This document shows positions 1 to 64,000 of a stretch of DNA of 64,000 nt, one piece after another; within the stretch, counting starts at the first letter, position 1; the number at the start of each line of letters is the position of its first letter. The notes beneath the pieces were generated by a model. That model did not search any database. It saw only the letters and a program-made list of their open reading frames with translations, and was not told the origin of the DNA. The stretch is from IMG/VR virus record IMGVR_UViG_3300046504_000138, positions 6,638 to 70,637 of that record. One strand, given 5' to 3'. The DNA comes from a virus. The position numbers and the translations under genes were made by a program.

Positions 1-2
1 TT

Positions 3-491
3 GATGGCAGTGGAACAGGTACATTTGTTAGTTCATTAACAGGATTGGTTGCAAATACCACATATTATATTCGTGCTTATGCAACAAATGCTAATGGTAC
101 TTCTTATGGTAATGAAGTGAATTTTATGACACTTCCAATACCACCACCACCAACACTTACTGTATTTCTTGAAGCATGTACAGATTGTTACAACATGGTT
201 CTTGCAGGAGCATTTTGTTTGGTGTGTTGTAATGGCAATACCTATTCAACAATAATCATTGGTTCACCATATGCAAATCAAATAAGTAAATCATGTACAC
301 TTAATGGTGTTCCTGCGGGATGTTATTATGTTGATTATGATGGTGTACAATTGTGGTGTTGTTCTCCTACACATATTCAAGTATCGATTTCTGGTGTTAA
401 TTGGTCAGATGATTTTCATCCGAGTTGCTTTTATCAATGTTGTACTGCTTGTTTTGATACAGATAATTCAGTATATGGATGTATATATTAA
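3..491 (+). CDS. 5'-truncated virion-type protein: FN3-like repeat, poly-Pro linker and Cys-rich C-terminal domain
   Basis: Frame is open from the window edge (DGSGTGTFVSSLTGLVANTTYYIRAYATN...GTSYG, an FN3-like motif); ~14 Cys follow PPPP. Confidence 0.65.
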   Translation, partial: DGSGTGTFVSSLTGLVANTTYYIRAYATNANGTSYGNEVNFMTLPIPPPPTLTVFLEACTDCYNMVLAGAFCLVCCNGNTYSTIIIGSPYANQISKSCTLNGVPAGCYYVDYDGVQLWCCSPTHIQVSISGVNWSDDFHPSCFYQCCTACFDTDNSVYGCIY

Positions 492-506
492 AAAATAAAA
501 TTAATT

Positions 507-515
507 GTATTTATA
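507..515 (+). promoter_or_regulatory. Putative late promoter GTATTTATA (representative copy)
   Basis: Same core sits upstream of genes at 1878, 2717, 3905, 12387, 14799, 15358, 16248, 20508, 24402, 35528, 47652, 50903 (+) and 8874, 23440, 28174, 29388 (-). Confidence 0.75.
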
Positions 516-528
516 TAAAAAGAATTAA

Positions 529-1875
529 ATGGCATTTATCGATAAAAAAGACCCTGTAGTATTAAATATTAAATTAACTTCAAAGGGTAGGGAATTATTG
601 GCACAAGGATTGTTGAATTTTCAATACTATGCTATTGGCGATAGTGAAATCGATTATGCTTTTAATGCTGCTGTTGAAGCAAGTCCAGGTTCTTCGGGAT
701 ATACAGCATTTCAATCTACTATATTAAGACCTGCAGATCAAAATCCTGAAATATTGTCATTTATAACACGAAATGTGACAGGCAGTCCTTATAATCTCAT
801 AACAGGAAACCCAATTTTATCATATACTGTTGATAATGCAGTACAACCAATTGGATTTTTTATAAGTGGTACTACATTTGTTACAGATGCTAATCATGTT
901 AAACAGCCAAGTGCAATGGTACAAGTTAATACAATTACTGGTATTACTGGAATATTACGTAGACAATTAATTTTAAAGAAAACACCATCATATGGTATAA
1001 GTGGTCTTGAACCGCAATCAGGTGATTCATTATTAATTAAATGGACGATTACTGGTCAAACAACTGGATTTACTACTAATCCGACTGAGCCAAAGCCATA
1101 TTTATGGTATCGAATTACTAATATTGTTTCTGGTACATTAGCAGGTGCGGGAGTAACAATTACTGTTGATAGAAATTTACCTAATTTTAGTGGTTTGGGT
1201 ATTCCTGCAAGTGTTCAGGCAGGTGCTATGATTTATTATAACTATATAAATTATACTGGTAATACAATTTTTAATCAAACTGCAACAGATTATCTTAATT
1301 CAAGTGTGCTGTCATTCTTACAGAATAGTCAGTGTCCTACTGTCATATTTCCATTTTGGAATATGTCAATAATTTATACTGATGAAATTTTGGGTGTACA
1401 AAATTATAATTTAAAATATACGCAATTTAATACAAGAACATTTGGTGGTTTTGTTTCTTATATTCAACAACAGGCACAAAATAATCCAAATTATTTGAAA
1501 AAGTTAGGCGTTATTCACTATACTAATTCAAGTCCTGCAAATGTTTATGCAGAAGGATTTTATCTCGGTACACCTACATTACAACTTCCTACATTAATGT
1601 ATCATAGATCAACAGGAAAAGCATTAGGTGTTATATTTTCAGCAGGTGGTGGACCATACTTATTAACAGGTGCTACACCAACAAGTAAATCACTTAATAC
1701 AGAATATTATGATTTAGTTGATCCTTCAGGATTTGTTGTTGGTAAAATATTTACATTTTTAAAAATATTTGTAATTGAAGATCAGGATTTATTATACGCA
1801 ATGTCATATAAATCAAATAGATCATGGACTCTTCCTGAATTCATATTAACCATGAATCCAGCAGGCTGTATATAA
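529..1875 (+). CDS. Putative virion structural protein (baseplate/tail-associated)
   Basis: N-terminal LTSKGRELLAQG...YAIGDSEIDY motif typical of large-phage structural proteins; T/S/G-rich; late motif upstream. Confidence 0.6.
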   Translation: MAFIDKKDPVVLNIKLTSKGRELLAQGLLNFQYYAIGDSEIDYAFNAAVEASPGSSGYTAFQSTILRPADQNPEILSFITRNVTGSPYNLITGNPILSYTVDNAVQPIGFFISGTTFVTDANHVKQPSAMVQVNTITGITGILRRQLILKKTPSYGISGLEPQSGDSLLIKWTITGQTTGFTTNPTEPKPYLWYRITNIVSGTLAGAGVTITVDRNLPNFSGLGIPASVQAGAMIYYNYINYTGNTIFNQTATDYLNSSVLSFLQNSQCPTVIFPFWNMSIIYTDEILGVQNYNLKYTQFNTRTFGGFVSYIQQQAQNNPNYLKKLGVIHYTNSSPANVYAEGFYLGTPTLQLPTLMYHRSTGKALGVIFSAGGGPYLLTGATPTSKSLNTEYYDLVDPSGFVVGKIFTFLKIFVIEDQDLLYAMSYKSNRSWTLPEFILTMNPAGCI

Positions 1876-1900
1876 TAGTATTTATAATAAAAATTAAAAC

Positions 1901-2632
1901 ATGGCATCAGGCTATACAATTTTCGTCACATATCTTTTAAGTGGTGCTACTACGCAAAATTACAGTACTGCAGTTCATTGCAATTATATTAAATCGTTGT
2001 ATTTGGATACTGAAGCACCAGATATGCAGGAAGTTAAGATATATTTTAATCCAAGTGATAATGGATTTAAATTTTTAAATGGCAGTCTTGGTACGGGATT
2101 CTCCGCAAATAAAATTTATGCGGTAGTTCAATTAGTTAATAATAGTGGATTTACTTATGCTTCAGGTGTTACACCGACAGCAGCAAATTGGAAATTATAT
2201 AACTTAACACCAACAGGTGTAACTGCGTTAACATCAAGTTTTTTAACCAGTCAAGTATTTAACATTCCATTAAATGTGTATGCAGGAAAGCCAACATATA
2301 ACTTGGATTATCTTAATTATCCAATAGCATCACGATCCGATGAATTGTGCTTTGGTGATGAAGTATATTTCTTTGGTGATGTGCAAACCGATATTGAAGC
2401 AGTGGTATATACAACAGACTTATCAATTCCATTACCATTAAATCAATTTAATTCAAGTAATAATAATACTTGGTTACAATTAAATCCAAAACCATCGGTA
2501 TTCATAAGTGAAGTTGGACTATATGCATCGGTTAACGGCACATTGGAACTTGTGGCAATAGGTAAACTAAATGATCCTGTGCCAAAAGACAATTCGATTT
2601 CAAGAACATTGATATTTGACATCGATTTTTAA
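1901..2632 (+). CDS. Putative virion structural protein
   Basis: C-terminal ISEVGLY...LVAIGKL..PVPK...DIDF tail-collar/baseplate-like motif; late motif at 1878. Confidence 0.6.
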   Translation: MASGYTIFVTYLLSGATTQNYSTAVHCNYIKSLYLDTEAPDMQEVKIYFNPSDNGFKFLNGSLGTGFSANKIYAVVQLVNNSGFTYASGVTPTAANWKLYNLTPTGVTALTSSFLTSQVFNIPLNVYAGKPTYNLDYLNYPIASRSDELCFGDEVYFFGDVQTDIEAVVYTTDLSIPLPLNQFNSSNNNTWLQLNPKPSVFISEVGLYASVNGTLELVAIGKLNDPVPKDNSISRTLIFDIDF

Positions 2633-2732
2633 TGCGATAATTATCGTAACGAAATCTATCGCAATCATTTTTATTGAAAATAATCATAAAATTTTATATT
2701 TTTTTATAATTTCTTAGTATTTATTGTAAATA

Positions 2733-2996
2733 ATGGATAAAAAATTTACAATATATATGGATAAAACTATTGGCATTAACGGAACTAAGCCAAAATCAGT
2801 AATCATTGATGGTAATTTGCATAGCAGTTTTAAAATGTTATGCAAAGGAAAAAGCATGAAAATTGGCGGTGTTATTGAAGACTTGATCAAATTATATTTA
2901 TATGATCCTAAGAATCTTCAAAAAATGATTGATGACTTAAAGGACCGTACTGTAATTACTAACAGAGTTACTGGTGAACAGGTAAAAATCGGATAA
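2733..2996 (+). CDS. Small ribbon-helix-helix-like DNA-binding protein
   Basis: KSVIIDGNLHSSFKMLC...IGGVIEDLI pattern. Confidence 0.5.
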   Translation: MDKKFTIYMDKTIGINGTKPKSVIIDGNLHSSFKMLCKGKSMKIGGVIEDLIKLYLYDPKNLQKMIDDLKDRTVITNRVTGEQVKIG

Positions 2997-2999
2997 TTT

Positions 3000-3611
3000 A
3001 TGGAAAAATACATATGGTCATTGGATATTTCGACAACTAATGTGGGGTGTTCACTTTGGAACAATAAAGGAAAGTTGATTGAATTAAAACATTTAGCATT
3101 AAAGTCAGATAAAGAAACTTCAGTGGATGATAGAGATATTCATAAAGCAGATGTCTTTAAAGAATATTGTATTGCCTACAGACAGAGAATTGAAAATGAT
3201 TTAAATGGTGAAATGCTACACATATTTGTAGAAGCACCATTACAAAATACTCCTAAGAATATTAATACTACAGCATTATTGCTTGGCTTTAATGGTATGG
3301 CAAGATATGTTCTATATGAAGTATTCGATTTAATGCCGATTAAGATCAGTGTATATGAAAGTCGTAAATTATTCTGTCCTGAATTAGTGAAGGTATCATT
3401 TAAAAAAGGCGAAAAAGTAGAAACTATGAGTTTCCCCGAAAAATATTTAAAAGAAAAAAAGTTGTATATTTGGGAAAAGGTTGCTAAATTAGAACCCCAA
3501 ATCGAATGGTTTTATACCAAAAACAATACTCTTAAAGACATGTGTTTTGATATGTCAGATAGTTATTGTGTTGGTTTTGCCGGACTAAAGACTTTGGGTA
3601 TTGTGAAATGA
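3000..3611 (+). CDS. RuvC-like Holliday junction resolvase
   Basis: SLDISTTNVG, FVEAPL and DMSDS acidic motifs of the RNase H fold. Confidence 0.75.
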   Translation: MEKYIWSLDISTTNVGCSLWNNKGKLIELKHLALKSDKETSVDDRDIHKADVFKEYCIAYRQRIENDLNGEMLHIFVEAPLQNTPKNINTTALLLGFNGMARYVLYEVFDLMPIKISVYESRKLFCPELVKVSFKKGEKVETMSFPEKYLKEKKLYIWEKVAKLEPQIEWFYTKNNTLKDMCFDMSDSYCVGFAGLKTLGIVK

Positions 3612-3916
3612 AATTTATTTATTTAATCCAATCATTAGAAAACGGGTATTATAAAATAGGTGTTTCAAAGCATCCACAAAAAAGAATACAAGGATTACAA
3701 ACTGGTAATCCTTCACCTACAAAATTAATTGGGGTATATCAAACCGAATACGCAAATCAAATTGAACGAGCATTGCAAAGAAGATATGCACATCTTCATA
3801 AAGAAGGTGAATGGTTTGACTTGGGCATAAGTCAAGAAGTAAATTTCAAGAAGGAATGTCAAAAAATTGAAGACTCAATAGTGTTTCTTAAAGAAAACGG
3901 CAATGTATTTATATAA
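3608..3916 (+). CDS. GIY-YIG (T5orf172-like) nuclease-domain protein
   Basis: IYLI...YKIGVS..PQKRIQGLQTGNP...GEWF; ATGA overlap with the upstream gene gives the 3608 start. Confidence 0.8.
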   Translation: MKFIYLIQSLENGYYKIGVSKHPQKRIQGLQTGNPSPTKLIGVYQTEYANQIERALQRRYAHLHKEGEWFDLGISQEVNFKKECQKIEDSIVFLKENGNVFI

Positions 3917-3920
3917 AACC

Positions 3921-3951
3921 TTGACAATATGGGAATTTTGTTATAAGTTTG
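3921..3951 (+). promoter_or_regulatory. Bacteroidota-type housekeeping promoter TTG-N20-TAagTTTG (representative copy)
   Basis: Similar sites at 6088-6117, 8981-9011, 21655-21685, 23430-23458, 35167-35196, 40457-40486 (+) and 30396-30426, 34691-34721 (-). Confidence 0.75.
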
Positions 3952-3990
3952 AGCAAAATTTCGAAATAATCTTATCTAAATATTGTAAAT

Positions 3991-5517
3991 ATGAAGAGTA
4001 AACAAATTGACAAAGCAATTGAAATTATTAATTATGCAATCCAAAATCAAATAACTGTAACTGAAGCATCCGTGAAATGCGGATTCGCATACACCTACGT
4101 GAAAAATGTAAAAGCACAGGTGTATGAAAATTATGGAATTGGAAATCTAACTGATGAACTTTTTAAAAAGTTTGTCAAAGCCTATGAAAGATATCAGGAA
4201 GAAGGCTTAGAATGGAGTAAACCATCAAGAAAAACAAACAATGACTTTACTAAAGTCAGTGATCCGACAAAAGAAAAAGAACATTTTGTCAGAACTGAAC
4301 ACATCGGCAATAGACAACCTCTCGATCTACCCAAGACAAATGAAAGTGAAAGATTGTTTCTTAATGTGGATGAAGATAAAGAACAGGCAGAAGTCACATG
4401 GGTTAGTGGAGCAAATTATCCAAAGGACCATGTAAAAACTCTCGATGAATTACTTGCTGCCACTAAAGTTGATTTGGACATTTGGAAAGTCAGAGAATAT
4501 TGGATAAATAAATGGGATGTTACAAGTTGGAAACAAAAGTTTCCACAAACAGTTCAAAATTGGCAGGTTAAAGCACGTCTCGAAAAAGACGTTAAACTCA
4601 GTGAGGCTCTTGACATAGAAAAGATTTTCAAGAGAATGATTACTGATTACAAAGTGCCTCAAGTTCCCTTCTATAAAAAAGATAATGCAGACACTGACGA
4701 AAATAATCTTCTTGAATTAGCAATATTTGACCTGCATATGGGCAAACTTGCATGGGGCGGTGAAACTGGTGAAAGTTATGATACCAAAATTGCCCGTGAA
4801 AGATTCATATATGCAATTAACGATTTATTAATTCTCGCAAACAGATTTCCATATTCACGTATATTGTTTCCAGTCGGAAATGATTTCTTCAACAGTGATA
4901 CCATATTTAATACGACCACACAAGGAACACCGCAGGATGAAGACCTACGTTGGCAGAAAACATTTAATGTTGGCGTAAGACTTCTTATTGATGGAATTAA
5001 TCTTTTGAAACGAATGGGTAAACCTATTGATGTGTTGGTAATACCTGGTAATCATGATTTTGAACGTAGTTTCTATATGGGTAAATATCTTGAAGCATGG
5101 TTCAATAATGATCCTGTGGTATGCATTAATACGGGTGCATCACCAAGAAAATATTATAAGTTTGGTAAAGTATTACTTGGTTTCACTCATGGTAGTGAAG
5201 AGAAAGAAGGCTCACTTCCAATGATTATGGCAAATGATATAGAATCAAAACCAATGTGGAGTGAAACCCTCTATCATGAATTTCATGTTGGTCACATTCA
5301 TAGAAAAAGAGACATGAAATATTCGGCAACACTTGATAAGATAAGAGTATTAAACGAAGATTTAGGAGTTACTGTTAGGTATCTCTCAAGCCTTACAGGT
5401 ACAGAAGAATGGCATCACAAAAAGGGTTTTGTTGGTGCAGTTAAGGCAGCAGATGGCTTTATTTGGAACGATGAAAAAGGTCTTCTTGCGCATATAAATT
5501 CAAATTTAAAAGTATAA
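3991..5517 (+). CDS. Calcineurin-like metallophosphoesterase with N-terminal HTH-like region
   Basis: DLHMG, GND, GNHD, THG and GHIH motifs. Confidence 0.8.
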   Translation: MKSKQIDKAIEIINYAIQNQITVTEASVKCGFAYTYVKNVKAQVYENYGIGNLTDELFKKFVKAYERYQEEGLEWSKPSRKTNNDFTKVSDPTKEKEHFVRTEHIGNRQPLDLPKTNESERLFLNVDEDKEQAEVTWVSGANYPKDHVKTLDELLAATKVDLDIWKVREYWINKWDVTSWKQKFPQTVQNWQVKARLEKDVKLSEALDIEKIFKRMITDYKVPQVPFYKKDNADTDENNLLELAIFDLHMGKLAWGGETGESYDTKIARERFIYAINDLLILANRFPYSRILFPVGNDFFNSDTIFNTTTQGTPQDEDLRWQKTFNVGVRLLIDGINLLKRMGKPIDVLVIPGNHDFERSFYMGKYLEAWFNNDPVVCINTGASPRKYYKFGKVLLGFTHGSEEKEGSLPMIMANDIESKPMWSETLYHEFHVGHIHRKRDMKYSATLDKIRVLNEDLGVTVRYLSSLTGTEEWHHKKGFVGAVKAADGFIWNDEKGLLAHINSNLKV

Positions 5518-5521
5518 TAAA

Positions 5522-6055
5522 ATGGCAGAAAACAACAAATTATTAAATTTAGCAAAGGGTAATAAAAAAGCAACTCCTGCTAAAAAAACGGGTGTGAAAA
5601 AGGAAAAGGTTATTACACCTGAAGAACAAAGAGACCTTAAAGCAAAAGCAAAGGTTAAAGAACTATTGGATGGCGTTGATTTATCACCGACAAAAAAGGA
5701 AGATGATTTACTTGAAATAAGTAAGGAAGAACAACACGGTACTGATTGGCTTCAGGAACAAGTTGGTTTGCTTTCAAGTGAAAATGAATTACTTAAGGCA
5801 GATTTAGCCGTAGCAAAAAGTGATTATCAGAAACTGTTAGTGGAAAACCAACAAATTAAACAAGGTGTAGGCATTCAGGATGAAAGCACGTTGAAAACAG
5901 GTGTTTTAACAATTTTCCACGAAATTCAATCACAACATTTGAAGAATCCAGGATTTACTCAATTCGGTACACCTAATTTTGTTATTTTCCCACCTGCATT
6001 TTTAAATAGAATGATCATGTATTTTCCTTTCTTACAGAAAGAAAAACGATTCTAA
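5522..6055 (+). CDS. Hypothetical coiled-coil protein
   Basis: Long ORF in operon, followed by a terminator. Confidence 0.7.
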   Translation: MAENNKLLNLAKGNKKATPAKKTGVKKEKVITPEEQRDLKAKAKVKELLDGVDLSPTKKEDDLLEISKEEQHGTDWLQEQVGLLSSENELLKADLAVAKSDYQKLLVENQQIKQGVGIQDESTLKTGVLTIFHEIQSQHLKNPGFTQFGTPNFVIFPPAFLNRMIMYFPFLQKEKRF

Positions 6056-6072
6056 AAAAGAAAATCAAAATG

Positions 6073-6110
6073 ATTTGCCTTAATGCTTTGAATTGAGGCA
6101 AATTTTTTTT
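6073..6110 (+). terminator. Intrinsic terminator
   Basis: ATTTGCCTTAAT/ATTGAGGCAAAT stem plus T-run. Confidence 0.7.
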
Positions 6111-6125
6111 ATATTTGCCATTAGT

Positions 6126-6755
6126 ATGAATCGAGTAGGCAATAGAATGTTTAGATGTGTGTATGTATATGAATTTTCAGACAATTCCGCATATATTGGC
6201 TTAACATATAATTTAGAAAAAAGAAATATCAATAGAAAAACACAATCGTATGATGCTGTAACCAAACATATTTCTGAAACTAATTCAACACCAATAATAA
6301 AGCAATTAAGTGAGTATATACCAACTAATAAGGCATCATTATTGGAAAATGAATATATTAAAAAGTATAAAAATAATGGATGGAAAGTATTAAATAAGAC
6401 AAAAGGCGGTGAAATTGGCTCTGGTGAAAGAATATGGACAAAAGAGTTATGTCAAAAAGAAGCATTAAAATATAATACAAAGTCTGAATTTTATTATTTC
6501 TCAAATAAAGCATATACTGCAGCACAAAGATATGGTTGGTTAGATGAAATTTGTCAACATATGAAATCTCAAATTCATCATTGGACTATTGATGAAGTTA
6601 AATATGAAGCATTAAAATATAGTGCAAGATATGAATTTACAAAAAATAATAAAAATGCATATATATGGGCAATAAGACATAATGTATTAGATGAGATTTG
6701 TCAACATATGTGCAGTATGATTGGCACAAATCAATATAAAGAAAAAATAAAATGA
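6126..6755 (+). CDS. GIY-YIG homing-endonuclease-like protein with two C-terminal repeats
   Basis: VYVYEF...AYIGLT...R; repeated WT...EALKY...EF...AY...LDEICQHM; start moved downstream of the promoter. Confidence 0.75.
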   Translation: MNRVGNRMFRCVYVYEFSDNSAYIGLTYNLEKRNINRKTQSYDAVTKHISETNSTPIIKQLSEYIPTNKASLLENEYIKKYKNNGWKVLNKTKGGEIGSGERIWTKELCQKEALKYNTKSEFYYFSNKAYTAAQRYGWLDEICQHMKSQIHHWTIDEVKYEALKYSARYEFTKNNKNAYIWAIRHNVLDEICQHMCSMIGTNQYKEKIK

Positions 6756-7837
6756 GTCAAGTTCGTGGTCAAGAATTTCATGCTATAATTCAAAATATTT
6801 TTGATGATGTTAATGGACTAAATGTTAGTGAACAATTGCAAGTAGATTGTCCTCGTTGTGCTGAAACAGATGGATTATCTCATGGAGACGGCAAACATAA
6901 TCTCGAAATCAACACAGCAAGACGTGTTTTCAGATGTTGGCGTTGTGATGAGCCGAAGTTCTCAGGATCATTAGGAAGACTTATCAGGTTATATGGAACA
7001 AAGATTGACTATGAACTATATAAATCTTATGCTGATATTTATGGTGATGAATATTCGTATGATGATGACGATGAAAAAGAATATGCACCCGTATTACTTC
7101 CAAAAGAAATGATTTTATTCAGTCAAATGGAAACTGGTAATTTAGATCATTTTGAAGCATATAATTATTTATTGAATGATAGAAAAATATCGAGAGAGAT
7201 AATGTTAAAATATCGGCTCGGTTTTTGTACTGAAGGTAAGTACGCCAAAAGAATAATAATTCCATCATACGATCCGAAGGGTGAAATAAATTATTTTGTT
7301 GGCAGAACATATGACCCTACTGTAAAGAAAAAGAAATACGATAATCCAAAATCTGATAAGGATAGGATTATTTTTAATGAAGGATTTGTAAATTGGGATT
7401 CTACTGTATATCTTGTTGAAGGTGCGTTTGAAATGTTATCATTTCCCGTGAATATCATACCGATGTTAGGAAAAACATTATCAACCACATTGTTTTTGAA
7501 ACTGAAAGAAATGAAACCGAATGTAGTGGTGTTGTTAGACCCCGATGCATATAAAGACAGTATAGAATTGTATTATCAATTACATACGATTTATGTGGAC
7601 TGTGAAGAAAGGGTCAAGTTGGTTAAACTTCCAACCAATGATGACTTGGATGAACTCCGTAGAAATCATGGTCAGGATGCTGTAATAAAAGCATTGCGTA
7701 CAGCAAGAAATTTAACCACAGATGATTATTTTATTAAACGGTTGCAGAAACCTTACGAACATGACAGAGCACGAAGATACGAATCTAATTCAAAATATTT
7801 TGAATGGAAATCCGGCAGCACAAGAAACGGCATATAA
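6752..7837 (+). CDS. DNA primase (Zn finger + TOPRIM)
   Basis: CPRC...CWRC, YFVGR, LVEGAFE, LDPDA and DLDE motifs. Confidence 0.85.
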   Translation: MSQVRGQEFHAIIQNIFDDVNGLNVSEQLQVDCPRCAETDGLSHGDGKHNLEINTARRVFRCWRCDEPKFSGSLGRLIRLYGTKIDYELYKSYADIYGDEYSYDDDDEKEYAPVLLPKEMILFSQMETGNLDHFEAYNYLLNDRKISREIMLKYRLGFCTEGKYAKRIIIPSYDPKGEINYFVGRTYDPTVKKKKYDNPKSDKDRIIFNEGFVNWDSTVYLVEGAFEMLSFPVNIIPMLGKTLSTTLFLKLKEMKPNVVVLLDPDAYKDSIELYYQLHTIYVDCEERVKLVKLPTNDDLDELRRNHGQDAVIKALRTARNLTTDDYFIKRLQKPYEHDRARRYESNSKYFEWKSGSTRNGI

Positions 7838-8360
7838 AAACTATAGAAAGATAGTAAAAAATTATATTCTAAGTAAATTTCCACCATATTATGATCTGGA
7901 AGATGATGTGTCAGAGATAATGATCAAAGTCTTTCTTAATCTCAAAGATTACGATAGTAGCAAATCTAAATTTAAATCTTGGGTTATTACAATAGCAAAA
8001 AATTATCTTATTGATAAGTGGAGAACTGGTACTGTTAGTATATCTGCTGGTGATATAAGTTTAAGTACTTCAAATCCAAATTATGGCACGACAAGTTGTA
8101 CAACAAATGGTAATAATTTAATAACATATACTTCGACAAATAATGCCAGTTGTTGTTTTGAAAATTGCAATGCTGTTAGTTTTGTATCAGCACAATTATC
8201 ACCAATGGATTTCACATTACTCGATATGAAATATGTTCAAGGGTATGATTATAAGGAAATTGGTAGTGAATTTCAACTCACGAGCAATACCGTCAGTAAT
8301 AAAATAAACTATATTAAAACTAAATTAAAAAAGAATCTTCCCGGAGACATTTTTGAATAA
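7761..8360 (+). CDS. ECF-type RNA polymerase sigma factor
   Basis: Region 2 (EDDVSEIMIKVF...YDSSKSKFKSWVITIAKNYLIDKWR) and region 4 HTH (GYDYKEIG...TVSNKI). Confidence 0.85.
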   Translation: MTEHEDTNLIQNILNGNPAAQETAYKNYRKIVKNYILSKFPPYYDLEDDVSEIMIKVFLNLKDYDSSKSKFKSWVITIAKNYLIDKWRTGTVSISAGDISLSTSNPNYGTTSCTTNGNNLITYTSTNNASCCFENCNAVSFVSAQLSPMDFTLLDMKYVQGYDYKEIGSEFQLTSNTVSNKINYIKTKLKKNLPGDIFE

Positions 8361-8363
8361 AAA

Positions 8364-8397
8364 ATGAGGTCACAATCCGTGACCTCATCTTGTTTTT
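8364..8397. terminator. Bidirectional intrinsic terminator between convergent genes
   Basis: Perfect 10-bp stem ATGAGGTCAC/GTGACCTCAT flanked by A and T runs. Confidence 0.8.
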
Positions 8398-8414
8398 GAG
8401 ACATTCAATATGCG

Positions 8415-8843
8415 TTATTTAATCTCAATTTTTTTCTTTGTTTGTTTTGGTTCTTCGAGTTTTGGAACTGTTACGGTTAATACACCGTCTTCCAAATTAG
8501 CACTGATATTGTCAACATCAGCATCATCAGGTAAGATAAATGATCTTTTATATTTGCCAGTAAATGATTCTTTACGGTTGTATTTCAAGTCTTTGACTTC
8601 TTTACGTTCTGCCTCAATAGAAAGTCTTCTTTCATTAACATCAACAGTAACATCTTCTTTTTTTATCCCGGCAAGCATTGCTTCAACGACATATTCCTTT
8701 TCATTTTCAATAATATCGTGAATGGGGCATTTAATTGATGTGTCATCGAATGGATTAAGAAAAATCCTCTCAAAAAGTTCAGGTATTTCTTCAAAGTCAA
8801 AAAATACACTTGGTTTGTAGGTGCTGTGCTTAATTGGTAACAT
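8415..8843 (-). CDS. Small heat-shock protein (Hsp20)
   Basis: Alpha-crystallin motifs (DIIENEKEY...GIKKEDV...RSFILP...A.LEDGVLTVTVPK); late motif overlaps the first ATG, so the second Met is used. Confidence 0.9.
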   Translation of the reverse strand: MLPIKHSTYKPSVFFDFEEIPELFERIFLNPFDDTSIKCPIHDIIENEKEYVVEAMLAGIKKEDVTVDVNERRLSIEAERKEVKDLKYNRKESFTGKYKRSFILPDDADVDNISANLEDGVLTVTVPKLEEPKQTKKKIEIK

Positions 8844-9041
8844 ATTTTTAAGTTTTAAATTAAAATTATTTTTCATAAATACTACTAAATCTATGCCATA
8901 GGTATTTATATGACAAAATTACTGCTAAATATTAATAGAATTATAATTGAAATGCCATTCTGACAATTTTATAAAAACTCTTGCATTTCAAGGCAGTTTT
9001 AGATATATTTGTGAAAATAATTTTATATTAAAGAATTATGA

Positions 9042-12000
9042 ATGATAGAAAAAATTGCCCATTTAGGGGACATCCACATTCGAAAAGTACCTACAAGAAA
9101 TGACGAATACGAAAAAGTATTTAAAAACCTCATAGATTCCCTCACAAAAGAAAAACCTGACAGAATAGTAATTGTTGGAGATTTAGTTCACGATTATCTT
9201 GACTTACAGGGTGAACAATTGATCTTAGCATCAGATTTACTCAATGAACTGAGTAAAATTGCTCCGGTTCGTGTAACAAGGGGTAATCACGATTGCCGTA
9301 AGAAAAATTTAAGGCGTGTAGATTCAGTACGTGCTATCGTAAAAACACTTCATAATCCCAATGTTGTTTATTATGGTGGAACAGGCTTTTATGATGATGA
9401 AAATATTATGTGGGTGGTTTGGCATCATGGAGAGCAAAAAAATAATCCTTGGAAATCAAAAGATGGTAAGAAATTGGATGTAAATGGTTCACCAGACTTT
9501 ACATTCGTAGATTTATTTCATGATCCAATAACCGGATGTAAATCTACTACGGGTTTTGAAATGAAAAGCAAACAATATTACAAAATCTCTGACTTCAAAG
9601 GTCAAATATCGATGTTTGGTGATATACACCGCATGCAATTTTTAGACAAACATCAGACTAAAGCATATTGTGGATCACTCATAGCACAAGATGTAACTGA
9701 AGGTGATGATAACTTTCATGGTTATATGATGTGGGATGTAAAAAACCGTGTTGCAGAATTAATACCTATTGCAAATGAATATTCATTTAAGAATATCAGA
9801 ATAACACCATATACGGACTTTGATGATTTGGATTTTGAAATACAGAATCCAACTGAATTTATGAAAGTTAGATTTGTTTGGGGAACATTACCTAACACCA
9901 GAAACCGTCAGAATGAAAGAAAATTATCAGAATATGTTAAAGGAAAATATAAAGGCATTACAATTTCTCATAAGAATGAATTCATTGAATCAGAGAAAAT
10001 TGAAATAAATGAAAATGTCACCTTAAATAATATTACTAATTCTGCTGTTCAACATGAAATTTTCAGAGAATATCTTGAAAAGATCGGTACGGATAAACAA
10101 CTTATTGAAGACCTGATTGCTTTGGATGAAGAAATTGTTGCAGATATTACCCTTGACGACATTTCAAATATTGAATGGAATATCATTAAGTTTGGTGGTA
10201 AAAATTTTATGTCATATCATGAACTTGACATTGATTGGCGTGATATGGATGGTCTGTTTCAGATCACCGGAATAAATACTGCAGGTAAAACTACCATAAT
10301 GAAACTTATATCTTATATTCTTTTCGGTAAAACCTTGGAGACTGAGACCCGCATGAAATATGGTGATCAACGTTTCGTTAACAATAGAAATGGTTCAAAT
10401 TCTTGTGAAGGATATCTCGTATTGGAAGCCAATGGCGAATATTATGGCATCAAAAAGAAAACTGAAATTAACAAAAATAAATCAGGCGATATCACAGGTG
10501 CTCCAACCACATTGAGTTATTATGTGCTCAGTAATCCCGATGAAGAAATGACTGATGCAAATGCATTGGAGAAATTAGATGAAGATAAACGTGTTAAAAC
10601 ACAACAAAAAATTGATACGATCATCGGTAGTTATGATAACTTCATGCGTATTGTAATGACTACTTCAGATACTCTTAACAGGATATTGTCAAATGACATG
10701 GCAGTTTTCATTGATTCATTACTTTATGATAGTGGATTGGATATATTCGATAAAAAACTCGAAGGTCTGAAAGTATATCAGAAAAAAGCCAATGAAAAGG
10801 CAAGAGTTACCTGTAATATTGACATTACAAATGCAATGAATGCCACTTTACTGCAAGAAATTACAGTACTTGAAGGCGATGTTGAGGGACTTGAAGATAA
10901 AACAATACCGGATATTCAACAGCATATTCAGGGTGGAAAAACATATATTGAAGTGCTTACTAAGAAGTTATTCAAAATAGACCCCGAAATTTACGGTTTA
11001 AAGGTAGATGATGTTAAGACGACTATTGGTACTCATAACAAGACTATTGGTGAAATAAAGGCACGAGAAGTAGTTTTAAAGGCAAGTATCGCACCACTCA
11101 AGACAACATATGATGTCGAAAGGCTTAAAACACTTCTTGAACAGAGGGATACACATAAGACTGAGGAATATCAAAAGAAATTAAATATTAAGTCTTTTGA
11201 ACAAGATATCCGTGATGAAGAACATCAGATTGAAATAATTAATGGTGATATTTTCAGATTAAAACAGGAAGGTGCTAAATTAAAAAAAGAAATTGGTGAT
11301 TTAAAAAACAGTAAAGTTTGCAGTCTGTGTGGACAGGTAATTAACAAGCAGGAACATATTGATCACATTAATAAAACTGTAAAGGAAAAAGAAGTTGAAA
11401 TGTTCAGGATTGCAGGAGAAATAAAAACCAAAGAAGAAATCGATAAGAAAAAACATCAAGACTTCATTGAAATTAATAAAGGTACGATCATTGCAATTCA
11501 AAAAGAAATCGATAATGATACTCTTGCAATGGAAGGCGTATTGAAAGAAATAGGTACTTTAACCAACGATAAAAATGATGTCGAAAAACGTAAAGAACTT
11601 CAAACCGAATTAGATCAAGTACCAATAAAAATTCAAAACGAAGAACTGAAAATCAGTATATTACAACAAAAAATTGATAATTACGAAAACAGTCTGAAGC
11701 AGATTGAAGAGAATCAAAAAATTGAAAAAGGTATTAGTGCAGCAAAAGATAAACTCTTAGTTTTGGAAACTGAAGAACAGGAAAAGAAAGAAGATGTTTT
11801 CATAAAGAAAAGTTCAATTGCAAGTAAACAAGCATTGATCAAAACGAATAATGATCTCATAATTGCCTTTACTGAACAGGAATACAGAGATAGTGTTATG
11901 AATCTCTATAAAAAGTGTGTTCACCGTGACGGTATTCCAAGACAAATATTGACTGCTTATATTATACCTAAAATTAATCTGACATTGGAGAGTATATTAT

Positions 12001-12371
12001 CGGTAGCACCATTTAAGGTTTGGCTTGATGCCGATGATCTGCGTCCAAAATTGGCATATAATAACCGTCCTGGCGCAATCATTGATTGTATCAGTGCTTC
12101 AGGAAAGGAAAGAACATTTTCAAGTGTTGTGTTGAAATTTGCATTGAACCAAATCAATGTAAAAGCAAAACCAACGATGTTCTTACTTGATGAAGTAATG
12201 GGTAAATTAGATTTGGAAGGCAGTGTTGAAGAATTTATAGATATTCTGCAGTTGATTAAGACTAATATGAAGAAGGTCTTGGTTGTAGAGCACGTCCACG
12301 AAATTAACCCCGATTATCTAATCAGTGTGCAATTAGATGAAGACGGAATATCATCACTTATAATAGAATAA
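9042..12371 (+). CDS. Mre11/SbcD nuclease fused to Rad50/SbcC ATPase
   Basis: DIH/GD/GNHD/GDIH phosphoesterase motifs, Walker A GINTAGKT, CSLC zinc hook within coiled coil, SGKE signature, Walker B LLDE. Confidence 0.9.
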   Translation: MIEKIAHLGDIHIRKVPTRNDEYEKVFKNLIDSLTKEKPDRIVIVGDLVHDYLDLQGEQLILASDLLNELSKIAPVRVTRGNHDCRKKNLRRVDSVRAIVKTLHNPNVVYYGGTGFYDDENIMWVVWHHGEQKNNPWKSKDGKKLDVNGSPDFTFVDLFHDPITGCKSTTGFEMKSKQYYKISDFKGQISMFGDIHRMQFLDKHQTKAYCGSLIAQDVTEGDDNFHGYMMWDVKNRVAELIPIANEYSFKNIRITPYTDFDDLDFEIQNPTEFMKVRFVWGTLPNTRNRQNERKLSEYVKGKYKGITISHKNEFIESEKIEINENVTLNNITNSAVQHEIFREYLEKIGTDKQLIEDLIALDEEIVADITLDDISNIEWNIIKFGGKNFMSYHELDIDWRDMDGLFQITGINTAGKTTIMKLISYILFGKTLETETRMKYGDQRFVNNRNGSNSCEGYLVLEANGEYYGIKKKTEINKNKSGDITGAPTTLSYYVLSNPDEEMTDANALEKLDEDKRVKTQQKIDTIIGSYDNFMRIVMTTSDTLNRILSNDMAVFIDSLLYDSGLDIFDKKLEGLKVYQKKANEKARVTCNIDITNAMNATLLQEITVLEGDVEGLEDKTIPDIQQHIQGGKTYIEVLTKKLFKIDPEIYGLKVDDVKTTIGTHNKTIGEIKAREVVLKASIAPLKTTYDVERLKTLLEQRDTHKTEEYQKKLNIKSFEQDIRDEEHQIEIINGDIFRLKQEGAKLKKEIGDLKNSKVCSLCGQVINKQEHIDHINKTVKEKEVEMFRIAGEIKTKEEIDKKKHQDFIEINKGTIIAIQKEIDNDTLAMEGVLKEIGTLTNDKNDVEKRKELQTELDQVPIKIQNEELKISILQQKIDNYENSLKQIEENQKIEKGISAAKDKLLVLETEEQEKKEDVFIKKSSIASKQALIKTNNDLIIAFTEQEYRDSVMNLYKKCVHRDGIPRQILTAYIIPKINLTLESILSVAPFKVWLDADDLRPKLAYNNRPGAIIDCISASGKERTFSSVVLKFALNQINVKAKPTMFLLDEVMGKLDLEGSVEEFIDILQLIKTNMKKVLVVEHVHEINPDYLISVQLDEDGISSLIIE

Positions 12372-12408
12372 ATCATATTTTTTTACTATTTATAGGTAAA
12401 ATTACGTC

Positions 12409-13560
12409 ATGGATTTAAAAAAATATGATGAACTAAGAAAAAAAATCAATACTAAGGACTTTGAAGGCAACAATAAAGGCTTGGATAAGTGGCTTTATCT
12501 GTTTTCATTCTTAGGAAATATTGGTTCTATATTCTTTTCATACTTTCTCGTATTTCCGGGATTATTTAAAGCAATTTCGATTAATTTAATTGCAGGAATT
12601 TGGGCAACTATACTTGCATTTAGTGTTACAATTATTTTTCTTGTAGCATTTGAAGTAATTAAAAGATATTTAATCAGAAGTTTTGCTTCAGAATATGTTT
12701 CAAATAAAAAGAAATTTAAAGCAAGTATTGTTGGTTGGTTGACCATATCGGTTTCAATAATTGTATTGAGTTTTTATCTCTCCATTATTGGATCAAAGAA
12801 CCTTGCAAGTACTTCGACATATAAAGATAATCTTGTCGAAGTTAAGGCGACAACCACAACTGATAGTCTTTCAATAATGTATGAGAGAAAGAAGAAAACC
12901 TATGAGGTTGATAATGAAGCATTAAGAACAGTAAATAATCAATTACGTACTACGATGGCAGAAACACCCATAGGCTATGTATCAATTCGTAAAGGTTATC
13001 AATTAAACATTGATAAAAATGCTCAAATAATTACAGATAATCAGGCAGAAATAAATAAGATTGATAATCAATTAGTTCAGCACATTACAGAGATTAAATC
13101 TGAATTACAACAAAATAAATCTCAGAATTCAACTGAAGATGTTCAGAACATTATTTTATTTATAATCATTGCATGTTTCTGTGAAATCATTATCTTTGCT
13201 GGTGTTTACTTTAGAGAATGGTTTGAATATAACTTATTTGTTATACATCAACAGAAATTTGAAAAGATTTATACGAAGAAAGACAGGTATCATTCATTAT
13301 TGGCATTCATATACAACGAAGGAAAATTATTGCCCGGAGATAAGGTAATGGGTGGCTTGGAACTGAAAGAACTTGTGGCAGAAAAGACAACAATACAGAA
13401 TTCAAATAAGTTTGTTGATGAATTTCTTCATGATATGGATAGGTTAGGTGTATTCAATACGGTAGGTAAAAGAAGAATGATTGGTTGTACATACAATGAA
13501 GCAAATACTATCGTTGAAAATTTTGATGAAGCATTAAGAATATTAGAAAATATGAAATAA
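12409..13560 (+). CDS. Multi-pass membrane protein with coiled coil
   Basis: About 4 hydrophobic segments flanking a coiled coil; late motif at 12387. Confidence 0.7.
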   Translation: MDLKKYDELRKKINTKDFEGNNKGLDKWLYLFSFLGNIGSIFFSYFLVFPGLFKAISINLIAGIWATILAFSVTIIFLVAFEVIKRYLIRSFASEYVSNKKKFKASIVGWLTISVSIIVLSFYLSIIGSKNLASTSTYKDNLVEVKATTTTDSLSIMYERKKKTYEVDNEALRTVNNQLRTTMAETPIGYVSIRKGYQLNIDKNAQIITDNQAEINKIDNQLVQHITEIKSELQQNKSQNSTEDVQNIILFIIIACFCEIIIFAGVYFREWFEYNLFVIHQQKFEKIYTKKDRYHSLLAFIYNEGKLLPGDKVMGGLELKELVAEKTTIQNSNKFVDEFLHDMDRLGVFNTVGKRRMIGCTYNEANTIVENFDEALRILENMK

Positions 13561-13562
13561 TT

Positions 13563-13742
13563 ATGGCAAATATTGATGACAGACAAACAGCAAGACTTCT
13601 TAAAGAAGCATTAAAAATTGTCGATAAATTGGCAAAATTTGATATGAGTGACGTTACTTCAGATGATAATGTTGCAGTTGAATTGGAAGATTTAATTGAA
13701 GAAGCAAAAAAGTTGACAAAACATAGATTGTGGAAATTATGA
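13563..13742 (+). CDS. Small hypothetical protein (59 aa, not in ORF track)
   Basis: MANIDDRQTARLLKEALK...RLWKL fills the gap and overlaps the next gene by ATGA. Confidence 0.7.
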   Translation: MANIDDRQTARLLKEALKIVDKLAKFDMSDVTSDDNVAVELEDLIEEAKKLTKHRLWKL

Positions 13743-14212
13743 GTAAAACAAATTGGGATTTAAGATTTATGCACATGACTGATGTGGAAATTGCTCAATG
13801 GAGCAAGGACCGTTCAAGTAAGGTTGGTGCATTGATTATTAGAAACAAGGAAATTGTAACAAGTGGTTATAATGGAATGCCAAGAGGCGTTAATGATGAT
13901 GTTGAAGCACGACATGAACGACCAGAAAAGTATCATTGGTTTATTCATGCCGAAGCAAATGCTATAATTAATGCAGCACGACAAGGTAAAAGCACAATGG
14001 ATGCCGATATTTATATCAATTGGTTTCCATGCGATCAATGTGCCGGATTTATTGTTCAGGCAGGCATTAAAAGAGTTTTTTGTGATAAAGAACCAGATTT
14101 AAATAACGAAAAATTTGGTGAAGGATTTAAAAGAGCATTACAAATTCTTGAAGAAGGTGATGTGGAAGTTATATACATGAACTACGATGCACATAGACAA
14201 GCAAACATATGA
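13739..14212 (+). CDS. dCMP deaminase
   Basis: SGYNG.PRG, HAEANAI and PCDQC zinc motifs. Confidence 0.9.
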   Translation: MSKTNWDLRFMHMTDVEIAQWSKDRSSKVGALIIRNKEIVTSGYNGMPRGVNDDVEARHERPEKYHWFIHAEANAIINAARQGKSTMDADIYINWFPCDQCAGFIVQAGIKRVFCDKEPDLNNEKFGEGFKRALQILEEGDVEVIYMNYDAHRQANI

Positions 14213-14798
14213 AGTTAAAGAAGATTGTCGATACAAAACACAAATTGCCAAAACCCAGATCATTTTAGCCACAAGTCTGAGGAAGGATAGTAATCATATT
14301 ATCAGATTATTGCATAAAGATTATAGCAAAACTAAAAAATGGAATACGTTTACTGTCACAAGAACCGGAATAATATATCAGCATTTTGATCCTAAATTTC
14401 ATTCAGATTTTATCGGCATTAAAGAAGTCGATAAGAAAAGTATTTCTATTGTCATAGAAAACATGGGATGTTTATTTAAAACTCCAAGTGGTAAGAATAT
14501 CAATTGGTTGAATGAAATATGTCCTGATGAAAATGTTATTGAAAGAGATTTTCTTGGTTACAAATTTTGGGAAAGATTTACTGATGAACAACTTCAAAGC
14601 ATTATTGAACTGTGTAATTATCTTTGTGAAGAACATAATATACCTAAATCAGTAATAGATTTTCATCATTATCATAAAGACACGTTTAAATTTAGGGGTA
14701 TTGTATTTAGAAGTAATTACATTGATGAAAGCAGTGATATTAATCCTTCATTTGATATACAGAAGTTTAACGAAATGCTACATAATGAAAATAATTAA
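14187..14798 (+). CDS. N-acetylmuramoyl-L-alanine amidase-like protein (probably degenerate)
   Basis: Amidase_2-like layout (G.IYQHF, SISIVIEN, TDEQLQS...LC, SDINP) without the Zn-binding His residues. Confidence 0.6.
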   Translation: MHIDKQTYEVKEDCRYKTQIAKTQIILATSLRKDSNHIIRLLHKDYSKTKKWNTFTVTRTGIIYQHFDPKFHSDFIGIKEVDKKSISIVIENMGCLFKTPSGKNINWLNEICPDENVIERDFLGYKFWERFTDEQLQSIIELCNYLCEEHNIPKSVIDFHHYHKDTFKFRGIVFRSNYIDESSDINPSFDIQKFNEMLHNENN

Positions 14799-14819
14799 GT
14801 ATTTATAAAAAAGAAAAAT

Positions 14820-15341
14820 ATGGATAATAAAGGTATAAACAGTAAAACTTCTCCAAATCAAATGCGTATTTTAATGAAAAGAATGCGTGAAGGCAAATAT
14901 ACTCCTAACGCCTATCAAGAAACTACAAAGCATGAGTTATCTATGCGTGATATGCTTAAAATAACCCGTAGGTTGAATGAGGATGTTGAAGAAAAAGAAC
15001 CTGAAGTAAATTTGGCAACTGTTGAAGATGAAAAAGAACTTACTGACAATTTTACGAATTTATTTAACGAAATGAATGTTAGTATTAAACCATTAACTTT
15101 GAGTAGTGATCCGAAATTGAAACTCACAAAAGATTCCGGTTTTTGGGGTGGTACTGTTGATGGTGCTATACAATTTGCATATAAGGCAACTCCCGATAAG
15201 GATTCATCGGGAATAGAGTTTAAATATCTTCCTTCAGTTAGTCCTGATGATCCCGACAATCAGGAAATCATTAAAAAGATTGAAGCATTCTACGATACCT
15301 TCTACGAATATTGGAGAGATAATTTTCAAGAAACTCAATAA
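14820..15341 (+). CDS. Hypothetical late protein
   Basis: ORF with late motif at 14799. Confidence 0.65.
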   Translation: MDNKGINSKTSPNQMRILMKRMREGKYTPNAYQETTKHELSMRDMLKITRRLNEDVEEKEPEVNLATVEDEKELTDNFTNLFNEMNVSIKPLTLSSDPKLKLTKDSGFWGGTVDGAIQFAYKATPDKDSSGIEFKYLPSVSPDDPDNQEIIKKIEAFYDTFYEYWRDNFQETQ

Positions 15342-15380
15342 AATATCTGAATGCTATGTATTTATGGGAAAATACATACC

Positions 15381-16163
15381 ATGAGTGGAAAAACATTACA
15401 AATAAAATTGAATCTAACGACAATAGTAGTTATTGTATTGTTGGTACTTGGAGTTGCTGGTGGATGGTATCTCTATCAAAAGAAAGTAAATAATCTCAAA
15501 ACAGAACTTGATTTAGCAACTAAGTTAAAAAATGCATTATTAGATACGGTGACTGTTTATCAAAATAAACAAGGTGAATGGGTTGCAGAAAAACTTACAC
15601 TACAGGAAACATTGGCTAATCTCAATAAGATAAACAGTCAATTAACCACAGAGCAAAAAGATTTATTGGCAAGAGTTGCAGCAGCAAATAAACAAAATAC
15701 TGTAATTGCAGCAGCATTGATTGCATCAAATGTAACTATTGATTCATTGAAAAATCTAACTAAACCGATTGTCGATAGTTTAAATAAGAGCATAACATTT
15801 ATTGATTCGACAAAGAATCTTAAATATGACATTAGAATCGGTAATGTCGTACCAGTGCTTAAATTAACTCCTACTCTAACATTTCGAAATTTAACATTAC
15901 CAAATTTACAATATATTGAATTTTTCTGGAAAAATGATAAAAAGGATAATTATCCGGTTGCTTTTAGTGTAACTAATTCTAATGAATATTTTAAAACAAT
16001 GAATATTGATAGTTATATAATTCCTCAAGTAAATAAGTCAACACTTAAACCAACATTTTGGCAAAAGGTGGGGGATTTTTTTACTAAAAGTGGTGGTAAG
16101 TTTGCGTGGTTTGGTGCTGGTGCTGGCGTAGGCATTGCAGCATATTTATTACTTGCGAAATAA
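15381..16163 (+). CDS. Membrane-anchored coiled-coil protein (possibly spanin-like)
   Basis: N- and C-terminal hydrophobic segments and a coiled coil; start placed after the late motif at 15358. Confidence 0.55.
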   Translation: MSGKTLQIKLNLTTIVVIVLLVLGVAGGWYLYQKKVNNLKTELDLATKLKNALLDTVTVYQNKQGEWVAEKLTLQETLANLNKINSQLTTEQKDLLARVAAANKQNTVIAAALIASNVTIDSLKNLTKPIVDSLNKSITFIDSTKNLKYDIRIGNVVPVLKLTPTLTFRNLTLPNLQYIEFFWKNDKKDNYPVAFSVTNSNEYFKTMNIDSYIIPQVNKSTLKPTFWQKVGDFFTKSGGKFAWFGAGAGVGIAAYLLLAK

Positions 16164-16196
16164 TATACTCCGTAAGTGGGGGACAATTTATATTAA

Positions 16197-16236
16197 AAAG
16201 AACGCACATCATATTATATGTGCGTTCTTTCTTTTT
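16197..16236 (+). terminator. Intrinsic terminator
   Basis: 13-bp perfect stem AAAGAACGCACAT/ATGTGCGTTCTTT plus T-run. Confidence 0.8.
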
Positions 16237-16275
16237 GTGTTAGGTAAGTATTTATAAACAACAGATAAACGCAAA

Positions 16276-16482
16276 ATGAATAAGGATGAAGTTAAAGAGA
16301 TTGTTAACAATGAAATTAAGAAATTCATTAATGACGTGCTTGATAAAGAAATGAAAAAGATTTTACAATCTAAGAGCAGTGCAAGTCGTGGTGAACTTGT
16401 TGATATGGTGAGAAGTGCATTTGACTCTGTTTATCAAACATTGTGGCAGAAAAAAGATTTTTGGAAGACTGGAATTAAATAA
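16276..16482 (+). CDS. Small hypothetical late protein
   Basis: ORF after late motif at 16248. Confidence 0.7.
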   Translation: MNKDEVKEIVNNEIKKFINDVLDKEMKKILQSKSSASRGELVDMVRSAFDSVYQTLWQKKDFWKTGIK

Positions 16483-16495
16483 TTGATATAAACTA

Positions 16496-19400
16496 ATGGC
16501 AACATTCAAACCAACAACGGGCACTGATCCTACACCGCAAGGTAAAAAATTTGAGACAAACTTTAAAAAGACTATGACTCAATATAATGTTAATTTAGGT
16601 GAAGTCGATAGCAAATTAGATGAAGCAGAACAGTCTTTGAAAAAGAAAATCTTCAGTCTTGCTAAAATGGAAGCATTGGTGTTTTCAGACCCTAAATTAT
16701 CTTCAGTTTATGAAGAAATGTCTGAGAATGGTGAAGAAAAATATGGATATCATTATAATGAAACTATTCAAAATATGTTGTTTAATGACTATGTTTTGAA
16801 TAGTCCTAAGTATTTACAGAAATACAAACAGGCACAACCAAAAGAGAAAAAAAGAAGGGATAAGAGTGGTATAAATCAATTAAAGAAACACGGTGAAGAA
16901 ATGCAAACAAGAAATCTCGTAACGAAACCCGCACCTAAACCTGTCACTGAAGCAGATGAACAGAAGACAAAGGTATTGTTTTTAGTCAATGAAAAAGACC
17001 CAAATGATCCTGATTTATTCGCATATTTTCCAGAAGAAGAGGGAGATAGAAAAGGTAATAAAACAGCATATTCACACGTTGGTCAGCACTCGGCAGCAAG
17101 TCCTGCGTATGCTGAAGAAAGTCGTCAGGCAACTCCTGAAGAATATCAGGACCTTAAAGCAGAACTTGAAGGTTTGGGATATAATCTCGAAGTTCTCAAT
17201 GGAATTGGAGAAACAACAGGTGCAGGTGGCGCAGGCGGTGGTGGCGGAGCATTTAGTGGCAGTGGTCAATATTCTGCACCATTGGGATATAAAAAGAATG
17301 TCGATGAATTTACTATGATGAAAGGTAAACCTGAACAAAATGTTGATGTAGAGGCTGCAGATGAACCACAAGATGATGATTGCTATATCGAATCAAATGG
17401 TTTTAAATATACCGTAAGTTGCAATGGCAAATTCATAAAAGAATTTGTAGAAATGGATGATGCTCTTGCTGCAGTAAAAACATGGAAAGAAGCCAATAAT
17501 TGGTATCCAAACACTTGGTTTATTTCAGATCATGGAAATTTTAGTTTAATTGATGACGAAGGTAATATTATAAACGAAACCACTGGTAGTGGTTCATCTG
17601 GTGCATATTATGGACCTGCAATGTGGGGTTCAGGTGATTTAATGCACACAAAAGGCAAGGCAAAAGTAAAAACTGTTCCTATGGTAAAGGGCGGAACAAT
17701 AATTGGTGAAAATAAGAATTATCTTATCGATCCAACAGGCTTTGAAAAATATGTAGAAAGACTTAATGAAGCAGATATATCATATCAAACAGAATTAGGA
17801 AAAAGATATCAACAATCTCATACAGGAAGTAATCAAGGCTTGGGCGTTAGTGAAGTGCCTCAAACACCTGAACGTGAACAATTAAAACAAGGTATTGATA
17901 ATAATACTTCATTATATATTGGTCAGGATATTGATAAAATGAGAGACGATGATGTGAAAATTTTGCATAATGATATGACACAGAAAAATTCATATTTTCC
18001 ACATCCAAATAATCCTAATTTACAGAATGATGGTATTTCAGGTAAAGCAAAAGAAGATAATACAATTATTGATAAAACAAGTGCATTTACAAGTGATACG
18101 GTAAAACATTGGAATCCAAGTGATACTAATATCGAAATGGATACATTAAAAACTGGTGATCCTGATAAACCTGATTTAAATCTCATGGAAGACTCAGGCA
18201 CTAAATTAGAAACAACACAGCAATTGAAAGATTATATTGCATTAAAAAAGACAACAACCGGAAAGGGTTTGACAAGAGACGATGTTCCAAAAGTTGCAGG
18301 TCAGGCATTATATGATCTTGCAATACAAATGGCAGACAGATTTTTATCTCCTGTTAGTTGGGATGAATTGGCTGATACTAATTCTATGTGGAGTTATATC
18401 AGAAAAGAAGGTGGAATGACATTTGAACAATTGGATGTTGCAGTAAAAAAAGCATCAAAGAAAAGAGCAAAGGATGACGGAACTGGTTTTGATAAATTAC
18501 TTGAAACCAACGTAAATGAATTCTTAGGCGGGGATGCGGTGATTGGATCAGACGTAAAAAATATTCAACCAAGAGCAGGCGAAAAACCATTTGTGCTTAA
18601 TGGCAGTAAATGGGAATTTGAAACTGCTACATATGATAACGGAAAAAAAGATATCGTTGTTTACAGTTATAAAGATGACATATATTATGATTATCTCAAA
18701 TGGCGTGAAGCAATGGGTATTGATAAAAATACACAAACTATGAACGAAGTGAAAAAAATAGACGAAAAAGCCAAGTCAATTGAACAACAAAGGTTGTTTG
18801 GAATGGCACATGCAGTACAAAAGGGTGAGTTACCTGCAAGTAAAGTTGGTGGTGCTGTGAAGAAAATAGCAAAAGATGTAAGTCCTAAAGATGTTGAAGA
18901 TTTTGCATCTACTAAACATAAAGGTTTACCGGATAAAGTAAGTGAAAGTGCTCAAGACAGCATTATAGCAGATAAACCTGATTCGATGTCAAATAAGGCA
19001 ACCCCAACAAGTCAGCAAAGTAGTGGCATTGATCAAGGAACAAAATCAGCAGGTGGCGGTGGTAGTGTGAGTGAATCTTACGAAAGCCTGTTGGAAGAAA
19101 TAAATAAAGAATTGGATGCATTTTCAATTCATCATGATAAATTAAAAAGAATGGCAGAAGATAGAAAACCATCAGCATTGGTACTAAGAGACCGTGTTGG
19201 CAGTGAAAACGAAAAGAATTTCAAATCAGATTTGAAAGATAGTTCAGTAGCAAAAGAAGTGGACGTAGAAAACGCATTAGAATGGAAAGATCAACAGACT
19301 GATGTTGGTAAAGACCCACAAAAATTAGGTGCTGATATAGAAAAAACAGAAATTAAAAGTGCTGATATGAAGTCAGGTGAAGCACTTAAAGATGTTGGTG

Positions 19401-20077
19401 ATTCAGCAAACGATAAGGGTGACGAGATTCCAAAACGTAATATGACAGAAGAAGAACAAGATGAAGTTTGGAAGTATCGTTTTGGTCTTGGTGATCTGGT
19501 TTACGATAATGAAGTCGGCAAACGTTTTGAAGACCGTATGAAAAAAGATATGGGTGAAAAACTCTATAAGCAAAGACAGGAAAAACTTAAATTCCGTGGT
19601 AAAGCACCAATGTATAATAAAGACCCACAGCCAATTGATCAAACGACTGCAGATAAAGTACAGTTCGATAAAGAACAGACTGGTTGGAATGAAAGAGTTG
19701 GTTTAAAAGAAACTCAAATAACTGGTAAGTATTTTGATGATCTTGGCAAAAAGAAAATCATTGACTTTAATTTAAATGAAGTTTTAGAATTAAAATCAGA
19801 TAAAAGAGTACCTGAACTTAAAAAAGTAAGTCTTGAAGGTCTTGGAAACACATATACACAGAAAGTTAGTGTTAATGAAAATTTTGTTAAAGCAGTTGGT
19901 GGTTTTAAATTCTTTACTAATGGTCAGGATGTGTTTGCACTTAAAAATCCTGTTCAGAATTTAAGTGAAGGTATTGAAAAGGATAAAAAACCTGTTGTAA
20001 ACGAACAAATGGAAAAAATGAAACATCTTGTTGGTTATAATACTGCTACATTTGTTAAACAAAGTAAGATAATATAA
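16496..20077 (+). CDS. Large modular, probably internal head protein
   Basis: Many (I/L/V/M)xE sites separating small domains; DUF3008-like segment AKSIEQQRLFGMA...DFASTKHKGLP. Confidence 0.55.
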   Translation: MATFKPTTGTDPTPQGKKFETNFKKTMTQYNVNLGEVDSKLDEAEQSLKKKIFSLAKMEALVFSDPKLSSVYEEMSENGEEKYGYHYNETIQNMLFNDYVLNSPKYLQKYKQAQPKEKKRRDKSGINQLKKHGEEMQTRNLVTKPAPKPVTEADEQKTKVLFLVNEKDPNDPDLFAYFPEEEGDRKGNKTAYSHVGQHSAASPAYAEESRQATPEEYQDLKAELEGLGYNLEVLNGIGETTGAGGAGGGGGAFSGSGQYSAPLGYKKNVDEFTMMKGKPEQNVDVEAADEPQDDDCYIESNGFKYTVSCNGKFIKEFVEMDDALAAVKTWKEANNWYPNTWFISDHGNFSLIDDEGNIINETTGSGSSGAYYGPAMWGSGDLMHTKGKAKVKTVPMVKGGTIIGENKNYLIDPTGFEKYVERLNEADISYQTELGKRYQQSHTGSNQGLGVSEVPQTPEREQLKQGIDNNTSLYIGQDIDKMRDDDVKILHNDMTQKNSYFPHPNNPNLQNDGISGKAKEDNTIIDKTSAFTSDTVKHWNPSDTNIEMDTLKTGDPDKPDLNLMEDSGTKLETTQQLKDYIALKKTTTGKGLTRDDVPKVAGQALYDLAIQMADRFLSPVSWDELADTNSMWSYIRKEGGMTFEQLDVAVKKASKKRAKDDGTGFDKLLETNVNEFLGGDAVIGSDVKNIQPRAGEKPFVLNGSKWEFETATYDNGKKDIVVYSYKDDIYYDYLKWREAMGIDKNTQTMNEVKKIDEKAKSIEQQRLFGMAHAVQKGELPASKVGGAVKKIAKDVSPKDVEDFASTKHKGLPDKVSESAQDSIIADKPDSMSNKATPTSQQSSGIDQGTKSAGGGGSVSESYESLLEEINKELDAFSIHHDKLKRMAEDRKPSALVLRDRVGSENEKNFKSDLKDSSVAKEVDVENALEWKDQQTDVGKDPQKLGADIEKTEIKSADMKSGEALKDVGDSANDKGDEIPKRNMTEEEQDEVWKYRFGLGDLVYDNEVGKRFEDRMKKDMGEKLYKQRQEKLKFRGKAPMYNKDPQPIDQTTADKVQFDKEQTGWNERVGLKETQITGKYFDDLGKKKIIDFNLNEVLELKSDKRVPELKKVSLEGLGNTYTQKVSVNENFVKAVGGFKFFTNGQDVFALKNPVQNLSEGIEKDKKPVVNEQMEKMKHLVGYNTATFVKQSKII

Positions 20078-20078
20078 A

Positions 20079-20450
20079 ATGGGAAACATAACAGATAGAA
20101 TAAGTAAAGAACAGTTTGATACTGCATGCAATAATCATTTACCAAGTGGTTGGATTAAATTTGCATTCAAGTACTTTTCAAAAGAAACTGAAGCAAAAAA
20201 TATGGAAGTTAAAAATACTGTTGTATATACTCTTGGTGGATTATTTTTACTTGGATTAATAGCAGCAATGTTAAATTTCTCAGATAAAATTATTGGTATT
20301 TTTATTATACCATATTCAATTTTGTTAGGGGTATTGGTACTTTATTTATTTTCTGCGGTATTTTTAAACAACTACAGGATTAAACAAATCCGCAAAGAAC
20401 TTGGTATTACCCAAGATGAATATGATGCTTTAGTATCAGTATATTGTTAG
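20079..20450 (+). CDS. Two-TM membrane protein
   Basis: Two hydrophobic helices. Confidence 0.65.
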   Translation: MGNITDRISKEQFDTACNNHLPSGWIKFAFKYFSKETEAKNMEVKNTVVYTLGGLFLLGLIAAMLNFSDKIIGIFIIPYSILLGVLVLYLFSAVFLNNYRIKQIRKELGITQDEYDALVSVYC

Positions 20451-20472
20451 AAAAAATTAAGAAAATTTAGAG

Positions 20473-20499
20473 AAGGCATTAGAAATAGTGCCTTTTTTT
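20473..20499 (+). terminator. Intrinsic terminator
   Basis: AAGGCATTA-GAAA-TAGTGCCTT plus T-run. Confidence 0.75.
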
Positions 20500-20529
20500 A
20501 TGAATGAGTATTTATAGAAAAATATAATT

Positions 20530-21210
20530 ATGGTATCAATATTATCACAACAGAGATTAGATAATTTAAACTGCGTCTTGGGTTTAGATTGTTCAAAGTA
20601 TCAAAAAGACATTACTTGGAGTACTGCAAAAGCAGCAGGAATTCAATTTGCTTTTGTAAAAATTACTGAAGGACAAACAGGACATGAAGATGCTCTTTAT
20701 AATGTAAAGGCGAGAGTTCTTTCCGCACAACAAAATGGCGTAAAAATTGGTTATTATCATTTTGCCCGTCCTGGCGATGTTGGCGTTCCCGAAGATGATG
20801 CAAATGCAGAAGCACAAAATGTCTTAGGTCATATTGGTTATTTGCCTGTTGCCGATTTACCACTTGCTTTTGATGTTGAAGCATATGCAAGTACTGTTGT
20901 TTGGAACAATAAAGTAGATCACATGAATAGATTTATTACTGCATTTATTAAGGCAATGAGTGACCATAATATCGATGTTATTATTTATTCATATAAAAGT
21001 TTTCTTGACACCAATGCAAGTCCTAACTTTGGTTCATATCCTTTATGGATTGCTGCATATTTGAATTATCCTGAAGTTAATTTACCTGTAGTTCCCAATG
21101 GATGGACCGAATGGAAAATTTGGCAATTTACAGAACAAGGACAAATTGGTGGCTATACTGGAAATATTGATTTGAATATTATGCATAAAGATTATTTTGA
21201 TTCATTTTAA
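20530..21210 (+). CDS. GH25 muramidase (endolysin)
   Basis: GLDCSKYQ, FAFVKITEG, GYYHFA, DVE, LWIAAY, WQF and DLN motifs. Confidence 0.92.
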   Translation: MVSILSQQRLDNLNCVLGLDCSKYQKDITWSTAKAAGIQFAFVKITEGQTGHEDALYNVKARVLSAQQNGVKIGYYHFARPGDVGVPEDDANAEAQNVLGHIGYLPVADLPLAFDVEAYASTVVWNNKVDHMNRFITAFIKAMSDHNIDVIIYSYKSFLDTNASPNFGSYPLWIAAYLNYPEVNLPVVPNGWTEWKIWQFTEQGQIGGYTGNIDLNIMHKDYFDSF

Positions 21211-21213
21211 AAT

Positions 21214-21648
21214 ATGAGTACTGCTCAAAAATATATTATAGTAAAAGATCGTGTTGAAATCTACAAAGACTTCACCTTAAACTTATTATATTATATTATT
21301 GATTTTTATCTCGACAGAGAAACCCTCAGTGCTGATCAGGACATCAGAAATCATTTTATGTGGTGTTATAGAAAAGTTTGTGATGAATTCAAACAAGAAA
21401 GTTTGGATTTCAGCACTAATGATGTATTAAGGGAATATTTTTATCAATTTTATTATCATCAATTTTATAAATTAAAAACTGAGGAAAGTAATCACGATAG
21501 TTCATTGGCATTTTATGAAAAATTTTGGAGAAATATCTTTAAAATTGATAAGCAAAAGAACAAAAATGTAATAAACACATTGATAGAAGTCTATAATATT
21601 TTCGACACTTCAATAAATCAGGAAAAAAATATCTTGGAAATCGTCTAA
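21214..21648 (+). CDS. Hypothetical protein
   Basis: ORF in operon. Confidence 0.65.
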   Translation: MSTAQKYIIVKDRVEIYKDFTLNLLYYIIDFYLDRETLSADQDIRNHFMWCYRKVCDEFKQESLDFSTNDVLREYFYQFYYHQFYKLKTEESNHDSSLAFYEKFWRNIFKIDKQKNKNVINTLIEVYNIFDTSINQEKNILEIV

Positions 21649-21725
21649 AAACTCTTGCATATAGTATTTAATAGTGCTATATTTACAAGCATAAAAATAA
21701 TATTATTTTAAAAACAAATTTAAAC

Positions 21726-22010
21726 ATGGCAAATTTGAAACTCGACCTCTTAAACAAACTGAGGAATGACAAGTATTATGAAGAACTTGAATTGGTGCGT
21801 CTTGCACAAGACCCAAACACAAATTATAAGGAAAAAATTGACAGAATGTCTGATAGACTTATGACCATCAGTATTTTGAATGCACAGATGGGACTTGCTG
21901 AACAATACTTCCAAGAACCTGCACCAGTTGCAGCACCTGTAGCAGGAGCACCAGTACCTGGATCAGCACCTGCAGGAGTTGTACATCCGGGACAAACTTT
22001 TGGTGAATAA
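21726..22010 (+). CDS. Hypothetical protein with Pro/Ala-rich tail
   Basis: ORF after host-type promoter variant. Confidence 0.65.
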   Translation: MANLKLDLLNKLRNDKYYEELELVRLAQDPNTNYKEKIDRMSDRLMTISILNAQMGLAEQYFQEPAPVAAPVAGAPVPGSAPAGVVHPGQTFGE

Positions 22011-22013
22011 AAA

Positions 22014-22208
22014 ATGAACTTAGGAACTAAAATATCTGAGTTTCTATTTATATCTTCCATCATCTTTATTGTTTATATTCTTGGAAATTTGGCATTAAAG
22101 ATGTATGGAAGGTTTATTCTTGCCGAAGACGTAACATTTGAATTAAATACGTTTGAGAAAATAACACTATGGATTTCTTTGGCGTTATTTTTCTCATATA
22201 TAATATAA
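22014..22208 (+). CDS. Small two-TM membrane protein
   Basis: Hydrophobic ORF in operon. Confidence 0.6.
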   Translation: MNLGTKISEFLFISSIIFIVYILGNLALKMYGRFILAEDVTFELNTFEKITLWISLALFFSYII

Positions 22209-22212
22209 TAAA

Positions 22213-22710
22213 ATGAAAGAAGTTGAAGGAATTTTAACACCCATCGAAGGATACATGCTCTCAATTGAGAGAGATACTATCAATGGTTGGTATTTCATGA
22301 AAGTTGGAATACCAAAAAATTGGGTATTTGATGAAAACAATGAAATTGGATATGAAATACTTAGTGAGGCTAATGAAGGTAAATTATTGAAAATTTATCC
22401 CAAAAAGCAAACAATAGTTATTGATGATCTCATTGCATTTGTTGAAATTATTATCCACACCAATGAAACTATTGCAGCAAAAGAAAAAGAATTTGCTGAT
22501 CAAATGGAAGAATTCAAAAAGAATTTGGAGCAAAAAGCAAGTAACTTTTATAAAGAGTTAGATGAACTGAAAGACAATTCTTTTAAAAAACTTAATGATA
22601 AATTCGTTAATGAATTAATTACTGGAAAAAAACCAAGAAAACCCAGAAAGCCAAGAATTCCCGTAATAGTTACCCCACCTGAAAATCTCAACGAAGGCGG
22701 TTCGCAATAA
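22213..22710 (+). CDS. Hypothetical protein
   Basis: ORF in operon. Confidence 0.65.
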   Translation: MKEVEGILTPIEGYMLSIERDTINGWYFMKVGIPKNWVFDENNEIGYEILSEANEGKLLKIYPKKQTIVIDDLIAFVEIIIHTNETIAAKEKEFADQMEEFKKNLEQKASNFYKELDELKDNSFKKLNDKFVNELITGKKPRKPRKPRIPVIVTPPENLNEGGSQ

Positions 22711-22716
22711 ACTCTA

Positions 22717-23061
22717 ATGGCACTCGATAAGAAAATATTATCGGTTGATGCAGATGATGATGACGGTGTTGACATCAAATCATTTACATTATTCGTTCAA
22801 GAAAATACCAATAGAAACAAAAATTCTATTGCCAATCAATTTACAGAACTTGGCGAAGACCTTCTTGGTGAAATTGAAGAAAAAAAGCAGAGAAAAGAAA
22901 CCGAAAAGCAAAAACTTATTCCATATATTCTCAGGCACGATAAAAAATATTCTCAACGACAATTGAATTCGTATTCGTTTGAAGATGTCAAGGAAATACG
23001 TGATGAATTAAAAAATAAAAATATCTTCAGAAGAATATTTCACTTCATTTTTAACCTTTAA
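22717..23061 (+). CDS. Hypothetical protein
   Basis: ORF in operon. Confidence 0.6.
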   Translation: MALDKKILSVDADDDDGVDIKSFTLFVQENTNRNKNSIANQFTELGEDLLGEIEEKKQRKETEKQKLIPYILRHDKKYSQRQLNSYSFEDVKEIRDELKNKNIFRRIFHFIFNL

Positions 23062-23422
23062 GATTATCATTTATCGTATCCGGCTTGGCTTCGTTTAATA
23101 ATTGTTTTGTACCATCGCCCATTTGACCATTATCTTCGTTACCGCCACCAACAACTTCTTGTGAAGTTGGAGTTGTTTTAAGTCCAAAACTATTTTTGAA
23201 TCCTAATAAAGTAAGTACAAAACCAATTAATTCAACAAGAAGTACGTGATCTACTACTTTAGTTTTCCACATTACAATCAAACTCATTATGACAGTTGTA
23301 GTTAATAATATTAAACCAATTAGTGCTGTAAATCTTGTTATGCTATATTTTGCAGTATTGGTATCTCGCAAAATATCAAAGAAAAATCTACGAAAATTAT
23401 GACGTGTCATTTTTATTTCCAT
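23051..23422 (-). CDS. Holin-like two-TM membrane protein
   Basis: KYSITRF followed by two TM helices and a charged tail; own late motif at 23440-23448 (-). Confidence 0.55.
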   Translation of the reverse strand: MEIKMTRHNFRRFFFDILRDTNTAKYSITRFTALIGLILLTTTVIMSLIVMWKTKVVDHVLLVELIGFVLTLLGFKNSFGLKTTPTSQEVVGGGNEDNGQMGDGTKQLLNEAKPDTINDNLKG

Positions 23423-23486
23423 AATATGCTTGTTTTTCCCATAAATACATTATATTTGCATATAAATTATCTAATTCATTATAACT

Positions 23487-24335
23487 ATGGAACTTTTTGA
23501 AGAAGTATTCAATCCCGGCAGCATATACGATATGCTATTTTTCAATGTAAAAGCAGTTCTTATCTATCCTACCCTTGCAGAGTTGCAGAAAGAAAATCCA
23601 ACATTGTATGATCGTTGGAAGTATCTTTCAAAGAGCAAATATAATCTCGATATGGATACCTATCATGGCACTGCAGGCGCAATGCTTGATGAAACAATGA
23701 AATATGCTCAAATATCATATGAAGAAAAAGCAGTTTTTTATCCGGAGTTCACGAGAATTTTAGCAATAACCTATGGAACGGTTCGTAGTGAAAATGGTTT
23801 ACCTAAAAGATTTTTGAAAAAAATCGCAAATGAAGATGAATATCTGACACTTGTAACTTTCATGGATGTACTCTATGGCATTTCAAGTGAAGCCATACAG
23901 TCAAGTCCGCCATATTTTCCAATACTCTGTGGACATAACATAATGAGTTATGATATACCATTGTTAATCAAACGATTTTTGTTTCATAAAGATAAATTCA
24001 AAGAATTTAGAAGGAAAGAAAATCCTAATGAAATAAACAATCTATTGCCACTTATATTAAAAAAATGTTTAAGTGCTAAACCTTGGGAAAGCAAAATAGT
24101 TGATACTGTTAATGTTTGGAAATTTAATGGTAGTGATTATAGTCCATTAATGCTTGTTGCCGAACACCTTGGTTTAAAAAAGACAGTTGATTTGGATGCA
24201 TTACCCGATGTTAATAAAAAATATTGGAGTATGGAAGAAGCCAAGCCACAAGAAGCCTTGGAGTACGTGGCATTACAGTCTGCAACACAAACAAATCTTG
24301 TCATACAACTCATGACTCAGTTAAGAGACCTTTAG
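23487..24335 (+). CDS. PolB-type 3'-5' exonuclease-like protein, probably inactive
   Basis: LCGHNIMSYDIPLLIKR and DT..WKF motifs present, but ExoI reads FFNVKA instead of D-x-E. Confidence 0.65.
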   Translation: MELFEEVFNPGSIYDMLFFNVKAVLIYPTLAELQKENPTLYDRWKYLSKSKYNLDMDTYHGTAGAMLDETMKYAQISYEEKAVFYPEFTRILAITYGTVRSENGLPKRFLKKIANEDEYLTLVTFMDVLYGISSEAIQSSPPYFPILCGHNIMSYDIPLLIKRFLFHKDKFKEFRRKENPNEINNLLPLILKKCLSAKPWESKIVDTVNVWKFNGSDYSPLMLVAEHLGLKKTVDLDALPDVNKKYWSMEEAKPQEALEYVALQSATQTNLVIQLMTQLRDL

Positions 24336-24363
24336 TTTTCATTAAATCATATTTTTATTCTCT

Positions 24364-24400
24364 GAATTGAAGTAGATTTCATTATTTACTTCAATTCTTT
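24364..24400 (+). terminator. Intrinsic terminator-like hairpin
   Basis: 14-bp stem GAATTGAAGTAGAT/ATTTACTTCAATTC. Confidence 0.65.
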
Positions 24401-24426
24401 GGTATTTATATCAAAAGAGAATAAAT

Positions 24427-27357
24427 ATGAATTTAGATTTTCTTAGTTCAATCAAAATAAAGAATGTTTATGCCACATTACTTTCAGGAACTACTGTTTG
24501 TGGATTAACTGCTGTATATGGCACAAAAATATATGAAAATAGTACTTGCCTTGGCTTAACATATTTGGGCATTAATGCATGTGCTGTAGATTCAGCAAAA
24601 TTAAATAATAAATCTGCATCATATTATCTTAATACTGGCAGTACAGCATTATGTGCAACAACTGCAGGTAATGCTTTGGCATTGTGTGGTTGTGTGCCTG
24701 CAAGTTTTCTTCTTAGTGGTGGCACAGCAAAAAATAGTACTTGTTTAAACGGACAATTAGCAAGTTATTATATGACTGCAACAGTAGGATTAACTGGCGC
24801 AACAAATGGTTTAGGTACTACAAGTCAAAAAATTTGTCTTGGCGGTGCTTTAATAGCAGGAACTTCAATAACAGGTAACTATGCTTTATGTTTGGGTACT
24901 GTTGCAAGTAAGTTATCTGCAATAGATTTACATTCTGCAGGCAATACGACTATTGTAGCAGGAGCATTATTAATGTCATCAAGTGGTGCAACATTTACGG
25001 ATTTAACTTTAACAACTAAACAAGGTATTAAATATGCAAGTGATTATAGTTTAACATATGATCCACGTTCATTGGTTGATAAAGGATACGTTGATAGTGT
25101 TGCAACTGGATTGAATATTCACCAAGCAGTTTGTGCTGCAACAACAGGTCCTATTACATTGAGTGGTAATCAAACTATTGATGGTGTTCTGACAACTACA
25201 GGTAATAGAATTTTGGTTAAAAACCAAGCAGCAGGTCAAGATAATGGTATATATTCTGCAAATACAAGTACTTGGGGTCGTACAAGTGATTATCAAACAA
25301 ACGTTCAAGTTACTAATGGCGATTTGATCCCTGTTACAAGTGGTTCAACTCAAAATAGTTCAATTTGGGCATTAACAACACCTGAACCGATTACTGTCGG
25401 TACTACTGTTTTAACATTTACAGAATTTTCAACAGTCATTGATATCCAGGCTGGTGCAGGTATTGCTATTACTCAAGTAGGCGGTATACATACTGTTTGT
25501 GTTTTATTAGGAAGTAATTGCGGATTATCACTTGCTGGCACTGGATTATGTGTTAATTCCAATATTGCAGGAAGTTGTTTAAGTTATAGTAGTGGTGTTC
25601 TTAATGTTTGTGCTTCATGTTTCTTGGGTGCTACTGCTTGTGCTACTGATAGTGCAAAATTTAATAATGTATTACCAGCAGGATATCTTCTTAGTGGTGG
25701 AACTGCAGTTTGTGCAACAACTGCTGGTAATGCTTTATCTTTAGGTGGTGCATTAGCAAATACATATGCATCTTTAGCAAGTCCAAATTTTACAACATGT
25801 ATATGTACACCTGTAATGTGTTCAACAGGTGTGGTTAAAGGAACTATAATAAGTGGTTCAAGTTGTATTGAATCACCAGTTATTCGATTAACAACAGGTG
25901 CTGCAGCAGGATGTGTTTTCACGTCAAATGCCGGAGGTTGTGGTGTTTGGTGTTCTCCAACTACTGGTAATATCGTTTGGAGTGGTACAACAGCAAATGG
26001 TGTTGGTACGTATTATAGTTCAACATGTATAAAATCACAACCTAACATGACATTTGATGGCACAAAATTGGGTGTAACTGGAAATATATGTGCAACCACA
26101 TGCCTTTGTGGTGCTTGTACTTATGGTAGTACTTGTGTATGTACACCATATATGTGCGGTGCAACTACCTATGCCAGTACTTGTGTTTTTTCACCCATTT
26201 CGTGTGGTACTACTTGTGTTATTGGACCTATTGTACTTGGTTCTACTTGTGTTTGTGGTGCAATTGTATGTAGTAATACTTGTATTCTTGCAAGTACATA
26301 TATTTGTGCAACTACTTGTTTGGCTGGTTGTAGTCTTATTATTTGTAATACTTCAACAGGTACTGATGCAATAAAAATCTGCAATACGGCAACAAATGGT
26401 AGATTTTGGTCTGTAGGTGATGGTGCTGGTAGTTCACCGGGTATATTTGGCATATATGATAATACTGGTTCTGCATTAAGATTTAGTATCAATAGTACTG
26501 GTGTTGTTTGTGCTACAAATTGTTTTGCAGGTAGTGGTGCAGGGTTGACTGGTACTGCAAGCAGTTTAACTGTAGGTACAGCAACAAATGCTTTATCTTT
26601 AGGTGGTAATCTTGCAAATACTTATGCGCCACTTGCAAATCCTGTCTTTACTTGTTGTATTTCAAGTTGTGGTACTCACAAAATAGGAGTATATACATAT
26701 TTGGGTAATTTATACAGTGCCAGTGATACTTGGTTAGGTCAAAATGCATATCCGAATTTTGAAACGGCAGTTCAAATAAAATTAGGTAGTAGTTACACAG
26801 CAAGTGGTGCAGCAATACTTAATGTAGGTTTTAACGGTTTAAAATTTTATCAGTGGTCACCAGCATCAATATCTGGTTGTGTGGCTAATTCTGTTCTGAC
26901 ATTACCAGCACCAACATTAAATATTGGTGCTGATTGTAACACTTGTATATGTGGTTGTTTATGTCTAAGTAGTAATGGTACTGCTGCGGATTGGATTGCA
27001 ACTTCAGATTGCAGACTTAAAAAATGTATTAAACCAATTATGGATGCACTATCAACAGTGATGCAATTAGAGGGTGTTTGCTATGAATTATGTAGTGATG
27101 AAAAACATTTGAATCAAATTGGTCTTATTGCACAAAATGTTGAATTAGTGCTTCCAGAAGTAGTATCACACGGTATACCAAATGAAGAAGATTTTAAATA
27201 TGGTATTACTGATGACAAACTTGGTTTGAAGTATGATAAAATAACTGCTGTTCTTATCGAAGCAATCAAAGAACAACAAAAACAAATCGAAAAACAAGAT
27301 GAACAAATTGCTTGTCTTAGATATGATTTAAATTATTGGAAAAACTATAATACCTAA
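24427..27357 (+). CDS. Cys-rich tail fibre with C-terminal intramolecular chaperone (peptidase S74-like)
   Basis: Fibre motifs (DKGYVD, LSGNQTIDG, RILVKNQ...NGIY); C-terminal SDCRLK...GLIAQ.VE.VLPE.V...Y..I.A.LIEAIKE; ~61 Cys by hand count. Confidence 0.85.
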   Translation: MNLDFLSSIKIKNVYATLLSGTTVCGLTAVYGTKIYENSTCLGLTYLGINACAVDSAKLNNKSASYYLNTGSTALCATTAGNALALCGCVPASFLLSGGTAKNSTCLNGQLASYYMTATVGLTGATNGLGTTSQKICLGGALIAGTSITGNYALCLGTVASKLSAIDLHSAGNTTIVAGALLMSSSGATFTDLTLTTKQGIKYASDYSLTYDPRSLVDKGYVDSVATGLNIHQAVCAATTGPITLSGNQTIDGVLTTTGNRILVKNQAAGQDNGIYSANTSTWGRTSDYQTNVQVTNGDLIPVTSGSTQNSSIWALTTPEPITVGTTVLTFTEFSTVIDIQAGAGIAITQVGGIHTVCVLLGSNCGLSLAGTGLCVNSNIAGSCLSYSSGVLNVCASCFLGATACATDSAKFNNVLPAGYLLSGGTAVCATTAGNALSLGGALANTYASLASPNFTTCICTPVMCSTGVVKGTIISGSSCIESPVIRLTTGAAAGCVFTSNAGGCGVWCSPTTGNIVWSGTTANGVGTYYSSTCIKSQPNMTFDGTKLGVTGNICATTCLCGACTYGSTCVCTPYMCGATTYASTCVFSPISCGTTCVIGPIVLGSTCVCGAIVCSNTCILASTYICATTCLAGCSLIICNTSTGTDAIKICNTATNGRFWSVGDGAGSSPGIFGIYDNTGSALRFSINSTGVVCATNCFAGSGAGLTGTASSLTVGTATNALSLGGNLANTYAPLANPVFTCCISSCGTHKIGVYTYLGNLYSASDTWLGQNAYPNFETAVQIKLGSSYTASGAAILNVGFNGLKFYQWSPASISGCVANSVLTLPAPTLNIGADCNTCICGCLCLSSNGTAADWIATSDCRLKKCIKPIMDALSTVMQLEGVCYELCSDEKHLNQIGLIAQNVELVLPEVVSHGIPNEEDFKYGITDDKLGLKYDKITAVLIEAIKEQQKQIEKQDEQIACLRYDLNYWKNYNT

Positions 27358-27362
27358 GAGTT

Positions 27363-27953
27363 ATGGCAATGTGCAATAGTGGAAGTTTGGGCATGATAAG
27401 TGCACCACAAGGTGGATGTAGTAGTATATCATTGGCTGTTTGTGGTAGTGCACAAGCAAGCAGTTTATGTTCAATGTCTCTTGCTGCAGGTAAAATCGCA
27501 CCACATGCAATGAGTGAATTTCATGGATATGCACCAATAATACCTATTAGAATGTGTCAAACTGGTGGTGGTAACTGCGGAACTGCATATGCAACAAATA
27601 TTGGCTGTTTAACACCTGCAATTTCAGTTGTTGGTGATTGTTATTGTGTTTGTTTCTGTACACATATGTGTGTAACTACGGGTGGCGTGGGATATTCACA
27701 AATTATTATTCAACGTGCTGGAACAAATCAACTTTCTTGTTGTATTACTGCTGGACAGGCATGTATTAATCCATCTGTTTCATTTTTAGTTTCTAATGGT
27801 CAAGCAGTTAACATTAATCTTTATGCTTGTAAGAGTTGTCCCGGAGGATGTTGTGGTGGTTCATCGGCATGCGTTTGTTTAAATAGCATAACATCAGTTG
27901 TTGGTTGTTATAGTGCTGGTACTCCTGCCAATGAAATAGCAGTAACCAATTAA
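27363..27953 (+). CDS. Cys-rich tail-fibre-associated (adhesin-like) protein
   Basis: N-terminal SGSL...APHAMSEFHGY motif of fibre-tip proteins; ~22 Cys in 196 aa. Confidence 0.6.
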   Translation: MAMCNSGSLGMISAPQGGCSSISLAVCGSAQASSLCSMSLAAGKIAPHAMSEFHGYAPIIPIRMCQTGGGNCGTAYATNIGCLTPAISVVGDCYCVCFCTHMCVTTGGVGYSQIIIQRAGTNQLSCCITAGQACINPSVSFLVSNGQAVNINLYACKSCPGGCCGGSSACVCLNSITSVVGCYSAGTPANEIAVTN

Positions 27954-27974
27954 TATTTTTAATAGTAAAATCAA

Positions 27975-28151
27975 TTATTCGTGTTTTAAAGCATTACAAT
28001 CAATTTTAAGCCTTATAATTGTTCTGAGGTCTTCTGGTATATAATCCCATAGATATGTGCTAAAACCCTGCCAGAAGTCGTATTCCAACAATAATTTGAG
28101 TCTATCTTCAGCACTTAACTTCACCCAATAATTTTCTGCTTGTTGATCCAC
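27975..28151 (-). CDS. Small hypothetical protein (58 aa, GTG start, not in ORF track)
   Basis: VDQQAENYWVKLSAEDRLKLL...WDYIPEDLR...HE; late motif at 28174-28182 (-). Confidence 0.65.
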   Translation of the reverse strand: MDQQAENYWVKLSAEDRLKLLLEYDFWQGFSTYLWDYIPEDLRTIIRLKIDCNALKHE

Positions 28152-28184
28152 TGATTAAAAGTACTTATCAATAGATAAATACTT

Positions 28185-28487
28185 TTAAACCCAAGTAAGG
28201 TGACTTGAAAAACTACCTTCTATGTATGGAGCATCACAATAACCTTCAAATTCTTCATCCGACATAAATGCTCTTTTCTTTTTATCTTCATGATACAATA
28301 AGGCATTCAGCATATCGAATATCGTATTATGAAACGTATATGTATTTCTCTCATGATCAAAAGAGTAAACAAGTGTTTCTCTCCAATTTTCATGCTGAAC
28401 TTCTGATGAATAATTTAAGAGTATTCCAATGGTATATCTGCCATCGGAAAACTCTTCATTATGAATTTCCTTTATGTGCGTTATCAT
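28185..28487 (-). CDS. Hypothetical protein
   Basis: ORF downstream of the SLT gene; start uncertain. Confidence 0.6.
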   Translation of the reverse strand: MITHIKEIHNEEFSDGRYTIGILLNYSSEVQHENWRETLVYSFDHERNTYTFHNTIFDMLNALLYHEDKKKRAFMSDEEFEGYCDAPYIEGSFSSHLTWV

Positions 28488-29151
28488 ATTTTTTTGTATA
28501 ATTTGCAAGAAATTCCGGATTTGAGTGTGATCTTGCTATAAAGGCAACAAAGTCTGTAGTTTCCTTATATGGTGGTATTCCCCTGTATTTAAGTACAGTA
28601 CCTTTACCCGCATTATATGATGCAAGAGCCAATTTCCATGAAATTTTTTCAGGATTGCTTCTGCTTTTCCAAAAAGAATATAAATCTTTCAGATAATTCA
28701 AACCAATATAAATATCTTCCTGATCCACATCTAAATGTAAAGTATCTGTACGTAATAAAATCTGATACGTTAGTTTAGTGTCAGGTATTAATTGCATAAG
28801 ACCAACTGCACCTGCAGGTGATACAACAGTATCTCTGAAAGTAGATTCTTTAAAAACTAATCTAAATGCCATTCTTTCAGGTATTTTGAGAGTATCAGCA
28901 ACATCGTAAATAAATTCAATATATTTTGTATCAATATAATCCGGAATAATTAATTCGGATTCAAATTCGATATTTTGAATTAAATTTCTTATATATATTT
29001 CTTTTTCCAATTTAGCAACCTTTTCTTCCAACATTTTTGTAGCATATTCATCAACAGTGTTTTTCGTGCTTGATTCTGCATTACCTATACTAATATTGCT
29101 AAGAGTGAAAACAGTAAAAAGAAATAGTAGTGTTAAAATAAGTTTTTTCAT
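28459..29151 (-). CDS. Exported lytic transglycosylase (SLT family)
   Basis: Signal peptide; KES, SPAGAVGLMQL, ALASYNAG and PPYKET motifs. Confidence 0.9.
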   Translation of the reverse strand: MKKLILTLLFLFTVFTLSNISIGNAESSTKNTVDEYATKMLEEKVAKLEKEIYIRNLIQNIEFESELIIPDYIDTKYIEFIYDVADTLKIPERMAFRLVFKESTFRDTVVSPAGAVGLMQLIPDTKLTYQILLRTDTLHLDVDQEDIYIGLNYLKDLYSFWKSRSNPEKISWKLALASYNAGKGTVLKYRGIPPYKETTDFVAFIARSHSNPEFLANYTKKYDNAHKGNS

Positions 29152-29419
29152 AACCTCGGTTTTAATAATGTTATTTATTGAAAATCAATGAGTTATTTGT
29201 TAATAAATTTTGGAAATTTCCCGAAAATCTTGGGGATTTAAAACCAAAATGCCCGAAAAACTTTGTTTTTTCGGGTATCGTGAGAATTGGCATGCTCAAA
29301 TCGAGAGAATTTTGAGTACTTCGAGCCAAAGGTATCTTATCTTTAAGGATTGTTAATATGTTTTTTTTATAATACATTATAATTCACTATAAATACTCTG
29401 AAATTCACTAAATGTTAAA

Positions 29420-29668
29420 TTACTTCTTATCAGCCTGTTGTGCGGGGTTTGGAAATAATTTGACTTCTAAGCCACCAATAATTTGATAGGCTTCAAGAAT
29501 AAGTTCTTGTGCCTTTTTAATTCTTTTTTTTAATTCTTTGTGTTTTTTATAAACAGGGTGCTCAATAAGAACATCTTCGATCATATTAGCAATAATATAT
29601 GCCCTGTCGATTGCTTCGACATAATGACCTTCATTAAGACCTTTGATTTTTTTCTTCTTTTTTCCCAT
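29420..29668 (-). CDS. Hypothetical protein
   Basis: MGKKKK... start inferred. Confidence 0.6.
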   Translation of the reverse strand: MGKKKKKIKGLNEGHYVEAIDRAYIIANMIEDVLIEHPVYKKHKELKKRIKKAQELILEAYQIIGGLEVKLFPNPAQQADKK

Positions 29669-30389
29669 TATACAATAATTTTTCTTTGATCCTGTTAACA
29701 ACAATATTCGAATTAAGAATAAATAAATGGTTTTCACCAATTCTTGCAAATCCGCATCTGTTGGCAACCGAAAATAATTTATATTCGTTGGTTTCAGTAT
29801 CTTTTTTCTTCATAAGTTCTGCCAATCCATAGTATTCCATTGCCGGAACACTTTCAATTTCATTTATCTGCTGAAATTGATGATAAACTCGAACATTTTT
29901 TATCTTAAAGTAATATTCGGCATCATTAACGTTATCCTGAACTGGCTTAACTAATGCAATGATTGCCACATTCTCAGCATAGAAATCCCTGTAAATCATT
30001 TCCATGAATTCTTCTGTAACACCAAGTTTCCTGAAATCAGGATGAACAACTAAACCGTGTATAAGAACGACTTTACAATAAGTTTCAAGTCTTAATTTTC
30101 TCTGACTAATAAGTTCCATCAACTCTACATAGGTGTTTTCTTTTCTATGTGCTCTAAGCAATTTATTGAAATCAACATTTAATGCTGCACCTAAATCAAT
30201 ATTTATTGTTGATAAACCATATTCGCCTATGATCTTTGGTGGTATATTCTCAGCAATTTTCAATTCAGATATAGTTCCATTGTATTCGGTTATAATGTTG
30301 TCATTCTCATTAACCAAATCAAAGTTTTTTCTATAACCTTGCGTTTTGAACGTTAAATTGTTCCAAATATCCCATCCATCTTTATTCAT
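29634..30389 (-). CDS. GNAT-like fold protein
   Basis: LVVHPDFRKLGV acetyl-CoA-binding-like motif; host-type promoter just upstream. Confidence 0.5.
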   Translation of the reverse strand: MNKDGWDIWNNLTFKTQGYRKNFDLVNENDNIITEYNGTISELKIAENIPPKIIGEYGLSTINIDLGAALNVDFNKLLRAHRKENTYVELMELISQRKLRLETYCKVVLIHGLVVHPDFRKLGVTEEFMEMIYRDFYAENVAIIALVKPVQDNVNDAEYYFKIKNVRVYHQFQQINEIESVPAMEYYGLAELMKKKDTETNEYKLFSVANRCGFARIGENHLFILNSNIVVNRIKEKLLYNGKKEEKNQRS

Positions 30390-30429
30390 AATTGGCAAAT
30401 TTAAGCATTATTTTATTAAAAAACAAATT

Positions 30430-30876
30430 TTATTGTAATTCATTGGACTTCTCCAACTTACCCAAGAGGTCAACGAAGTAATTTCTTATCTGCTCTACTT
30501 CAAGATACTCTTTAGGTTCAAAGTTTTGATCAATCCAAGTCGTCCAATATAATTTTATACCAAACCTGTCCATGTCGTTGATAAAATCATTGATGTCACG
30601 AGGAAACGGCATCTTATGACTTACTCGTTGATTTGCCTTGAACGAATTGGCATCTTTTCCAATTGAATAATGTTCTACAAAGAACTCCAAGGTGATCTTA
30701 TCGTCATTACTGAACTTATACCAAGTACCCATATTCTTACCCCGCCAACCCTCAAAAATCGTGTCACAAGGCTTTTCAGTAACCGGAGACAACATATCCA
30801 CTGTAAATGGAACAGTGAGAAAATTTTTATATCTCTCACTGCCCAATGTGTTAATATATGGAGTTACAATTATCAT
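30430..30876 (-). CDS. Hypothetical protein
   Basis: ORF in minus-strand operon. Confidence 0.65.
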   Translation of the reverse strand: MIIVTPYINTLGSERYKNFLTVPFTVDMLSPVTEKPCDTIFEGWRGKNMGTWYKFSNDDKITLEFFVEHYSIGKDANSFKANQRVSHKMPFPRDINDFINDMDRFGIKLYWTTWIDQNFEPKEYLEVEQIRNYFVDLLGKLEKSNELQ

Positions 30877-31397
30877 TTGGTTGTTAATGACATAATATTA
30901 TAGGTCTTATCATAATTCCGAGTAAGAGTCAAAACATTAAGTTCATCACGAATTTCTGATTCACCCTTTTTCCAAACTAATGTCTTTAGTTCTATAATAA
31001 TATTGCCATTATCGGGATCAACATTAATTGTTCCATAGCATTGTTTATCATTTCTCCTAACATGTATATCCAATGCTTGAAGAGAAACAGGAAAACCATC
31101 TTGCCAATGAAAATAATCATGTCTGATCACCGAAGATGCCTTTTCCCATCCATTATCAGTCTTACGATATAGATATAAGTCCTTATCTCTGATATTTTCA
31201 CTGAGGTTTTTCACAAATGGTTCATATGCGAGAACATATATTTCATCATTTGCTTTAAAACAACGATTATCGGATATAGTCCAATCTTTGGTTTCAATCA
31301 ATGAAGGCTGTTCAAAGATTGGAAGATATCCTTCTGATTGTGAAAATGCTACCGAAGTAAACATTAACCCGAATAAAAATAAAATAACCTTTTTCAT
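30873..31397 (-). CDS. Exported hypothetical protein
   Basis: MKKVILFLFGLMFTSVAFSQ signal peptide of Bacteroidota style (Gln at +1). Confidence 0.7.
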   Translation of the reverse strand: MKKVILFLFGLMFTSVAFSQSEGYLPIFEQPSLIETKDWTISDNRCFKANDEIYVLAYEPFVKNLSENIRDKDLYLYRKTDNGWEKASSVIRHDYFHWQDGFPVSLQALDIHVRRNDKQCYGTINVDPDNGNIIIELKTLVWKKGESEIRDELNVLTLTRNYDKTYNIMSLTTK

Positions 31398-31423
31398 AAT
31401 ACAAAATTTATTAGTTCTGCCTA

Positions 31424-31453
31424 ATTATACGATGATAAGGTCAAAATGTTACA
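31424..31453 (-). promoter_or_regulatory. ECF-like promoter TGTAAC-N16-CGTATAAT
   Basis: Exact motif, 26 nt upstream of ORF 31397(-). Confidence 0.8.
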
Positions 31454-31476
31454 AAAAAACTAAGATTTTTTGATGA

Positions 31477-31695
31477 TTATACCAAATTTAATTCACAAAC
31501 AGTCAATATTAGGACCTTTTTTGGCAATCTTTTACCCTCTAATTTGCTCTTAATCAATGAATCAGCATATGTGTCAGTCATTATTTCACCGACATTCATC
31601 CAACTTCTATCAGGTACTTCCAATATTGTTTCTTCTGTCACAGCATCAATGTATTTGACCGTGATTCTCGGTGTATTTTTTACGTATTTTGCCAT
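31477..31695 (-). CDS. Hypothetical protein
   Basis: ORF in operon. Confidence 0.6.
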   Translation of the reverse strand: MAKYVKNTPRITVKYIDAVTEETILEVPDRSWMNVGEIMTDTYADSLIKSKLEGKRLPKKVLILTVCELNLV

Positions 31696-31702
31696 AATTG
31701 TC

Positions 31703-31948
31703 TTATTTAGTAATGAAAAAATAATTGCTGTTTAAATGATTTCTTAAAAGAAATATCATTTTTTTTAATCTAAATCTTGAAATTTGGGGTATTCTTTTAA
31801 TTATTTCACTATCACAATAATTAAACCCTATATATTCATTTATTTGATTTTCAAAAATTTTCATGTCTCCATCGAAATTTTGTTGTTTTTTTCTAATGGT
31901 CTTAATTTTTCGTTTTTGTATAATTTCAGGAGTTGAACTATTTTTCAT
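31703..31948 (-). CDS. Hypothetical basic protein
   Basis: Fills the gap; start uncertain. Confidence 0.4.
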   Translation of the reverse strand: MKNSSTPEIIQKRKIKTIRKKQQNFDGDMKIFENQINEYIGFNYCDSEIIKRIPQISRFRLKKMIFLLRNHLNSNYFFITK

Positions 31949-31982
31949 TTTGGTTATTGTTTCTTTACCAAAAAAGACTTCT

Positions 31983-32504
31983 TTATGGCAATTTAATATT
32001 ATATGTCTTTGATAAATATAATAATGCTTCAGCATTTCCTTTACAATCCATTCTTGGATCATGACTATGAGTTGTTATTCTATGTTTTTTCCATCTGTAA
32101 TACATGTCGCCACTTGCACCAGAAAATAAATCTCCAATTCTTCTTGAGGACCAACCAAAAGGATTTGAACCATTAAATTTGTGAAAATAATAGTTAAGAC
32201 ATACACCAAAATCATAACCATTATTATCTGAAATACCAACAGGCGAACCTTTGGAATTGTATCTTAACCATTCAGCAAATTCTTTCATCACCTTCTCAGG
32301 TTCATCGAAAGTCAGATGTTCTTCACGGCTAAAACCACTAATTGCCAATGCTTCAGGATTCCATTTATCAGAAATGGGTCTAATTTTACCGTAAAATGTT
32401 TTGGATAATGATGGTTCGACAACAATTGCAGCAAAACACACCATTGAATATTCTGGCATAAGTGGACCATCACTTTCACAATCTACACAAATTAATTTAC
32501 TCAT
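31983..32504 (-). CDS. DEDDh 3'-5' exonuclease
   Basis: VDCESDG, N.YD and H.P..D motifs. Confidence 0.75.
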   Translation of the reverse strand: MSKLICVDCESDGPLMPEYSMVCFAAIVVEPSLSKTFYGKIRPISDKWNPEALAISGFSREEHLTFDEPEKVMKEFAEWLRYNSKGSPVGISDNNGYDFGVCLNYYFHKFNGSNPFGWSSRRIGDLFSGASGDMYYRWKKHRITTHSHDPRMDCKGNAEALLYLSKTYNIKLP

Positions 32505-32989
32505 AATAATATTTTTAAAATTTTATCTTTTACTCCACTTTGTTTTATTCCTTCATTAGCACGGGTACATCTGACAAAGTTTTCTGGTATCCAAAGTTTT
32601 AAATCCAAATCATCAACTGCCACCCATTTAGTAAGTTCGTTTTCACTCGCATATTTATTAATTTCATATGAACGGCACTCTTCAAGTTGTTGCAGACTTG
32701 TGAACTGTACTCCCCAAGAAGAATTTGTTACTCCTGAAACTTTTGCCTTTACATTATTCCATTCAAAAATCTCATTTAATACTGCAATAGTATAACGATC
32801 TCTCCAATCAGATGAAATTATAATAATAGGATCGGTCTTTTCAACAATAGCATTAAAAACCTTTACGCATGTTTCATCAAAACGATAACAATCATACATA
32901 GGATGCCATTTTTTCCTATTAGTATAGTATTGTGTTGTCGTAGCAAGTACTCCGTCAATATCGAGTAATATATATCTTTTAATGCTCAT
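32501..32989 (-). CDS. HAD phosphatase ('Swiss-army-knife' RNA-repair-like)
   Basis: LDIDGVL, ISSDWR and VDD motifs. Confidence 0.8.
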   Translation of the reverse strand: MSIKRYILLDIDGVLATTTQYYTNRKKWHPMYDCYRFDETCVKVFNAIVEKTDPIIIISSDWRDRYTIAVLNEIFEWNNVKAKVSGVTNSSWGVQFTSLQQLEECRSYEINKYASENELTKWVAVDDLDLKLWIPENFVRCTRANEGIKQSGVKDKILKILL

Positions 32990-33363
32990 TCTATGTCTTC
33001 TTTATCCCAATCTATGGTCAAACCGTCCTTTAATACCTTTAAATGAATGTCAATGTGTTCAACACCTTTTTCGGGTTTAAATGTAAGGTCAAGAATTGCT
33101 TCTTTGGTCTTTTCATTGATATCTATGTTGATTTTGCAATCTCTTTTCAGAAGTTCTTCTTTGACAATTTTTGCTTGTTCATAATCCTCTCGCATTATTG
33201 CAAAGGCATATAATTTACCTAAATCAGGGATGGCAAAAGACGATAAATCATCAAATTCGGGAAAATTAATGCCAATAAGATGAATACTATCCATAGTAGC
33301 ATCAGGATCAAATTTTTGTATTAATTTGAGCACGTGTCTTCTAAGTTCTTCTTCCCATCCCAT
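32986..33363 (-). CDS. Hypothetical protein
   Basis: ORF in operon; UVR-like EDYEQAK..K motif. Confidence 0.6.
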   Translation of the reverse strand: MGWEEELRRHVLKLIQKFDPDATMDSIHLIGINFPEFDDLSSFAIPDLGKLYAFAIMREDYEQAKIVKEELLKRDCKINIDINEKTKEAILDLTFKPEKGVEHIDIHLKVLKDGLTIDWDKEDIE

Positions 33364-33370
33364 AATTTAA

Positions 33371-33925
33371 TTAAGTTCTATTCAATTTTTGCCAAATTGC
33401 CGTGCAGTAACCAATTTGGTATTTGCAATCGTCAATTGGATTGTGTTCAGTTCCCATTTTGGGATAATGCTCTTTTACTTCCGGTGCAAATGCAACCAAA
33501 GTCCTGACATCACGTTCACATCTGAAATTCCAAGGTTCTTTTAATCCACACTTAATATATGCATCTTCAAGAATACCCATATCAAATCTTACACCATTGC
33601 CCCAAAGTTGAACTGTTGTAATGCCTAACTGTTCTAAATACAATTTAAAGTCATAAAGTACTTGACTGATATTTTTGCCATCACCTATGGCAACTGCCAT
33701 GCGTGCTTTTTCGTTCTGCATGAACCACCATTCAATGGTGTCACCATTTACGATCATACCTCTATCAAGACATGATTGAATATCGACTTTGGTATAAAAT
33801 TCTCTACCAAATTCTCCGGTTTCAATGTCGAATTCAACAGCACCAATAGAGCAGATTACCGAATTGCTCTTATTGCCTAATGTTTCAAGGTCAACCATTA
33901 CATGACCTAATTTTTTTGTTTCCAT
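33371..33925 (-). CDS. DEDDh 3'-5' exo(ribo)nuclease
   Basis: MVDLETLG, WGNG..FD, RDVRT and HNPIDD motifs. Confidence 0.85.
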   Translation of the reverse strand: METKKLGHVMVDLETLGNKSNSVICSIGAVEFDIETGEFGREFYTKVDIQSCLDRGMIVNGDTIEWWFMQNEKARMAVAIGDGKNISQVLYDFKLYLEQLGITTVQLWGNGVRFDMGILEDAYIKCGLKEPWNFRCERDVRTLVAFAPEVKEHYPKMGTEHNPIDDCKYQIGYCTAIWQKLNRT

Positions 33926-33928
33926 GTT

Positions 33929-34483
33929 TTAATTATTAATTGTATGTACTTTATCTAATTCGTCCCATAATTCCTGAAGTATGTCCTGATTAAGTTTGCT
34001 TTTGTACCAAACAAGTGCTTTCTTAAATATGGGTTTGCGATATGCATATTCTTCAACGTATTTCTTATACATTGAACTACCATGTGCTTTACTATACATA
34101 GCATTGGCAAGTATATCGCACATCTTAAGTATAATTGCACGATAATTTATTACAGTTTTGCCCATTGTAAGTAAATGTTTCATCAAACGATTTTCTGCTG
34201 ATACATCTGTTACCGCCAATACTATATCTGCAGCATCCTTTCCAATTACTGCTGAAACATCATTATATGATTGTTTTGTATCTTCCAATATATCATGGCA
34301 ATACGCAGCAGCAACGGTAATATCTCTATCTTCCGGCTTAACAAAAATGGACTTGTAGTGTTGAACAACAAGAACTACTCCATTAACATGCACCATATAA
34401 CTCTGACCTTTATCATAAGTACAATTTGCGTCATCGTGACATTTACGGGCGTATTCTGCAATTATTTTAAAATCTGGTGTCAT
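33929..34483 (-). CDS. RelA/SpoT (Mesh1)-type HD hydrolase
   Basis: Y..H...V, AAYCHDILEDT, V.AVTD and K.CD..AN motifs. Confidence 0.75.
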   Translation of the reverse strand: MTPDFKIIAEYARKCHDDANCTYDKGQSYMVHVNGVVLVVQHYKSIFVKPEDRDITVAAAYCHDILEDTKQSYNDVSAVIGKDAADIVLAVTDVSAENRLMKHLLTMGKTVINYRAIILKMCDILANAMYSKAHGSSMYKKYVEEYAYRKPIFKKALVWYKSKLNQDILQELWDELDKVHTINN

Positions 34484-34686
34484 TGTTTTTCGTTTAATTC
34501 ATTTAACAATTCTTGATAATATATTAAATCATTTTGTGCATGATCTAAGTCTCCACTAAAGATACTGACTTCATTTTGTGCTTCTTTTAGTTTCTTTTTG
34601 GCTTCTTCTAAACGATAGGAAGCATCATCGTAAGCATGTCCTGCAGTTTTAAGATTACCTTCAATATGTTCTCTAATTTTTTCCAT
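34480..34686 (-). CDS. Small coiled-coil protein
   Basis: First gene after a host-type promoter variant. Confidence 0.6.
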   Translation of the reverse strand: MEKIREHIEGNLKTAGHAYDDASYRLEEAKKKLKEAQNEVSIFSGDLDHAQNDLIYYQELLNELNEKQ

Positions 34687-34899
34687 GATGCAATAATACG
34701 AATAATAAATTTAATCTCCAAATTTTAAAAATATTTGTGTGAGAATCATGTAAGATTTTATCAGAATTATGTAAGTTTTATTGGGTTTAATTTTCTATTT
34801 ATAGTATATGTTGTATCCATACTCTGTTCAAATTTACTATCTCTGTCAGTTACAATATAATATACAAATAATTGTAGTTTAATATAAAAATTTAAAGTT

Positions 34900-35085
34900 A
34901 TGCCAATTTTAACAATTTTATTAGTATTAGTTGCCGTAGGAGTTATTCTATGGGCAGTTAATAAATATGTTCCAATGGCTTCCAGTATTAAAAACATCCT
35001 CAATGTTGTAGTAATTGGTATTACAATATTTTGGCTTCTTAAAGTCTTTGGAGTTTTTGCCTACTTAGGCAGTGTACACATCTAA
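34900..35085 (+). CDS. Small two-TM membrane protein (Thivi_2564-like)
   Basis: MPI..IL..L..VGVILW.VN.YVPM...IK.ILN.VV....FWLL.VFG pattern. Confidence 0.65.
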   Translation: MPILTILLVLVAVGVILWAVNKYVPMASSIKNILNVVVIGITIFWLLKVFGVFAYLGSVHI

Positions 35086-35194
35086 AAACAAACAATTTTG
35101 TTTTCAAAGAGTGAGTGAGTGTTTGACGTAGAAATATGTCATCTCACTCATTTTTATTATTTGCCCTTGCATAATAAAATTATTTTCGTATTTT

Positions 35195-35224
35195 TGTAAC
35201 ATTATTGATTTCAATACGTATAAT
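35195..35224 (+). promoter_or_regulatory. ECF-like promoter TGTAAC-N16-CGTATAAT overlapping a host-type promoter
   Basis: Exact motif; TTG(35167)-N19-TAttTTTG overlaps it. Confidence 0.8.
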
Positions 35225-35239
35225 GCAATAAAAACTATT

Positions 35240-35488
35240 ATGGAAAACGAAGAGAAGGGTATTGAAAATATCCAGAAAATAATAAAGACCAAAGGATTTC
35301 ACATCATATTTAAAGGTGATCCTTCCGTTGGTATCTTTGATTCCAGGTGGGAACTCAATGGTGATTTTTATTTTGATAATCAACAGGAACTTGAAGATTT
35401 TCGTAAAGAACTTCAGGTACTCTATGAAAACTATTGCGGTGAAGTAACAATTGAAACATTCGAAGAATATGCTGACAGGTTCAACTGA
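35240..35488 (+). CDS. Hypothetical protein
   Basis: GDPSVGI motif; follows the dual promoter. Confidence 0.65.
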   Translation: MENEEKGIENIQKIIKTKGFHIIFKGDPSVGIFDSRWELNGDFYFDNQQELEDFRKELQVLYENYCGEVTIETFEEYADRFN

Positions 35489-35540
35489 ATACAAACCAAC
35501 AAACGTAATATTTCTTGATGTGGAGACGTATTTATATTAA
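35469..35540 (+). pseudogene. Orphaned 5' stub of the HAD gene at 36343
   Basis: MLTGSTEYKPTNVIFLDV(E) matches NCIFLDVDG of 36343, then runs into the endonuclease promoter. Confidence 0.65.
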
Positions 35541-35549
35541 AACATTAAA

Positions 35550-36359
35550 ATGGGAACAAAATATGCGTCAAAACAAATAGAAAAAGAAATTATTTCATTA
35601 TATGAAACAAAATCAGAGAACGAAATAGCATCAATTTATGGTAGAACACAATCTGGAATTAATTTAATTCTAAAAAGAAATGGAATTCGAAAATTAAAAA
35701 AAAGTAGATTAAACATGAGTCATCTTGCACTTAATGTTGACTATTTTAAAGAAATTAATTCAAAAGATAAAGCATATTGGCTTGGCTTTATATGCGCAGA
35801 TGGAAATATTAAAAAAACAAATAATAAAGTATCATTAACATCAAAAGATTTGGAAGTGATTGAAGGATTTAAAGGGGCAATTGGTGCAGAACATACTATT
35901 AGTAAGAGAAAATTTTTTGACAAAAGAACTAATAAAACATATATCGGATATTTAATTCAAATTGGTAATGAATTATTTGTTAATAATTTAATTGATTTAG
36001 GTGTGACATCAAATAAAACAGATATATTGAAATTTCCGAAGATTGATGAAAAATATTATTCATATTTTATTGCAGGATTATTTGACGGAGATGGGTTTGT
36101 TGGTATCAGAAATCATAATAAACTACGAATAAGTCTTATTTCAACTAAAGAAGTGTTAGATTTTATAAGTAATTTATTGACTAATATAGGAATTAATGAA
36201 TTATCGAAAGTTAAAGTTTCGAAGAATAAAATAAATGTTTGGAAAACATGTCTATATAAAGACGCAGATAAGTTTTTAAATTATATATATGGTGATGATA
36301 ATTTTAAGTATTATTTAATGAGAAAATATAACATATTTAAAAATGCAAGTAGAAATTAA
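35550..36359 (+). CDS. LAGLIDADG homing endonuclease (free-standing)
   Basis: AYWLGFICADG and FIAGLFDGDG motifs; N-terminal HTH. Confidence 0.9.
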   Translation: MGTKYASKQIEKEIISLYETKSENEIASIYGRTQSGINLILKRNGIRKLKKSRLNMSHLALNVDYFKEINSKDKAYWLGFICADGNIKKTNNKVSLTSKDLEVIEGFKGAIGAEHTISKRKFFDKRTNKTYIGYLIQIGNELFVNNLIDLGVTSNKTDILKFPKIDEKYYSYFIAGLFDGDGFVGIRNHNKLRISLISTKEVLDFISNLLTNIGINELSKVKVSKNKINVWKTCLYKDADKFLNYIYGDDNFKYYLMRKYNIFKNASRN

Positions 36360-36945
36360 TAAATTTCAAAATTGTATATTTTTGGACGTTGACGGTGTTT
36401 TGAATTGTCAATTATTTTATGATGAAAAATTCAAAGAACTCAAACATTTTGATGGCATACCATTTTATAAAACCGTGAAAAAATACTTACGCAAATTATT
36501 TCATCAAAAAGAAATCAGTGATTTGAACTATTATAAATCACAAATGTGTGCCAAACGCATAAGTTGGCTCAATATATTATGCGAAGAAACTAATAGTGCA
36601 GTAGTCCTCAGTGCTTCTATGAGAAGTGGTTGGTCTGTTCCGGACTTACAGAAAATTTTTAATTATTGTGGTGCTACCTTTATTATAATAGATAAGACGA
36701 GTCATTGTGATTGTAGAATCAGAGGTGTGGAAATCCAAAATTGGATGAAGGATAATTGTATGAAATGGTTTGGTGTTCAATATTATGATTTTCATCGTTA
36801 TGCAATCATTGATGACGATTCAGATATGTTACTTTGTCAAAAGGGGAATTTTTTTCAAACTGATAATTATAGTGGTTTAACTCCCACTACTTGTTATAAA
36901 ATAAAAAGATTTTTTACACAAAAAACATTTCATTACAATGAATAG
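36343..36945 (+). CDS. HAD phosphatase ('Swiss-army-knife' RNA-repair-like)
   Basis: FLDVDGVLN, VVLSASMR, RG.EI..W, IIDDDSDM and GLT motifs. Confidence 0.85.
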   Translation: MQVEINKFQNCIFLDVDGVLNCQLFYDEKFKELKHFDGIPFYKTVKKYLRKLFHQKEISDLNYYKSQMCAKRISWLNILCEETNSAVVLSASMRSGWSVPDLQKIFNYCGATFIIIDKTSHCDCRIRGVEIQNWMKDNCMKWFGVQYYDFHRYAIIDDDSDMLLCQKGNFFQTDNYSGLTPTTCYKIKRFFTQKTFHYNE

Positions 36946-37189
36946 CAAAAATTTAATAATTGGTTTTATTTTTCTTGTCCTATTATCAACAGGTATTGAA
37001 TTTATCTTCAAAGAAAAACACGGTGGATTAGACACCAAGCAAGTTGAAATAACCGAAACTAAGACTTATGAACAAGGACTATGGGATGGTTTTAATAAGA
37101 CCATGAAGTATCTTGATCAAATTGGTTACATCAAAGATACCGTGCATATTGAAATTACCAAACTCGATAGTGTTTTACATGCAAAATAA
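36938..37189 (+). CDS. Small membrane-anchored protein
   Basis: N-terminal TM helix. Confidence 0.6.
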   Translation: MNSKNLIIGFIFLVLLSTGIEFIFKEKHGGLDTKQVEITETKTYEQGLWDGFNKTMKYLDQIGYIKDTVHIEITKLDSVLHAK

Positions 37190-37195
37190 TTAAAT

Positions 37196-38083
37196 ATGAC
37201 TGATACTGATGTAATTGAGAAGATACTGAAATCCAGTAAACCTTCAGATTTGTTCACAGATGATGAACCTAAAAAGATTTATATTCAATATTCCAAATTA
37301 ATTCACCCTGATGTTTGCAGTCATAAATCAGCAGGTGAAGCAATGGCAAAAATGAATTATTTTAAAGATGTACTTGAAAATGGTACTCCTTATGTTGATG
37401 AAAGTGGTCCATTCAGGGTTTTTGAGAAGAAAATTGTGTATGTCGTCACTGATGCCAATCGCAAATTAATTACCAAATCTGTTGAAAATTATAAGAAACT
37501 TATGTCACTGCATGACAAACCGTCAGTTAATTTTCATAGATATCTGCCAGAAAGTATGGTTTTGGAAAAAGACTGTCTTACAATAAATTTGAAGGATCGT
37601 AGTATTCCTTTAACCGGACAGAAATTACCTCAAGAACACGTTAATTGGCTGTTTTCCAGGATGTTCGAATTTGTATTGTGGTTGAGGCAAATTAATTACT
37701 CACACATGGGTATGAATCCTACTACAGTCTTCGTAGTGCCTGAAACTCACGGTATTATAATAATTAATTTCTATCATATGGCTACTTTAGGCAAGAAAGC
37801 CGAAACAATCAGTGCCAAGTATAAAATGTGGTATCCTACTATTCTTTTTACACAAAAAATCGCAACACCTGATATTGATTTGGAACTTTCTAAGAAAATT
37901 GCATTATATTTGTTGGGCGATAGATCAGCAGCAGGAACAAAATTAAAAATGGATAAAACGATTAATAAAGAAATTTTGAATTTTCTTCTGACAAAACATC
38001 AGAACCACAAAGATGAATTTGTTCAATATAGAGAATTATTGGCAAAAAATTTTGAAAAGAAATTTTATCCACTACATTTGTAA
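37196..38083 (+). CDS. J-domain-like (HPD) protein with degenerate kinase-like domain
   Basis: Y...SKLIHPDV; C-terminal H..W...R...YSHMGMNPTTVFVVPETHG resembles an altered catalytic loop. Confidence 0.6.
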   Translation: MTDTDVIEKILKSSKPSDLFTDDEPKKIYIQYSKLIHPDVCSHKSAGEAMAKMNYFKDVLENGTPYVDESGPFRVFEKKIVYVVTDANRKLITKSVENYKKLMSLHDKPSVNFHRYLPESMVLEKDCLTINLKDRSIPLTGQKLPQEHVNWLFSRMFEFVLWLRQINYSHMGMNPTTVFVVPETHGIIIINFYHMATLGKKAETISAKYKMWYPTILFTQKIATPDIDLELSKKIALYLLGDRSAAGTKLKMDKTINKEILNFLLTKHQNHKDEFVQYRELLAKNFEKKFYPLHL

Positions 38084-38115
38084 ATAATTTTAGTACTAAT
38101 ATTAAATTTAAATTT

Positions 38116-38313
38116 ATGGGATTAGACAAATTTTCCTCACTCGAAGAAATGGGTGAACAGAATGAAGCACCGGAAACTCCGGTGGCAGCAACCTCTCCTG
38201 AAGCAACTCCGGTTGCCGAAGCCGTAGTAACAGAACCCAAAACAGAAGAACCACCTGTAGCAAGTGGTAATTTTGTTTCGGAAGATAACTGTGAAACCAC
38301 TAAAACTGAATAA
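38116..38313 (+). CDS. Small acidic disordered protein
   Basis: E/P/A/T-rich ORF in operon. Confidence 0.55.
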   Translation: MGLDKFSSLEEMGEQNEAPETPVAATSPEATPVAEAVVTEPKTEEPPVASGNFVSEDNCETTKTE

Positions 38314-38315
38314 TC

Positions 38316-39230
38316 ATGGGATACAGTACATGGTCAGATGACGCATATTCACACTTAAGTAGTGGTTATGCAAGTAAAAGTGCTGCAACGATTTTCAGTA
38401 AATCTGCAGTAAGTGACATGCTTCCTATGAATTTAGGGATAAGGGAATCACGTGACAGTGACATACACCCTGAATCATTAGCAATAATGGTATTCCTTGA
38501 TGTAACAGGAAGTATGGGTAGAATTCCGGAAAGTATTATCAAAAATGAACTTGGTACTCTTATGAATACCATTATTGACAACGGTGTTCCAAACCCACAG
38601 GTTCTTTTTGGTGCAATCGGTGATCATCATTGCGATAGCACACCACTTCAACTCGGTCAGTTTGAGTCAGGTACAGAAGACCTTGACAAATGGCTGAAAA
38701 ATACCTATCTTGAAGGTGGTGGTGGCGGTCAGAACATGGAGTCATATTTATTGGCATGGCTTGTTGCAGGAAGGCATACTTCAATTGATTGCTTTGAAAA
38801 ACGCAATGAAAAAGGATTCCTTTTCACACTCGGTGATGAAAAAACATGGGGTGATGTAAATGCAAGCAGACTGAAAGACCTTTTGGGTTACACTCAGGCA
38901 GAAGATGTAACTGCTGAACAACTTCTTGAAGAAGCACAGAGACTTTATAACGTGTATCATATACATGTTAATGAAGGCAGTTACAGGGACGATCCGGATG
39001 TTATTGGTAATTGGAAGAAACTTCTCGGTGAAAGAGTTATTGTTTTGAATGATTATCATGCAATATGCGCAACAATAGCAACACTTATTGCTGTGCAGCA
39101 TGGTGCTGACATCAAAACAGTTACTGCCAAATTCACTGCAGCAATGGCAGGCGCAGTTACTACTGCATTATCAACTGTAAATGTTGGTGGAGTTGTATCA
39201 AAAAATGATGATGGAGTTATAAAACTCTAA
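38316..39230 (+). CDS. von Willebrand factor A (vWA) domain protein
   Basis: MIDAS DVTGSM, IGD, EGGGGG..ESY and GDE motifs. Confidence 0.85.
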   Translation: MGYSTWSDDAYSHLSSGYASKSAATIFSKSAVSDMLPMNLGIRESRDSDIHPESLAIMVFLDVTGSMGRIPESIIKNELGTLMNTIIDNGVPNPQVLFGAIGDHHCDSTPLQLGQFESGTEDLDKWLKNTYLEGGGGGQNMESYLLAWLVAGRHTSIDCFEKRNEKGFLFTLGDEKTWGDVNASRLKDLLGYTQAEDVTAEQLLEEAQRLYNVYHIHVNEGSYRDDPDVIGNWKKLLGERVIVLNDYHAICATIATLIAVQHGADIKTVTAKFTAAMAGAVTTALSTVNVGGVVSKNDDGVIKL

Positions 39231-39248
39231 AAACATGCGAACGGTTAT

Positions 39249-39280
39249 AAGGGACATGTGTAAAAATATGTCCCTTTTTT
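39249..39280 (+). terminator. Intrinsic terminator
   Basis: AAGGGACATGT/ATATGTCCCTT stem plus T-run. Confidence 0.75.
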
Positions 39281-39310
39281 TGTAACATTATGAATTACTT
39301 TACGTATAAT
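39281..39310 (+). promoter_or_regulatory. ECF-like promoter TGTAAC-N16-CGTATAAT
   Basis: Exact motif upstream of the PurA-like gene. Confidence 0.8.
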
Positions 39311-39327
39311 TAGAAAATAATACTCTA

Positions 39328-40467
39328 ATGAAGATAAAAATTGTATTGGGGTTAGGCTTCGGGGATGAAGGTAAAGGCGCAACAGTCAATGCTTTATGTA
39401 CTGATCCTAAAAATACTGTAGTTGTTAGGCATAATTCGGGTCATCAAGTTGGACACACTGTTGTTCATAATAATATCCGGCATCCATTTTCGAACTTTGG
39501 TTCAGGTACACTCAAAGGTGTTCCTACATACTTTTCAGAATACTGTACTGTTAATCCATTGGCGGTGAAAAAAGAAGGCGATGTTCTTCGTGCACAAGGA
39601 ATTTATCCCGTTGTATATTATAATGCCAATGCTATGGTGACTACACCATATGATATTTATAGGAATACAAATGATGGCAATAATGTTTTACATGGCACTG
39701 TTGGTGTTGGTTTTGGCGCAACAATTCAACGTAATGAGGACATGTATCACCTGTACATCAGAGACCTTCAATATCCGAAAATTAGAGACATGAAATTGAT
39801 TGCTATTCAGCAATACGTTTGCCGTGAAACCAATGATTATGCCATTGTTGGAAACAAACATTATGATCAAATCATTGAAAAATTCAAATTGTCGTGTGAT
39901 GAACTTGTTCAGAAGTACTCAATTATTGATAATTTCGGTTACATTCGTGTACATGATCCTGATTTGATTTTTGAAGGTGGTCAGGGTATTATGCTTGACA
40001 TGGATTATGGTTTCTATCCAAATGTAACACGAAGCAATACCACAAGCAAGAATGCAATGGAAATTATTGAGAAGAATGGTCTTGGCAGTCATATGATCGA
40101 AACATATTATGTCACACGTGCATATCAAACCAGGCACGGCAATGGACCGATGACTAACGATGATTTGGATATTTCATATATCAAACCTAATCCTCTTGAA
40201 ACAAATGTTGATACAGGCGCACAAGGCATTTTCAGAAAATCTGTATTGGACATGGATTTACTAAAATATGCATTGAATTGTGATAAGTATCACAATAAAA
40301 GTTTGGGAAAATTTTTGGTAGTTACCTGCATGGATCAAGTTGGGGAAAGAGTACCTGTTACTGATTTCGAAGGTAAACTTTTGAGTCTCATGCCAAAAGA
40401 AATCGGCAATTGGCTGAGTATATTTAATGTTTATACATCAAATTCTGATCAAGGAATTGTTTTTTAA
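39328..40467 (+). CDS. Adenylosuccinate-synthetase-like protein (divergent PurA family)
   Basis: GDEGKG, GHTV, FEGGQG..LD...G.YP.VT.S and TRHGNGP motifs. Confidence 0.85.
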   Translation: MKIKIVLGLGFGDEGKGATVNALCTDPKNTVVVRHNSGHQVGHTVVHNNIRHPFSNFGSGTLKGVPTYFSEYCTVNPLAVKKEGDVLRAQGIYPVVYYNANAMVTTPYDIYRNTNDGNNVLHGTVGVGFGATIQRNEDMYHLYIRDLQYPKIRDMKLIAIQQYVCRETNDYAIVGNKHYDQIIEKFKLSCDELVQKYSIIDNFGYIRVHDPDLIFEGGQGIMLDMDYGFYPNVTRSNTTSKNAMEIIEKNGLGSHMIETYYVTRAYQTRHGNGPMTNDDLDISYIKPNPLETNVDTGAQGIFRKSVLDMDLLKYALNCDKYHNKSLGKFLVVTCMDQVGERVPVTDFEGKLLSLMPKEIGNWLSIFNVYTSNSDQGIVF

Positions 40468-40490
40468 TAAATATTGTATATATTTGCATT

Positions 40491-41285
40491 ATGAAATTCT
40501 TAATTCAAAAGATCAACGGTGAGATCAGGCATGATTTTGCATTCACACTCTTAGAATCCATAAGATTTAAGAATTGGTTATCACGTAATGATAAAAAAGA
40601 TAAAATCAAAGTAAAATTCATCGAATATAGTGACGAAATACCTGAACCTTCGGATATTTATCCAATGCCATTTAAACCAATGCACAAGGATTACGTGCCA
40701 ATTGGCAGTGTTGAATTTGTCAGTGATTTTCTAATGCATTTTCATAATCTCAAACCTGAACCAATAAATGTTCCGGAAGAACTTTTCGGGTTTGCAAAAA
40801 GATATATATTTAATGATAGTCATTTAGGCTTGGAGAATCAAGCAGGAAAATTCTTTGTAAAGAGTAATGACAAAATCAAAGGCTTTGCTGAACTTGTAGA
40901 ATGTTTTGATAATGGCAATCAGGGAACAAAATACTCAATTCCAATACCTGTGGGAGCATATCAATTTTCAGAATATATCAGAGGCATTGAAAGTGAATGG
41001 AGAGTCTTCGTATATGAAGATAAAATGGTTGGATTACAGAATTATACTGGTGATTTTACTGTATTTCCAAATATTAATAGAATCAAACAAATAATCAATG
41101 CATTCGAAGTAAGTGGTAGTGCCCCGATAGCATATACACTTGATGTAGGTGTGACAGATCACGATACAATTATTATCGAAGTGCATGATTTTTTCAGTTG
41201 CGGACTCTATGGATTTGCAAATCACGGAGTATTACCGCATATGTTTTATAGATGGTTTGAAGAATATTTATTCATAAATTTCTAA
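40491..41285 (+). CDS. ATP-grasp (R2K/DUF4343-like) protein
   Basis: PIGSVEFV, FFVK....K, SEWRVFV, YTLDVG, IIEVHD and GLYG motifs. Confidence 0.75.
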   Translation: MKFLIQKINGEIRHDFAFTLLESIRFKNWLSRNDKKDKIKVKFIEYSDEIPEPSDIYPMPFKPMHKDYVPIGSVEFVSDFLMHFHNLKPEPINVPEELFGFAKRYIFNDSHLGLENQAGKFFVKSNDKIKGFAELVECFDNGNQGTKYSIPIPVGAYQFSEYIRGIESEWRVFVYEDKMVGLQNYTGDFTVFPNINRIKQIINAFEVSGSAPIAYTLDVGVTDHDTIIIEVHDFFSCGLYGFANHGVLPHMFYRWFEEYLFINF

Positions 41286-41287
41286 AT

Positions 41288-41668
41288 ATGAAAATGAGTA
41301 GTATTATAATAAATGGTAAGTCATACATTGGAAGCCAAGTCAGTGTCAGTGGTAATAAGATTACAATAAATGGCACTGATGTTACTCCGGATACCAAGAT
41401 AGTTAATATCACAATTGAAGGTGATGTTGATTATGTGACTGCTGATTACTGTGAAAAAATCATAGTAAATGGTAATGTAAAAACAGTGTGTACTACAAGT
41501 GGTGACATCGAATGCAAAGATGTTGCAGGTGATGTTAAACTCACAAGTGGTGATGTTCAATGTGGTAATGTTGGTGGTAGTGTACAGACCGTAAGTGGTG
41601 ATGTTAAAGCCGAAAACATCAATGGTAGTGTAAAAACTCTCTCAGGAGACATTAAATATAAAAAATAA
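41288..41668 (+). CDS. Beta-repeat hypothetical protein
   Basis: Repeated G.V.T.SGD(I/V) units. Confidence 0.7.
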   Translation: MKMSSIIINGKSYIGSQVSVSGNKITINGTDVTPDTKIVNITIEGDVDYVTADYCEKIIVNGNVKTVCTTSGDIECKDVAGDVKLTSGDVQCGNVGGSVQTVSGDVKAENINGSVKTLSGDIKYKK

Positions 41669-41669
41669 T

Positions 41670-43025
41670 ATGGGAAACAGTACTTGGTCAGACGAAAGGT
41701 TTATTGCAAACCGAAAATACAAAGCATTGTGTGTAATTATGACACCTAATGGTATTGTAAAAGAAGGAACAGTGTTAACAACAGAAGAATGGAAAGAGGT
41801 CTTAGTATTTGGCATAGGACATGATTTTGACGGCATGTTCGAATTAGTTGATGAAACAAACAAAAATAATAATATGAAAGAATTTCCAAAACTCTTCAAA
41901 AAAACAACAACAGGTGCTATTCAGGAATGGACAGTCAGTGTTGATGAAATTAATGGTATTCCTACCATAATCAATAGATTTGGTCAGGTTGGCGGTAAAA
42001 TTCAATACAGTCATGAACAAGTTCTATCAGGCAAAAACACTGGCAGGGCAAATGCAACTACTGCAATGGAACAGGCAGAAGCACAAGCCAAAAGCCGTTG
42101 GGAAAAACAACTCAAAAAGGGATACGTTCAGAATATCGAAGATGCACAGGCAGGTGTTGTTGATGCCATTATTGAAGGCGGTATTGCTCCAATGCTTGCG
42201 CATAAATTCTCAGAACAAGGGCATAAGATAAAATATCCGGCACTTGCACAGCCGAAACTTGATGGACACCGTTGTACTTCACAGAACATGACATCATTAC
42301 TTCATCACATTTCAGAGAACGGTAATGAAATTACTCTTTGGAGCAGAACACGTAAGCCTATTACAAGTTGTCCACATATAATTGAGGCACTGAAATATAT
42401 TTCAATTCCCAGACTTGATGGCGAACTTTATAATCATGACTATCATAATAACTTTGAAGAACTCAGTTCATTAATACGTCAGGAAGAGCCAAAAGAAGGA
42501 TATGAAAAGATTCAATATCATGTTTATGATATGCCAAGTTCCAATATGACCAATATTGAACGTAACGAAATTCTACAGTCATTTAAAAAGGGTTTTGAAG
42601 GTACGCCAATTCATATTGTTGAAACTATTGTGGTTAATGATGAAGACGAACTCATGGTGGCTTTCGAACATTTTCTTGCAGAAGGTTATGAAGGTTGCAT
42701 GGTCAGGAATGCAGATGGCATATATGTCAATAAACGTTCATATGACCTGCAGAAAATCAAAGAATTTGACGACAGTGAGTTTAAAATTATTGGAATTAAA
42801 GTCGGAACTAAAGGTTCAATGGCAGGTAAAGCAGTATTCACCTGTGATATTCCCAATGTAGGAACTTTTGATGTTAAATTGAAAGGCAATATGGATGATC
42901 TGAAAACATATGCTGATGACCCAAGTTTGGTTATTGGTAAAATTCTCACGGTCAAATATCAAGGATTTACCAAGTATGGTTTTCCAAGATTTCCTGTTGG
43001 ATTGCGTTTCAGAGAAGATTTATAA
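41670..43025 (+). CDS. ATP-dependent DNA ligase with N-terminal extension
   Basis: QPKLDG.RC, LDGELY, YHVYD, EG.MVR, K.K and PRFP motifs; an internal start near MKEFPKL is possible. Confidence 0.9.
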   Translation: MGNSTWSDERFIANRKYKALCVIMTPNGIVKEGTVLTTEEWKEVLVFGIGHDFDGMFELVDETNKNNNMKEFPKLFKKTTTGAIQEWTVSVDEINGIPTIINRFGQVGGKIQYSHEQVLSGKNTGRANATTAMEQAEAQAKSRWEKQLKKGYVQNIEDAQAGVVDAIIEGGIAPMLAHKFSEQGHKIKYPALAQPKLDGHRCTSQNMTSLLHHISENGNEITLWSRTRKPITSCPHIIEALKYISIPRLDGELYNHDYHNNFEELSSLIRQEEPKEGYEKIQYHVYDMPSSNMTNIERNEILQSFKKGFEGTPIHIVETIVVNDEDELMVAFEHFLAEGYEGCMVRNADGIYVNKRSYDLQKIKEFDDSEFKIIGIKVGTKGSMAGKAVFTCDIPNVGTFDVKLKGNMDDLKTYADDPSLVIGKILTVKYQGFTKYGFPRFPVGLRFREDL

Positions 43026-43026
43026 T

Positions 43027-43200
43027 ATGGCACAAAAGAAGAGAATTCAATATCAAGAAACCTATAAAAAGGGTGTGGTTGCCGAAAAAGAGCAAATGCT
43101 TAAACTCATTAACATGCCAGAAACAATAGTTTATGCTGTTAAGGCAGGCAAATACGATGATGGCAAAGAATTTATTACAATAACAATTGATAATGTATAA
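43027..43200 (+). CDS. Small hypothetical protein
   Basis: ATG just after the ligase stop. Confidence 0.55.
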   Translation: MAQKKRIQYQETYKKGVVAEKEQMLKLINMPETIVYAVKAGKYDDGKEFITITIDNV

Positions 43201-43423
43201 AGGTATGGTACGATTTTTAGAAGAAAACGGTTTTCCAATGACGTTGATCTTGGACACTGATTTTAATTACGAAGACCCTCAAAATGATTTTAAGGGTCAT
43301 TACACAAAAGTCACAGATGCTGCAGGTAATATTGTTGGCGAATTTGCACACAAGGATTTACGTGGAAGAATTCATTGGGTGAATGGTTTCTTTACTGCTT
43401 TAAAGTTAAGAAATGGAATATAA
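43187..43423 (+). CDS. Hypothetical protein
   Basis: ORF in operon. Confidence 0.6.
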   Translation: MIMYKGMVRFLEENGFPMTLILDTDFNYEDPQNDFKGHYTKVTDAAGNIVGEFAHKDLRGRIHWVNGFFTALKLRNGI

Positions 43424-43713
43424 TGGTACTTAAAGGCACATACACACTCAGTTATTATAGTGAAAAGATACTTCACGATCTGATCATTGTTGTTGAACTC
43501 CGGATGATTGAAGGCTTAATGAAGCCAGGACAGAACGTTTGGGAAGGTTTTGCCACATTGAACGGTCAACCATATGAGGAAGAAGATTTAAGTCATTGTG
43601 TTAATGCTTTACTTACCGTACAACGAATTGGTTTAGAACGCAAAAGAATTTTGAAAGACAACTGTAAATTAAATAAGATGACCTTTAAAGTAAAAAAGGA
43701 GACAATAAAATGA
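43423..43713 (+). CDS. Hypothetical protein
   Basis: TAATG coupling with the upstream gene. Confidence 0.6.
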   Translation: MVLKGTYTLSYYSEKILHDLIIVVELRMIEGLMKPGQNVWEGFATLNGQPYEEEDLSHCVNALLTVQRIGLERKRILKDNCKLNKMTFKVKKETIK

Positions 43714-44042
43714 CAACAGATGAATTAAACACTGCATTAACAATGGAGATAATTCATTATAAAGAAACCGATGAATTAACTCCTGATCTGAAAAGATTAC
43801 TCATGGAACTAATTTGGTTAGAAACGCCAAAAGCAAGATATAAATTCTTGAGTGATAATATAAAAATATTGTGTGAAGCAGATGCATATGTTGCTGCATG
43901 TAAACACTCTATACATTTCGATCCTAAAAAGTCTGATAAACCAAATCTATATATGGGTCAAATTATATGGTGCTCATATTGTAGTACAATAAAAAAGCAT
44001 GCAGGAGAATTAGGTTTAAAAACAACAAGAGAAAGAGTATGA
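43710..44042 (+). CDS. Divergent T4 gp55 (late sigma)-like protein
   Basis: HFDPKKSDKPNLYMGQIIW resembles the gp55-family FDP.KS.NPF.Y.TQI motif. Confidence 0.5.
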   Translation: MTTDELNTALTMEIIHYKETDELTPDLKRLLMELIWLETPKARYKFLSDNIKILCEADAYVAACKHSIHFDPKKSDKPNLYMGQIIWCSYCSTIKKHAGELGLKTTRERV

Positions 44043-44296
44043 AACCAAGAGAATTTCTTAAAATAATGATGGAATATGTCGATGAAGACAGACGTTGGAG
44101 AGCATTAAGTGTTGGCGATATTATTTATGATGCACAAGCACGTTGGGGAGATACTGATTATCATAAAATGATAATTGATGAAATTAATCTTGAAGAACGA
44201 GAAGTTATTGCACATGATGCAAGTCCTGTTGTAAATTTTCATAATGCAAAACTAAGTGGTTTTTTAACTGAAAAAGAATTTAACAAACTAAAATAA
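44039..44296 (+). CDS. Hypothetical protein
   Basis: ORF in operon. Confidence 0.6.
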   Translation: MKPREFLKIMMEYVDEDRRWRALSVGDIIYDAQARWGDTDYHKMIIDEINLEEREVIAHDASPVVNFHNAKLSGFLTEKEFNKLK

Positions 44297-44637
44297 TGAA
44301 ATTCTATAGATACGAAACAGTTCAATATGCAGTTATTGGTGATGATGGTGAATATACTGATTCACATCTTCCCAATCCAAAATTGGAAGTAAGAGAATAT
44401 GATCTGCTTAAGGAAACGCCAAAAGGATATTGGATTGGTTATGGTAGTATGGGTTATAGTCATTATAATTGGAAGAAATGGGTAAGTAAAACTTGCAAAA
44501 AAAGATTTGCATATCCCACAAAGGAAGAAGCATTAATAAATTTTATTAAACGAACAGAAAAGAGAATTGGAATTTTGGATAGCCAGTTAATGGCATGTAA
44601 AATAAGTTTGAATTTAGCAAAAAACCTGAAAATATGA
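44296..44637 (+). CDS. Hypothetical phage protein
   Basis: KETPKGYWI...KKWV...KRFAYPTKEEAL..F..R motif common in phage ORFs. Confidence 0.7.
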   Translation: MKFYRYETVQYAVIGDDGEYTDSHLPNPKLEVREYDLLKETPKGYWIGYGSMGYSHYNWKKWVSKTCKKRFAYPTKEEALINFIKRTEKRIGILDSQLMACKISLNLAKNLKI

Positions 44638-45023
44638 AATTCAAAACATTAAAAAGAGTTAGTCCTATTGATAGTAAATTTGATGAATATGCATCAATAG
44701 GAGAAGAGGGTGAAATGTATACTCATGAGCATCCAAAATGGCTTGGTAATGAAGCAACAATTGAAGGTCTAAAAAATCTTTGTGATGATGAAGATATTGA
44801 TATTGATTGGAAGAATTATAAGATTGTCGAAATCGAATATTTTGAAGGCAATGTTAGTGCAGATATCCGTAATAAACTTACTCCTGCCTTTAATTTAATT
44901 GCATTGCTCAATTTATATTTTAAAGAAGAAGATCAACAAAAAAGATACTTATTAAAACGTGTCATTAAAAAAGAAATGGCACGAAGTAAAAAAAATATAA
45001 AATATATTGACAACTTGTTGTAA
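44634..45023 (+). CDS. Hypothetical protein
   Basis: ORF in operon. Confidence 0.6.
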   Translation: MKFKTLKRVSPIDSKFDEYASIGEEGEMYTHEHPKWLGNEATIEGLKNLCDDEDIDIDWKNYKIVEIEYFEGNVSADIRNKLTPAFNLIALLNLYFKEEDQQKRYLLKRVIKKEMARSKKNIKYIDNLL

Positions 45024-45048
45024 CATTACAGTATCTTTGTCGTATAAT
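45019..45048 (+). promoter_or_regulatory. ECF-like promoter TGTAAC-N16-CGTATAAT
   Basis: Exact motif. Confidence 0.8.
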
Positions 45049-45104
45049 GTAATCGTATAACATGATCGTATGAAAATTTATTATTAACTAAAATTTGATA
45101 AAGT

Positions 45105-45674
45105 ATGAAAACAGGAACATTAATTGGTGCAGGTGTATTTGCACTTATCGTAGTAGGATTTCTCTTTTGGGCAATTGGTTTATCAAACACCGAAAAGAAA
45201 CTCTACCTGACAGGTAAAGCAGCACAAAATCAGACTCAGGTAATCTTTGACAATACTTGGAAAACAATTCGTGATCAGGCTAATGTCACGGATAACTACA
45301 AGGATGATTTCAAAGAAATTTACATCGGTATGATGGAAGGTCGTTACAAAAACGATGCAGTTGCAGGTCAGCAATCTCTGATGAAATGGGTACAGGAAAG
45401 TAATCCGACTTTGGATGCAAGTATCTATAAGACTTTAATGAATACTATTGAAGGTTCACGTAAAGAATTTACATTTCAACAGGAAAAACTTATTGACATT
45501 GATCGTCAGCATAAATCCCTGAGAGCAACTTTCCCGAACACTTTGATCATCGGTGGTCGTCCGGACTTGGAAATTAAATTAGTAACAAGTGCTAAGACCG
45601 AAGAAGCCTTTAAGACTGGTCAGGATAACGACAATCTAATAAAAAGAGAGCCGAAACCTGCAGTAACAAAATAA
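45105..45674 (+). CDS. LemA-like membrane-anchored protein
   Basis: N-terminal TM and helical body with GRY, W.QE.NP, Y..L...IE..R..F and FP motifs. Confidence 0.6.
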   Translation: MKTGTLIGAGVFALIVVGFLFWAIGLSNTEKKLYLTGKAAQNQTQVIFDNTWKTIRDQANVTDNYKDDFKEIYIGMMEGRYKNDAVAGQQSLMKWVQESNPTLDASIYKTLMNTIEGSRKEFTFQQEKLIDIDRQHKSLRATFPNTLIIGGRPDLEIKLVTSAKTEEAFKTGQDNDNLIKREPKPAVTK

Positions 45675-45678
45675 AAAA

Positions 45679-45688
45679 GTTCTTTGAA
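45679..45688 (+). promoter_or_regulatory. boxA-like antitermination site
   Basis: GTTCTTTGAA directly upstream of the structured RNAs. Confidence 0.45.
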
Positions 45689-45694
45689 GATAAA

Positions 45695-45914
45695 GTCTTT
45701 CTGCTGAAAGCAAACAGTGCAGTATGTTCATAGCCTTCAAAAATGGTGGCGATCCGCAAGGATTGGGTTAAGTCCACCTTCTATTCAAAATGCATAGTCG
45801 TGCCAAGAGGACGTTGTTTGTAATAAGATGGCAAGAAAAATACTGGGACGATGTTGATAGACTGAAACGACTGCAACTACGTGCCATTCTGCTTGGAAAA
45901 ACAGACAGAAAGAC
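45695..45914 (+). ncRNA. Unassigned ~220-nt structured RNA
   Basis: Closing stem GTCTTTCTG/CAGAAAGAC; nested TGCAGT/ACTGCA, GGTGG/CCACC, CGATCC-GCAA-GGATTG, TAGTC/GACTG; possible pseudoknot ATGGCA/TGCCAT. Confidence 0.7.
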
Positions 45915-45919
45915 CCCAC

Positions 45920-46080
45920 GATTGGATGACGGAATTGGTAGACGTATACTTGTTGGTTTTAAGGTTAAAATATGTCTTTAAAGCATAGGGTAGTTCCACG
46001 CATTGGGGATTAGTGCACACGAGTCCTTCTGCAATTCAAAAAACATACCCACCATGCAGGTTCGAATCCTGCTCCAATCA
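45920..46080 (+). tRNA. tRNA-like RNA (Leu-type D-arm) with ~110-nt insert in place of anticodon/variable arms
   Basis: Acceptor GATTGGA/TCCAATC+A; D-arm ACGGAATTGGTAGACGT; T-arm GCAGG-TTCGAAT-CCTGC; no encoded CCA. Confidence 0.75.
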
Positions 46081-46176
46081 CGAGTACTAACACGATGGCT
46101 GAGTGTTCAACTGACGGATAACATGCCAAAAAGGAAGCACCGTTACAAAGGAAAGTTGGCGACTAAACCTAACTTT

Positions 46177-46205
46177 GCAAGTTTGATAAATGAAACTTGT
46201 TTTTA
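46177..46205 (+). terminator. Terminator-like hairpin closing the RNA cassette
   Basis: CAAGTTT/AAACTTG stem plus T-run. Confidence 0.5.
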
Positions 46206-46220
46206 TTTAAATTATTAATT

Positions 46221-47084
46221 ATGGGATATCTTCACATTGAAAATCTTTACAAAAATCAAAGCATTCTTTTATTTAAGGAATGCTATGCTATGGAAAAAAT
46301 TCATGGCACTTCTGCACACATTAGTTGGAATTTCACTAATAAAATTGTGAATTTCAGCAGTGGTGGTGAGAGCCACGAAAACTTCATTAAATTATTTGAT
46401 CAGGAATTTCTCAAAGCCAAATTCGTTGAGGTATTTCCTGATATTGATGTTGTTATCTTCGGTGAAGCATATGCCGGAAAACAGCAAGGTCAATCTCATG
46501 TTTATGGCAAACAATCAAAATTCATCGGTTTTGATGTTAAAGTTGGTGACTATTGGCTTAATGTACCGAATGCAGAAGATGTATGTAAACAATTCAATAT
46601 TGAATTTGTGCATTATAGAAAGATTGAAGTCAATCTTGAAAATCTTACTGCCGAAAGAGATATGGATTCCGTTCAGGCTGTTCGTAATGGCATGGGATAT
46701 GGTCATAAACGTGAAGGCGTAGTTCTTCGTCCTTTAGTTGAAATGCGCATAAACAATGGTGACAGGGTTATTTGCAAATACAAGCCTGACGAACAAATGG
46801 AAACCAAGACCAAGAGAGAAGTCAGTGAAGAACAACTTAAGGTTTTAAGTGATGCAAAAGCAATTGCCGAAGAATGGGTAACTAATCTCAGGCTTGAACA
46901 TGTGTTACAGAAATTCCTTGCTGATGTCAGTATGGAATCAATGGGTGAAGTAATTAAAGCAATGGTTGAAGATGTTTACAGGGAAGGCAAAGGTGAAATA
47001 GTTGAAAGCAAAGAAGTAAGCAAAGCCATTGGCGGTAAAGCCGTACAACTTTTCAAACAGAAACTTAATAGCACGTTAAAATAA
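46221..47084 (+). CDS. RNA ligase, Rnl2 family
   Basis: Motifs I EKIHGT, III FGE, IIIa FDV, IV EGVVLRP and V KYK. Confidence 0.85.
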   Translation: MGYLHIENLYKNQSILLFKECYAMEKIHGTSAHISWNFTNKIVNFSSGGESHENFIKLFDQEFLKAKFVEVFPDIDVVIFGEAYAGKQQGQSHVYGKQSKFIGFDVKVGDYWLNVPNAEDVCKQFNIEFVHYRKIEVNLENLTAERDMDSVQAVRNGMGYGHKREGVVLRPLVEMRINNGDRVICKYKPDEQMETKTKREVSEEQLKVLSDAKAIAEEWVTNLRLEHVLQKFLADVSMESMGEVIKAMVEDVYREGKGEIVESKEVSKAIGGKAVQLFKQKLNSTLK

Positions 47085-47413
47085 TGGAAAAGATTTACGT
47101 ACAAGATAAACGAGACATATCTATATATGATATGTTTAATGGCACTCCTGCAGAAGTCATTGAAAAAATAAAGAAGCAGAGTGCTGATTTGGAAGCCGAA
47201 GGTTGGAAAAATCTTAAATTTGCAATTTATAGTGATTACGAAACTCTTGAGATTATGTACACCGGAGAACGTCTTGAAACCGATGCTGAATTCAATAAAA
47301 GAAAAGGCAGACTTGAAACTAAATTAAAAAAGGATTATGCCAACTTGGAAAAAAGAAAAGCACTTTTTGAAACCTTAAAACAAGAATTTGAAGGCAATGG
47401 AGATAAAAATTAA
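47084..47413 (+). CDS. Hypothetical protein
   Basis: RLETDAEF..R...E....E.LK..F motif common in phage ORFs. Confidence 0.65.
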   Translation: MEKIYVQDKRDISIYDMFNGTPAEVIEKIKKQSADLEAEGWKNLKFAIYSDYETLEIMYTGERLETDAEFNKRKGRLETKLKKDYANLEKRKALFETLKQEFEGNGDKN

Positions 47414-47603
47414 TATTAAGAATTGCAGTGAATGCCCTCATTTTAAAGAAGAACGGGTATATACTGCAGATAGTTTTGAAATGCCTTTTGATTGGTTCTG
47501 CAAAAAAGCACATGGTCGTAAAATTGCAGGTTATGTTGAATGGCATGATAAAGTAGCAATACCCGATTGGTGTCCATGTAAAATAACTGATAAAAAAGAA
47601 TAA
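47397..47603 (+). CDS. Small Cys/Zn-binding protein
   Basis: CSECPH...C...IPDWCP. Confidence 0.7.
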   Translation: MEIKINIKNCSECPHFKEERVYTADSFEMPFDWFCKKAHGRKIAGYVEWHDKVAIPDWCPCKITDKKE

Positions 47604-47604
47604 A

Positions 47605-47634
47605 ATGAGAGACGAATTAGGTGACAGAATGAAG
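47605..47634 (+). pseudogene. Orphaned 5' stub of the Thg1-like gene at 48458
   Basis: MRDELGDRMK versus MVDELGNRMK. Confidence 0.75.
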
Positions 47635-47672
47635 TTTTTTGTTTTATCTACGTATTTATATGGAAAATACGT

Positions 47673-48437
47673 ATGGAAAACAATGACTATTATGTGTATG
47701 TCTATTTTAATCAACTAAAATCGGGACAATGGATTTATAAAGAGCATGTTTTTAATTATCAACCCTTTTACGTTGGTAAGGGTAGAAGAAAAAGAGACAT
47801 CATGCATTTATGTCCATTCATGTTAGCATATAAAAACGTTAAAAATTCAACAATAAAATCAATAATCAGTGAAATTGGAGAAATGCCAATTCATTATAGA
47901 ATATACGAAAATTTGACCAATGAAGAAGCAATTAGCATTGAGATTGATTTTATAAAAACGTTTGGTAGAAAAGATAATGGCACAGGAATTTTATCGAATG
48001 GTACTGATGGTGGTGATGGTGCGAATAATTTTTCTGAGGATATCTTAAAAAAACTTGGCAACAATCGTAGGAAGGTTTATCAGTATAGTCTTGATGGAAT
48101 TTTTATTAAAGAATGGGAAAGTGTTAAATCAACCGAATTAGAATTTAAAAGTAGTGGCGATATTTCTACGGCAATTAAACGAAATGGAACTTATTGTGGA
48201 TATGTTTGGTCATATGAAAAACATGAAAGCATTAAACCAAGGACAAAATATCAACAACCAATAAAATATGAAAATATTAAACAGGTTAATAAAAGAACTA
48301 ACGAAATTATACATACATTTGCAAATGCATTAGAAGCAGAAACCGAATTAAAACTAAATGCTGGTGCAAGAAACAAAATTTGTGATTGCTTGAATAATAA
48401 ATTAAAGACTGCATACGGATATAAATGGAAATTTTAA
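47673..48437 (+). CDS. GIY-YIG-type homing endonuclease with NUMOD1-like repeats
   Basis: YYVYVY...PFYVGKG...R, E...I..FGR...G.L.N.TDGG, VYQYSLDG.FIKEW.S and TAYGYKW motifs. Confidence 0.85.
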   Translation: MENNDYYVYVYFNQLKSGQWIYKEHVFNYQPFYVGKGRRKRDIMHLCPFMLAYKNVKNSTIKSIISEIGEMPIHYRIYENLTNEEAISIEIDFIKTFGRKDNGTGILSNGTDGGDGANNFSEDILKKLGNNRRKVYQYSLDGIFIKEWESVKSTELEFKSSGDISTAIKRNGTYCGYVWSYEKHESIKPRTKYQQPIKYENIKQVNKRTNEIIHTFANALEAETELKLNAGARNKICDCLNNKLKTAYGYKWKF

Positions 48438-48457
48438 ATAAACTAATATTTTGAAAA

Positions 48458-49255
48458 ATGGTTGATGAACTTGGAAATCGCATGAAGAAATTTTATGAGG
48501 ACAGAACAAAAAGTTGGCTTCCACGCAGAACGTATACTATTATCCGTATTGACGGTAAAGCATTCCACACATATACAAGAGGTTTAAAACAACCTTTTGA
48601 TGAAGGTCTTGTCGAAGACATGGACGCAACTGCTTGTTACCTTTGCAAGAACATACAAGGCAGTAAATTTGCATTTGTTCAGAGTGATGAAATCAGTATT
48701 CTTTTAACCGATTTCGATAAAATAGATACAGATGCCTGGTTTGATGGCAACATACAAAAAATGGTAAGTGTTGCTGCAAGTCTGGCTACTGCAAAATTTA
48801 ATCAGTTAAGACTTATTCGAACAAATAATGAAGTTGTTGAATTTACTGGTGCTGATATTGGATTATATAAAATAGCAACTTTTGATGCACGTGCATTTAC
48901 AATACCATGTGATTATGAAGTTGAAAATTATTTTATTTGGAGGCAAAAAGATGCTACAAAAAACAGTATTTCAAGTGTTGCTCTGAGGTTTTATAGTCAT
49001 AAAGAATTGGAAGGTAAAAACGGTGATCAAAAGCAAGAAATGATATTTCAAAAAGGCACTAATTGGAATGATTATGCTCCAATGTTTAAAAGAGGCAGAT
49101 TTATTTTCAAAAAAGAAGTTGAAATGGAAACACCATTTGTTTCAAAGGATAAAAAGCAAACCACTTATATGCGAAATGTTTGGACAAGTGGCGAATGCCC
49201 AATATTTACTCAAGACAGAGAGTTTTTATTAAAATTTATTCCAAAAAATTCTTAA
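48458..49255 (+). CDS. Thg1-like 3'-5' nucleotidyltransferase (tRNA-His guanylyltransferase family)
   Basis: RIDGKAFH, QSDEIS, FDAR, WRQ.DA.KNS and KRG motifs. Confidence 0.92.
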   Translation: MVDELGNRMKKFYEDRTKSWLPRRTYTIIRIDGKAFHTYTRGLKQPFDEGLVEDMDATACYLCKNIQGSKFAFVQSDEISILLTDFDKIDTDAWFDGNIQKMVSVAASLATAKFNQLRLIRTNNEVVEFTGADIGLYKIATFDARAFTIPCDYEVENYFIWRQKDATKNSISSVALRFYSHKELEGKNGDQKQEMIFQKGTNWNDYAPMFKRGRFIFKKEVEMETPFVSKDKKQTTYMRNVWTSGECPIFTQDREFLLKFIPKNS

Positions 49256-49258
49256 TTT

Positions 49259-49288
49259 TGTAACAATTAGGAATCTTTATCGTATAAT
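49259..49288 (+). promoter_or_regulatory. ECF-like promoter TGTAAC-N16-CGTATAAT
   Basis: Exact motif. Confidence 0.8.
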
Positions 49289-49305
49289 GTATAAAACTTA
49301 ATATT

Positions 49306-50736
49306 ATGCCAACAGTCTATCTTGCATTATTAATTCCGATCATAGTAACCGGAATTTTCTATTTTTTCAGAAAATCGCAATTTGTTTGGTGGGAATTCTT
49401 CATTCCTATTGGTGTAGTACTTATATCTGTTGTAATCGCCAAGGCACTTATTGAGCACTCAGCAGTTAAATTCACCGAATATTGGGGTTCAACTGTTACT
49501 GCAATCTATGAAGAAGAACCATATAATTATTGGCATCATGAAACCTGTTCATATACAACTACCGATAGCAAAGGTAATTCAACCACTCATTATTACGACT
49601 GTTCCCATCAAGTTGATGAAGGACCTTCATGGTATGCCAAAACCAATATTGATGAAACGTTTAATATTACTGAACAACAGCATGATGAACTTCTGAGGCA
49701 ATTCGGAACACGCAGGACTATTGTTGATTCTCATGAAAACTATTCTCCACGTGACCATGCAAGTAGCAGTCATGGTACTAAATTCGAAGGTAAAATAGTC
49801 GGTAAGACTTCATATGTTTATCAGACAGTATGGGGTGGCACTGACGATACACGCAAAGCATATACAAGTGAACATACTTATATTAATAAGGTCAAGGCAA
49901 GTGATCTGACTATCTTTAATATCAAAATGGTCAAAGAAACTCAGGCAGATAGTCTTGGCTTATTTAGATATCCACCATATGAGGGCGGTGGGTTATTCGG
50001 AATGACAAAAGGTCTTGAATATCCAACCATCTTAGGCGGTAATATCAATAAAGAAACTCAGGAAAAATTCAAGAGACTCAATGGTAAATTTGGTCCAAGT
50101 AATCAATTAAGATTATGGATATTAATATATGAAAATAAACCATTGTCAACTGTAATATTACAAGAAAATTATTGGGTTAGAGGCAACATGAATGAATTAA
50201 TAGTATGCATTGGTAAGAAAGGCAATGAAATTCAATGGTCTCATGCGTTTTCATGGGCATTAAGTGATGTATTGACTGCAGATGTAAAGAACCAAGTAAT
50301 GAATCTCTATACGTATAAGGATAGCACTATTAAGAAAAATATGCCACGAGTAGTTCCGGTAAGTAAAGAAATACAGCATGCGGTAAATAAACTTAGAGTA
50401 AGTAAAGATAAATTACCACCTGCATTGCCTTTACCTAAACAAATCACCGTAGATACCATAATTAAGGTTAAATCGGCATATCCCATGTTAAATGAACAGA
50501 CCTTGAATGACTATTACGACTATCTCAATGTAAATCTTTCGAAGTTCCAAAGAAGATCATTTAAAGAATTTGATTATCTTAGTGTAGAACCTTCAACAGG
50601 TGCAGTGATTTTTATATATATACTTGCACTGATAATTGCAATAGGTGTGAATTTTTGGGTAGTTAATAACGAAATTTATGATGAATCAGCACCTGAGAAT
50701 AAAAATAAATGGAGAAATCCATATAATAGATATTAA
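49306..50736 (+). CDS. Membrane protein with large extracytoplasmic domain
   Basis: Two N-terminal TMs, C..C hairpin, C-terminal TM. Confidence 0.7.
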   Translation: MPTVYLALLIPIIVTGIFYFFRKSQFVWWEFFIPIGVVLISVVIAKALIEHSAVKFTEYWGSTVTAIYEEEPYNYWHHETCSYTTTDSKGNSTTHYYDCSHQVDEGPSWYAKTNIDETFNITEQQHDELLRQFGTRRTIVDSHENYSPRDHASSSHGTKFEGKIVGKTSYVYQTVWGGTDDTRKAYTSEHTYINKVKASDLTIFNIKMVKETQADSLGLFRYPPYEGGGLFGMTKGLEYPTILGGNINKETQEKFKRLNGKFGPSNQLRLWILIYENKPLSTVILQENYWVRGNMNELIVCIGKKGNEIQWSHAFSWALSDVLTADVKNQVMNLYTYKDSTIKKNMPRVVPVSKEIQHAVNKLRVSKDKLPPALPLPKQITVDTIIKVKSAYPMLNEQTLNDYYDYLNVNLSKFQRRSFKEFDYLSVEPSTGAVIFIYILALIIAIGVNFWVVNNEIYDESAPENKNKWRNPYNRY

Positions 50737-50737
50737 A

Positions 50738-50814
50738 ATGAAACACTTTTTTAAAAGAATCTTTAATTGTGCTCTTCACGATTTTAAACCTGTGAGAGAG
50801 TGGATGCTTTGGGG
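50738..50814 (+). pseudogene. 5' half of a phage gene interrupted by the IS607-like element
   Basis: MKHF...VREWMLW-G rejoins in frame with TFGKSGKDPLKY at 53724. Confidence 0.8.
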
Positions 50815-50932
50815 TATAAGAACAGTTCAAGAAAATCTACAAAAAATTAGGAAATATTAAAAAATATTTATATCTTTGTCAAACTTTTTACTAATTTTAT
50901 ACTATTTATATATGAAAAGAAACTTATTAAAA

Positions 50933-51118
50933 ATGATAAAAGAGACAAATTACAAGGTTGTAAGGGTTACAAAGACCGAATTCGAGTTGGATAATGGTGA
51001 CATATATCCACATAACTTCGAACTCGAAGAAGACATCACCGTTGAAGAATTTCAAAAATTACTGGATTCTTCAAAAGAACTAATCGTAGATTTACTGAGG
51101 AAAATTGATGAACAATAA
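50933..51118 (+). CDS. Small hypothetical protein inside the IS left end
   Basis: ORF after TATTTATA (50903), overlapping the tnpA start. Confidence 0.6.
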   Translation: MIKETNYKVVRVTKTEFELDNGDIYPHNFELEEDITVEEFQKLLDSSKELIVDLLRKIDEQ

Positions 51119-51842
51119 TTTACTAAATATAAAAGAAGCATCGGAGTACCTCAATACCTCTAAGGAAACATTAAGGAATTGGGATAAGAGTGGTAAGTTA
51201 CCGTCAATAAAAACTGTTGGTGGTCATAGGAGATACCAAAAGGAAAAACTTGATGAATTCATTGGAATTATAAAGTCAGATGAAACATCGGATGTTGTTG
51301 CCACCTATGCCAGAGTAAGTTCACATGAACAGAAAACCAAAGGTGATTTGGATAGACAATCTCAGAGAATTTCTGAATACTGTGCAAAGAAGAAATTGAA
51401 AGTTGAATATATAATAAAAGATGTTGGGTCAGGATTATCCGATACAAGGTCGGGATTTGTTAAGTTAGGGAATCTGGTTATTGATAAGAAAATCACACAG
51501 GTCATCATCGAGAACAAAGACAGATTAACAAGGTTTCAATATAACTTTGTGGAGAAGATGTTCGGGAGTTACGGAGTTAAAGTAATATGTATCGACAAAC
51601 CAGACGATGAAGGGGATAAAGAGTTTATTAATGACCTTATGATGATAATTGCGTCATTCTCTGGAAGATTATATGGAGCACGAAGTGCTAAAAACAGAAG
51701 AGAAAAGAAATTAAAAGAAAGTAGTATAAATTTTCCATTACCCGATAACGCAAAGCCAGAAGATTATGAATGTCCAATACCTAAGTTTACTGATGACGAT
51801 TTAAGGACTTATGATATGAAAATAATAATGAAAAATAAATAA
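51105..51842 (+). CDS. tnpA: IS607-type serine recombinase (MerR-like HTH + resolvase)
   Basis: TLRNWD..G......T.GGHRRY, YARVSS..QK..DL.RQ, DVGSG, DRLTRF and FSGRLYG.RS motifs. Confidence 0.92.
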   Translation: MMNNNLLNIKEASEYLNTSKETLRNWDKSGKLPSIKTVGGHRRYQKEKLDEFIGIIKSDETSDVVATYARVSSHEQKTKGDLDRQSQRISEYCAKKKLKVEYIIKDVGSGLSDTRSGFVKLGNLVIDKKITQVIIENKDRLTRFQYNFVEKMFGSYGVKVICIDKPDDEGDKEFINDLMMIIASFSGRLYGARSAKNRREKKLKESSINFPLPDNAKPEDYECPIPKFTDDDLRTYDMKIIMKNK

Positions 51843-51844
51843 TT

Positions 51845-52207
51845 ATGGAAAGAACAATTAAATTTAGAGCATGGGACGAAGGTAATAAAATCATGCACAA
51901 CAACTTTCAATTCATTCGTTCAGGTGAAGAAGGTAATGATTGGATAGTATTTACATCCGATAAACAAACTCTTAAAGACAAACAACATCCGTTGGAAAAT
52001 CCTTATTTTCAGCAACAATTGAAAATAATGGAATGGACAGGAATAGAAAATATTTTTGAAGGAGATATTGTCTCGTTAGGTGAAACTGACGGAGAAGGTG
52101 TTGTGAAATATAATGAAGATAGATTTTATGTTGATTACGGAACTATACATACAAGAGTGAGTAAAAATCATAAAGTATTGGGAAACATTTACGAAAAAAC
52201 TGAATAA
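51845..52207 (+). CDS. YopX-like protein (IS cargo)
   Basis: IKFRAWD...M.WTG...IFEGDIV...VLGNIYE. Confidence 0.8.
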   Translation: MERTIKFRAWDEGNKIMHNNFQFIRSGEEGNDWIVFTSDKQTLKDKQHPLENPYFQQQLKIMEWTGIENIFEGDIVSLGETDGEGVVKYNEDRFYVDYGTIHTRVSKNHKVLGNIYEKTE

Positions 52208-52208
52208 T

Positions 52209-52412
52209 ATGAGTGGAGAAGTAGAATTTGGAAAATGTGATATTTGTAAAGAGGACAAACCTCTTGAAAGGACTTACTATCATTATGATATTAAATGTGA
52301 ATGTCATTCACCTCGTCATTTTGAATTGGTTATACATTGTAAAGATTGCGTTCCAAAAGAACCATCGGAAACTAAAATTATACTAAAAACATCAAATCTT
52401 TCAAAAATATAA
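52209..52412 (+). CDS. Small Zn-binding protein (IS cargo)
   Basis: CDIC...CECHS..H....HC.DC. Confidence 0.7.
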   Translation: MSGEVEFGKCDICKEDKPLERTYYHYDIKCECHSPRHFELVIHCKDCVPKEPSETKIILKTSNLSKI

Positions 52413-52414
52413 TC

Positions 52415-52570
52415 ATGAGAACAATAGAAATGAGTTGCTTAAGTTCTAAATATAATGAACTTAGAAAAGGATTAAAAATAACAAATGAATCGCATAGTAA
52501 TCGTGTCATATTGTGGTTTCATTTTATCTGGTTCGCAATAAGATTTTGTACATATAAAACACCTAATTAA
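52415..52570 (+). CDS. Small hypothetical protein (51 aa, IS cargo, not in ORF track)
   Basis: Fills the gap exactly between 52412 and tnpB. Confidence 0.5.
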   Translation: MRTIEMSCLSSKYNELRKGLKITNESHSNRVILWFHFIWFAIRFCTYKTPN

Positions 52571-52572
52571 TA

Positions 52573-53709
52573 ATGAAACTAATCAGGTCAACCAAATGTA
52601 GTTTGAAATTCGCAACAGCGAAGAAGCAAAATGATTTATTAATCATCTTGAGTGAATACTCAAAGGTGGTTAATATCTTCATTGACTATTTCTGGCTGAA
52701 TTCTGAGAAAGCAACAAAAGGAGAACTCCTTAAACCAGTTGTTGACATACCCGAAACTTGGTTATCGGCACGACTACGAAAGGTAGCAGCAAGAGAAGCC
52801 ATCGACATGATTAATGCTTCAAAGATTCGTTGGAAAGAAAAAGCAGCGAAGCCAGTTCATAAAGGTAATAGGATGTATGTTAGTTGTACTATTGCTGACT
52901 TAGTATCAACCAAAAACAATGGTTATAAAACCGAAGACAGCAGACTTTTTGATGCTTGGTTACACATTGCCTCAGTAGGTAATAAAATGATAATGGATTT
53001 ACCGATTAAATATCATAAACACTTCAACAAATATAACAACATCGGTAAGAGATTGAACTCGTATATTATCACGAAGAATTATGTTCAGTTTAGTTTTGAA
53101 ATAATAACACAACCTAAGAAAGAAGACACGAAGTGTATTGGTATAGATACTGGTATAAACGCATTGGCGAGTCTTAACAACGGAAATCAGTATGGTAAAG
53201 ACATTAAAGGTTGCATCGAGAGAGTGAAAAGATGTAAGCAGAAGTCCAAAGGCTATTATGTTGCTAAGAGAGCATTAAAACAACGCATAGATGAAACAGC
53301 AAAGGAAATATTAGTGAAAGAGAATCCTGATTTGATAGTTGTAGAACGATTAAAGAATATGGGATATAAAACAAAAGCCAAATGCTTGTTGGCTAAAAGT
53401 ATCAGGCGTTCTATCGGAACTTGGAATTGGAAGTACTGGTTGAAAAGGTTAGAAGCACAATGCGAGATTAACCGTGTTAGTTTTCGTAGTGTAGCACCTT
53501 ATTACACCAGCACAACCTGTCCAGTATGTGGTCATTCCGATAGGGGAAATCGATTAGGAGAAATGTTCTTGTGTCTCAGTTGTGGTCACGGGGATAATGC
53601 AGATATAAATGCGGGTAAGAACATTTTGAATCGATTTCTCACGGGACTATACGGTGCTCGTTACAAACAGGAAAATCAAGAGAATTTGGTTGTTACCAAT
53701 TTTTTGTAG
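52573..53709 (+). CDS. tnpB: TnpB RNA-guided nuclease
   Basis: RuvC triad GIDTG / VVERL / ADINA intact; CPVC...CLSC zinc ribbon. Confidence 0.92.
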   Translation: MKLIRSTKCSLKFATAKKQNDLLIILSEYSKVVNIFIDYFWLNSEKATKGELLKPVVDIPETWLSARLRKVAAREAIDMINASKIRWKEKAAKPVHKGNRMYVSCTIADLVSTKNNGYKTEDSRLFDAWLHIASVGNKMIMDLPIKYHKHFNKYNNIGKRLNSYIITKNYVQFSFEIITQPKKEDTKCIGIDTGINALASLNNGNQYGKDIKGCIERVKRCKQKSKGYYVAKRALKQRIDETAKEILVKENPDLIVVERLKNMGYKTKAKCLLAKSIRRSIGTWNWKYWLKRLEAQCEINRVSFRSVAPYYTSTTCPVCGHSDRGNRLGEMFLCLSCGHGDNADINAGKNILNRFLTGLYGARYKQENQENLVVTNFL

Positions 53710-53715
53710 ATTTTT

Positions 53716-53907
53716 ATGAACGGTACATTTGGTAAGAGTGGTAAAGACCCTCTAAAATATGTGATATTAAAGAATATGTCTGATGATCATATTAGAGCAA
53801 TTCTTGATACTCAAAAACAAATTACTAATTTCTACCGCATGGAATTTGAAAGAGAATTAATGCGTAGGGCAAGAAAACCTGAACTTTCACTTAAAGAAAC
53901 AACTTGA
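53716..53907 (+). CDS. 3' half of the interrupted gene, given an in-frame ATG by the IS right end
   Basis: ATG AAC GG|T ACA TTT GGT; GTFGKSGKDPLKY...SDDHIRAILDTQ. Confidence 0.65.
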   Translation: MNGTFGKSGKDPLKYVILKNMSDDHIRAILDTQKQITNFYRMEFERELMRRARKPELSLKETT

Positions 53908-54050
53908 AAACGATTGATGAATTAGAATGGGTTCTTGGTGTTCTTGCATTAGGAATATGTTTAGGATTTTTTATGTATTTATATAATCATGAAAAAGAAA
54001 GAAAAAAAGAAATACGTAAAACCGGAAGTGACAAGGATAGTATTGGATAA
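53904..54050 (+). CDS. Possible small single-TM protein (TTG start, not in ORF track)
   Basis: TTGA overlap with the upstream stop; one hydrophobic helix. Confidence 0.4.
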   Translation: MKTIDELEWVLGVLALGICLGFFMYLYNHEKERKKEIRKTGSDKDSIG

Positions 54051-54165
54051 CACATTCAGTTTGTGCATGATGTCGCATCCTGAACATCCACCGCACCCGC
54101 CACATCCACCGCACCCGCCACATAAAGGTGCTTTTGATAGTCCATTTGATAAACCTTTTAATTGA
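53989..54165 (+). CDS. RiPP-precursor-like peptide with YxKP leader and His-Pro-Pro repeats (58 aa, not in ORF track)
   Basis: MKKKEKKKYVKPEVTRIVLDNTFSLCMMSHPEHPPHPPHPPHPPHKGAFDSPFDKPFN. Confidence 0.7.
   Translation: MKKKEKKKYVKPEVTRIVLDNTFSLCMMSHPEHPPHPPHPPHPPHKGAFDSPFDKPFN
54085..54120 (+). repeat. 18-bp tandem repeat x2
   Basis: CATCCACCGCACCCGCCA twice, encoding HPPHPP. Confidence 0.9.
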
Positions 54166-54171
54166 AATATT

Positions 54172-54540
54172 ATGAATTACAATGAATTTTTAAGAAAAAT
54201 TATTGATGAAGGTATTGAAGCAGCAAAAGCCGATTATACTGAGGAATCTGATAAACAACGTTTAGAAGGTTCAATTGCAGGATTTGAAGCCTGTCGTGAT
54301 AAAACTCCTGAAGAACTTGTTGAAGTGTGGAAAAAAGCATCATCAGATGTTAATAATGCCTTTGGTGATAACGAAAAAAAATATTGGTGGTTTCGTTGTT
54401 TTCAACTTGAAGTCGAATGGGTTTGTAATGTAGTAAGTGCAATGTTATTAAATGAAGGTCGTAAACCTTTATTGGCGTGGTTGCCTACTGCTAATGGTGG
54501 AATGAAAGCATCATCAATACTTGGAGTTAATAAAGAATAA
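54172..54540 (+). CDS. Hypothetical protein
   Basis: ORF in operon. Confidence 0.7.
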   Translation: MNYNEFLRKIIDEGIEAAKADYTEESDKQRLEGSIAGFEACRDKTPEELVEVWKKASSDVNNAFGDNEKKYWWFRCFQLEVEWVCNVVSAMLLNEGRKPLLAWLPTANGGMKASSILGVNKE

Positions 54541-54547
54541 TATTATT

Positions 54548-55117
54548 ATGGAAGAAGAAAAAATTTTAGAACTTAGGATGTACTTCTTTGTACCCTACAA
54601 CATAAGTCCAATACAACAAGCAATCCAGGCAGGTCATTCGGCATTGGAATATGCAGATAAATATGGTGGCGAGGAACAATTTATTCATTTTGTCAGAGAA
54701 CATAAAACTTGGGTGATTCTTAATGGTGGTACTACCAATTCAAGAAGAGACTTTAGTGGTGAAGTTATGGGAACTCTTGATCAGATTGGTGATTTATTAC
54801 TTGCAAATGATATACAATTTGCTTATTTTCAAGAACCTGATCTAAATGATGCACTTACAGCACTTTGTTTTATCTGTGATGAACGAGTATTTAATAAAGA
54901 AGATTATCCTGACTTTTTGGATTATATTTTTGATGTTAAAATGTATCCTGATGCCAGAAAAGAAACACCTGCAGAAAATTATGTAATGCTCAAGATGCAA
55001 CCAATAGAAAAGTTACAGGAAATGTTTCCGGAATACTATAAAGAATGGGTAAGGTTTATTGGTGGAGTGAAAAATGTTTTCCTACGTGAAGTATTAAAAG
55101 GTAAAAAATTAGCATAA
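54548..55117 (+). CDS. Peptidyl-tRNA hydrolase type 2-like protein
   Basis: MY...ISP.Q.AIQAGH, KT.VILNGG and F.EPDL...LTA motifs. Confidence 0.65.
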   Translation: MEEEKILELRMYFFVPYNISPIQQAIQAGHSALEYADKYGGEEQFIHFVREHKTWVILNGGTTNSRRDFSGEVMGTLDQIGDLLLANDIQFAYFQEPDLNDALTALCFICDERVFNKEDYPDFLDYIFDVKMYPDARKETPAENYVMLKMQPIEKLQEMFPEYYKEWVRFIGGVKNVFLREVLKGKKLA

Positions 55118-55144
55118 ATATAAAAAAATTAGAAAAATCCATCT

Positions 55145-55666
55145 ATGAAGAACTGTAAATTTATAATAATTTCAGCAGTTAGTGTTGATGGCATTATCGG
55201 AATCGATAATGAAATTCCTTGGCGAATTCCCGAAGATTTCAAACATTTCAGGAATACCACAATGGGTAATATACTTCTCGTAGGTTATAATACCTACAAA
55301 ATACTTCCGGCAAAAGCATTTGAGGGCAGGGAATATATAGTAATAACAGGCGGTAATCCAATTGAAGATGTTAGTCCTGATATTTATCATTTCAGAGATT
55401 TAGATATGGTTTTTAGTGTACTAAGTAGTCATAATTTAGACTTTGATAAAATTTTTATTGCAGGTGGAGAAACGGTATACAATTCATTAATAGATTATTG
55501 TGAGGAAGCAATCATTACTTGGGTAAATAAAACTATACCAAATGGTAATAAAAGGTTTCCGATTGTCAAATTATTTGCTAATTTTGAGGTTTATAGTGAT
55601 CAGGATTGGCAGATAAGCAAATCAGGTGAACAGTATAAAATAACTTTTTATAAACGAAGATCATGA
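55145..55666 (+). CDS. folA: Dihydrofolate reductase
   Basis: GIIG.DN.IPW.IPED..HF...T.G, LP....GR and FIAGG motifs. Confidence 0.88.
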   Translation: MKNCKFIIISAVSVDGIIGIDNEIPWRIPEDFKHFRNTTMGNILLVGYNTYKILPAKAFEGREYIVITGGNPIEDVSPDIYHFRDLDMVFSVLSSHNLDFDKIFIAGGETVYNSLIDYCEEAIITWVNKTIPNGNKRFPIVKLFANFEVYSDQDWQISKSGEQYKITFYKRRS

Positions 55667-55962
55667 AAAAAGAAATCAGAATTTCTATTGTTGGCAATAC
55701 TGCCACCGGAAAATCAGCATTGATGTTTGAGGTTTACAATCTTCTAACCGAATTAGGATTTGACGTTGAATTACCGCCTATGAGCAGAGAAAATGGCGAT
55801 GATTATGCGAATCATGAATCCTTTATTAATCAAATGCTTTCTTGCAGGGAAGAACGACTGAATGCCGTTAAAGCCAAGACAAAAATAACTTTAAGGGAAA
55901 TACAATCGTATAATGTTAACCAAAAAGAAATCATCCCCGAAGAAACCGATAACGACAATTGA
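55663..55962 (+). CDS. Small P-loop-containing protein
   Basis: GNTATGKS. Confidence 0.55.
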   Translation: MKKEIRISIVGNTATGKSALMFEVYNLLTELGFDVELPPMSRENGDDYANHESFINQMLSCREERLNAVKAKTKITLREIQSYNVNQKEIIPEETDNDN

Positions 55963-56452
55963 AATGGAAGTGGCAATAGCCAAGTATTATGGAGTACGAC
56001 AAAACATTATTGTACCGAATATTAGTTGGGGGTTGCCTGGAATGCATGAATGTGATATGTTCATTATATCAAGAGCAGGATTAGTAACAGAAATTGAACT
56101 AAAACGAAGTAAATCAGACCTTTTAGCAGATTTTAAGAAAGGGCATGATCATAAAGACAGAGCAAACCGGATATGTGAATTTTATTATGGAATGCCCGAA
56201 GATTTATATGAAAAAGTTAAAAACCTGATACCTGAAGGCGCAGGAATACTAACTTGTCAAAGACCCGATTGGGATGAAAGTGGAATGAGAATATATGTAA
56301 ATGAAAAACGTAAACCACTGAGAAGAAAAAATGCAAGGAAATTAACTGAAAAAGAACAATTTAAAATAGCATGGCTTGGCACAATGAGAATTTGGACACT
56401 GAAAGAAAAAATAATTAAACTGCAAAAAAATGGAATTGCCAAAAAGGTTTAA
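55913..56452 (+). CDS. PD-(D/E)xK nuclease-like (MmcB-like) protein
   Basis: HECD...EIELKRSKSDL.AD.KK; FYY..P; IP..AG motifs. Confidence 0.7.
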   Translation: MLTKKKSSPKKPITTIEMEVAIAKYYGVRQNIIVPNISWGLPGMHECDMFIISRAGLVTEIELKRSKSDLLADFKKGHDHKDRANRICEFYYGMPEDLYEKVKNLIPEGAGILTCQRPDWDESGMRIYVNEKRKPLRRKNARKLTEKEQFKIAWLGTMRIWTLKEKIIKLQKNGIAKKV

Positions 56453-57047
56453 TAACCGACCTAACGACCATATATCATATGGTTTTAATTCACAAGCAAC
56501 GGGACTAAAAATAAAACAAGATTATTTTATTGGAAGAGCAACAGCATTAGTTGGTGTGGTACTTGCATTTACGCCCAATGGTTTATCAGTTCTTATAAGT
56601 AAAAGATCAGATAAAATGAGAGACGAAGCCAATAGGGTTGGCATACCTTGTGGTTATCTTGATTGGGACGAAACTCGTTATGAAGGTATGATGCGTGAAA
56701 TATATGAAGAAACATCTTTATACATGCCTGATTATGAAAAATATGTGATCTTTGATAATAATAAAAATGCGTTTCATGTCAAAGATAATCCCAAAACAGA
56801 TAAACGTCAGAATGTTTCTCATATATTTCTTACTGTATATGATTTTGCTAAAACAGAAGAAGCAATAAAAAACTTTCCTGTAGGTATTGAAGCATTTAGT
56901 TGTGGAGAAACTGCATGGGTAAAATGGATGAAAATTGTTGATTTTTATGCAACATATATGAATTATGAATGGGCATTTAATCATGATGAAACAATAAAAT
57001 CAGCACTACAATTTTTTAACAGTAATTTTAATAGAGAAGAACTATGA
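56430..57047 (+). CDS. Nudix hydrolase
   Basis: PCGYLDWDE.......REIYEET Nudix box. Confidence 0.8.
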   Translation: MELPKRFNNRPNDHISYGFNSQATGLKIKQDYFIGRATALVGVVLAFTPNGLSVLISKRSDKMRDEANRVGIPCGYLDWDETRYEGMMREIYEETSLYMPDYEKYVIFDNNKNAFHVKDNPKTDKRQNVSHIFLTVYDFAKTEEAIKNFPVGIEAFSCGETAWVKWMKIVDFYATYMNYEWAFNHDETIKSALQFFNSNFNREEL

Positions 57048-57331
57048 AAATAAAAGCAAAAGATTTATTGAAACTTGGTTTCAAAAGAGAAGATAATATT
57101 CCTGTTCATGAATTAGATAGGCAAGAATATCATTACTATACTTATAGTATTGATTTAACAAAAAAAGACAAATGCCTCTTGATCACTTGTACTAATGACG
57201 AAAAGGAAAACGGTGGATATTTTGTTGAATTCTATGATATGCAAGGCATTAGATTTAACAAACTTGAAGACCTGAAAAAACTCATTAAGGTAATACAAAA
57301 AGCAGAAACAAAATATTATCAACCTGACTAA
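57044..57331 (+). CDS. Hypothetical protein
   Basis: ORF in operon. Confidence 0.65.
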   Translation: MKIKAKDLLKLGFKREDNIPVHELDRQEYHYYTYSIDLTKKDKCLLITCTNDEKENGGYFVEFYDMQGIRFNKLEDLKKLIKVIQKAETKYYQPD

Positions 57332-58755
57332 TGACAATGCTTGATAATCAATTACAACTTACTTCTGGCAAACTGATAACTTTTAATGACGAGCAGTTTG
57401 AAGGTATTAAAAAGATAAACCATTGGTTAAAAAATGGTAATACTTTTTTCACCTTGGCAGGTTATGCAGGTACTGGGAAGTCAACAATAATTAAAAAAAT
57501 ATTGGATACTTATCGTTGGGGAGTAGTTGTTTCAGCACCTACGCATAAAGCCAAAAAAGTTGTAATGAACACCACCGGAGAAGATGGTCAAACCCTGCAT
57601 GCACTTTTGGGATTAAGACCCGATCTGGATTTGGATAACTTTAATCCTAATGATCCTAAATTTAATCCAATTGCATTAGCAAAAATTAACGATTATAACT
57701 TTGTTATTATTGACGAAGCATCAATGATTAACCAAGAATTATATGATCTGATATTAGATAAAACAAAAAATAATAGAACTAAGGTTCTTTTCATGGGTGA
57801 TCCTGCACAGATTCCACCTGTTGGCGAAAAAGAATCAGTGGTGTTCAAACAACAAAACGATATAAATGAATTTCATCAATTAACTAAAATCGAAAGACAA
57901 ACAGATACTAATCCGTTGGCTTTTGTATATGATGCACTTAGAAATAACCTTAATACTCTTGATGGTGGTTTTCTGAGACGATCATGTATGAACGAACACG
58001 GTGAAGGTGTTATATTTACTATTAATAAAAAAGAATTCCGAGACGCAGTTATTGATAGATTTAAATCACCTGAGTTCAAAAAAGATACAGACTTCGTTAA
58101 ACTGATTGCTTGGAAAAATGATACTGTCATGGAATCCAATAAGATCGTCAGAACTGCTTTACTTGGTGATAAAACCGATATTGTTGAAATTGGTGATGTT
58201 CTTATGGCATATAGAAGTGTTAGTGATTCAAAACAAAGATATAATATAATTGAAAACAGTGCGGATTATCGTGTAATGGAAAAGTCCGGTTTGGAAATGA
58301 ATCAATATGATATCAAAGGTTATCAGGTCAAGTTAAGAGAAGACCTTCCGCATAGGAATTATAAATTTCAAGACGTATTTATTGTGGATTCTAATGATCA
58401 TGAAAATCTGCATTTATATGCTGATATGCACGACTTTTTCCGGGATATGGGCAAGTCAAATAAAAAAATGTGGACGAAATATTATGAATTTAGGCGCAAT
58501 AATCTCATAATGAAAACAATTGATAAACATAAAAATGGTACGGAGAGAGGTAGTAGTGATGTAATTGTCAAAGATTTGGATTATGGTTATGCTATAACAG
58601 GTCATAAATCCCAAGGCAGTACATATTCGCATGTATTTGTTTTAGAGAACGATATGAACGCAAATTGGATGTTGAAAGAACGCAATCAAATAAAATATGT
58701 TGCATTAACTCGTCCAAGTCTTAGTGCAACGGTATTAACTACTAAATTGGATTGA
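57331..58755 (+). CDS. Dda/RecD-like SF1B DNA helicase
   Basis: GYAGTGKS, APTHKA, IDEASM, GDPAQIPPV, YAIT.HKSQGST and YVA.TR motifs. Confidence 0.92.
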   Translation: MTMLDNQLQLTSGKLITFNDEQFEGIKKINHWLKNGNTFFTLAGYAGTGKSTIIKKILDTYRWGVVVSAPTHKAKKVVMNTTGEDGQTLHALLGLRPDLDLDNFNPNDPKFNPIALAKINDYNFVIIDEASMINQELYDLILDKTKNNRTKVLFMGDPAQIPPVGEKESVVFKQQNDINEFHQLTKIERQTDTNPLAFVYDALRNNLNTLDGGFLRRSCMNEHGEGVIFTINKKEFRDAVIDRFKSPEFKKDTDFVKLIAWKNDTVMESNKIVRTALLGDKTDIVEIGDVLMAYRSVSDSKQRYNIIENSADYRVMEKSGLEMNQYDIKGYQVKLREDLPHRNYKFQDVFIVDSNDHENLHLYADMHDFFRDMGKSNKKMWTKYYEFRRNNLIMKTIDKHKNGTERGSSDVIVKDLDYGYAITGHKSQGSTYSHVFVLENDMNANWMLKERNQIKYVALTRPSLSATVLTTKLD

Positions 58756-58756
58756 C

Positions 58757-59020
58757 ATGAAGCAAGAAATTCTTAGAATAACGTGGAAATACATCAGATG
58801 GGCAGGACAAGGGAGAACACCAACATCTTATTGCACTTATATTGCAGAGAATGACAACCATAAACATCGATTAAAAACAAAAGAAGGCACAAAATTATTT
58901 GAATTATTAAAGGAAACAAGAATATTCAAAAACAGAGATCAATCTGAACATGAATTACTTGTTGATGGCGTTTATGACGGCAAAAAATTACTTTATGTTA
59001 CTAATTTCAGAAAAATTTAA
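58757..59020 (+). CDS. Hypothetical protein
   Basis: ORF in operon. Confidence 0.6.
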   Translation: MKQEILRITWKYIRWAGQGRTPTSYCTYIAENDNHKHRLKTKEGTKLFELLKETRIFKNRDQSEHELLVDGVYDGKKLLYVTNFRKI

Positions 59021-59280
59021 TGAAAAAATTTACTCATGGAATAATGGCAGTTGATCCTCTGAATGAAAATGATGAAATGGTGGCAATCGTTCATTTCATT
59101 GGTTTATGGCAAGAACCAACAGAAGAAGAAATTTTACAGTATGCAAAAGAAATAAAGACAAACCCCAAATTCGGGCATACAGATATTGCCAATAGACTTG
59201 TGATATTACAAGCACCACCAGAAATTGTTGAGATATATTATAATATGGCAAATGAACATGAAATCAGTAAATTAAATTAA
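59020..59280 (+). CDS. Hypothetical protein
   Basis: ORF in operon. Confidence 0.6.
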   Translation: MKKFTHGIMAVDPLNENDEMVAIVHFIGLWQEPTEEEILQYAKEIKTNPKFGHTDIANRLVILQAPPEIVEIYYNMANEHEISKLN

Positions 59281-59281
59281 T

Positions 59282-59500
59282 ATGAAAAACTTTATTAATG
59301 CAATTAATTGGAAAAAATTCTTAAGGGTTGAACTTTGGACTATTGGAATATTGTTGTTCTTTTACTTCACGTCACCGAATAAATTTCCACAGAATTTCTA
59401 TGCAGTACCAACAATCATTATATTATTTGACATTATGCTATTAGTGAAAGCACATGTGACTTATTTAGAACGAAAAAACGGAATACGATGGAAAGAGTAA
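59282..59500 (+). CDS. Small two-TM protein
   Basis: Hydrophobic ORF. Confidence 0.55.
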   Translation: MKNFINAINWKKFLRVELWTIGILLFFYFTSPNKFPQNFYAVPTIIILFDIMLLVKAHVTYLERKNGIRWKE

Positions 59501-59985
59501 CGGATAAATATGTATTTTTTTGGAATGGAGAATTCTCCAATTGGTATCCCTGCAGGCATAAGAATATCAAATATAAGGGGTTGACTTTTTTCAATAGTGA
59601 GCAGGCGTTCATGTGGGAGAAAGCAGTGTTCTTTGGTGATATGGAAACCGCAAAAAAGATAGTGGAAAATCCTGATCCGGCAAGATGTAAAAGATTAGGT
59701 CGTTTGGTCAAAGGATTTGATGTAGAGAAATGGTCCGAAGTTAATTACGACATAATGATTGCGGTAAATTATGCTAAATTTACTCAGAATGGCATTTTGA
59801 AAAATACTCTTTTAGAAACAGAAGATAAAATACTTGTCGAAGCCAGTCCATATGATACTATATGGGGAATTGGTTTGCATTGGGAAGATGATGATTGTCT
59901 TGATATGGCAAAATGGAAAGGTCAAAACCTTTTAGGTAAAGCATTAATGTGTGTAAGAAATAAGATTAAATTAGAAAGCAAATGA
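59488..59985 (+). CDS. NADAR family protein
   Basis: FSNWY, SEQ.FM..KA..F.D, K.LGR.V, KF.QN, LVEASPYD.IWGIG and G.NLLG.ALM motifs. Confidence 0.92.
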   Translation: MERVTDKYVFFWNGEFSNWYPCRHKNIKYKGLTFFNSEQAFMWEKAVFFGDMETAKKIVENPDPARCKRLGRLVKGFDVEKWSEVNYDIMIAVNYAKFTQNGILKNTLLETEDKILVEASPYDTIWGIGLHWEDDDCLDMAKWKGQNLLGKALMCVRNKIKLESK

Positions 59986-60260
59986 GCATTGATAAAAAAT
60001 TATTTATTGTCGAATTTGGTGAACCAACCATGCCAAATTTTATGAGTTTTCGTTTTGGTGGTCCAAAACCAATTTATGTTGTTGCAAAAGATTACAATGA
60101 AGCAGCAAATAAGGCAATGTTGTACATGGAAGCAAAAAAAGCAAATATGCCTAAAAAATCGGTTCTTGATGAAGATGGCAGTCTTAATAGATCAATGGAT
60201 ATTGATGAAGAAATTAAAATTATTGGAGTAAGACTTGCTGCCGAAGAAATTATTTGGTAA
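59982..60260 (+). CDS. Hypothetical protein
   Basis: ORF in operon. Confidence 0.6.
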   Translation: MSIDKKLFIVEFGEPTMPNFMSFRFGGPKPIYVVAKDYNEAANKAMLYMEAKKANMPKKSVLDEDGSLNRSMDIDEEIKIIGVRLAAEEIIW

Positions 60261-60264
60261 AAAT

Positions 60265-60294
60265 TGTAACCTTTTCAATTCTTTTTCGTATAAT
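60265..60294 (+). promoter_or_regulatory. ECF-like promoter TGTAAC-N16-CGTATAAT
   Basis: Exact motif, 6 nt before ATG 60301 (near-leaderless). Confidence 0.8.
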
Positions 60295-60300
60295 TGCAGT

Positions 60301-60693
60301 ATGGAAAAGTCACTTATCATATTACGTGGATTGCCTGGCGCAGGTAAATCAGCATTGGCAAAAGTACTTGGCATCAAGGCTGTGTGCTGTGCTGATGACT
60401 ATTTTATATTGCCAAATGGTAAGTACATTTGGAAAGCCGAAAAGATTGGCAGGGCACACGAATGGTGTCAACGTAAATGCAGGAGATTCATGAAGAAGCA
60501 AATAGAACGTATTGCTGTTTCAAATACCTGCACTACTGAAAGAGAATTAACACCATATTTGGATTTAGCACGACAGTTTGGATATAAAGTATTTTCTGTT
60601 GTTGTTGAAAACCGTCATGGTGGACAGAACGATCATAATGTTCCTACGATTACTCTTGATAAGATGAAAGAACGTTTCGAGATAAAATTATAA
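60301..60693 (+). CDS. P-loop kinase (AAA_33/polynucleotide-kinase-like)
   Basis: LRGLPGAGKS, ADDYF, AH.WC, VSNT and HNVP motifs. Confidence 0.85.
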   Translation: MEKSLIILRGLPGAGKSALAKVLGIKAVCCADDYFILPNGKYIWKAEKIGRAHEWCQRKCRRFMKKQIERIAVSNTCTTERELTPYLDLARQFGYKVFSVVVENRHGGQNDHNVPTITLDKMKERFEIKL

Positions 60694-60694
60694 T

Positions 60695-61105
60695 ATGAAA
60701 CTAAATGATATTCGTGAAGGCAATTATGTGAAAGAGTTTGAGTATTCTTCCAGAGGAAGGGCACTTGAACCTTTCTATCGTGTTAAATATGATGATTTGG
60801 GATACTGGCACTTTATGGTTGGTATTCCTATTGATCTGGAATGGTGCAAGAAACTTGGAATGGATACTGAAGAAGTAATGCCACATGCAACGGGTGCTAA
60901 TTATGATTGGATTGCAGAATCTGCAGGACTAAAAGTTCGTGGATTTAAAGGTGGAATAACTGTATTTCACAGCATGGGTGGTTGTACAAGCATATTGGAA
61001 CATATTAAGTACGTGCATCAATTGCAAAACTTTTATTATGGTTATTGGGGATTTGAAATTGATGAAGAAAACCCCACAGAATTTTATAAATTAAAAAATG
61101 AATAA
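60695..61105 (+). CDS. Hypothetical phage protein
   Basis: IKYVHQLQNFYY...G.E motif common in Bacteroidota phage ORFs. Confidence 0.7.
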   Translation: MKLNDIREGNYVKEFEYSSRGRALEPFYRVKYDDLGYWHFMVGIPIDLEWCKKLGMDTEEVMPHATGANYDWIAESAGLKVRGFKGGITVFHSMGGCTSILEHIKYVHQLQNFYYGYWGFEIDEENPTEFYKLKNE

Positions 61106-61652
61106 ATTAATTAACGATATTATTAAACCAAAAAACGGTAGGGAACAAGCAATATGCAATGATCCTGAATTTATTGAAGGTGCTATGTATGGCAAGCCAC
61201 GTGGTGGTCATCCAGAAGGAGCAGTAATTTATCATATCAGGGAAGTGCTCGGTAACATCGATAAATTCTACAGTGATGATCTTGACAGGGATGAACTACG
61301 TGTTATTGCCATCATACATGATAGTTTTAAGCACAAAGTTGATCAAACAAAGCCAAAATTTGGCGATAACCATCATGCTTGGATTGCTGAAAGATTTGCT
61401 CTGAACTATTGTCACAATACCAAAGTACTTACCGTTATTCAATTGCATGATGATGCTTATAATGCTTGGTCGGCAGGTGGAAGACATGGAGATTGGTATA
61501 AGGCAAAAAGACGTGCTGAGAAACTCATAAATGAATTGAATGCACTTGATTGTTTGGACCTCTATGTGAAGTTTTATCGTTGTGACAATCTTACTGGTAA
61601 CAAGTCTCAAGATAATTATGATTGGTTTATTGACTTAGTTGAACAATTATGA
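61098..61652 (+). CDS. HD-domain phosphohydrolase
   Basis: HPEG.V..H, IIHDSFK, HH and HD motifs. Confidence 0.75.
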   Translation: MNKLINDIIKPKNGREQAICNDPEFIEGAMYGKPRGGHPEGAVIYHIREVLGNIDKFYSDDLDRDELRVIAIIHDSFKHKVDQTKPKFGDNHHAWIAERFALNYCHNTKVLTVIQLHDDAYNAWSAGGRHGDWYKAKRRAEKLINELNALDCLDLYVKFYRCDNLTGNKSQDNYDWFIDLVEQL

Positions 61653-62260
61653 TAGATTTTTTATTAAAATTAGCAACAATTGCATGGATTGCATTTGTAA
61701 CATTTTGGGTGATCTATGGTTTACTATTATTTCACCCTGAACTTCCTAATAAAATTTTTGAAATTTTCAGAAAGAAAATTGTATATGAAAAATATACTCT
61801 TGGTGCAACATCAGTTACTGCCGTACAACAAAACCTAATTAAGAAAAATCAAAATCTTTTATCAGAACATGGTGTACCTATTAATAAGGTCAGATTTGTG
61901 TTTCAACCCCAATTTAATTATGATGTGGATAAAAACGTAATCAATCCGGTTTATCACGCATTTTTTCCAATAAGTGGCGAAAGTGGATTATTTGTTAAAA
62001 ATGAACCTGTAATTGAAGTTGGAAAACCTGATAATCTGATGATGGTTGTTGTTGGCAGTTATAAATTTGATGATAACTATGCCTATTTAAAAGAAACACT
62101 GAAACGTTGTAAAATTGGCGTGGTTATTATGATTAATGATGAAATTGTTAATGGTCTTCAAGGTGAACCAATTCTATATAAATTCAGTGTGGATGATGAA
62201 GTAATAAGATTTGCAGTTCTCGATGATGCTGTTGAACACTATAAAAATCCAAAAATATGA
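61649..62260 (+). CDS. Membrane-anchored hypothetical protein
   Basis: N-terminal TM helix. Confidence 0.6.
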   Translation: MIDFLLKLATIAWIAFVTFWVIYGLLLFHPELPNKIFEIFRKKIVYEKYTLGATSVTAVQQNLIKKNQNLLSEHGVPINKVRFVFQPQFNYDVDKNVINPVYHAFFPISGESGLFVKNEPVIEVGKPDNLMMVVVGSYKFDDNYAYLKETLKRCKIGVVIMINDEIVNGLQGEPILYKFSVDDEVIRFAVLDDAVEHYKNPKI

Positions 62261-62505
62261 AAAACGATACTTACAAAAGAAAAGGCATTGATAAGACCAA
62301 TTCAAGTTATCAAAAAGACGTTAATCGCCTGAGAAAAAGATGTCACGAATTTCAGGAAAGCATTCAGATGAAAGAACAGTACCAATGGCAGGCATTCGCA
62401 TTTATTCGTGATATGCTATCTCAGGGTAAGATTACCAAGGATGATCTCAGACCTTATTTCAAAAGAAAAAGTCAAGTTAAAAAAGATTTATTGAAATCTA
62501 TGTAA
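62257..62505 (+). CDS. Hypothetical protein
   Basis: ORF in operon. Confidence 0.55.
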   Translation: MKNDTYKRKGIDKTNSSYQKDVNRLRKRCHEFQESIQMKEQYQWQAFAFIRDMLSQGKITKDDLRPYFKRKSQVKKDLLKSM

Positions 62506-62530
62506 CATTTAAGAGTTTCCTTCGTATAAT
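62501..62530 (+). promoter_or_regulatory. ECF-like promoter TGTAAC-N16-CGTATAAT
   Basis: Exact motif. Confidence 0.8.
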
Positions 62531-62547
62531 TAAGCAAAAGTGAAACT

Positions 62548-62892
62548 ATGAAATTAATTGTATACTTATCCCTGCTGTTTATCCTCTACGAATTGCTCAA
62601 GGCAATTATGGCAGGTACGTATTGGAGAATTGCATGCATGAAAGTAAGAAGTCTACCAATAAGATTATTGGATTTCATGTATGTGATATTTTTAATCTAT
62701 CTATGTTTCGTTTCATATTGGTATGTTAGTGTTGCTATACTTATAATTTCAATAATCACAGCACTACAAACCACTGATGACGTTATTGAAAAAACTAAAT
62801 TCAATAAAAGAATCAGAGGATATTTAATTGCCGATAACATAGTTTCAATACTATTTCTATTACTAATTGTTATTAAAGAAATACGATTATGA
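62548..62892 (+). CDS. Membrane protein
   Basis: 3-4 hydrophobic helices. Confidence 0.65.
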   Translation: MKLIVYLSLLFILYELLKAIMAGTYWRIACMKVRSLPIRLLDFMYVIFLIYLCFVSYWYVSVAILIISIITALQTTDDVIEKTKFNKRIRGYLIADNIVSILFLLLIVIKEIRL

Positions 62893-63158
62893 CAGTTCAA
62901 TTATTATTAACACCGGAATTGTGGAAAACTATGCCTGAAACTATAACTGTAACGCATAATTTTGGTATGATACGAGTAATATTTCCTGCACTTGAAGAAG
63001 AAAAAGAACCACTAATAATGGATGGGGATAATACAGTTGTTGAAGGCAAAACGGATGAATTCATTAAGTGGTTAAAACCTTTTGATGGCGTTGCAGTTGG
63101 TAATGGAATACCACAAACAGAACAATTTGAGATTATGCATATTGGCGAAAATCTATAA
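62889..63158 (+). CDS. Hypothetical protein
   Basis: ORF in operon. Confidence 0.6.
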   Translation: MTVQLLLTPELWKTMPETITVTHNFGMIRVIFPALEEEKEPLIMDGDNTVVEGKTDEFIKWLKPFDGVAVGNGIPQTEQFEIMHIGENL

Positions 63159-63160
63159 TC

Positions 63161-63553
63161 ATGGCAGTAGTAGGAATAAATTACGAAGATGGTGATGGTT
63201 CAACTTATGAATCTGTCAGAATCCATTATGCAGGTAATAAGGAGAAAATTTTCAAAACCGGAAACTTTGTAAAGGATTGGTATGACATGCGCAAGTTCAT
63301 GATACAAGAACTTATGGATAGTGAACAATTCTTTTGTCATTCATCAAGTGTCGATCATTTCTGTATGGATGGAGCACCATACGATAGTGCATATCTTCAT
63401 ACTACTGATGAAGGCAAACCAATATTAAAATATGTTGACAGAACTGATCCAAATTATCTTATGAATCAAGAAGAAATTTACGAAGGACTTGAATTTTTTG
63501 TACCGGAAGGCACTCAACCTACTTTTGAGGAACTTAAAGAAATATGCAAATGA
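63161..63553 (+). CDS. Hypothetical protein
   Basis: ORF in operon. Confidence 0.65.
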   Translation: MAVVGINYEDGDGSTYESVRIHYAGNKEKIFKTGNFVKDWYDMRKFMIQELMDSEQFFCHSSSVDHFCMDGAPYDSAYLHTTDEGKPILKYVDRTDPNYLMNQEEIYEGLEFFVPEGTQPTFEELKEICK

Positions 63554-63801
63554 TACCGCATGAAAATGATGTTATTATTGGCGTTACTACTATTGAATCT
63601 ACGTGTGCAAAAATCGCATATAATTCCTATAGGGAAGCACAAGCAGTTATTAACTATGGAAAAAATCATCGTAGATACGTCAATGGTAGAAGAATCAACA
63701 GAAAGGTTGGCAAGAAAGATAAACGACCTGTACGAAGTTACAGATGTCCCGAATGTGGCAAATGGCATTTAACAAGTTCACCTAATGAAATAATAATATG
63801 A
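63544..63801 (+). CDS. Small Zn-finger protein
   Basis: C.K..Y....A...R.Y.CPECG.WHLTS. Confidence 0.7.
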   Translation: MQMIPHENDVIIGVTTIESTCAKIAYNSYREAQAVINYGKNHRRYVNGRRINRKVGKKDKRPVRSYRCPECGKWHLTSSPNEIII

Positions 63802-64000
63802 TAATGTTTCAAATGTTACTCGGACACCTTGTGGGAGACTATCTCCTGCAGAACGATTGGATGGCGAAAAATAAAGCCGATAACAATCTTGAAGGTTGGT
63901 GTGCAGCATTTATTCATTGCATATTATATACCCTTGCAGTATGCTTATTTATGTGGAACTTTCAATTGATCTGGATTGCAGTTGTATTTCTTAGTCATTT
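63798..64000 (+). CDS. DUF3307-like membrane protein (3'-truncated)
   Basis: LLGHLVGDYLLQNDWMA..K...H...Y runs off the window end. Confidence 0.75.
   Translation, partial: MIMFQMLLGHLVGDYLLQNDWMAKNKADNNLEGWCAAFIHCILYTLAVCLFMWNFQLIWIAVVFLSH

Follow-up and report, generated by a model that had tools for sequence, protein, structure and literature searches.

What occupies the gap just 5' of the RNA ligase gene of this phage, where the sequence offers no credible gene? We analysed a 64,000-nt stretch of DNA (the window) from a record of viral origin whose CheckV completeness is 22%. A first-pass annotation had described the gap as non-coding, richer in GC than its flanks, and composed of a 220-nt RNA closed by a 9-bp stem, a 5-nt spacer, a 161-nt tRNA-shaped RNA, further hairpins and a terminator-like stem. 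On re-reading the sequence we located every one of these elements at the same coordinates (Table 1). With a GC content of 0.399 the cassette exceeds the window (0.325), the upstream gene (0.377) and the ligase gene (0.361). No ORF is conserved: in 27 homologous cassettes the longest ATG-initiated ORF, counting both strands, ranges from 22 to 111 aa. The label LemA-like given to the upstream gene is not supported; the gene has no Pfam match and matches PHROG 1383 ('virion structural protein').

Table 1. Features of the cassette and of the adjacent RNA-repair genes (positions in the window)
Feature	Position	Strand	Basis
Whole cassette	45679-46204	+	boxA-like word, RNA1, spacer, tRNA-like RNA, RNA3
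boxA-like leader word, GTTCTTTGAA	45679..45688	+	conserved word, position
RNA1, structured, 220 nt	45695..45914	+	35 distinct homologues, covariation
RNA1 closing stem P1, 9 bp, GTCTTTCTG/CAGAAAGAC	45695-703/45906-914	+	alignment
RNA1 long-range helix P2	45711-717/45814-820	+	alignment
RNA1 hairpin P3, loop 45801-808	45797-800/45809-812	+	alignment
RNA1 last hairpin, loop 45892-901	45888-891/45902-905	+	alignment
Spacer between RNA1 and tRNA-like RNA, CCCAC	45915..45919	+	27 loci compared
Type-A tRNA-like RNA, 161 nt	45920..46080	+	covarying arms, Rfam tRNA model
tRNA-like acceptor stem, GATTGGA/TCCAATC	45920-26/46073-79	+	7 bp
tRNA-like D arm, ACG-GAATTGGTAGA-CGT	45929-45	+	GG in loop
tRNA-like structured insert, 110 nt, in place of normal anticodon arm	45946-46055	+	sequence/fold
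tRNA-like T arm, GCAGG-TTCGAAT-CCTGC	46056-72	+	5-bp stem, TTCRANY-type loop
tRNA-like discriminator A	46080	+	sequence
RNA3, 124 nt	46081..46204	+	alignment A4, covariation
RNA3 hairpin H1	46089-46107	+	A4
RNA3 long-range helix H2	46112-116/46141-145	+	A4
RNA3 invariant AGGAAAG	46149-155	+	A4
RNA3 invariant AAACCUAAC	46165-173	+	A4
Terminator-like hairpin and U-run, 3' end of RNA3	46178-46204	+	covariation
RNA ligase gene	46221..47084	+	PF09414, E = 1.1e-13, residues 20-188; PHROG 548 'RNA ligase'
Thg1-like protein gene	48458..49255	+	PF04446, E = 7e-28; PF14413, E = 1e-5

A conserved cassette and its leader word

The folding energy of the single sequence did not differ significantly from chance (z = -1.79 for RNA1, -1.26 for the tRNA-like RNA and -0.15 for the whole region). 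Conservation and covariation among relatives are what set the observation apart from chance. The cassette is conserved and non-coding in uncultivated giant phages, and in alignments of its homologues, where the annotation had proposed to look for covariation, helices are kept through compensatory changes in RNA1, in RNA3, in the terminator and in the arms of the tRNA-like RNAs, that is, in every module. Downstream of RNA1 our custom detector found a tRNA-like top half in 30 of 33 loci, at a distance of at most 12 nt in 29 of them, and the 3' motif of RNA3 follows in 29 of the 33. This order of modules is conserved across at least 30 distinct sequences, and the modules are shuffled between loci.

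A boxA-like site had been reported at the 5' end of the cassette, and it proved to be general: the word GTTCTTT[GA][AG] is present in all 33 RNA1 loci that have at least 60 nt of upstream sequence. It follows a TAnnTTTG box in 9 loci and another tRNA-like RNA in 6; in the remaining 18 it is preceded by something else, for the most part the end of the upstream gene. The word is thus present regardless of its upstream context, as expected for an element that acts as RNA, and each strand of the 70.6-kb record has one copy of it. It resembles the boxA consensus of rRNA operons, which may differ from that of the host. As in rRNA operons and the nut sites of lambda, a short U-rich word (GUUCUUUGAA as RNA) stands at the start of a long transcription unit that is structured and untranslated; here the putative boxA is recognised by resemblance and position. 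Our literature search on the boxA word returned nothing useful.

The cassette has a narrow distribution. Searched with blastn, the 548-nt region had no match among 50,697 phage records. At the more distant ligase loci (L013-L034, L039 and L132) we found neither RNA1 nor RNA3 using nhmmer, and no RNA3 using the covariance model; these phages carry ordinary tRNAs, or nothing, at the place of the cassette. A scan of bacterial and archaeal genomes gave 14 pattern matches, of which one was a full match to RNA1 and RNA3; this was the 362,763-bp contig of locus L006 itself, filed under a MAG. In the same scan L125 matched RNA1 over just 38 nt, at its 5' end. Searches of the window and its relatives against Rfam, at gathering and at permissive thresholds, returned matches to the tRNA model only, and RNase P RNA, tmRNA, Y RNA, group I introns, GOLLD and ROOL had no match at any threshold used. 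Fremin et al. 2023 (PMC10690425) list 8,495 candidate structured RNAs from IMG/VR, and elements of the present cassette may be among them.

RNA1 and RNA3 as separate structured RNAs

For RNA1 we aligned 35 distinct homologues from related uncultivated phages (alignment A2). Paired cells make up 97.1% of the helix positions, compared with 40-50% when the partners are slid, and 7 pairs show changes on both sides, compared with 2.7 in shuffled alignments, a count reached by none of 500 shuffles. No pair of P1 changed on both sides. Because the retrieval pattern fixed the 5' strands of P1 and P2, the invariance of these two helices is partly an artefact. The loops of P3 and of the last hairpin are complementary (CCAAG/CUUGG), with a match of at least 5 bp in 31 of the 35 sequences against 14% of shuffles of the second loop, and L060 has a compensatory pair, UGCAA/UUGCA. 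Own loops are slightly more complementary than crossed ones (5.31 vs 4.97) and there is one clear compensatory case, so that the predicted loop-loop contact rests mostly on conserved sequence.

Assembled metatranscriptome contigs from two runs of two studies match the interior of RNA1, one over 45711-45850 with 9 differences and one 1-nt insertion, the other over 45713-45790 with 1 difference. These contigs come from relatives, the shares of the RNA runs are small (0.09 and 0.07), and we take the matches as a weak hint of expression that could also derive from DNA.

The 23 RNA3 sequences of alignment A4 gave a similar picture: 98.6% of cells are paired, against 26-38% with slid partners, and the covariation score is 0.308 (reached in 0 of 500) against 0.112. 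Five of the 7 pairs of the terminator stem changed on both sides. A covariance model built from A4 recovered a second RNA3 sequence variant in 7 loci (E <= 1e-8). The annotation had suggested a candidate undescribed RNA-based module, and neither RNA1 nor RNA3 has a match among 4227 Rfam families.

RNA1 stands alone, without RNA3, in L045, and RNA3 stands without RNA1 in L001, L005, L009 and L011, which argues for separate RNAs. Candidate pairings of the leader word or RNA1 with RNA3 (for example UUCUUUG/CAAAGGA) were, by eye, not conserved across sub-families, and no covarying pairing between RNA1 and RNA3 was found. Judged from their homologues, RNA1 and RNA3 are two distinct structured RNAs, each of which can occur on its own.

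A TAnnTTTG match (46170-46177) falls within the invariant 3' block of RNA3, which could for that reason be a promoter at the DNA level rather than an RNA element. TAnnTTTG itself is not enriched (114 occurrences vs 108 expected). We also considered the block as a repeated phage promoter and rejected this: AAACCTAASTTTG occurs once in the window, and 6 times when up to 2 mismatches are allowed, against 6.7 expected.

tRNA-like RNAs with the anticodon arm replaced

The tRNA-shaped RNA of the window has the parts of a tRNA top half: a 7-bp acceptor stem, a T arm made of a 5-bp stem and a TTCRANY-type loop, and a D arm whose loop contains GG. The annotation had called it a tRNA mimic, and the relatives bear this out, since the acceptor, D and T arms covary in 19 type-A and 16 type-B copies. 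In the 19 distinct type-A copies, 133 of 133 acceptor cells and 95 of 95 T-stem cells are paired. Acceptor pairs 2 and 7 and T-stem pairs 1, 2, 4 and 5 have undergone compensatory changes, and the D stem appears as GCG/CGC, UCG/CGA, ACG/CGU or GUG/CAC. In type B, 8 of the 17 predicted pairs show double changes. The window copy scores 18.1 bits with the Rfam tRNA model (RF00005), below its threshold of 29; eight tRNA-like RNAs among 20 loci pass that threshold, at 33-47 bits. The model aligns the relatives end to end, with 31-72 nt standing for the anticodon arm.

At the canonical distance the window copy has no canonical anticodon arm of a 5-bp stem and 7-nt loop, and ARAGORN called no tRNA in the window or in any of the 15 cassette-bearing ligase loci. 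The place of that arm is taken by variable structured inserts, or by GNRA-type caps beside a conserved self-complementary loop. Inserts vary in size, type-A copies ranging from 80 to 222 nt in total, and within one sub-family the helices of the insert are compensated (GGAGAGUCGUCC in L001 vs GAAGAGUCGUUC in L006). The 'anticodon' arms of type B end, by eye, in GGGA, GGAA, GGGAA or CGAAAG loops, and the 8-nt self-complementary loop beside them reads GGUGCACC in 16 of 19 copies, AGUGCACU in 1 and GGUGCACU in 1. The corresponding type-C loop is CGUGCACG in 3 of 6 copies and CAUGCAUG in 1, with a G.U intermediate, CGUGCAUG, in 1. From these comparisons, the tRNA-like RNAs are non-decoding mimics built on tRNA top halves, in which the anticodon arm has been swapped for a variable cargo or a putatively dimerising loop. 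In L005 and L006 an ORF is inserted within one tRNA-like gene. A hammerhead-like word in L102, CUGAUGAG, was set aside as not common to other sequences.

The spacer between RNA1 and the tRNA-like RNA measures 3-11 nt in 27 loci and is mostly U-rich. Its last base is U in 24 of the 27, C in 2 (the window included) and A in 1. RNase P prefers a U at position -1, and the U at the spacer end thus fits cutting by this enzyme.

The neighbouring genes and the reading of the cassette

The ligase has the KxxG motif (EKIHG in its sequence) and matches T4 RNA ligase 2 weakly (E = 0.008, residues 159-259 against chain residues 199-301). The Thg1-like protein has the catalytic and C-terminal domains, is closest to bacterial TLPs, and matches a solved 'Thg1-like uncharacterized protein', 4kgk, at E = 2.6e-58. 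Other domains of RNA-repair type encoded nearby are HAD_SAK_2, R2K ATP-grasp, NADAR and NUDIX. Iyer et al. 2021 (PMC7824862) place Rnl2, Thg1 and tRNA provisioning among the counter-defences of jumbo phages; our search for literature joining Thg1-like proteins, RNA ligase and phage tRNA-like RNAs found none.

The linkage of the RNAs to the ligase, which the annotation had made a test of its proposal, holds in part. A PF09414 ligase lies downstream of the cassette in 23 of 34 other loci, 12 of the 34 having been retrieved via the ligase itself, and in 14 of the 22 loci that were found without using it; in the distant ligase-bearing phages the linkage fails, RNA1 and RNA3 being absent. Loci L041 and L065 have more than 4 kb of downstream sequence without such a ligase, and in many loci one to three ORFs separate it from the cassette. 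The ligase of L045 is 21% identical, yet stands behind the same RNA1 and the same terminator remnant. The synteny lies within one clade with a common gene order and could reflect common descent there. The best cultured or deposited relative of the ligase, at 56% identity, is in an unannotated 485-kb 'uncultured phage', in which we found no tRNA and no Rfam match within 5 kb on either side of the ligase gene.

The annotation had also proposed that the whole forms one processed transcript working with the adjacent enzymes. Its conserved structured non-coding cassette, boxA-like word, tRNA mimic and ligase synteny stand; the transcript and its processing we put forward conditionally. We think it rather likely that the cassette is a polycistronic operon by which an uncultivated giant phage makes stable RNAs, its transcript being cut at the tRNA-like modules. 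Transcription would begin at a promoter just upstream or, in the window, arrive by read-through from the upstream gene, and the transcribed leader word would act like the boxA of an rRNA operon, keeping the polymerase going through some 520 nt of folded untranslated RNA. The tRNA-like module would supply the cutting signals, for which complete tRNA top halves and the prevailing U at -1 are suitable features. Host RNase P would cut at its 5' side, and the RNA1 so freed would end in a short U-rich tail; a cut after the discriminator, made by a tRNA 3'-end enzyme, would leave RNA3, with the hairpin and U-run as its 3' end. In the window the U-run is followed after 16 nt by the ATG of the ligase gene, which leaves no room for a promoter of its own; transcription probably continues in part into that gene. 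Our best guess is that the RNAs serve the phage in a conflict over host tRNAs, either as stable tRNA-shaped decoys or scaffolds, or by working with, or being acted on by, the Rnl2-type ligase and the Thg1-like 3'-5' polymerase; this last step is the least supported part of the proposal.

The same features might instead belong to a single ornate RNA of about 520 nt, uncut and GOLLD-like, with RNA1 as its 5' domain, the tRNA-like element as linker and RNA3 as its 3' domain, forming dimers or larger RNA-only particles by way of kissing loops. The conserved 8-nt self-complementary loops of types B and C would be at home in such an RNA, as would the GNRA-type loops of type B (assigned by eye), which suit tertiary docking, and the long-range helix and loop-loop contact of RNA1. 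Type-A palindromes (for example GUGCAC at 46013-46018) carry no weight here because they are at chance level, 6-nt palindromes being expected about once in 100 nt by our own estimate. We regard a single RNA as rather unlikely, since no Rfam match to GOLLD, ROOL or another large RNA appeared at E values up to 10 in the window and 5 in eight relatives, since RNA1 and RNA3 occur apart and show no covarying pairing, and since complete tRNA top halves with a U at -1 resemble cutting signals. It is quite improbable that the folded RNA and a weak terminator are mainly a cis-acting leader that tunes transcription of the ligase and Thg1-like genes, with no role for the RNAs themselves. The window's terminator is indeed weak (7 bp with 2 G-C pairs, ending 16 nt before the ligase ATG) and was not called by a generic scan, and a boxA-type element would promote read-through. 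However, in many loci (L036, L037, L049, L053, L105 and L106) the cassette is followed by further ORFs or by an additional strong terminator, a 520-nt multi-domain RNA with several tRNA-like types far exceeds the needs of an attenuator, and the modules are shuffled between loci.

Distant relatives with ordinary tRNAs just upstream of the ligase (L025, L026, L032 and L038; Sup-tta or tca + Ile, Arg + Ile by ARAGORN) invite the thought of a decaying tRNA island, in which the tRNA-like RNAs would be pseudogenes whose anticodon arm has taken up junk, RNA1 and RNA3 being functionless remnants; the range of type-A lengths and the ORF inside the tRNA-like RNA of L005 and L006 would fit. Such decay is hard to hold, and we give it very little credence, against compensatory changes that keep the helices of every module, including the inserts of one sub-family, and against an order conserved over at least 30 distinct sequences. 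Even less credible is a decoding tRNA with extra arms or an intron. The window copy would be a candidate ochre suppressor because 45971-45987 (UAUGU-CUUUAAA-GCAUA) forms a 5-bp stem and 7-nt loop with U33 and the anticodon UUA, a perfect arm which the Rfam tRNA model uses, and a tRNA-Sup(tta) adjoins the ligase in the distant L025 and L026. Yet this hairpin is in no other type-A copy, is set off by about 25 nt on the D-arm side and about 65 nt on the T-arm side, and gives way to a different 9-bp hairpin in the minimum-free-energy fold. In addition, read with the standard code the window has long ORFs, of up to 1193 aa, and ARAGORN finds nothing when introns are allowed.

The cassette is a variant among phage tRNA-island structured RNAs such as GOLLD and ROOL (Rfam RF01998 and RF03087), large ornate RNAs found in phages and prophages. 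Both are described as phage-encoded RNAs of unknown function, at or near tRNA islands, with many helices and pseudoknots or kissing loops, and GOLLD as sometimes having tRNAs embedded between its 5' and 3' domains (PMC12286853). The cassette likewise is phage-encoded, bears tRNA-like elements, and has many helices with a long-range helix and a predicted loop-loop contact. It differs in that neither covariance model matches it, at the gathering threshold over the 64-kb window and 20 loci or in permissive searches (E <= 10 over 45500-46400, E <= 5 over 8 related loci); its domains, of 220 and about 125 nt, are smaller and are found independently of each other, its embedded elements are non-decoding tRNA mimics instead of tRNAs, and its oligomerisation is only suggested, by palindromic loops. 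The tRNA cluster of T4 contains small stable RNAs, species 1 and 2 (RNA C and D), whose function is unknown and which are co-transcribed with tRNAs and freed by host tRNA-processing enzymes; T4 also encodes Rnl1, Pnkp and Rnl2, RNA ligases among them. Species 1 and 2 have no known sequence relation to the cassette RNAs, their partners are tRNAs whereas those of the cassette lack anticodons, and the ligase adjacency conserved in the cassette is not a known feature of the T4 cluster.

In YrlA and other Y RNAs, with Ro (Rsr) and RtcB, and in tmRNA, as in the cassette, D and T arms form a handle and not a decoder, beside RNA-repair enzymes. YrlA is a permuted tRNA-like RNA, whereas the tRNA-like RNA of the cassette starts and ends in a normal acceptor stem. 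Some jumbo phages have a Ro/TROVE protein together with a tRNA-like partner (PMC7824862). For the window, there was no Rfam match to Y RNA, ARAGORN found no tmRNA, and Pfam named no TROVE domain in the 28 ORFs scanned. A tRNA-shaped module that recruits RNase P and RNase Z, so that adjoining or inserted RNAs are excised and stabilised, is known from the TMERs of MHV68, from MALAT1-mascRNA and from engineered tRNA scaffolds, in the last of which a cargo replaces the anticodon arm. Those systems are eukaryotic, viral or man-made and the cassette is that of a natural bacteriophage; our literature search found no such set, combining several types of scaffold with a variable cargo, in a natural bacteriophage.

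A wider reading, unlikely when all its parts are taken jointly, is that these giant phages make natural 'tRNA-scaffolded' RNAs forming a particle that works with the co-transcribed ligase and Thg1-like protein. Top halves derived from tRNA-Leu-like (type A) and tRNA-Gly-like (types B and C) genes would bear exchangeable cargo, be excised and stabilised by the host tRNA machinery, and pair together through the 8-nt self-complementary loops. With RNA1 and RNA3 they would form an RNA-only or RNA-enzyme particle, which might act, for example, as a decoy or a site of repair where host nucleases target the acceptor ends of tRNAs. Since the anticodon is not read by LeuRS, even leucylation of type A is conceivable.

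Large structured RNAs that lie beside phage tRNA islands, GOLLD and ROOL for instance, have long been puzzling in that their structures are now known and their functions are not. The cassette adds two compact RNA families with clear covariation and no Rfam match, and tRNA mimics whose anticodon arm is swapped for variable cargo or a putatively dimerising loop, with modules in a fixed position beside RNA-repair genes. At about 125 to 220 nt, RNA1 and RNA3 are small and tractable for structure work, and their genetic context suggests direct tests: cutting by RNase P, dimerisation, and the activity of the ligase and the Thg1-like protein on these RNAs. More generally, standard tRNA finders miss one class of tRNA-derived genes in giant phages.

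Layout of the cassette and its relatives

The stop codon of the upstream gene (45674) and the ATG of the ligase gene (46221) are separated by 546 nt, and all the elements that the first-pass annotation placed there were found as it described them. The GC enrichment it noted also holds (0.399 in the cassette region versus 0.325 in the window). Its 'LemA-like' label for the upstream gene could not be demonstrated: a Pfam scan of that gene gave no match, and the gene matches PHROG 1383, 'virion structural protein'. CheckV puts the source record, a 70.6-kb virus fragment, at 22% completeness, which is indicative of a giant phage.

Features of the window discussed in the text
Feature	Position	Strand	Description
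LAGLIDADG homing-endonuclease gene	35550-36359		domain match
HAD_SAK_2	36343-36945		domain match; RNA repair or NAD/ADP-ribose conflicts
R2K ATP-grasp	40491-41285		domain match; as HAD_SAK_2
Leader word	45679-45688	+	GTTCTTTGAA; boxA-like
RNA1	45695-45914	+	220 nt; perfect 9-bp closing stem GTCTTTCTG/CAGAAAGAC
Spacer	45915-45919	+	CCCAC; between RNA1 and tRNA-like
tRNA-shaped element	45920-46080	+	161 nt; 7-bp acceptor stem, D arm, T arm
RNA3	46081-46204	+	124 nt; 3' end is a hairpin and U-run, 16 nt upstream of ligase start
GIY-YIG/NUMOD1 homing-endonuclease gene	47673-48437		between ligase and Thg1-like gene
Serine recombinase	51105-51842		domain match; Resolvase and MerR-type HTH
YopX gene	51845-52207		domain match
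TnpB-like gene	52573-53709		domain match; Cas12f1-like TNB domain
NUDIX	56430-57047		domain match; as HAD_SAK_2
NADAR	59488-59985		domain match; as HAD_SAK_2

Both the D arm (ACG-GAATTGGTAGA-CGT) and the T arm (GCAGG-TTCGAAT-CCTGC) of the tRNA-shaped element are canonical, while about 110 nt occupy the place of the 17-nt anticodon arm and short variable loop. A perfect anticodon-like hairpin with UUA (45971-45987) is common to no relative. ARAGORN called no tRNA in the window and Rfam at curated thresholds gave no match there; at permissive settings the sole relevant match was the tRNA model, below threshold at 18.1 bits against 29. Folding z-scores for the window sequence were -1.79 for RNA1, -1.26 for the tRNA-like and -0.15 for the whole region; taken alone, the window does not set the cassette beyond chance, and the case depends on relatives.

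A search with the ligase protein yielded 39 viral loci, 15 of which share pieces of the 548-nt cassette region; ARAGORN called no tRNA in those 15. A pattern for the 5' end of RNA1 retrieved 13 viral and 65 metagenome stretches, about 25 of the latter matching by chance, with the remainder of the element missing. Removing duplicates left 35 distinct RNA1 sequences, the window's included. Architecture was counted in 33 distinct pattern-retrieved loci, as two (L003 and L006) joined the 35 later. Our detector found the top half of a tRNA-like downstream of RNA1 in 30 of the 33, at most 12 nt away in 29, and the RNA3 3' motif GGAAAG..AAACCT follows in 29; at two of the four loci lacking the motif, the contig ends there.

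The leader word GTTCTTT[GA][AG], which we take to resemble boxA, stands upstream of RNA1 at all 33 loci with enough upstream sequence. What precedes it is a TAnnTTTG box (9 loci), presumably the Bacteroidota -7 element, the end of the upstream gene, or another tRNA-like (6 loci). Such indifference to what lies upstream is expected if the word works at the RNA level, in the manner of boxA. RNA1 and the tRNA-like are separated by a spacer of 3-11 nt, in which U is the last base at 24 of 27 loci; just before its cut, bacterial RNase P favours a U. Among assembled contigs of public metatranscriptomes, two runs from two studies each include one 151-nt contig matching the RNA1 interior. The first aligns along 45711-45850, with a single 1-nt insertion and 9 differences; the second aligns along 45713-45790 with 1 difference, followed by a relative's P3 and P2. 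These give a weak hint of RNA1 expression, as RNA libraries can contain DNA and RNA ends are unreadable from contigs.

Structured RNAs and tRNA mimics

RNA1 folds into a closing stem P1, a long-range helix P2, a hairpin P3 and a last hairpin, and these four helices are 97.1% paired in the 35-sequence alignment, compared with 40-50% when the 3' partners were slid. Seven pairs changed on both sides versus 2.7 in shuffles (0/500 as high), none of them in P1, and the search pattern itself imposed the 5' strands of P1 and P2. In P2, CAAACAG pairs with UUGUUUG, replaced in L003 by UAAACUA/UAGUUUA; all four pairs of P3 covary. P3 and the last hairpin have loops that complement each other (UUCCAA/UUGGAA or CCAAG/CUUGG). 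Runs of 5 or more contiguous pairs form in 31 of 35 sequences versus 14% with one loop shuffled, mostly through plain conservation (own versus cross complementarity 5.31 versus 4.97); one relative, L060, has the compensatory pair UGCAA/UUGCA. Variable hairpin domains, differing by sub-family, lie between the conserved helices. By this comparative evidence, RNA1 is a structured RNA.

The same can be said of RNA3. Its hairpin (AACAC/GUGUU), long-range helix and invariant AGG/CCU pairing reach 98.6% pairing over 23 sequences versus 26-38% when slid, with a covariation score of 0.308 versus 0.112 (0/500). For one base pair in the long-range helix the counts are UA 8, CG 7, AU 5 and GC 2, and five of the seven terminator-stem pairs have changes on both sides. 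The covariance model recognized a second sequence variant in 7 loci (E <= 1e-8) and matched none of the distant ligase loci. An invariant block, AGGAAAG..AAACCUAA(C/G)UUUG, is single-copy in the window and shows no covariation; because it contains a TAnnTTTG match (46170-46177), it may be a promoter for the next gene rather than RNA structure. Neither RNA1 nor RNA3 matched an Rfam family. About 2.3 kb upstream of the cassette, one relative (L004) has a second weak RNA3-like match (367-513; 21.5 bits, E = 0.006) and another GGAAAG..AAACCT motif (323-339).

At least three types of tRNA-like recur. Type A, the window's, has acceptor GAUUGGA..UCCAAUC and discriminator A; in 19 distinct copies, 133/133 acceptor cells and 95/95 T-stem cells are paired, compensatory changes included, and covariation extends to the 3-bp D stem. 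Copies vary between 80 and 222 nt in length, since the anticodon arm gives way to inserts whose sequences differ greatly, and the Rfam tRNA model spans copies end to end with 31-72 nt instead of the arm. Stems in these inserts are kept through compensatory change within a sub-family (L001 versus L006). The D arm bears a weak likeness to tRNA-Leu: phage tRNA-Leu genes are the best match in 8 of the 11 rows where a tRNA is annotated, though at E >= 0.3.

Type B (acceptor GCGYRGG..CGC, discriminator U) covaries in the acceptor, D and T arms; its 'anticodon' arm, judged by eye, is a stem of variable length with caps GGGA, GGAA, GGGAA, CGAAAG and similar. Its long extra arm carries GGUGCACC in 16 of 19 copies, and AGUGCACU (both ends changed), GGUGCACU and GGUGCACA once each. 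In type C (acceptor GCGAGAA..UUCUCGC, discriminator U), the equivalent loop is CGUGCACG in three of six copies, CAUGCAUG in one, the G.U intermediate CGUGCAUG in one and absent from one. Loops that stay self-complementary through both-side changes and a G.U intermediate point to RNA-RNA pairing of two copies, without proving it. A first Rfam scan of 20 loci put 8 tRNA-likes above the tRNA threshold (33-47 bits), and a conserved anticodon loop was found in none of the tRNA-likes; they are tRNA mimics, not tRNAs.

In L006 (2053-2886; also in L031), a reverse-strand ORF of 277 aa that carries a zf-FCS motif lies inside a former type-B gene, whose 3' half alone (T loop and acceptor strand) is kept upstream of RNA3; L005 has a similar flank at about 3380-3480. 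The giant-phage contig of L006 (L130; 362,763 bp) is viral in IMG/VR but filed in the genome collection under a 'Candidatus Paceibacterota' MAG, which reflects a binning error or else hints at the host.

The ligase neighbourhood

The gene downstream of the cassette encodes a PF09414 RNA ligase, a weak match to T4 Rnl2, and is followed by the GIY-YIG gene and a bacterial-type Thg1-like protein (E = 2.6e-58 to 4kgk). The GIY-YIG gene is apparently absent from L061 and L055, where Thg1 starts about 1.0-1.4 kb past the ligase start. The window has no promoter room between the U-run and the ATG, so part of the ligase transcription probably crosses the cassette.

The first-pass annotation had tied the cassette to the ligase. 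Of the 34 other loci, 23 have a homologous ligase 0.46-2.3 kb past the start of RNA1, often with other ORFs interposed; for the 22 loci retrieved independently of the ligase, the figure is 14. Among the 11 loci that lack it, the sequence available downstream is under 1 kb in four and exceeds 4 kb in two (L041 and L065). The linkage does not extend to more distant phages with the same ligase, where RNA1 and RNA3 were searched for and found absent. A functional link and inherited gene order in one clade are equally compatible with this pattern. In L045 (1258-3697), the PF09414-family ligase behind RNA1 shares only 21% identity with the one in the window. An IS605-type TnpB gene is its neighbour, and the phage has an NAD-dependent DNA ligase where the window has an ATP-dependent one.

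Ordinary tRNAs occur in 8 of the more distant ligase loci, directly upstream of the ligase in 4 (L025, L026, L032, L038). Those at L019 2796-2866, L021 2429-2499, L025/L026 3628-3971 and L038 3628-3971 are tRNA-His, or a suppressor tRNA (tta or tca) with tRNA-Ile, and sit 0.03-1.6 kb upstream of the ligase, so the surroundings of this gene form a tRNA island across the wider group.

Repair-type domains nearby are HAD_SAK_2 ('Swiss Army Knife RNA repair'), R2K ATP-grasp, NUDIX and NADAR. Jumbo-phage RNA repair with Rnl2 and Thg1 is treated by Iyer et al. 2021, who also mention YrlA/Ro/RtcB (PMC7824862). Elsewhere in the window, the recombinase, YopX and TnpB-like genes look like an IS607-type element inside the phage, and the 460-nt gap after tnpB (53709-54172) could encode the guide RNA of TnpB. 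A 733-nt stretch (58755-59488) has no ORF of at least 100 aa and no Rfam match at curated thresholds.

One RNA or several

The main rival reading is that the cassette forms a single ornate RNA. We consider this unlikely, since RNA1 and RNA3 are found without each other: RNA3 and tRNA-likes occur without RNA1 in four loci (L001, L005, L009, L011), and a lone RNA1 in L045 runs straight into the 3' half of the cassette terminator. The tRNA-like types are also shuffled across RNA1 sub-families. This modularity favours separate RNAs, with the tRNA-likes as putative processing signals between them, over one fold that all parts must share.

Outside the supplementary lists of PMC10690425, we found no description in the literature of tRNA-scaffold RNAs in phages. 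The closest known kind is GOLLD and ROOL, phage structured RNAs at tRNA islands. The cassette shares their setting and kissing loops, and embedded tRNAs are a GOLLD feature (PMC12286853); however, it fails a covariance-model match to either family. As analogies, the stable RNAs in the T4 tRNA cluster are functionally closest for RNAs 'cut out by tRNA machinery', and YrlA/Ro/RtcB is closest for a 'tRNA mimic beside RNA repair genes'. The interpretation first proposed for this locus is supported in part: processing of the RNAs and their cooperation with the ligase are putative, and the cassette with its leader word, the tRNA mimic and the synteny with the ligase are, on the comparative evidence, real.

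Follow-up and report, generated by a model that had tools for sequence, protein, structure and literature searches.

The tRNA-like element found at positions 45920-46080 of the analyzed phage DNA is neither an ordinary tRNA, nor an intron-bearing tRNA, nor a lone pseudogene. As judged from comparative sequence analysis, it is a module of a larger conserved locus and no free-standing gene, which was overlooked in the preliminary description of this DNA, and modules of this type appear to constitute an uncatalogued family in a composite phage RNA locus with linked genes for RNA repair. We consider it probable that the module derives from tRNA-Leu, does not decode and is recognized by tRNA-processing enzymes, perhaps also by LeuRS, as one part of a composite unit. 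The alignments demonstrated conserved tRNA-type ends, a free interior, exact junctions and covarying flanking domains.

The DNA studied (hereafter the window, 64,000 nucleotides, GC 32%) comprises bases 6638-70637 of a 70,637-bp IMG/VR virus record. CheckV estimated this record to be 22% complete, which indicates a fragment of a huge phage of ~300 kb. Coordinates of the features discussed below are collected in Table 1.

Table 1. Features of the tRNA-like module, the composite locus and its surroundings (window positions)
Feature	Position	Strand	Description
PurZ-like adenylosuccinate synthetase	39328-40467
ATP-dependent DNA ligase	41670-43025
Virion structural protein	45105-45674
5' domain	45676..45917	+	~240 nt, starts with AGTTCTTTGAA; nhmmer
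tRNA-Leu-like module, family A	45920..46080	+	anatomy and 27 distinct homologues with conserved ends
Acceptor stem	45920-45926 / 46073-46079		GATTGGA with TCCAATC, 7/7 pairs
D arm	45929-45945		ACG-GAATTGGTAGA-CGT, Leu-type, 3-bp stem
Interior	45946-46055		110 nt of hairpins in place of anticodon and variable arms
Interior hairpin 1, anticodon-arm position	45956..45984	+	RNAfold MFE and centroid
Interior hairpin 2, long-variable-arm position	45988..46050	+	RNAfold
T arm	46056-46072		GCAGG-TTCGAAT-CCTGC
Discriminator A73	46080		followed by C at 46081
3' domain	46081..46204	+	~125 nt; alignment of 57 distinct sequences, RNAalifold
Terminal hairpin and T-run	46178-46199, 46200-46204	+	CAAGTTT-GATAAATG-AAACTTG
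RNA ligase, Rnl-type	46221..47084	+	PF09414 (1.2e-13), phrog_548
GIY-YIG endonuclease	47673-48437
Thg1-like 3'-5' polymerase	48458..49255	+	PF04446 (7e-28), phrog_4717 (2.9e-82)

Anatomy of the tRNA-like element

The acceptor stem, A73, Leu-type D arm, T arm and hairpins reported in the preliminary description are all present. The element thus carries the canonical 7-bp acceptor, a D arm with GG, a T arm with TTCGAAT and a discriminator base; the canonical cloverleaf, with a 5-bp anticodon stem, a 7-nt loop and an above-threshold score, was not found in it. ARAGORN with default settings reported 0 tRNAs across the whole window, Rfam searches at gathering thresholds gave no match anywhere within it, and the Rfam tRNA model RF00005 scored the element at 18.1 bits against a cut-off of 29.

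The first interior hairpin is formed by GTTTTAAGG/CTTTAAAGC (45956-45964 / 45976-45984; 9 bp including two G-U) and has an 11-nt loop, TTAAAATATGT. An alternative 5-bp hairpin (45971-45987), taken from the sub-threshold Rfam tRNA alignment, presents a 7-nt loop CUUUAAA with an anticodon-like UUA; neither of the two is kept among the homologues. The second interior hairpin is closed by GGGTA (45988-45992) pairing with TACCC (46046-46050) and holds further hairpins inside, with an apex at 46007-46026 (GGAUU/GAGUCC) whose 10-nt loop, AGUGCACACG, contains the palindrome GUGCAC (46013-46018). RNAfold recovers the acceptor, the 9-bp hairpin, the GGGTA/TACCC stem and the T arm, and the fold energy of the whole element is ordinary (z-score -1.41, with 19 of 200 shuffles as stable). 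A T arm combined with a 7-bp acceptor arises by chance at ~1.5 per shuffled 70 kb, so the structure by itself is no proof against chance; chance is excluded by the 27 distinct relatives that have the ends in common, at a constant spacing from a conserved block.

It had also been stated that the element has no G3-U70 pair and is too short for a group I intron or a tmRNA. Both points stand: position 3:70 is U-A, no match to Intron_gpI was obtained at E up to 10 (45700-46300) or at E up to 1 (10 loci), and the tmRNA search (ARAGORN -m) was negative for the element. Three candidate assignments were rejected: (i) tmRNA, on the same U3-A70 pair and negative search, (ii) a group I or permuted intron-exon arrangement, with no model match, no conserved G before the module and no conserved U at its end, and (iii) an RNase P-like RNA, suggested by GGAAAG and ACAGAAAG motifs and dropped because there is no Rfam match and the motif order is wrong.

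Two families of homologous modules

Thirty-nine related phage loci were gathered via the ligase protein encoded next to the element, and a metagenome scan added more. In BLASTn searches with the element, similarity in several loci was confined to ~25 bases at its beginning and ~28 bases at its end, 115-185 nt apart, and a structural scan revealed two recurrent types of oversized tRNA-like units upstream of the ligase gene. Family A, to which the element belongs, follows the pattern GATTGGA...TCCAATC-A-C, has a Leu-type D arm and comprises 27 distinct modules of 71-219 nt from uncultivated phage contigs. Its sister, family B (GCG....CGC-T-C), likewise comprises 27 distinct modules.

All 27 modules of family A have A73 followed by C74, and U73 is found in each of the 27 modules of family B. 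The acceptor pairs of family A are variable: (i) 2:71 is A-T in 17 and G-C in 10 modules, (ii) 4:69 is T-A in 17, T-G in 7 and C-G in 3, (iii) 5:68 is G-C in 21, A-T in 4 and G-T in 2, and (iv) 7:66 is A-T in 21, G-C in 3 and G-T in 3. Several pair types occur likewise in the T stem, and the D stem is found as ACG/CGT, GCG/CGC, TCG/CGA, GTG/CAC and ACA/TGT. Percentages of pairing in family A are circular, because the module detector demanded 7/7 acceptor pairs and at least 4/5 T-stem pairs; the real signal is the diversity of pair types together with the invariant base N73.

The interiors of family A modules could not be aligned, even between nearest relatives. That of the 45920-46080 copy is unique and has no alignable relative, and its hairpins are therefore without covariation support. 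The comparison of homologues that had been proposed earlier was thus carried out, and across family A the arms are conserved and the interior changes; the case that had been named as a refutation, an unconserved, one-off pseudo-tRNA, is contradicted by 27 distinct homologues that keep the ends. In family B the anticodon position is usually occupied by a short stem with a 4-5-nt GNRA-like loop (GGGAA, GGAA, GAGA, GAAA), and after this stem comes a long arm with GTGCAC in its apical loop.

A composite non-coding locus

The gap between the structural gene, which ends at 45674, and the ligase gene is non-coding and conserved, and the locus in it is ~530 nt long. It has three parts, in the order: an optional 5' domain, between one and three tRNA-like modules, and a terminator-bearing 3' domain. 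Searches of 10 loci against Rfam at E up to 1 returned no family except tRNA, and the two flanking domains may each represent a new RNA family.

The 5' domain was recognized with an nhmmer profile of 8 homologues (E 2.7e-39 against positions 1277-1518 of locus L001, i.e. 45676-45917 of the window). It is closed by a long-range helix, GUCUUUCUG / CAGAAAGAC (also given as GUCUUUCUG/CAGAAAGAU), and the alignment of 24 distinct 5' domains contains a second helix, CAAACAG/GUUGUUUG. Compensatory changes in both helices were found in three loci (L088, L004 and L065). This domain was detected in 30 of the 65 loci and is for this reason considered optional. Two of its segments were tried as promoters and rejected: GGAAAAACAGACAGAAAG (45895-45912) occurs once in the window and is the 3' strand of the closing helix, and AGTTCTTTGAA gave 5 matches against 3.6 expected, hence no repeated signal. 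Pairing of the AGTTCTTTGAA leader with the 3' domain, judged by eye, revealed no covariation.

Where modules of both families are present, the family B module precedes that of family A, at a distance of 3-6 nt (L006, L040, L045). One hairpin of the 3' domain, AACACG-loop-(C/G)GUGUU, is invariant. The domain also has a long-range helix of 4 bp, in which the pairs are UA 26 / CG 19 / AU 8 and CG 41 / UA 15. Its predicted partners pair in 95.8% of cells, compared with 24-34% when the partners are slid, and none of 500 shuffles reached the observed covariation.

The distance from the end of a module to the 3'-domain motif TAACACG is exactly 8 nt in 51 of the 65 loci. The 14 exceptions are: (i) three truncated contigs, (ii) one false hit, (iii) three loci with an insertion of ~1 kb, (iv) one variant T loop, (v) one module located 122 nt off, (vi) one unexplained case and (vii) four module-less loci (L084, L007, L094 and L103). 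In the module-less locus L084, a promoter-like TAnnTTTG immediately precedes the 3' domain, which begins with the same bases as elsewhere, a placement that fits the border between module and 3' domain being an RNA end. This word, presumably the -7 promoter element of Bacteroidota, was found close to the first element in 18 of 58 loci, compared with 5.5% of random windows; it is absent upstream of the locus in the window studied here and is only a lead to the host.

Genomic context

The neighbouring ligase gene mentioned in the preliminary description is real and encodes a protein of the PF09414 family. Its likely start is ATG at 46221, rather than TTG at 46197, and is thus placed 16 nt past the T-run of the terminator. 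A TAnnTTTG-like word, TAACTTTG, lies within the end of the 3' domain, owing to which the ligase gene may have a promoter of its own that overlaps the terminator; alternatively, its expression may depend on read-through of the terminator.

Of the 56 loci with enough sequence (at least 450 nt), 47 have a ligase homologue downstream on the same strand; for the loci that were found independently of the ligase, the figure is 36 of 45. A Thg1-like gene lies downstream of the ligase gene in 8 loci (L002, L003, L004, L010, L011, L037, L115 and the locus of the window); proteins of this family are involved in tRNA 5'-end repair. Two phosphatases of the HAD_SAK_2 ('Swiss army knife' HAD) type and an Rv2179c-like exoribonuclease are encoded further off in the window.

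Among the 39 ligase-anchored loci, the 3' domain was present in 14 of the 16 with ligase identity of at least 70% and in 1 of the 23 below this value. In more distant relatives the equivalent spot is occupied by true tRNA genes, namely Sup-tta and Ile (L028/L029), Arg and Ile (L032) and His (L025/L026), and suppressor-type tta and tca anticodons occur among the ordinary tRNA genes of such loci. The split by ligase identity, together with these tRNA genes, indicates that the locus is specific to one clade and probably originated from a tRNA cluster.

Probable processing of the module and alternative explanations

In the explanation that we favour, the retained acceptor stem, A73, D arm and T arm would build an acceptor/T minihelix and an elbow, with lineage-specific hairpins replacing the anticodon and variable arms, within a putative composite transcription unit lying directly 5' of the Rnl-type ligase gene in one clade of uncultivated, low-GC huge phages. 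RNase P, tRNase Z, the CCA-adding enzyme and LeuRS recognize their substrates by the minihelix and the elbow, and for this reason the module is most likely processed like a tRNA; the interior is presumably free to vary because the processing enzymes would not read it. Because its ends resemble those of a tRNA, the module would be accepted by host RNase P, by the 3'-end processing machinery and for CCA addition. Cleavage of the precursor would then fall on the borders of the module, in the manner of tRNA punctuation, and would release the 5' domain, a stable tRNA-like RNA of ~160 nt (161 nt in this copy) and the 3' domain, much as the T4 species 1 and 2 RNAs are released from a tRNA precursor. 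Leucylation of the module may occur as well, given its A73 and Leu-type elbow.

The 'processing tag' put forward earlier fits this architecture, since the 3' end of the module abuts the first base of the conserved downstream RNA domain (51/65 loci). This explanation is challenged by the four module-less loci (L084, L007, L094, L103), which indicate that the locus can dispense with modules, and punctuation alone does not explain the conserved interior of family B and the invariant A73. The anticodon-like 7-nt loop CUUUAAA, which can be drawn in the 45920-46080 copy, counts against a non-decoding nature.

The strongest competing explanation, which we nevertheless regard as unlikely, is that the modules are aminoacylatable mimics, which would serve as decoys, sponges or sensors in a tRNA conflict, or as non-ribosomal aminoacyl donors, acting with the Rnl ligase and Thg1-like genes. 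The acceptor end and elbow (Leu-type in family A, Gly-type in family B) would then be shown to host enzymes that modify or cut tRNA ends. This would account for the invariant A73 and U73 (27/27 each) kept although the acceptor pairs vary, for the conservation of the Leu-type D arm with covariation, and for the tight linkage to the ligase gene and the further RNA-repair genes of the window (the two phosphatases, the exoribonuclease and the Thg1-like gene). LeuRS recognizes A73 and the elbow and does not need the anticodon, and the module may be aminoacylated by this enzyme, judged by the leucine identity rules: besides A73 in 27 of 27 modules, the D arm GAATTGGTAGA with its 3-bp stem resembles that of T4 tRNA-Leu (AAATTGGTAAA). 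Against such mimicry, the modules are missing from some loci that keep the ligase (e.g. L084), and no gene of the aminoacyl-transferase type was detected among the 83 window ORFs scanned. The decoy against anticodon nucleases that had been suggested is unlikely, because the homologues have no conserved anticodon-loop mimic and would thus offer these nucleases no target. A broader version, in which former tRNA genes became chargeable, non-decoding mimics (Leu-type A, Gly-type B) that act with the ligase and the Thg1-like protein as decoys or sensors for host immunity systems attacking tRNA ends, inside a new multi-domain class of phage RNA whose 5' and 3' domains would be released by tRNA-processing enzymes, is likewise a speculation of low probability.

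It is improbable that the module is a structural part of one intact, self-assembling large RNA of the GOLLD/ROOL kind, held together by GUGCAC kissing contacts and GNRA tertiary contacts. The layout, with a 5' domain, a linker with tRNA-like units and a conserved 3' domain, is GOLLD-like, GNRA-type loops are frequent in family B, and GTGCAC was found in 24 of 27 family B interiors, the flanks varying so that the 8-mer stays self-complementary in 21 of 27 (GGTGCACC, CGTGCACG, AGTGCACT); it is also present in the apical loop of the 45920-46080 copy. However, no GOLLD or ROOL model matches, only 5 of the 27 family A members (this copy included) have the motif, and 8-nt palindromes are expected by chance in 10-30% of shuffled interiors, so that single palindromic 8-mers are not significant against shuffles. 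Moreover, the flank variants track two subfamilies and therefore represent few independent events, and RNAalifold offers an intramolecular alternative in family B, in which GUGC pairs with GUAC/GCAC beside the D stem of the same molecule.

A functionless, decaying tRNA-Leu pseudogene left from a former tRNA cluster is highly improbable. It would agree with the real tRNAs at the equivalent position of distant relatives, with the unique interior of this copy, with its rejection by standard detectors and with the existence of loci entirely without modules, but in 27 distinct copies two-sided changes have left the acceptor, D and T stems paired, and A73 and the exact junction with the 3' domain are kept as well; a neutral relic would lose pairing first.

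The least probable explanation, a very remote one, is the earlier one of a tRNA-Leu (or suppressor) gene with a non-canonical intron sealed by the neighbouring ligase. Relaxed ARAGORN does force a 'tRNA-Leu(caa)' with a 77-nt intron on the element, an anticodon-like UUA hairpin can be drawn, the ligase gene is adjacent and relatives encode suppressor tRNAs near their own ligase, but in the forced model the anticodon stem has 3 bp and position 37 is T, and the same search in 11 family A members yielded 9 different anticodons (Leu-caa, Ser-gct, Tyr-gta, His-gtg, Phe-gaa twice, Stop-tta, Leu-taa, Asn-att twice and Gln-ctg) with varied intron positions, discordant models which leave no common splice position or anticodon. 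In addition, the anticodon position of family B usually bears the short stem with a GNRA-like loop, the group I model gave no match at E up to 10, the window ORFs are open under table 11, so that a suppressor is not needed, and no joints or skipped forms appeared in four runs, whose RNA contigs fall outside the module.

Comparison with known RNAs

The closest counterparts in kind are GOLLD RNAs with tRNAs in their linker (see below) and the T4 species 1 and 2 RNAs (rnaC/rnaD), which are phage stable RNAs of 120-140 nt co-transcribed with tRNA-type units. Species 1 RNA (rnaC, AF158101 70908-71046, 139 nt) has a T arm CCGGG-UUCGAAU-CCCGG, an imperfect acceptor and a large interior, and a GIY-YIG homing endonuclease gene lies near both rnaC and the locus described here. 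To our knowledge, this non-decoding tRNA look-alike has no assigned function to date, and the T4 ligase genes are located away from rnaC. The T arm, terminal pairing, non-tRNA interior and tRNA-type co-units of species 1 RNA are all found again in the module, in a comparison of architecture only. The two share no sequence similarity, the rnaC acceptor has two U-U mismatches and rnaC has no Leu-type D arm, and nothing in T4 corresponds to the conserved 5' and 3' domains; lacking sequence homology, the resemblance is one of kind and not of family. Species 1 RNA derives from a tRNA-cluster precursor (PMC2330249). With two module families that keep tRNA-identity features, the locus provides a richer comparative set than T4 species 1, and its added value lies in the fixed junction to a covarying RNA domain and in the conserved linkage to RNA repair in uncultivated huge phages. 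Processing and charging of the modules, if both occur, would give phages a new route to the host tRNA machinery or to tRNA-targeting defences.

GOLLD and ROOL RNAs are, like the locus, phage-borne and contain GNRA-type and self-complementary loops. GOLLD is described as having a variable 5' region, a linker sometimes with tRNAs and a conserved 3' region (bioRxiv 10.1101/2024.12.08.627333). The locus differs in size (~530 nt, with a 3' domain of ~125 nt, versus >800 nt for GOLLD) and in the embedded units, which are tRNAs in GOLLD linkers and no functional tRNAs here. The GOLLD/ROOL Rfam models gave 0 matches at the gathering threshold in the window and 0 at E up to 1 in 10 loci. Should the modules remain in one RNA, the locus could be regarded as a compact counterpart, in kind, of these assemblies.

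In YrlA, the termini form a Ro-binding stem and the tRNA-like part is internal, the partner being Rsr/Ro60 and the neighbour RtcB. The module resembles it in being a non-decoding mimic of the acceptor, T and D arms with a gene beside an RNA ligase gene (PMC4201824). Unlike in YrlA, the termini of the module are the acceptor stem, and the ligase is Rnl-type (PF09414), not RtcB; a TROVE/Ro gene (PF05731) is absent from the 70.6-kb record, which is ~22% complete.

Three other comparisons were made. Like the module, tmRNA (~350 nt) has an acceptor and a T arm across a long structured interior and no anticodon arm, but the module differs from it by U3-A70 instead of G3-U70, by a true Leu-type D arm and by its length of 161 nt. 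The cyanobacterial and plastid tRNA-Leu(UAA) genes with group I introns share Leu-type ends and extra sequence in the anticodon region with the module, whose insert of 77-110 nt is too short for a group I core and has no conserved insertion point or anticodon. In MALAT1 mascRNA, gammaherpesvirus TMERs and mitochondrial punctuation, all of them eukaryotic or organellar systems, a tRNA-shaped unit directs RNase P/RNase Z cuts that define the ends of the neighbouring RNA. The exact junction of module and 3' domain suggests such a use here as well, with the difference that the module sits between two structured phage RNA domains and keeps identity features of the type read by aminoacyl-tRNA synthetases.

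Distribution and transcription

No description of the locus was found in the openly accessible literature. BLASTn searches with 45700-46300 gave no match among 50,697 phage records, and at this sensitivity no cultured phage carries the locus. The best named relative of the ligase (LR745208, 485 kb, 56% identity) has no such RNA upstream. An exact scan of viral contigs with the 25-nt 3' end returned 0 matches, and a scan of GTDB genomes returned three, of which two were 20-nt chance matches and the third was a 362,763-bp contig also present in IMG/VR.

DNA runs with parts of the locus are mostly labelled as peat, lake or soil metagenomes, and small shares of the locus were found in most of them. 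In two metatranscriptome runs, contigs from relatives 90-99% alike covered 45711-45877 only, which lies within the 5' domain; such contigs cannot reveal RNA ends, and the uncovered part is no evidence of absence. These contigs give a weak hint that the 5' domain is transcribed.

Architecture and variation of the RNA locus

The tRNA-like units are not limited to family A (GATTGGA...TCCAATC modules with A73) and its sister family B (GCG..CGC acceptor, U73). Oversized or otherwise odd units found in related phage loci carry other acceptor sequences, and the phenomenon therefore extends beyond these two families. The acceptors of these units (in loci L008, L043, L046, L092 and L063) are GTACATG, GGGGGAA, GGGGAGA, GGGGGTG and AGTTGTG.

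In four loci (L005, L021, L057 and L082) an insertion of approximately 900–1070 nt separates the family A module from the 3' domain, and therefore this junction tolerates insertion. The insert of L005 contains, on the reverse strand, an ORF of 336 aa with an FCS/treble-clef zinc finger. At the opposite end of the 3' domain, about 17 of the 60 loci listed (L037, L040, L045, L055 and L062 among them) have an additional GC-rich hairpin (GGGACTCCC...GGGAGTCCC) followed by a T-run, located 3' of the conserved terminal hairpin, which in these loci is not itself followed by a T-run.

Within the studied tRNA-Leu-like element, an alternative hairpin competes with the 9-bp hairpin, and it is not kept in the homologues. 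Its loop would look canonical (U33, anticodon UUA and A37).

In some related contigs, the ligase gene is preceded by canonical tRNAs of the ochre-suppressor type (anticodon tta) or the opal type (anticodon tca), which hint at stop-codon recoding in sister clades. A tRNA-Ile accompanies the tta/tca tRNAs upstream of the ligase gene.

Features of the RNA loci and of the analyzed window
Feature	Location	Remarks
Canonical 76-nt tRNAs	L028 and L029 2631–2706; L038 2631–2706	immediately 5' of ligase gene
Insert	L005/L021 1063–1948	between family A module and 3' domain
Oversized or odd tRNA-like units	L008 2471–2585; L043 35–159 and 626–695; L046 33–160; L092 and L063	upstream modules in L092 and L063
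Alternative 5-bp hairpin	window 45971–45987	7-nt loop CUUUAAA
RNA-repair-type genes	window 32501–34483 and 36343–36945	two HAD_SAK_2 phosphatases, Rv2179c-like 3'-5' exoribonuclease, HD-domain protein
Adenylosuccinate-synthetase homologue	window 39328–40467	match to PHROG annotated as PurZ-type enzyme
Homing-endonuclease-type genes (4 in 64 kb)	window 3566–3916, 6093–6755, 35550–36359, 47673–48437	
Serine recombinase	window 51105–51842	MerR-type HTH
TnpB/Cas12f-like protein	window 52573–53709	after serine recombinase

Other genes and genome assignment

The serine recombinase and the TnpB/Cas12f-like protein constitute an IS607-type element within the phage genome. The homing-endonuclease-type genes represent the T5orf172/MUG113 (one), GIY-YIG (two) and LAGLIDADG (one) types. 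The PurZ-type match suggests that the DNA of this phage may contain 2-aminoadenine.

Both RNA domains are also present in L120 (JBAZIW010000001.1; 362,763 bp), a contig filed as a Candidatus Paceibacterota MAG. This looks like a huge-phage genome mis-binned as a bacterium; the IMG/VR contig 3300029288_000055 is likewise 362,763 bp long.

Follow-up and report, generated by a model that had tools for sequence, protein, structure and literature searches.

A phage-borne IS607-family element with genes between tnpA and tnpB and a predicted RNA-guided TnpB

Organisation of the element

The window, the whole 64,000-nt stretch of viral DNA analysed here, carries at 50815-53723 a single 2,909-bp insertion in a small gene of a large phage, the only copy of the element in the 70.6-kb record. 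The insertion belongs to the IS607 family and forms one tightly packed string of plus-strand genes encoding five or six ORFs (Table 1). A first-pass annotation had placed a small ORF, tnpA, three cargo ORFs and tnpB within it, and all were found as given. The small host gene is probably non-essential, and the large phage is probably a jumbo phage.

Table 1. Features of the insertion and its flanks (window coordinates)
Feature	Position	Strand	Basis or remark
Interrupted ORF, 5' part	50738..50814	+	colinear with L056 and L060 N-termini
Predicted TAM and recombination-core flank, GGGG	50811-50814		last four bases of ORF 5' part; left-flank logo
Left end (LE)	50815..50911	+	conserved across copies from first base T (22/22)
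Promoter-like TTGTCA-16-TATACT	50876-50903	+	within LE; 10/12 match
orf68, conserved small protein of the element family	50912..51118	+	directly upstream of tnpA, overlaps tnpA start
tnpA, IS607-type serine recombinase, 245 aa	51105..51842	+	Resolvase E 4.5e-19, HTH_17 E 9.4e-13, MerR E 9.5e-11
TnpA copy-specific tail, ~aa 210-245	51733-51842	+	adjoins cargo junction
Cargo gene 1, YopX-family, 120 aa	51845..52207	+	PF09643 E 1.5e-10; phrog_98
Cargo gene 2, 67-aa ORF, six Cys	52209..52412	+	always paired with yopX
51-aa ORF	52415..52570	+	open frame only; coding status doubtful
tnpB, 378 aa	52573..53709	+	PF07282 E 2.1e-15; TnpB/Cas12f structures, best E 2.7e-10
Predicted omega-RNA scaffold	53527..53723	+	covarying core 53527-53665 in tnpB 3' coding region, variable 3' hairpin, terminal AACGG
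Interrupted ORF, 3' part	53716..53907 (phage sequence from 53724)	+	homology to uninterrupted relatives
Predicted guide-templating flank = empty-site target TACATTTGGTAAGAGT	53724..53739	+	homology among copies ends at AACGG, then T

Both junctions read as the first-pass annotation described them. On the left, flank sequence ending in TTTGGGG runs to 50814 and the element opens with TATAAG; on the right, the element terminates in GAACGG at 53723 and the flank begins with TACATTTGG at 53724. The GGT common to both junctions leaves the cut point ambiguous by up to 3 nt. There is no target-site duplication, and the empty site is scarless, the GG(T) core alone being common to both ends. The exact empty site proposed earlier also held: in-silico deletion of the insertion yields 261 nt that read through 86 codons, unbroken by stops, to a terminal stop codon. 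Syntenic genes free of the insertion, in the two related phage contigs L056 and L060, are colinear with the joined frame and align to it over the entire 86 aa, including the N-terminal 26. By tblastn, identity to these closest uninterrupted orthologues is only 59-68% across the 59 C-terminal residues. Across the junction-equivalent position, W-G/K-T-Y/R-G-K is read in 9/9 further uninterrupted relatives of the split ORF (L002-L010). At that position L056 and L060 carry TGGGGA^ACA and TGGGGG^ACA (the caret marks the junction); because they differ there, they are not the naive allele, and the predicted guide would mismatch them. The phage's own element-free allele was not seen in four sequencing runs, nor was an excised-circle junction (RE joined to LE) reported from them, both weak negatives since only contigs were covered. 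Run X1 has independent contigs that span each of the two junctions with 0 differences. An in-frame ATG at 53716, supplied by the right end of the element, could permit synthesis of the conserved C-terminal domain.

Only 97 nt separate the first base of the LE from the first ORF. The promoter-like pattern in this interval is weak evidence in such AT-rich DNA, with 31 sites observed against 17.6 expected. A 32-nt inverted repeat, 84% complementary, pairs 50822-50853, beginning 7 nt inside the LE, with 53693-53724 at the right end. The same register (LE +8 versus RE terminus) recurs in 12/20 copies, and the repeat exceeds all 200 shuffles in 6/20; its arms might represent the subterminal motifs that TnpA binds in IS607 elements.

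Directly upstream of tnpA in 22 of 25 tnpA-bearing loci lies orf68, 68 aa long from a conserved ATG or 80 aa from an upstream TTG. Homologues fall into 254 protein clusters at E <= 0.001; none of the 120 listed carries a Pfam domain or any label beyond 'hypothetical', and the atlas clusters are 96-100% viral. The AF2 model (helix, three strands, helix; pLDDT 86.5) is not predicted to be an HTH protein and has no fold match in the PDB at E <= 0.001.

TnpA consists of a MerR-like HTH (aa 6-53) followed by a catalytic domain (aa 66-204), and matches the solved structures of ISC1926 TnpA (E 9e-27) and IS1535 TnpA (E 2.9e-18), alignments that take in the YARVSS motif. Its unusual tail of ~40 aa, remarked on earlier, is real. 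Alignment to solved IS607-family catalytic domains ends at about residues 197-206, and TnpA elsewhere in the family measures 198-220 aa except in the broken L043 copy. Homology to the closest tnpA (L025, 91.5% DNA identity) ends at 51732.

The tnpA-tnpB interval here is 730 nt long and holds three ORFs. The first-pass annotation had called them YopX-like, Zn-binding and a 51-aa ORF, and they fared differently. The YopX assignment was borne out by its Pfam domain; a copy at 96% identity lies in another element at another site (L014/L015), and one at 92% in L071 lies outside any IS607. The 67-aa Cys-rich ORF is possibly zinc-binding, and all six of its cysteines are retained in L015 (83% identity) and L071 (57%); Pfam and PHROG searches gave no family. 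This yopX-zn pair also occurs in a homing-endonuclease island adjoining thyA, without IS607. Whether the 51-aa ORF is a gene is doubtful: its open frame is its sole support, it has no Pfam or PHROG match, and the stretch 52364-52563 is unmatched in the six copies compared.

A phage-borne element family with changing cargo

Related tnpB genes were found in 45 viral loci, and nearly all contigs that carry this IS607 lineage are from phages. Its copies occupy numerous dispersed sites, in either orientation and often within small genes. Among 22 unique left junctions the flank has G at -1 and -2 in all, G at -3 in 21 and G or A at -4 in 20. Of 36 unique right junctions, 34 have AACGG as the end of the element and the other 2 end in CGA; the next base is T. 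Position -3 therefore reads G in 21/22 left flanks versus C in 36/36 right ends, and GG^T is common to both sets. Excision in silico restored a frame that stays open for at least 25 codons to either side in 12/21 copies, versus 29% of 420 mismatched-flank controls.

Between tnpA and tnpB, related loci hold anything from nothing to ~2.8 kb. The gap is at least 249 nt in 19 of 22 measurable loci, and the two genes adjoin in only three (L035, L037 and L042). Separation of tnpA and tnpB by cargo in an IS607-type element, as first proposed for the window copy, is supported, but the accompanying remark that the two genes are normally adjacent understated the case, as a filled gap is the usual state of the phage-borne family. 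The gaps elsewhere contain an SF2 helicase, an M24 peptidase, a nested second IS607 or many small ORFs of no assigned family; most cargo has no recognisable function. The LE, orf68, tnpA, tnpB and RE are retained between copies while the cargo differs. A helicase with a 147-aa protein occupies the slot at three different sites (L012, L019 and L048), a related helicase with other partners is found at a fourth (L022), and yopX-zn is present at two. The same cargo inside the element at different insertion sites indicates that cargo moves with the element.

How does the slot change its contents? Mosaicism is evident in the window copy: TnpA shares 95% identity (aa) with that of L025 but TnpB only 84%, and TnpB shares 93% with that of L015 but TnpA only 62%. 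Variants in runs X1 and X2 change sequence exactly at 51704/52573, 52363/52573 and 51396/51840, and an X1 variant has 287 other letters in place of 52364-52572.

Predicted RNA, proposed mechanism and alternatives

Candidate RuvC residues of TnpB (D192, E258 and D344, assigned by motif position) and a zinc finger (C316/C319/C334/C337) are all retained in 29/29 aligned family members, one empty row excluded. The predicted omega-RNA core comprises 45 pairs, with 96.3% of cells paired versus 39-47% with slid partners; 19 pairs are changed on both sides versus 4-8 in the slid controls, and 0/500 shuffles score as high. The covariation falls within coding sequence, and the slid-partner control argues against a coding artefact but leaves the RNA itself a prediction. 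A 3' hairpin is predicted in most of 33 distinct right ends.

We infer that 53724-53739 templates the guide, its 16-nt length being assumed from other TnpBs; the first T of the right flank could be part of the recombination core. In run X4, one contig departs from the window sequence after 53724. The guide and G-rich TAM foreseen in the first-pass annotation are consistent with the family, in which right junctions read AACGG then T and left flanks read R-G-G-G, the latter in agreement with the TGGG TAM defined experimentally for another IS607 TnpB (PMC10690162).

Two other types of RNA-bearing IS607 element were considered. Searching 50500-54200 against Rfam gave no family at E <= 1, group I introns included, and with 97 nt between the start of the LE and orf68 an IStron was rejected. 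The solved 384-aa 'Transposase' 8iaz, which we take to be the TnpB of a RAGATH-18-guided system, matches this TnpB at E 1e-5 only, and RAGATH-18 was presumably among the Rfam families searched. By that search, at E <= 1, no RNA of the RAGATH-18 type that guides the IS607 TnpBs of PMC11061315 lies downstream of this tnpB.

What could this arrangement accomplish? It is likely, in our view, that the insertion is an autonomous phage-borne IS607 transposon with swappable cargo, in which TnpA moves the unit, TnpB-omega-RNA cuts element-free alleles, and repair copies the element together with its cargo. The unit would sit at an R-GGG^T site in the order LE promoter, orf68, tnpA, cargo slot, tnpB and an omega-RNA scaffold ending in AACGG. 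Through serine recombination at the GG(T) core that both junctions share, TnpA would excise and insert the complete unit with its cargo, and no target duplication would arise. The omega-RNA would extend into the right flank and so acquire a guide for that flank, and the nuclease would cut genomes in which the left-flank GGG directly abuts the right flank, that is, the element-free allele; the occupied locus would be spared because its right end reads CGG. Repair of the break from an occupied copy, among replicating genomes or in co-infection with an element-free relative, would then retain or copy element and cargo. Recombinational repair is plausible, given that the phage encodes homologues of an SbcCD/gp46-47-like nuclease, a ligase and a Dda-like helicase. 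The slot would be reshuffled when family members recombine in their conserved tnpA and tnpB genes. Counted against this explanation were the single copy in the record, the closest orthologues not being the naive allele, the terminal inverted repeat, the doubtful 51-aa ORF, the position of the covariation in coding sequence and, weakly, the lack of an element-free allele or excised circle among the contigs of the four runs. Homing between co-infecting phages, the gene-drive part of the reading, is argued by analogy alone, from the tested IS607 TnpB with TAM TGGG and right end UCGG.

An ordinary IS607 transposon with passive passengers would accommodate all the structural evidence equally well. 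Its TnpB would restore the element after its own excision within one lineage (restorative homing) or be idle, without spread between phages, and its neutral cargo would have arrived by illegitimate recombination. That most cargo lacks a recognisable function fits such an element, the presence of yopX-zn in the island by thyA is generic hitch-hiker behaviour, and a 2026 review describes spread to co-infecting phages as only theoretical (PMC13565253). We nevertheless regard it as unlikely: the slot is filled in most copies, with genes packed end to end in one orientation, and both the TnpB catalytic residues and the RNA structure are clearly constrained across copies 63-93% identical. In run X1, moreover, summed contig depth, a figure that is not a copy number, reaches 221.7 at the 3' end of tnpB versus 9.3 in the flanks.

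Alternatively, TnpB-omega-RNA might serve mainly as a phage weapon that cuts competing relatives lacking the insertion, with or without conversion, as some intron homing endonucleases do. By construction the predicted guide target is present only in element-free genomes, and homing endonucleases are described as killing competitor phages (PMC13565253), but the scattered sites in both orientations, often in small genes, speak of selfish transposition and not of a fixed weapon locus, which makes this improbable. It is scarcely credible that the arrangement is an assembly chimera, or two unrelated neighbouring insertions (a tnpA-only IS and a solo tnpB) that enclose native phage genes: solo tnpB copies and tnpA-less or truncated derivatives do exist (L011, L013, L021, L034 and L053) and L017 has the same element with a different left flank, but only removal of the whole 2,909 bp, and no partial removal, restores the orthologous ORF, relatives with that ORF uninterrupted lack yopX-zn at that place, repeats of at least 12 nt listed for the element include no second AACGG-type right end after tnpA and no second LE before tnpB, the yopX-zn-tnpB block recurs within an LE...RE unit at another site (L015), and run X1 contigs span both junctions.

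Beyond the autonomous transposon itself, a broader role is possible, though we think it less likely than not: this phage-restricted IS607 would be a cargo vehicle, with a dedicated swappable slot, a new element-specific protein (orf68) and a TnpB/omega-RNA by which the entire cassette invades genomes lacking the element when phages co-infect, spreading helicase modules, a methionine-aminopeptidase-like enzyme, YopX-Zn pairs and dozens of small proteins, which may include anti-defence or competition factors, among very large phages. OMEGA nucleases are considered to preserve their transposons by cleaving sites that lack them. The phage-borne family offers a natural test case, with dozens of sharp-ended copies, a predictable TAM and guide for each, and varied payloads in one slot. 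Should the drive work, large phages would have a way of trading accessory genes whether or not those genes are useful, and the cargo list would be a catalogue of candidates for roles in phage competition or counter-defence. Should it not, there is still a well-documented relative of IS607 that carries passenger genes and encodes an additional conserved protein. The compact TnpB, G-rich TAM and defined RNA may also interest tool builders.

Comparison with known systems

The closest parallel is the IS607-family CboIStron of Clostridium botulinum (Zedaveinyte et al., PMC10690162), with which the phage element shares a serine-recombinase TnpA, a GG core, a G-rich target and a scarless donor joint. 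As described there, its TnpA requires GG and prefers TGGG, its TnpB recognises the TAM TGGG, and its scaffold ends in UCGG, the third G discriminating against self-cleavage. The left flank R-GGG and right end AACGG seen here parallel TGGG and UCGG, the C at -3 being what protects the occupied site in CboIStron. Unlike CboIStron, the phage element has no group I intron by the Rfam search above, and it differs further in encoding the conserved orf68, in having a slot for cargo after tnpA and before tnpB, and in residing on phage genomes.

By published description, canonical IS607 elements encode two proteins and have no terminal inverted repeats (Chen et al. 2018, PMC6188088; review PMC13565253). 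In common with IS607, IS1535 and ISC1926, the phage TnpA places its HTH before the catalytic domain, its best matches being their solved catalytic domains; in common with canonical IS607, the element ends in GG, makes no target-site duplication and has tnpB downstream of tnpA (PMC6188088, PMC13565253). It departs from them in its five or six ORFs, in orf68 upstream, in the distance between tnpA and tnpB and in the imperfect inverted repeat at its ends. Serine-recombinase TnpB elements are reported to carry cargo rarely, in a branch named 'Ser-3' (Altae-Tran et al. 2023, PMC10691335). Compared by description only, Ser-3 likewise has helicase cargo and cargo of no known family, while a phage setting, insertion-site analysis, cargo turnover and an orf68-like protein are absent from that description.

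As for copying into other replicons, an IS605 TnpB gene drive has been shown experimentally in plasmids, where the transposon is copied into element-free copies of a multicopy replicon (PMC11870625; PMC13565253); for phages such copying appears in the 2026 review as theoretical only (PMC13565253). That proven drive uses a Y1 transposase, resides on a plasmid and carries no cargo, whereas the phage IS607 drive is only inferred. The free-standing homing endonuclease genes of T-even phages (seg, mob) are selfish and pass from phage to phage in co-infections, taking adjacent genes with them (PMC13565253); they recognise targets through protein and have no discrete ends, whereas the phage IS607 element has sharp ends, a transposase and, as we propose, an RNA guide.

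The insertion and the gene it splits

The boundaries of the 2,909-bp insertion coincide exactly with the junctions given in the first-pass annotation, and its ORFs are tightly packed, overlapping or separated by gaps of 1-2 nt (Table). Scripted excision of the block yields an 86-codon ORF with zero internal stops. Could this rejoined frame be due to chance? The left part of the split gene ends in WMLWG and the right part starts with TFGKSGK, and the two meet at a motif, W-G/K-T-Y/R-G-K, that is found at the junction-equivalent position in 9/9 more distant uninterrupted relatives (L002-L010). In two related phage contigs, L056 and L060, the uninterrupted gene (97 aa and 85 aa) sits between homologues of the 476-aa gene upstream and the 198-aa gene downstream of the insertion. 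Their products align with the reconstructed product end to end, with 59-68% identity across the C-terminal 59 residues (tblastn), and the sites equivalent to the junction read TGGGGA/ACA and TGGGGG/ACA (slash at the junction). An assembly artefact is ruled out, since contigs from an independent run span both junctions with 0 differences. Because of the motif, the synteny and these contigs, the rejoined frame is not due to chance, and the reconstructable empty site proposed earlier, colinear with the L056 and L060 genes, is borne out.

In a comparison of four of 24 listed sequencing runs (X1, X2, X4 and X5), made on contigs only at a minimum likeness of 90, where rare variants are lost so that absence is not implied, no element-free allele of the source phage was found (no contig joins 50814 to 53724), nor was the join of right end (RE) to left end (LE) expected of an excised circle. 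From an ATG that the RE supplies, translation of the split gene's conserved C-terminal domain may still be possible; ends of this type also occur in L011, L023 and L052.

Table. Features of the window and of compared loci.
Locus	Positions	Strand	Feature
Window	39328-40467		Adenylosuccinate-synthetase homologue (PF00709, E 6e-41); best PHROG phrog_1211, PurZ-type enzyme of phages replacing A with 2-aminoadenine
Window	50815-53723	+	Element: orf68, tnpA (MerR-type HTH and Resolvase domain), YopX-family gene, 67-aa six-Cys ORF, 51-aa ORF, tnpB
Window	50822-50853		Left arm of inverted repeat
Window	53693-53724		Right arm of inverted repeat
Window	50812-51732		91.5% identity to L025
Window	51733-51818		tnpA tail, unmatched in six copies compared
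Window	51819-52363		90.8% identity to L015
Window	52364-52563		51-aa ORF, unmatched in six copies compared
Window	52564-53666		86.6% identity to L015
Window	53527-53665		Predicted RNA structure, within tnpB coding region
Window	53716-53907		RE ...ATGAACGG contributing ATG (53716) in frame with 3' part of split gene
Window	53989-54165		58-aa ORF just 3' of split gene, with His-Pro repeat (HPEHPPHPPHPPHPPHK)
L015	3341-5118		Nested IS607: tnpA 38% and tnpB 24% identical to the window's; full Pfam support for both
L017	1-76		Left flank, unrelated to L016/L018 from GGG onward
L034	5565-7148		LE, ~250 nt on an internal RE-like ...GAACGG, then tnpB with its own RE, without tnpA
L071	3092-6566		Full thymidylate synthase gene, NUMOD3 ORF, yopX, Cys-rich ORF, 78-aa thyA 3' fragment, SegE/GIY-YIG-like ORF

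What kind of phage carries the element? The source, an IMG/VR virus record of which the window takes up bases 6638-70637, is 70.6 kb long, with a completeness estimate of 22% and a single copy of the element, and the phage has a G+C content of 32%. The window encodes tail-fibre-like, SbcCD/gp46-47-like, DNA ligase and Dda-like helicase homologues, and the viral contigs bearing relatives of the genes neighbouring the element reach 349 kb. Reading TGA or TAG as a sense codon barely lengthened the longest ORFs, and code 11 was retained. Given this gene content, the size of the relatives' contigs and the standard code, the window is a piece of a large, probably jumbo, phage genome. No megablast match to 50000-54600 was obtained among GenBank phages, and the phage thus has no named close relative there. 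If the phage, with its PurZ-type homologue, has Z-DNA, the base-pairing of any guide RNA would be affected.

Cargo movement and mosaic make-up

Searching viral contigs with the TnpB protein, we detected 45 loci (63-93% identity), 25 of which have a tnpA; the largest contig among them measures 422 kb. The distance from tnpA stop to tnpB start, measurable in 22 loci, is nil or negative in three (L035, L037 and L042), 249-803 nt in 14 and 2.6-2.9 kb in five. The ORFs filling the gap all share the orientation of tnpA and tnpB, and their identity varies between copies. Some have an SF2 helicase (ResIII/DEAD, E 1.9e-16), partnered by a 147-aa protein or by others; elsewhere the gap holds a 265-aa M24 peptidase (E 9.7e-44), paired secreted-looking proteins (129 and 132 aa), or single ORFs of 61-215 aa without known identity. 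In L015 an entire second IS607, only distantly related, occupies the slot, and after it come yopX, the Cys-rich ORF and another Cys-rich ORF. Among ten cargo proteins PADLOC returned helicase-motif matches only (best E 2.4e-5, sub-diagnostic) and no defence-system call. A motif-based reading of the 215-aa cargo of L023 as GIY-YIG-like was dropped, Pfam being empty at E <= 0.5.

Does the cargo move with the element? It does: the helicase and its 147-aa partner lie within LE-to-RE units at three separate insertion sites (L012, L019 and L048), with a related helicase and other partners at a fourth (L022). The pair formed by yopX and the 67-aa Cys-rich ORF (yopX-zn) also occurs next to the tnpB of an element inserted elsewhere (L014/L015), at 96% and 83% amino acid identity, although the tnpA there is only 62% identical to the window's. 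The placement of the cargo inside the element, on which the earlier interpretation depended, is therefore upheld at these sites.

The window copy is a mosaic: aligned to other copies, it consists of blocks of differing affinity (Table). Contig variants in X1 and X2 switch exactly from 51704 to 52573, from 52363 to 52573 and from 51396 to 51840. The TnpA tail is most readily explained as a side effect of a junction with cargo. A further copy of yopX-zn, at 92% and 57% identity, is found in L071 without a nearby IS607. A full thyA lies on one side of it and a duplicated 3' piece of thyA on the other, and NUMOD3- and SegE-like ORFs flank the pair; the SegE/GIY-YIG-like match scores 22.6 bits, below the 25-bit cut-off, and the region looks like a homing-endonuclease island. 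Because the pair also occurs there, yopX and its partner are indeed phage genes that travel on mobile DNA.

A scan of prokaryotes (one genome per species, 185,579 species) gave only five matches from 53 candidate stretches, all on metagenome-assembled contigs, one of which is evidently a phage contig already in the viral set. One of them, L083, is filed under Candidatus Vampirococcus lugosii and matches TnpB residues 1-183 at 78%, at the end of its contig; it could represent a phage fragment caught up in binning, or point to the host. No host is assigned on the strength of these five matches. Across 50300-54300, summed contig depth in X1, which is not copy number, is 7.5-9.3 over the phage flanks versus 30-220 over the element, with its peak at the tnpB 3'/RNA region; this suggests that the X1 community holds many related elements.

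Ends, predicted RNA and proteins of the family

Unique right junctions end in AACGG (34/36) or AACGA (2/36) and are followed by T in 36/36, where similarity among copies ends. At unique left junctions the flanking positions -1, -2 and -3 are G in 22/22, 22/22 and 21/22, preceded by G or A in 20/22, and the first base of the element is T in 22/22. GG/T, common to both junctions, is the IS607 GG core plus one further conserved base. Position -3, in contrast, is C in the right ends (36/36) and G in the left flank. In an experimentally tested IS607-family element from C. botulinum, TnpA prefers TGGG, TnpB needs a TGGG TAM, and the RNA scaffold ends in UCGG, its third position preventing self-cutting (PMC10690162). 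Because the junction pattern of the family parallels these features, the TAM (TGGG or GGGG) and guide (flank from 53724) predicted in the first-pass annotation seem well founded by analogy.

The terminal inverted repeat holds the same register in 12/20 copies examined and exceeds all 200 shuffles in 6/20. In-silico excision restores a frame that runs open for 25 codons or more on each side in 12/21 copies versus 29% of 420 mismatched-flank controls, with L034 (internal RE-like end) and L037 (25 nt of left flank only) uncertain; frame-restoring insertions occur in either orientation. We dropped a reading of L034 as an LE-tnpB-RE unit without tnpA, given its internal RE-like end; it may consist of a miniature derivative beside a lone tnpB, or have arisen by nesting. 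From the element through 1.5 kb of its right flank, L017 is 99.8% identical to L016/L018, and its mismatched left flank possibly reflects a second copy that assembly collapsed, a rearrangement next to the element, or recombination.

RNAalifold, applied to an alignment of the terminal 230 nt from 36 distinct copies, yields a predicted structure of 45 pairs. On the alignment 96.3% of its cells are paired, versus 39-47% with partners slid 1-3 columns; 19 pairs have changes on both sides, versus 4-8 in the slid controls, and 0/500 shuffles reach any of five structure measures. Downstream, just before AACGG, most of 33 distinct ends are predicted to form a hairpin whose sequence varies. Rfam holds no family matching this region at E <= 1, and we therefore reject readings as an IStron (group I intron) and, as far as Rfam covers it, as RAGATH-18. 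TnpB residues D192, E258 and D344 and four Cys are conserved in 29/29 aligned proteins.

Directly upstream of tnpA in 22/25 tnpA-bearing loci lies orf68, which itself has no Pfam or PHROG relative. At E <= 0.001, 254 clusters are related to it, and the 120 listed yield no Pfam domain or informative name; its Atlas clusters are 96-100% viral. A confident structure model (pLDDT 86.5), in which a helix and three strands precede a long helix, matches no PDB fold at E <= 0.001. Roles like Xis or the Arc repressor of IS605 were considered, with support for neither. The orf68 product is a family-specific protein.

Proposed mechanism and known systems

The cargo-bearing insertion noted at first pass is confirmed by its junctions, ORF string and restored frame, and its interpretation as an IS607/TnpB element with cargo is supported and widens to a family, with 45 tnpB loci. 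How might an element with this anatomy, an exact insertion, family-wide ends, a TAM-like flank, a structured RNA and conserved catalytic residues maintain itself? By comparison with tested relatives, TnpA would move the whole unit via a circle at the GG core, and the omega-RNA would extend into the right flank. TnpB would then cleave R-GGG plus flank in element-free genomes, and recombinational repair would restore element and cargo by copying. Such a drive by TnpB and omega-RNA is plausible by analogy, and its least supported step is the extension from self-preservation in a single lineage to transfer among co-infecting phages.

Our literature search returned no paper on cargo-bearing IS607 in phage genomes (figures and supplements of PMC10691335, beyond its reach, might show the family) and none on TnpB-driven homing in phages. 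Homing into co-infected phages is given as theoretical in a 2026 review (PMC13565253), and where phage TnpBs come up in work on landfill megaphages, it is only next to CRISPR arrays (PMC12607003). The nearest published statement, in PMC10691335, is a sentence on some serine-recombinase-associated TnpBs ('Ser-3') that bear an extra HTH protein and cargo, for instance an RNA helicase, a protein like WhiA, or unknowns. From the textbook description of IS607 the window element differs in two respects, namely an inverted repeat of 32 nt (84%) between its ends and a coding capacity of more than two proteins.
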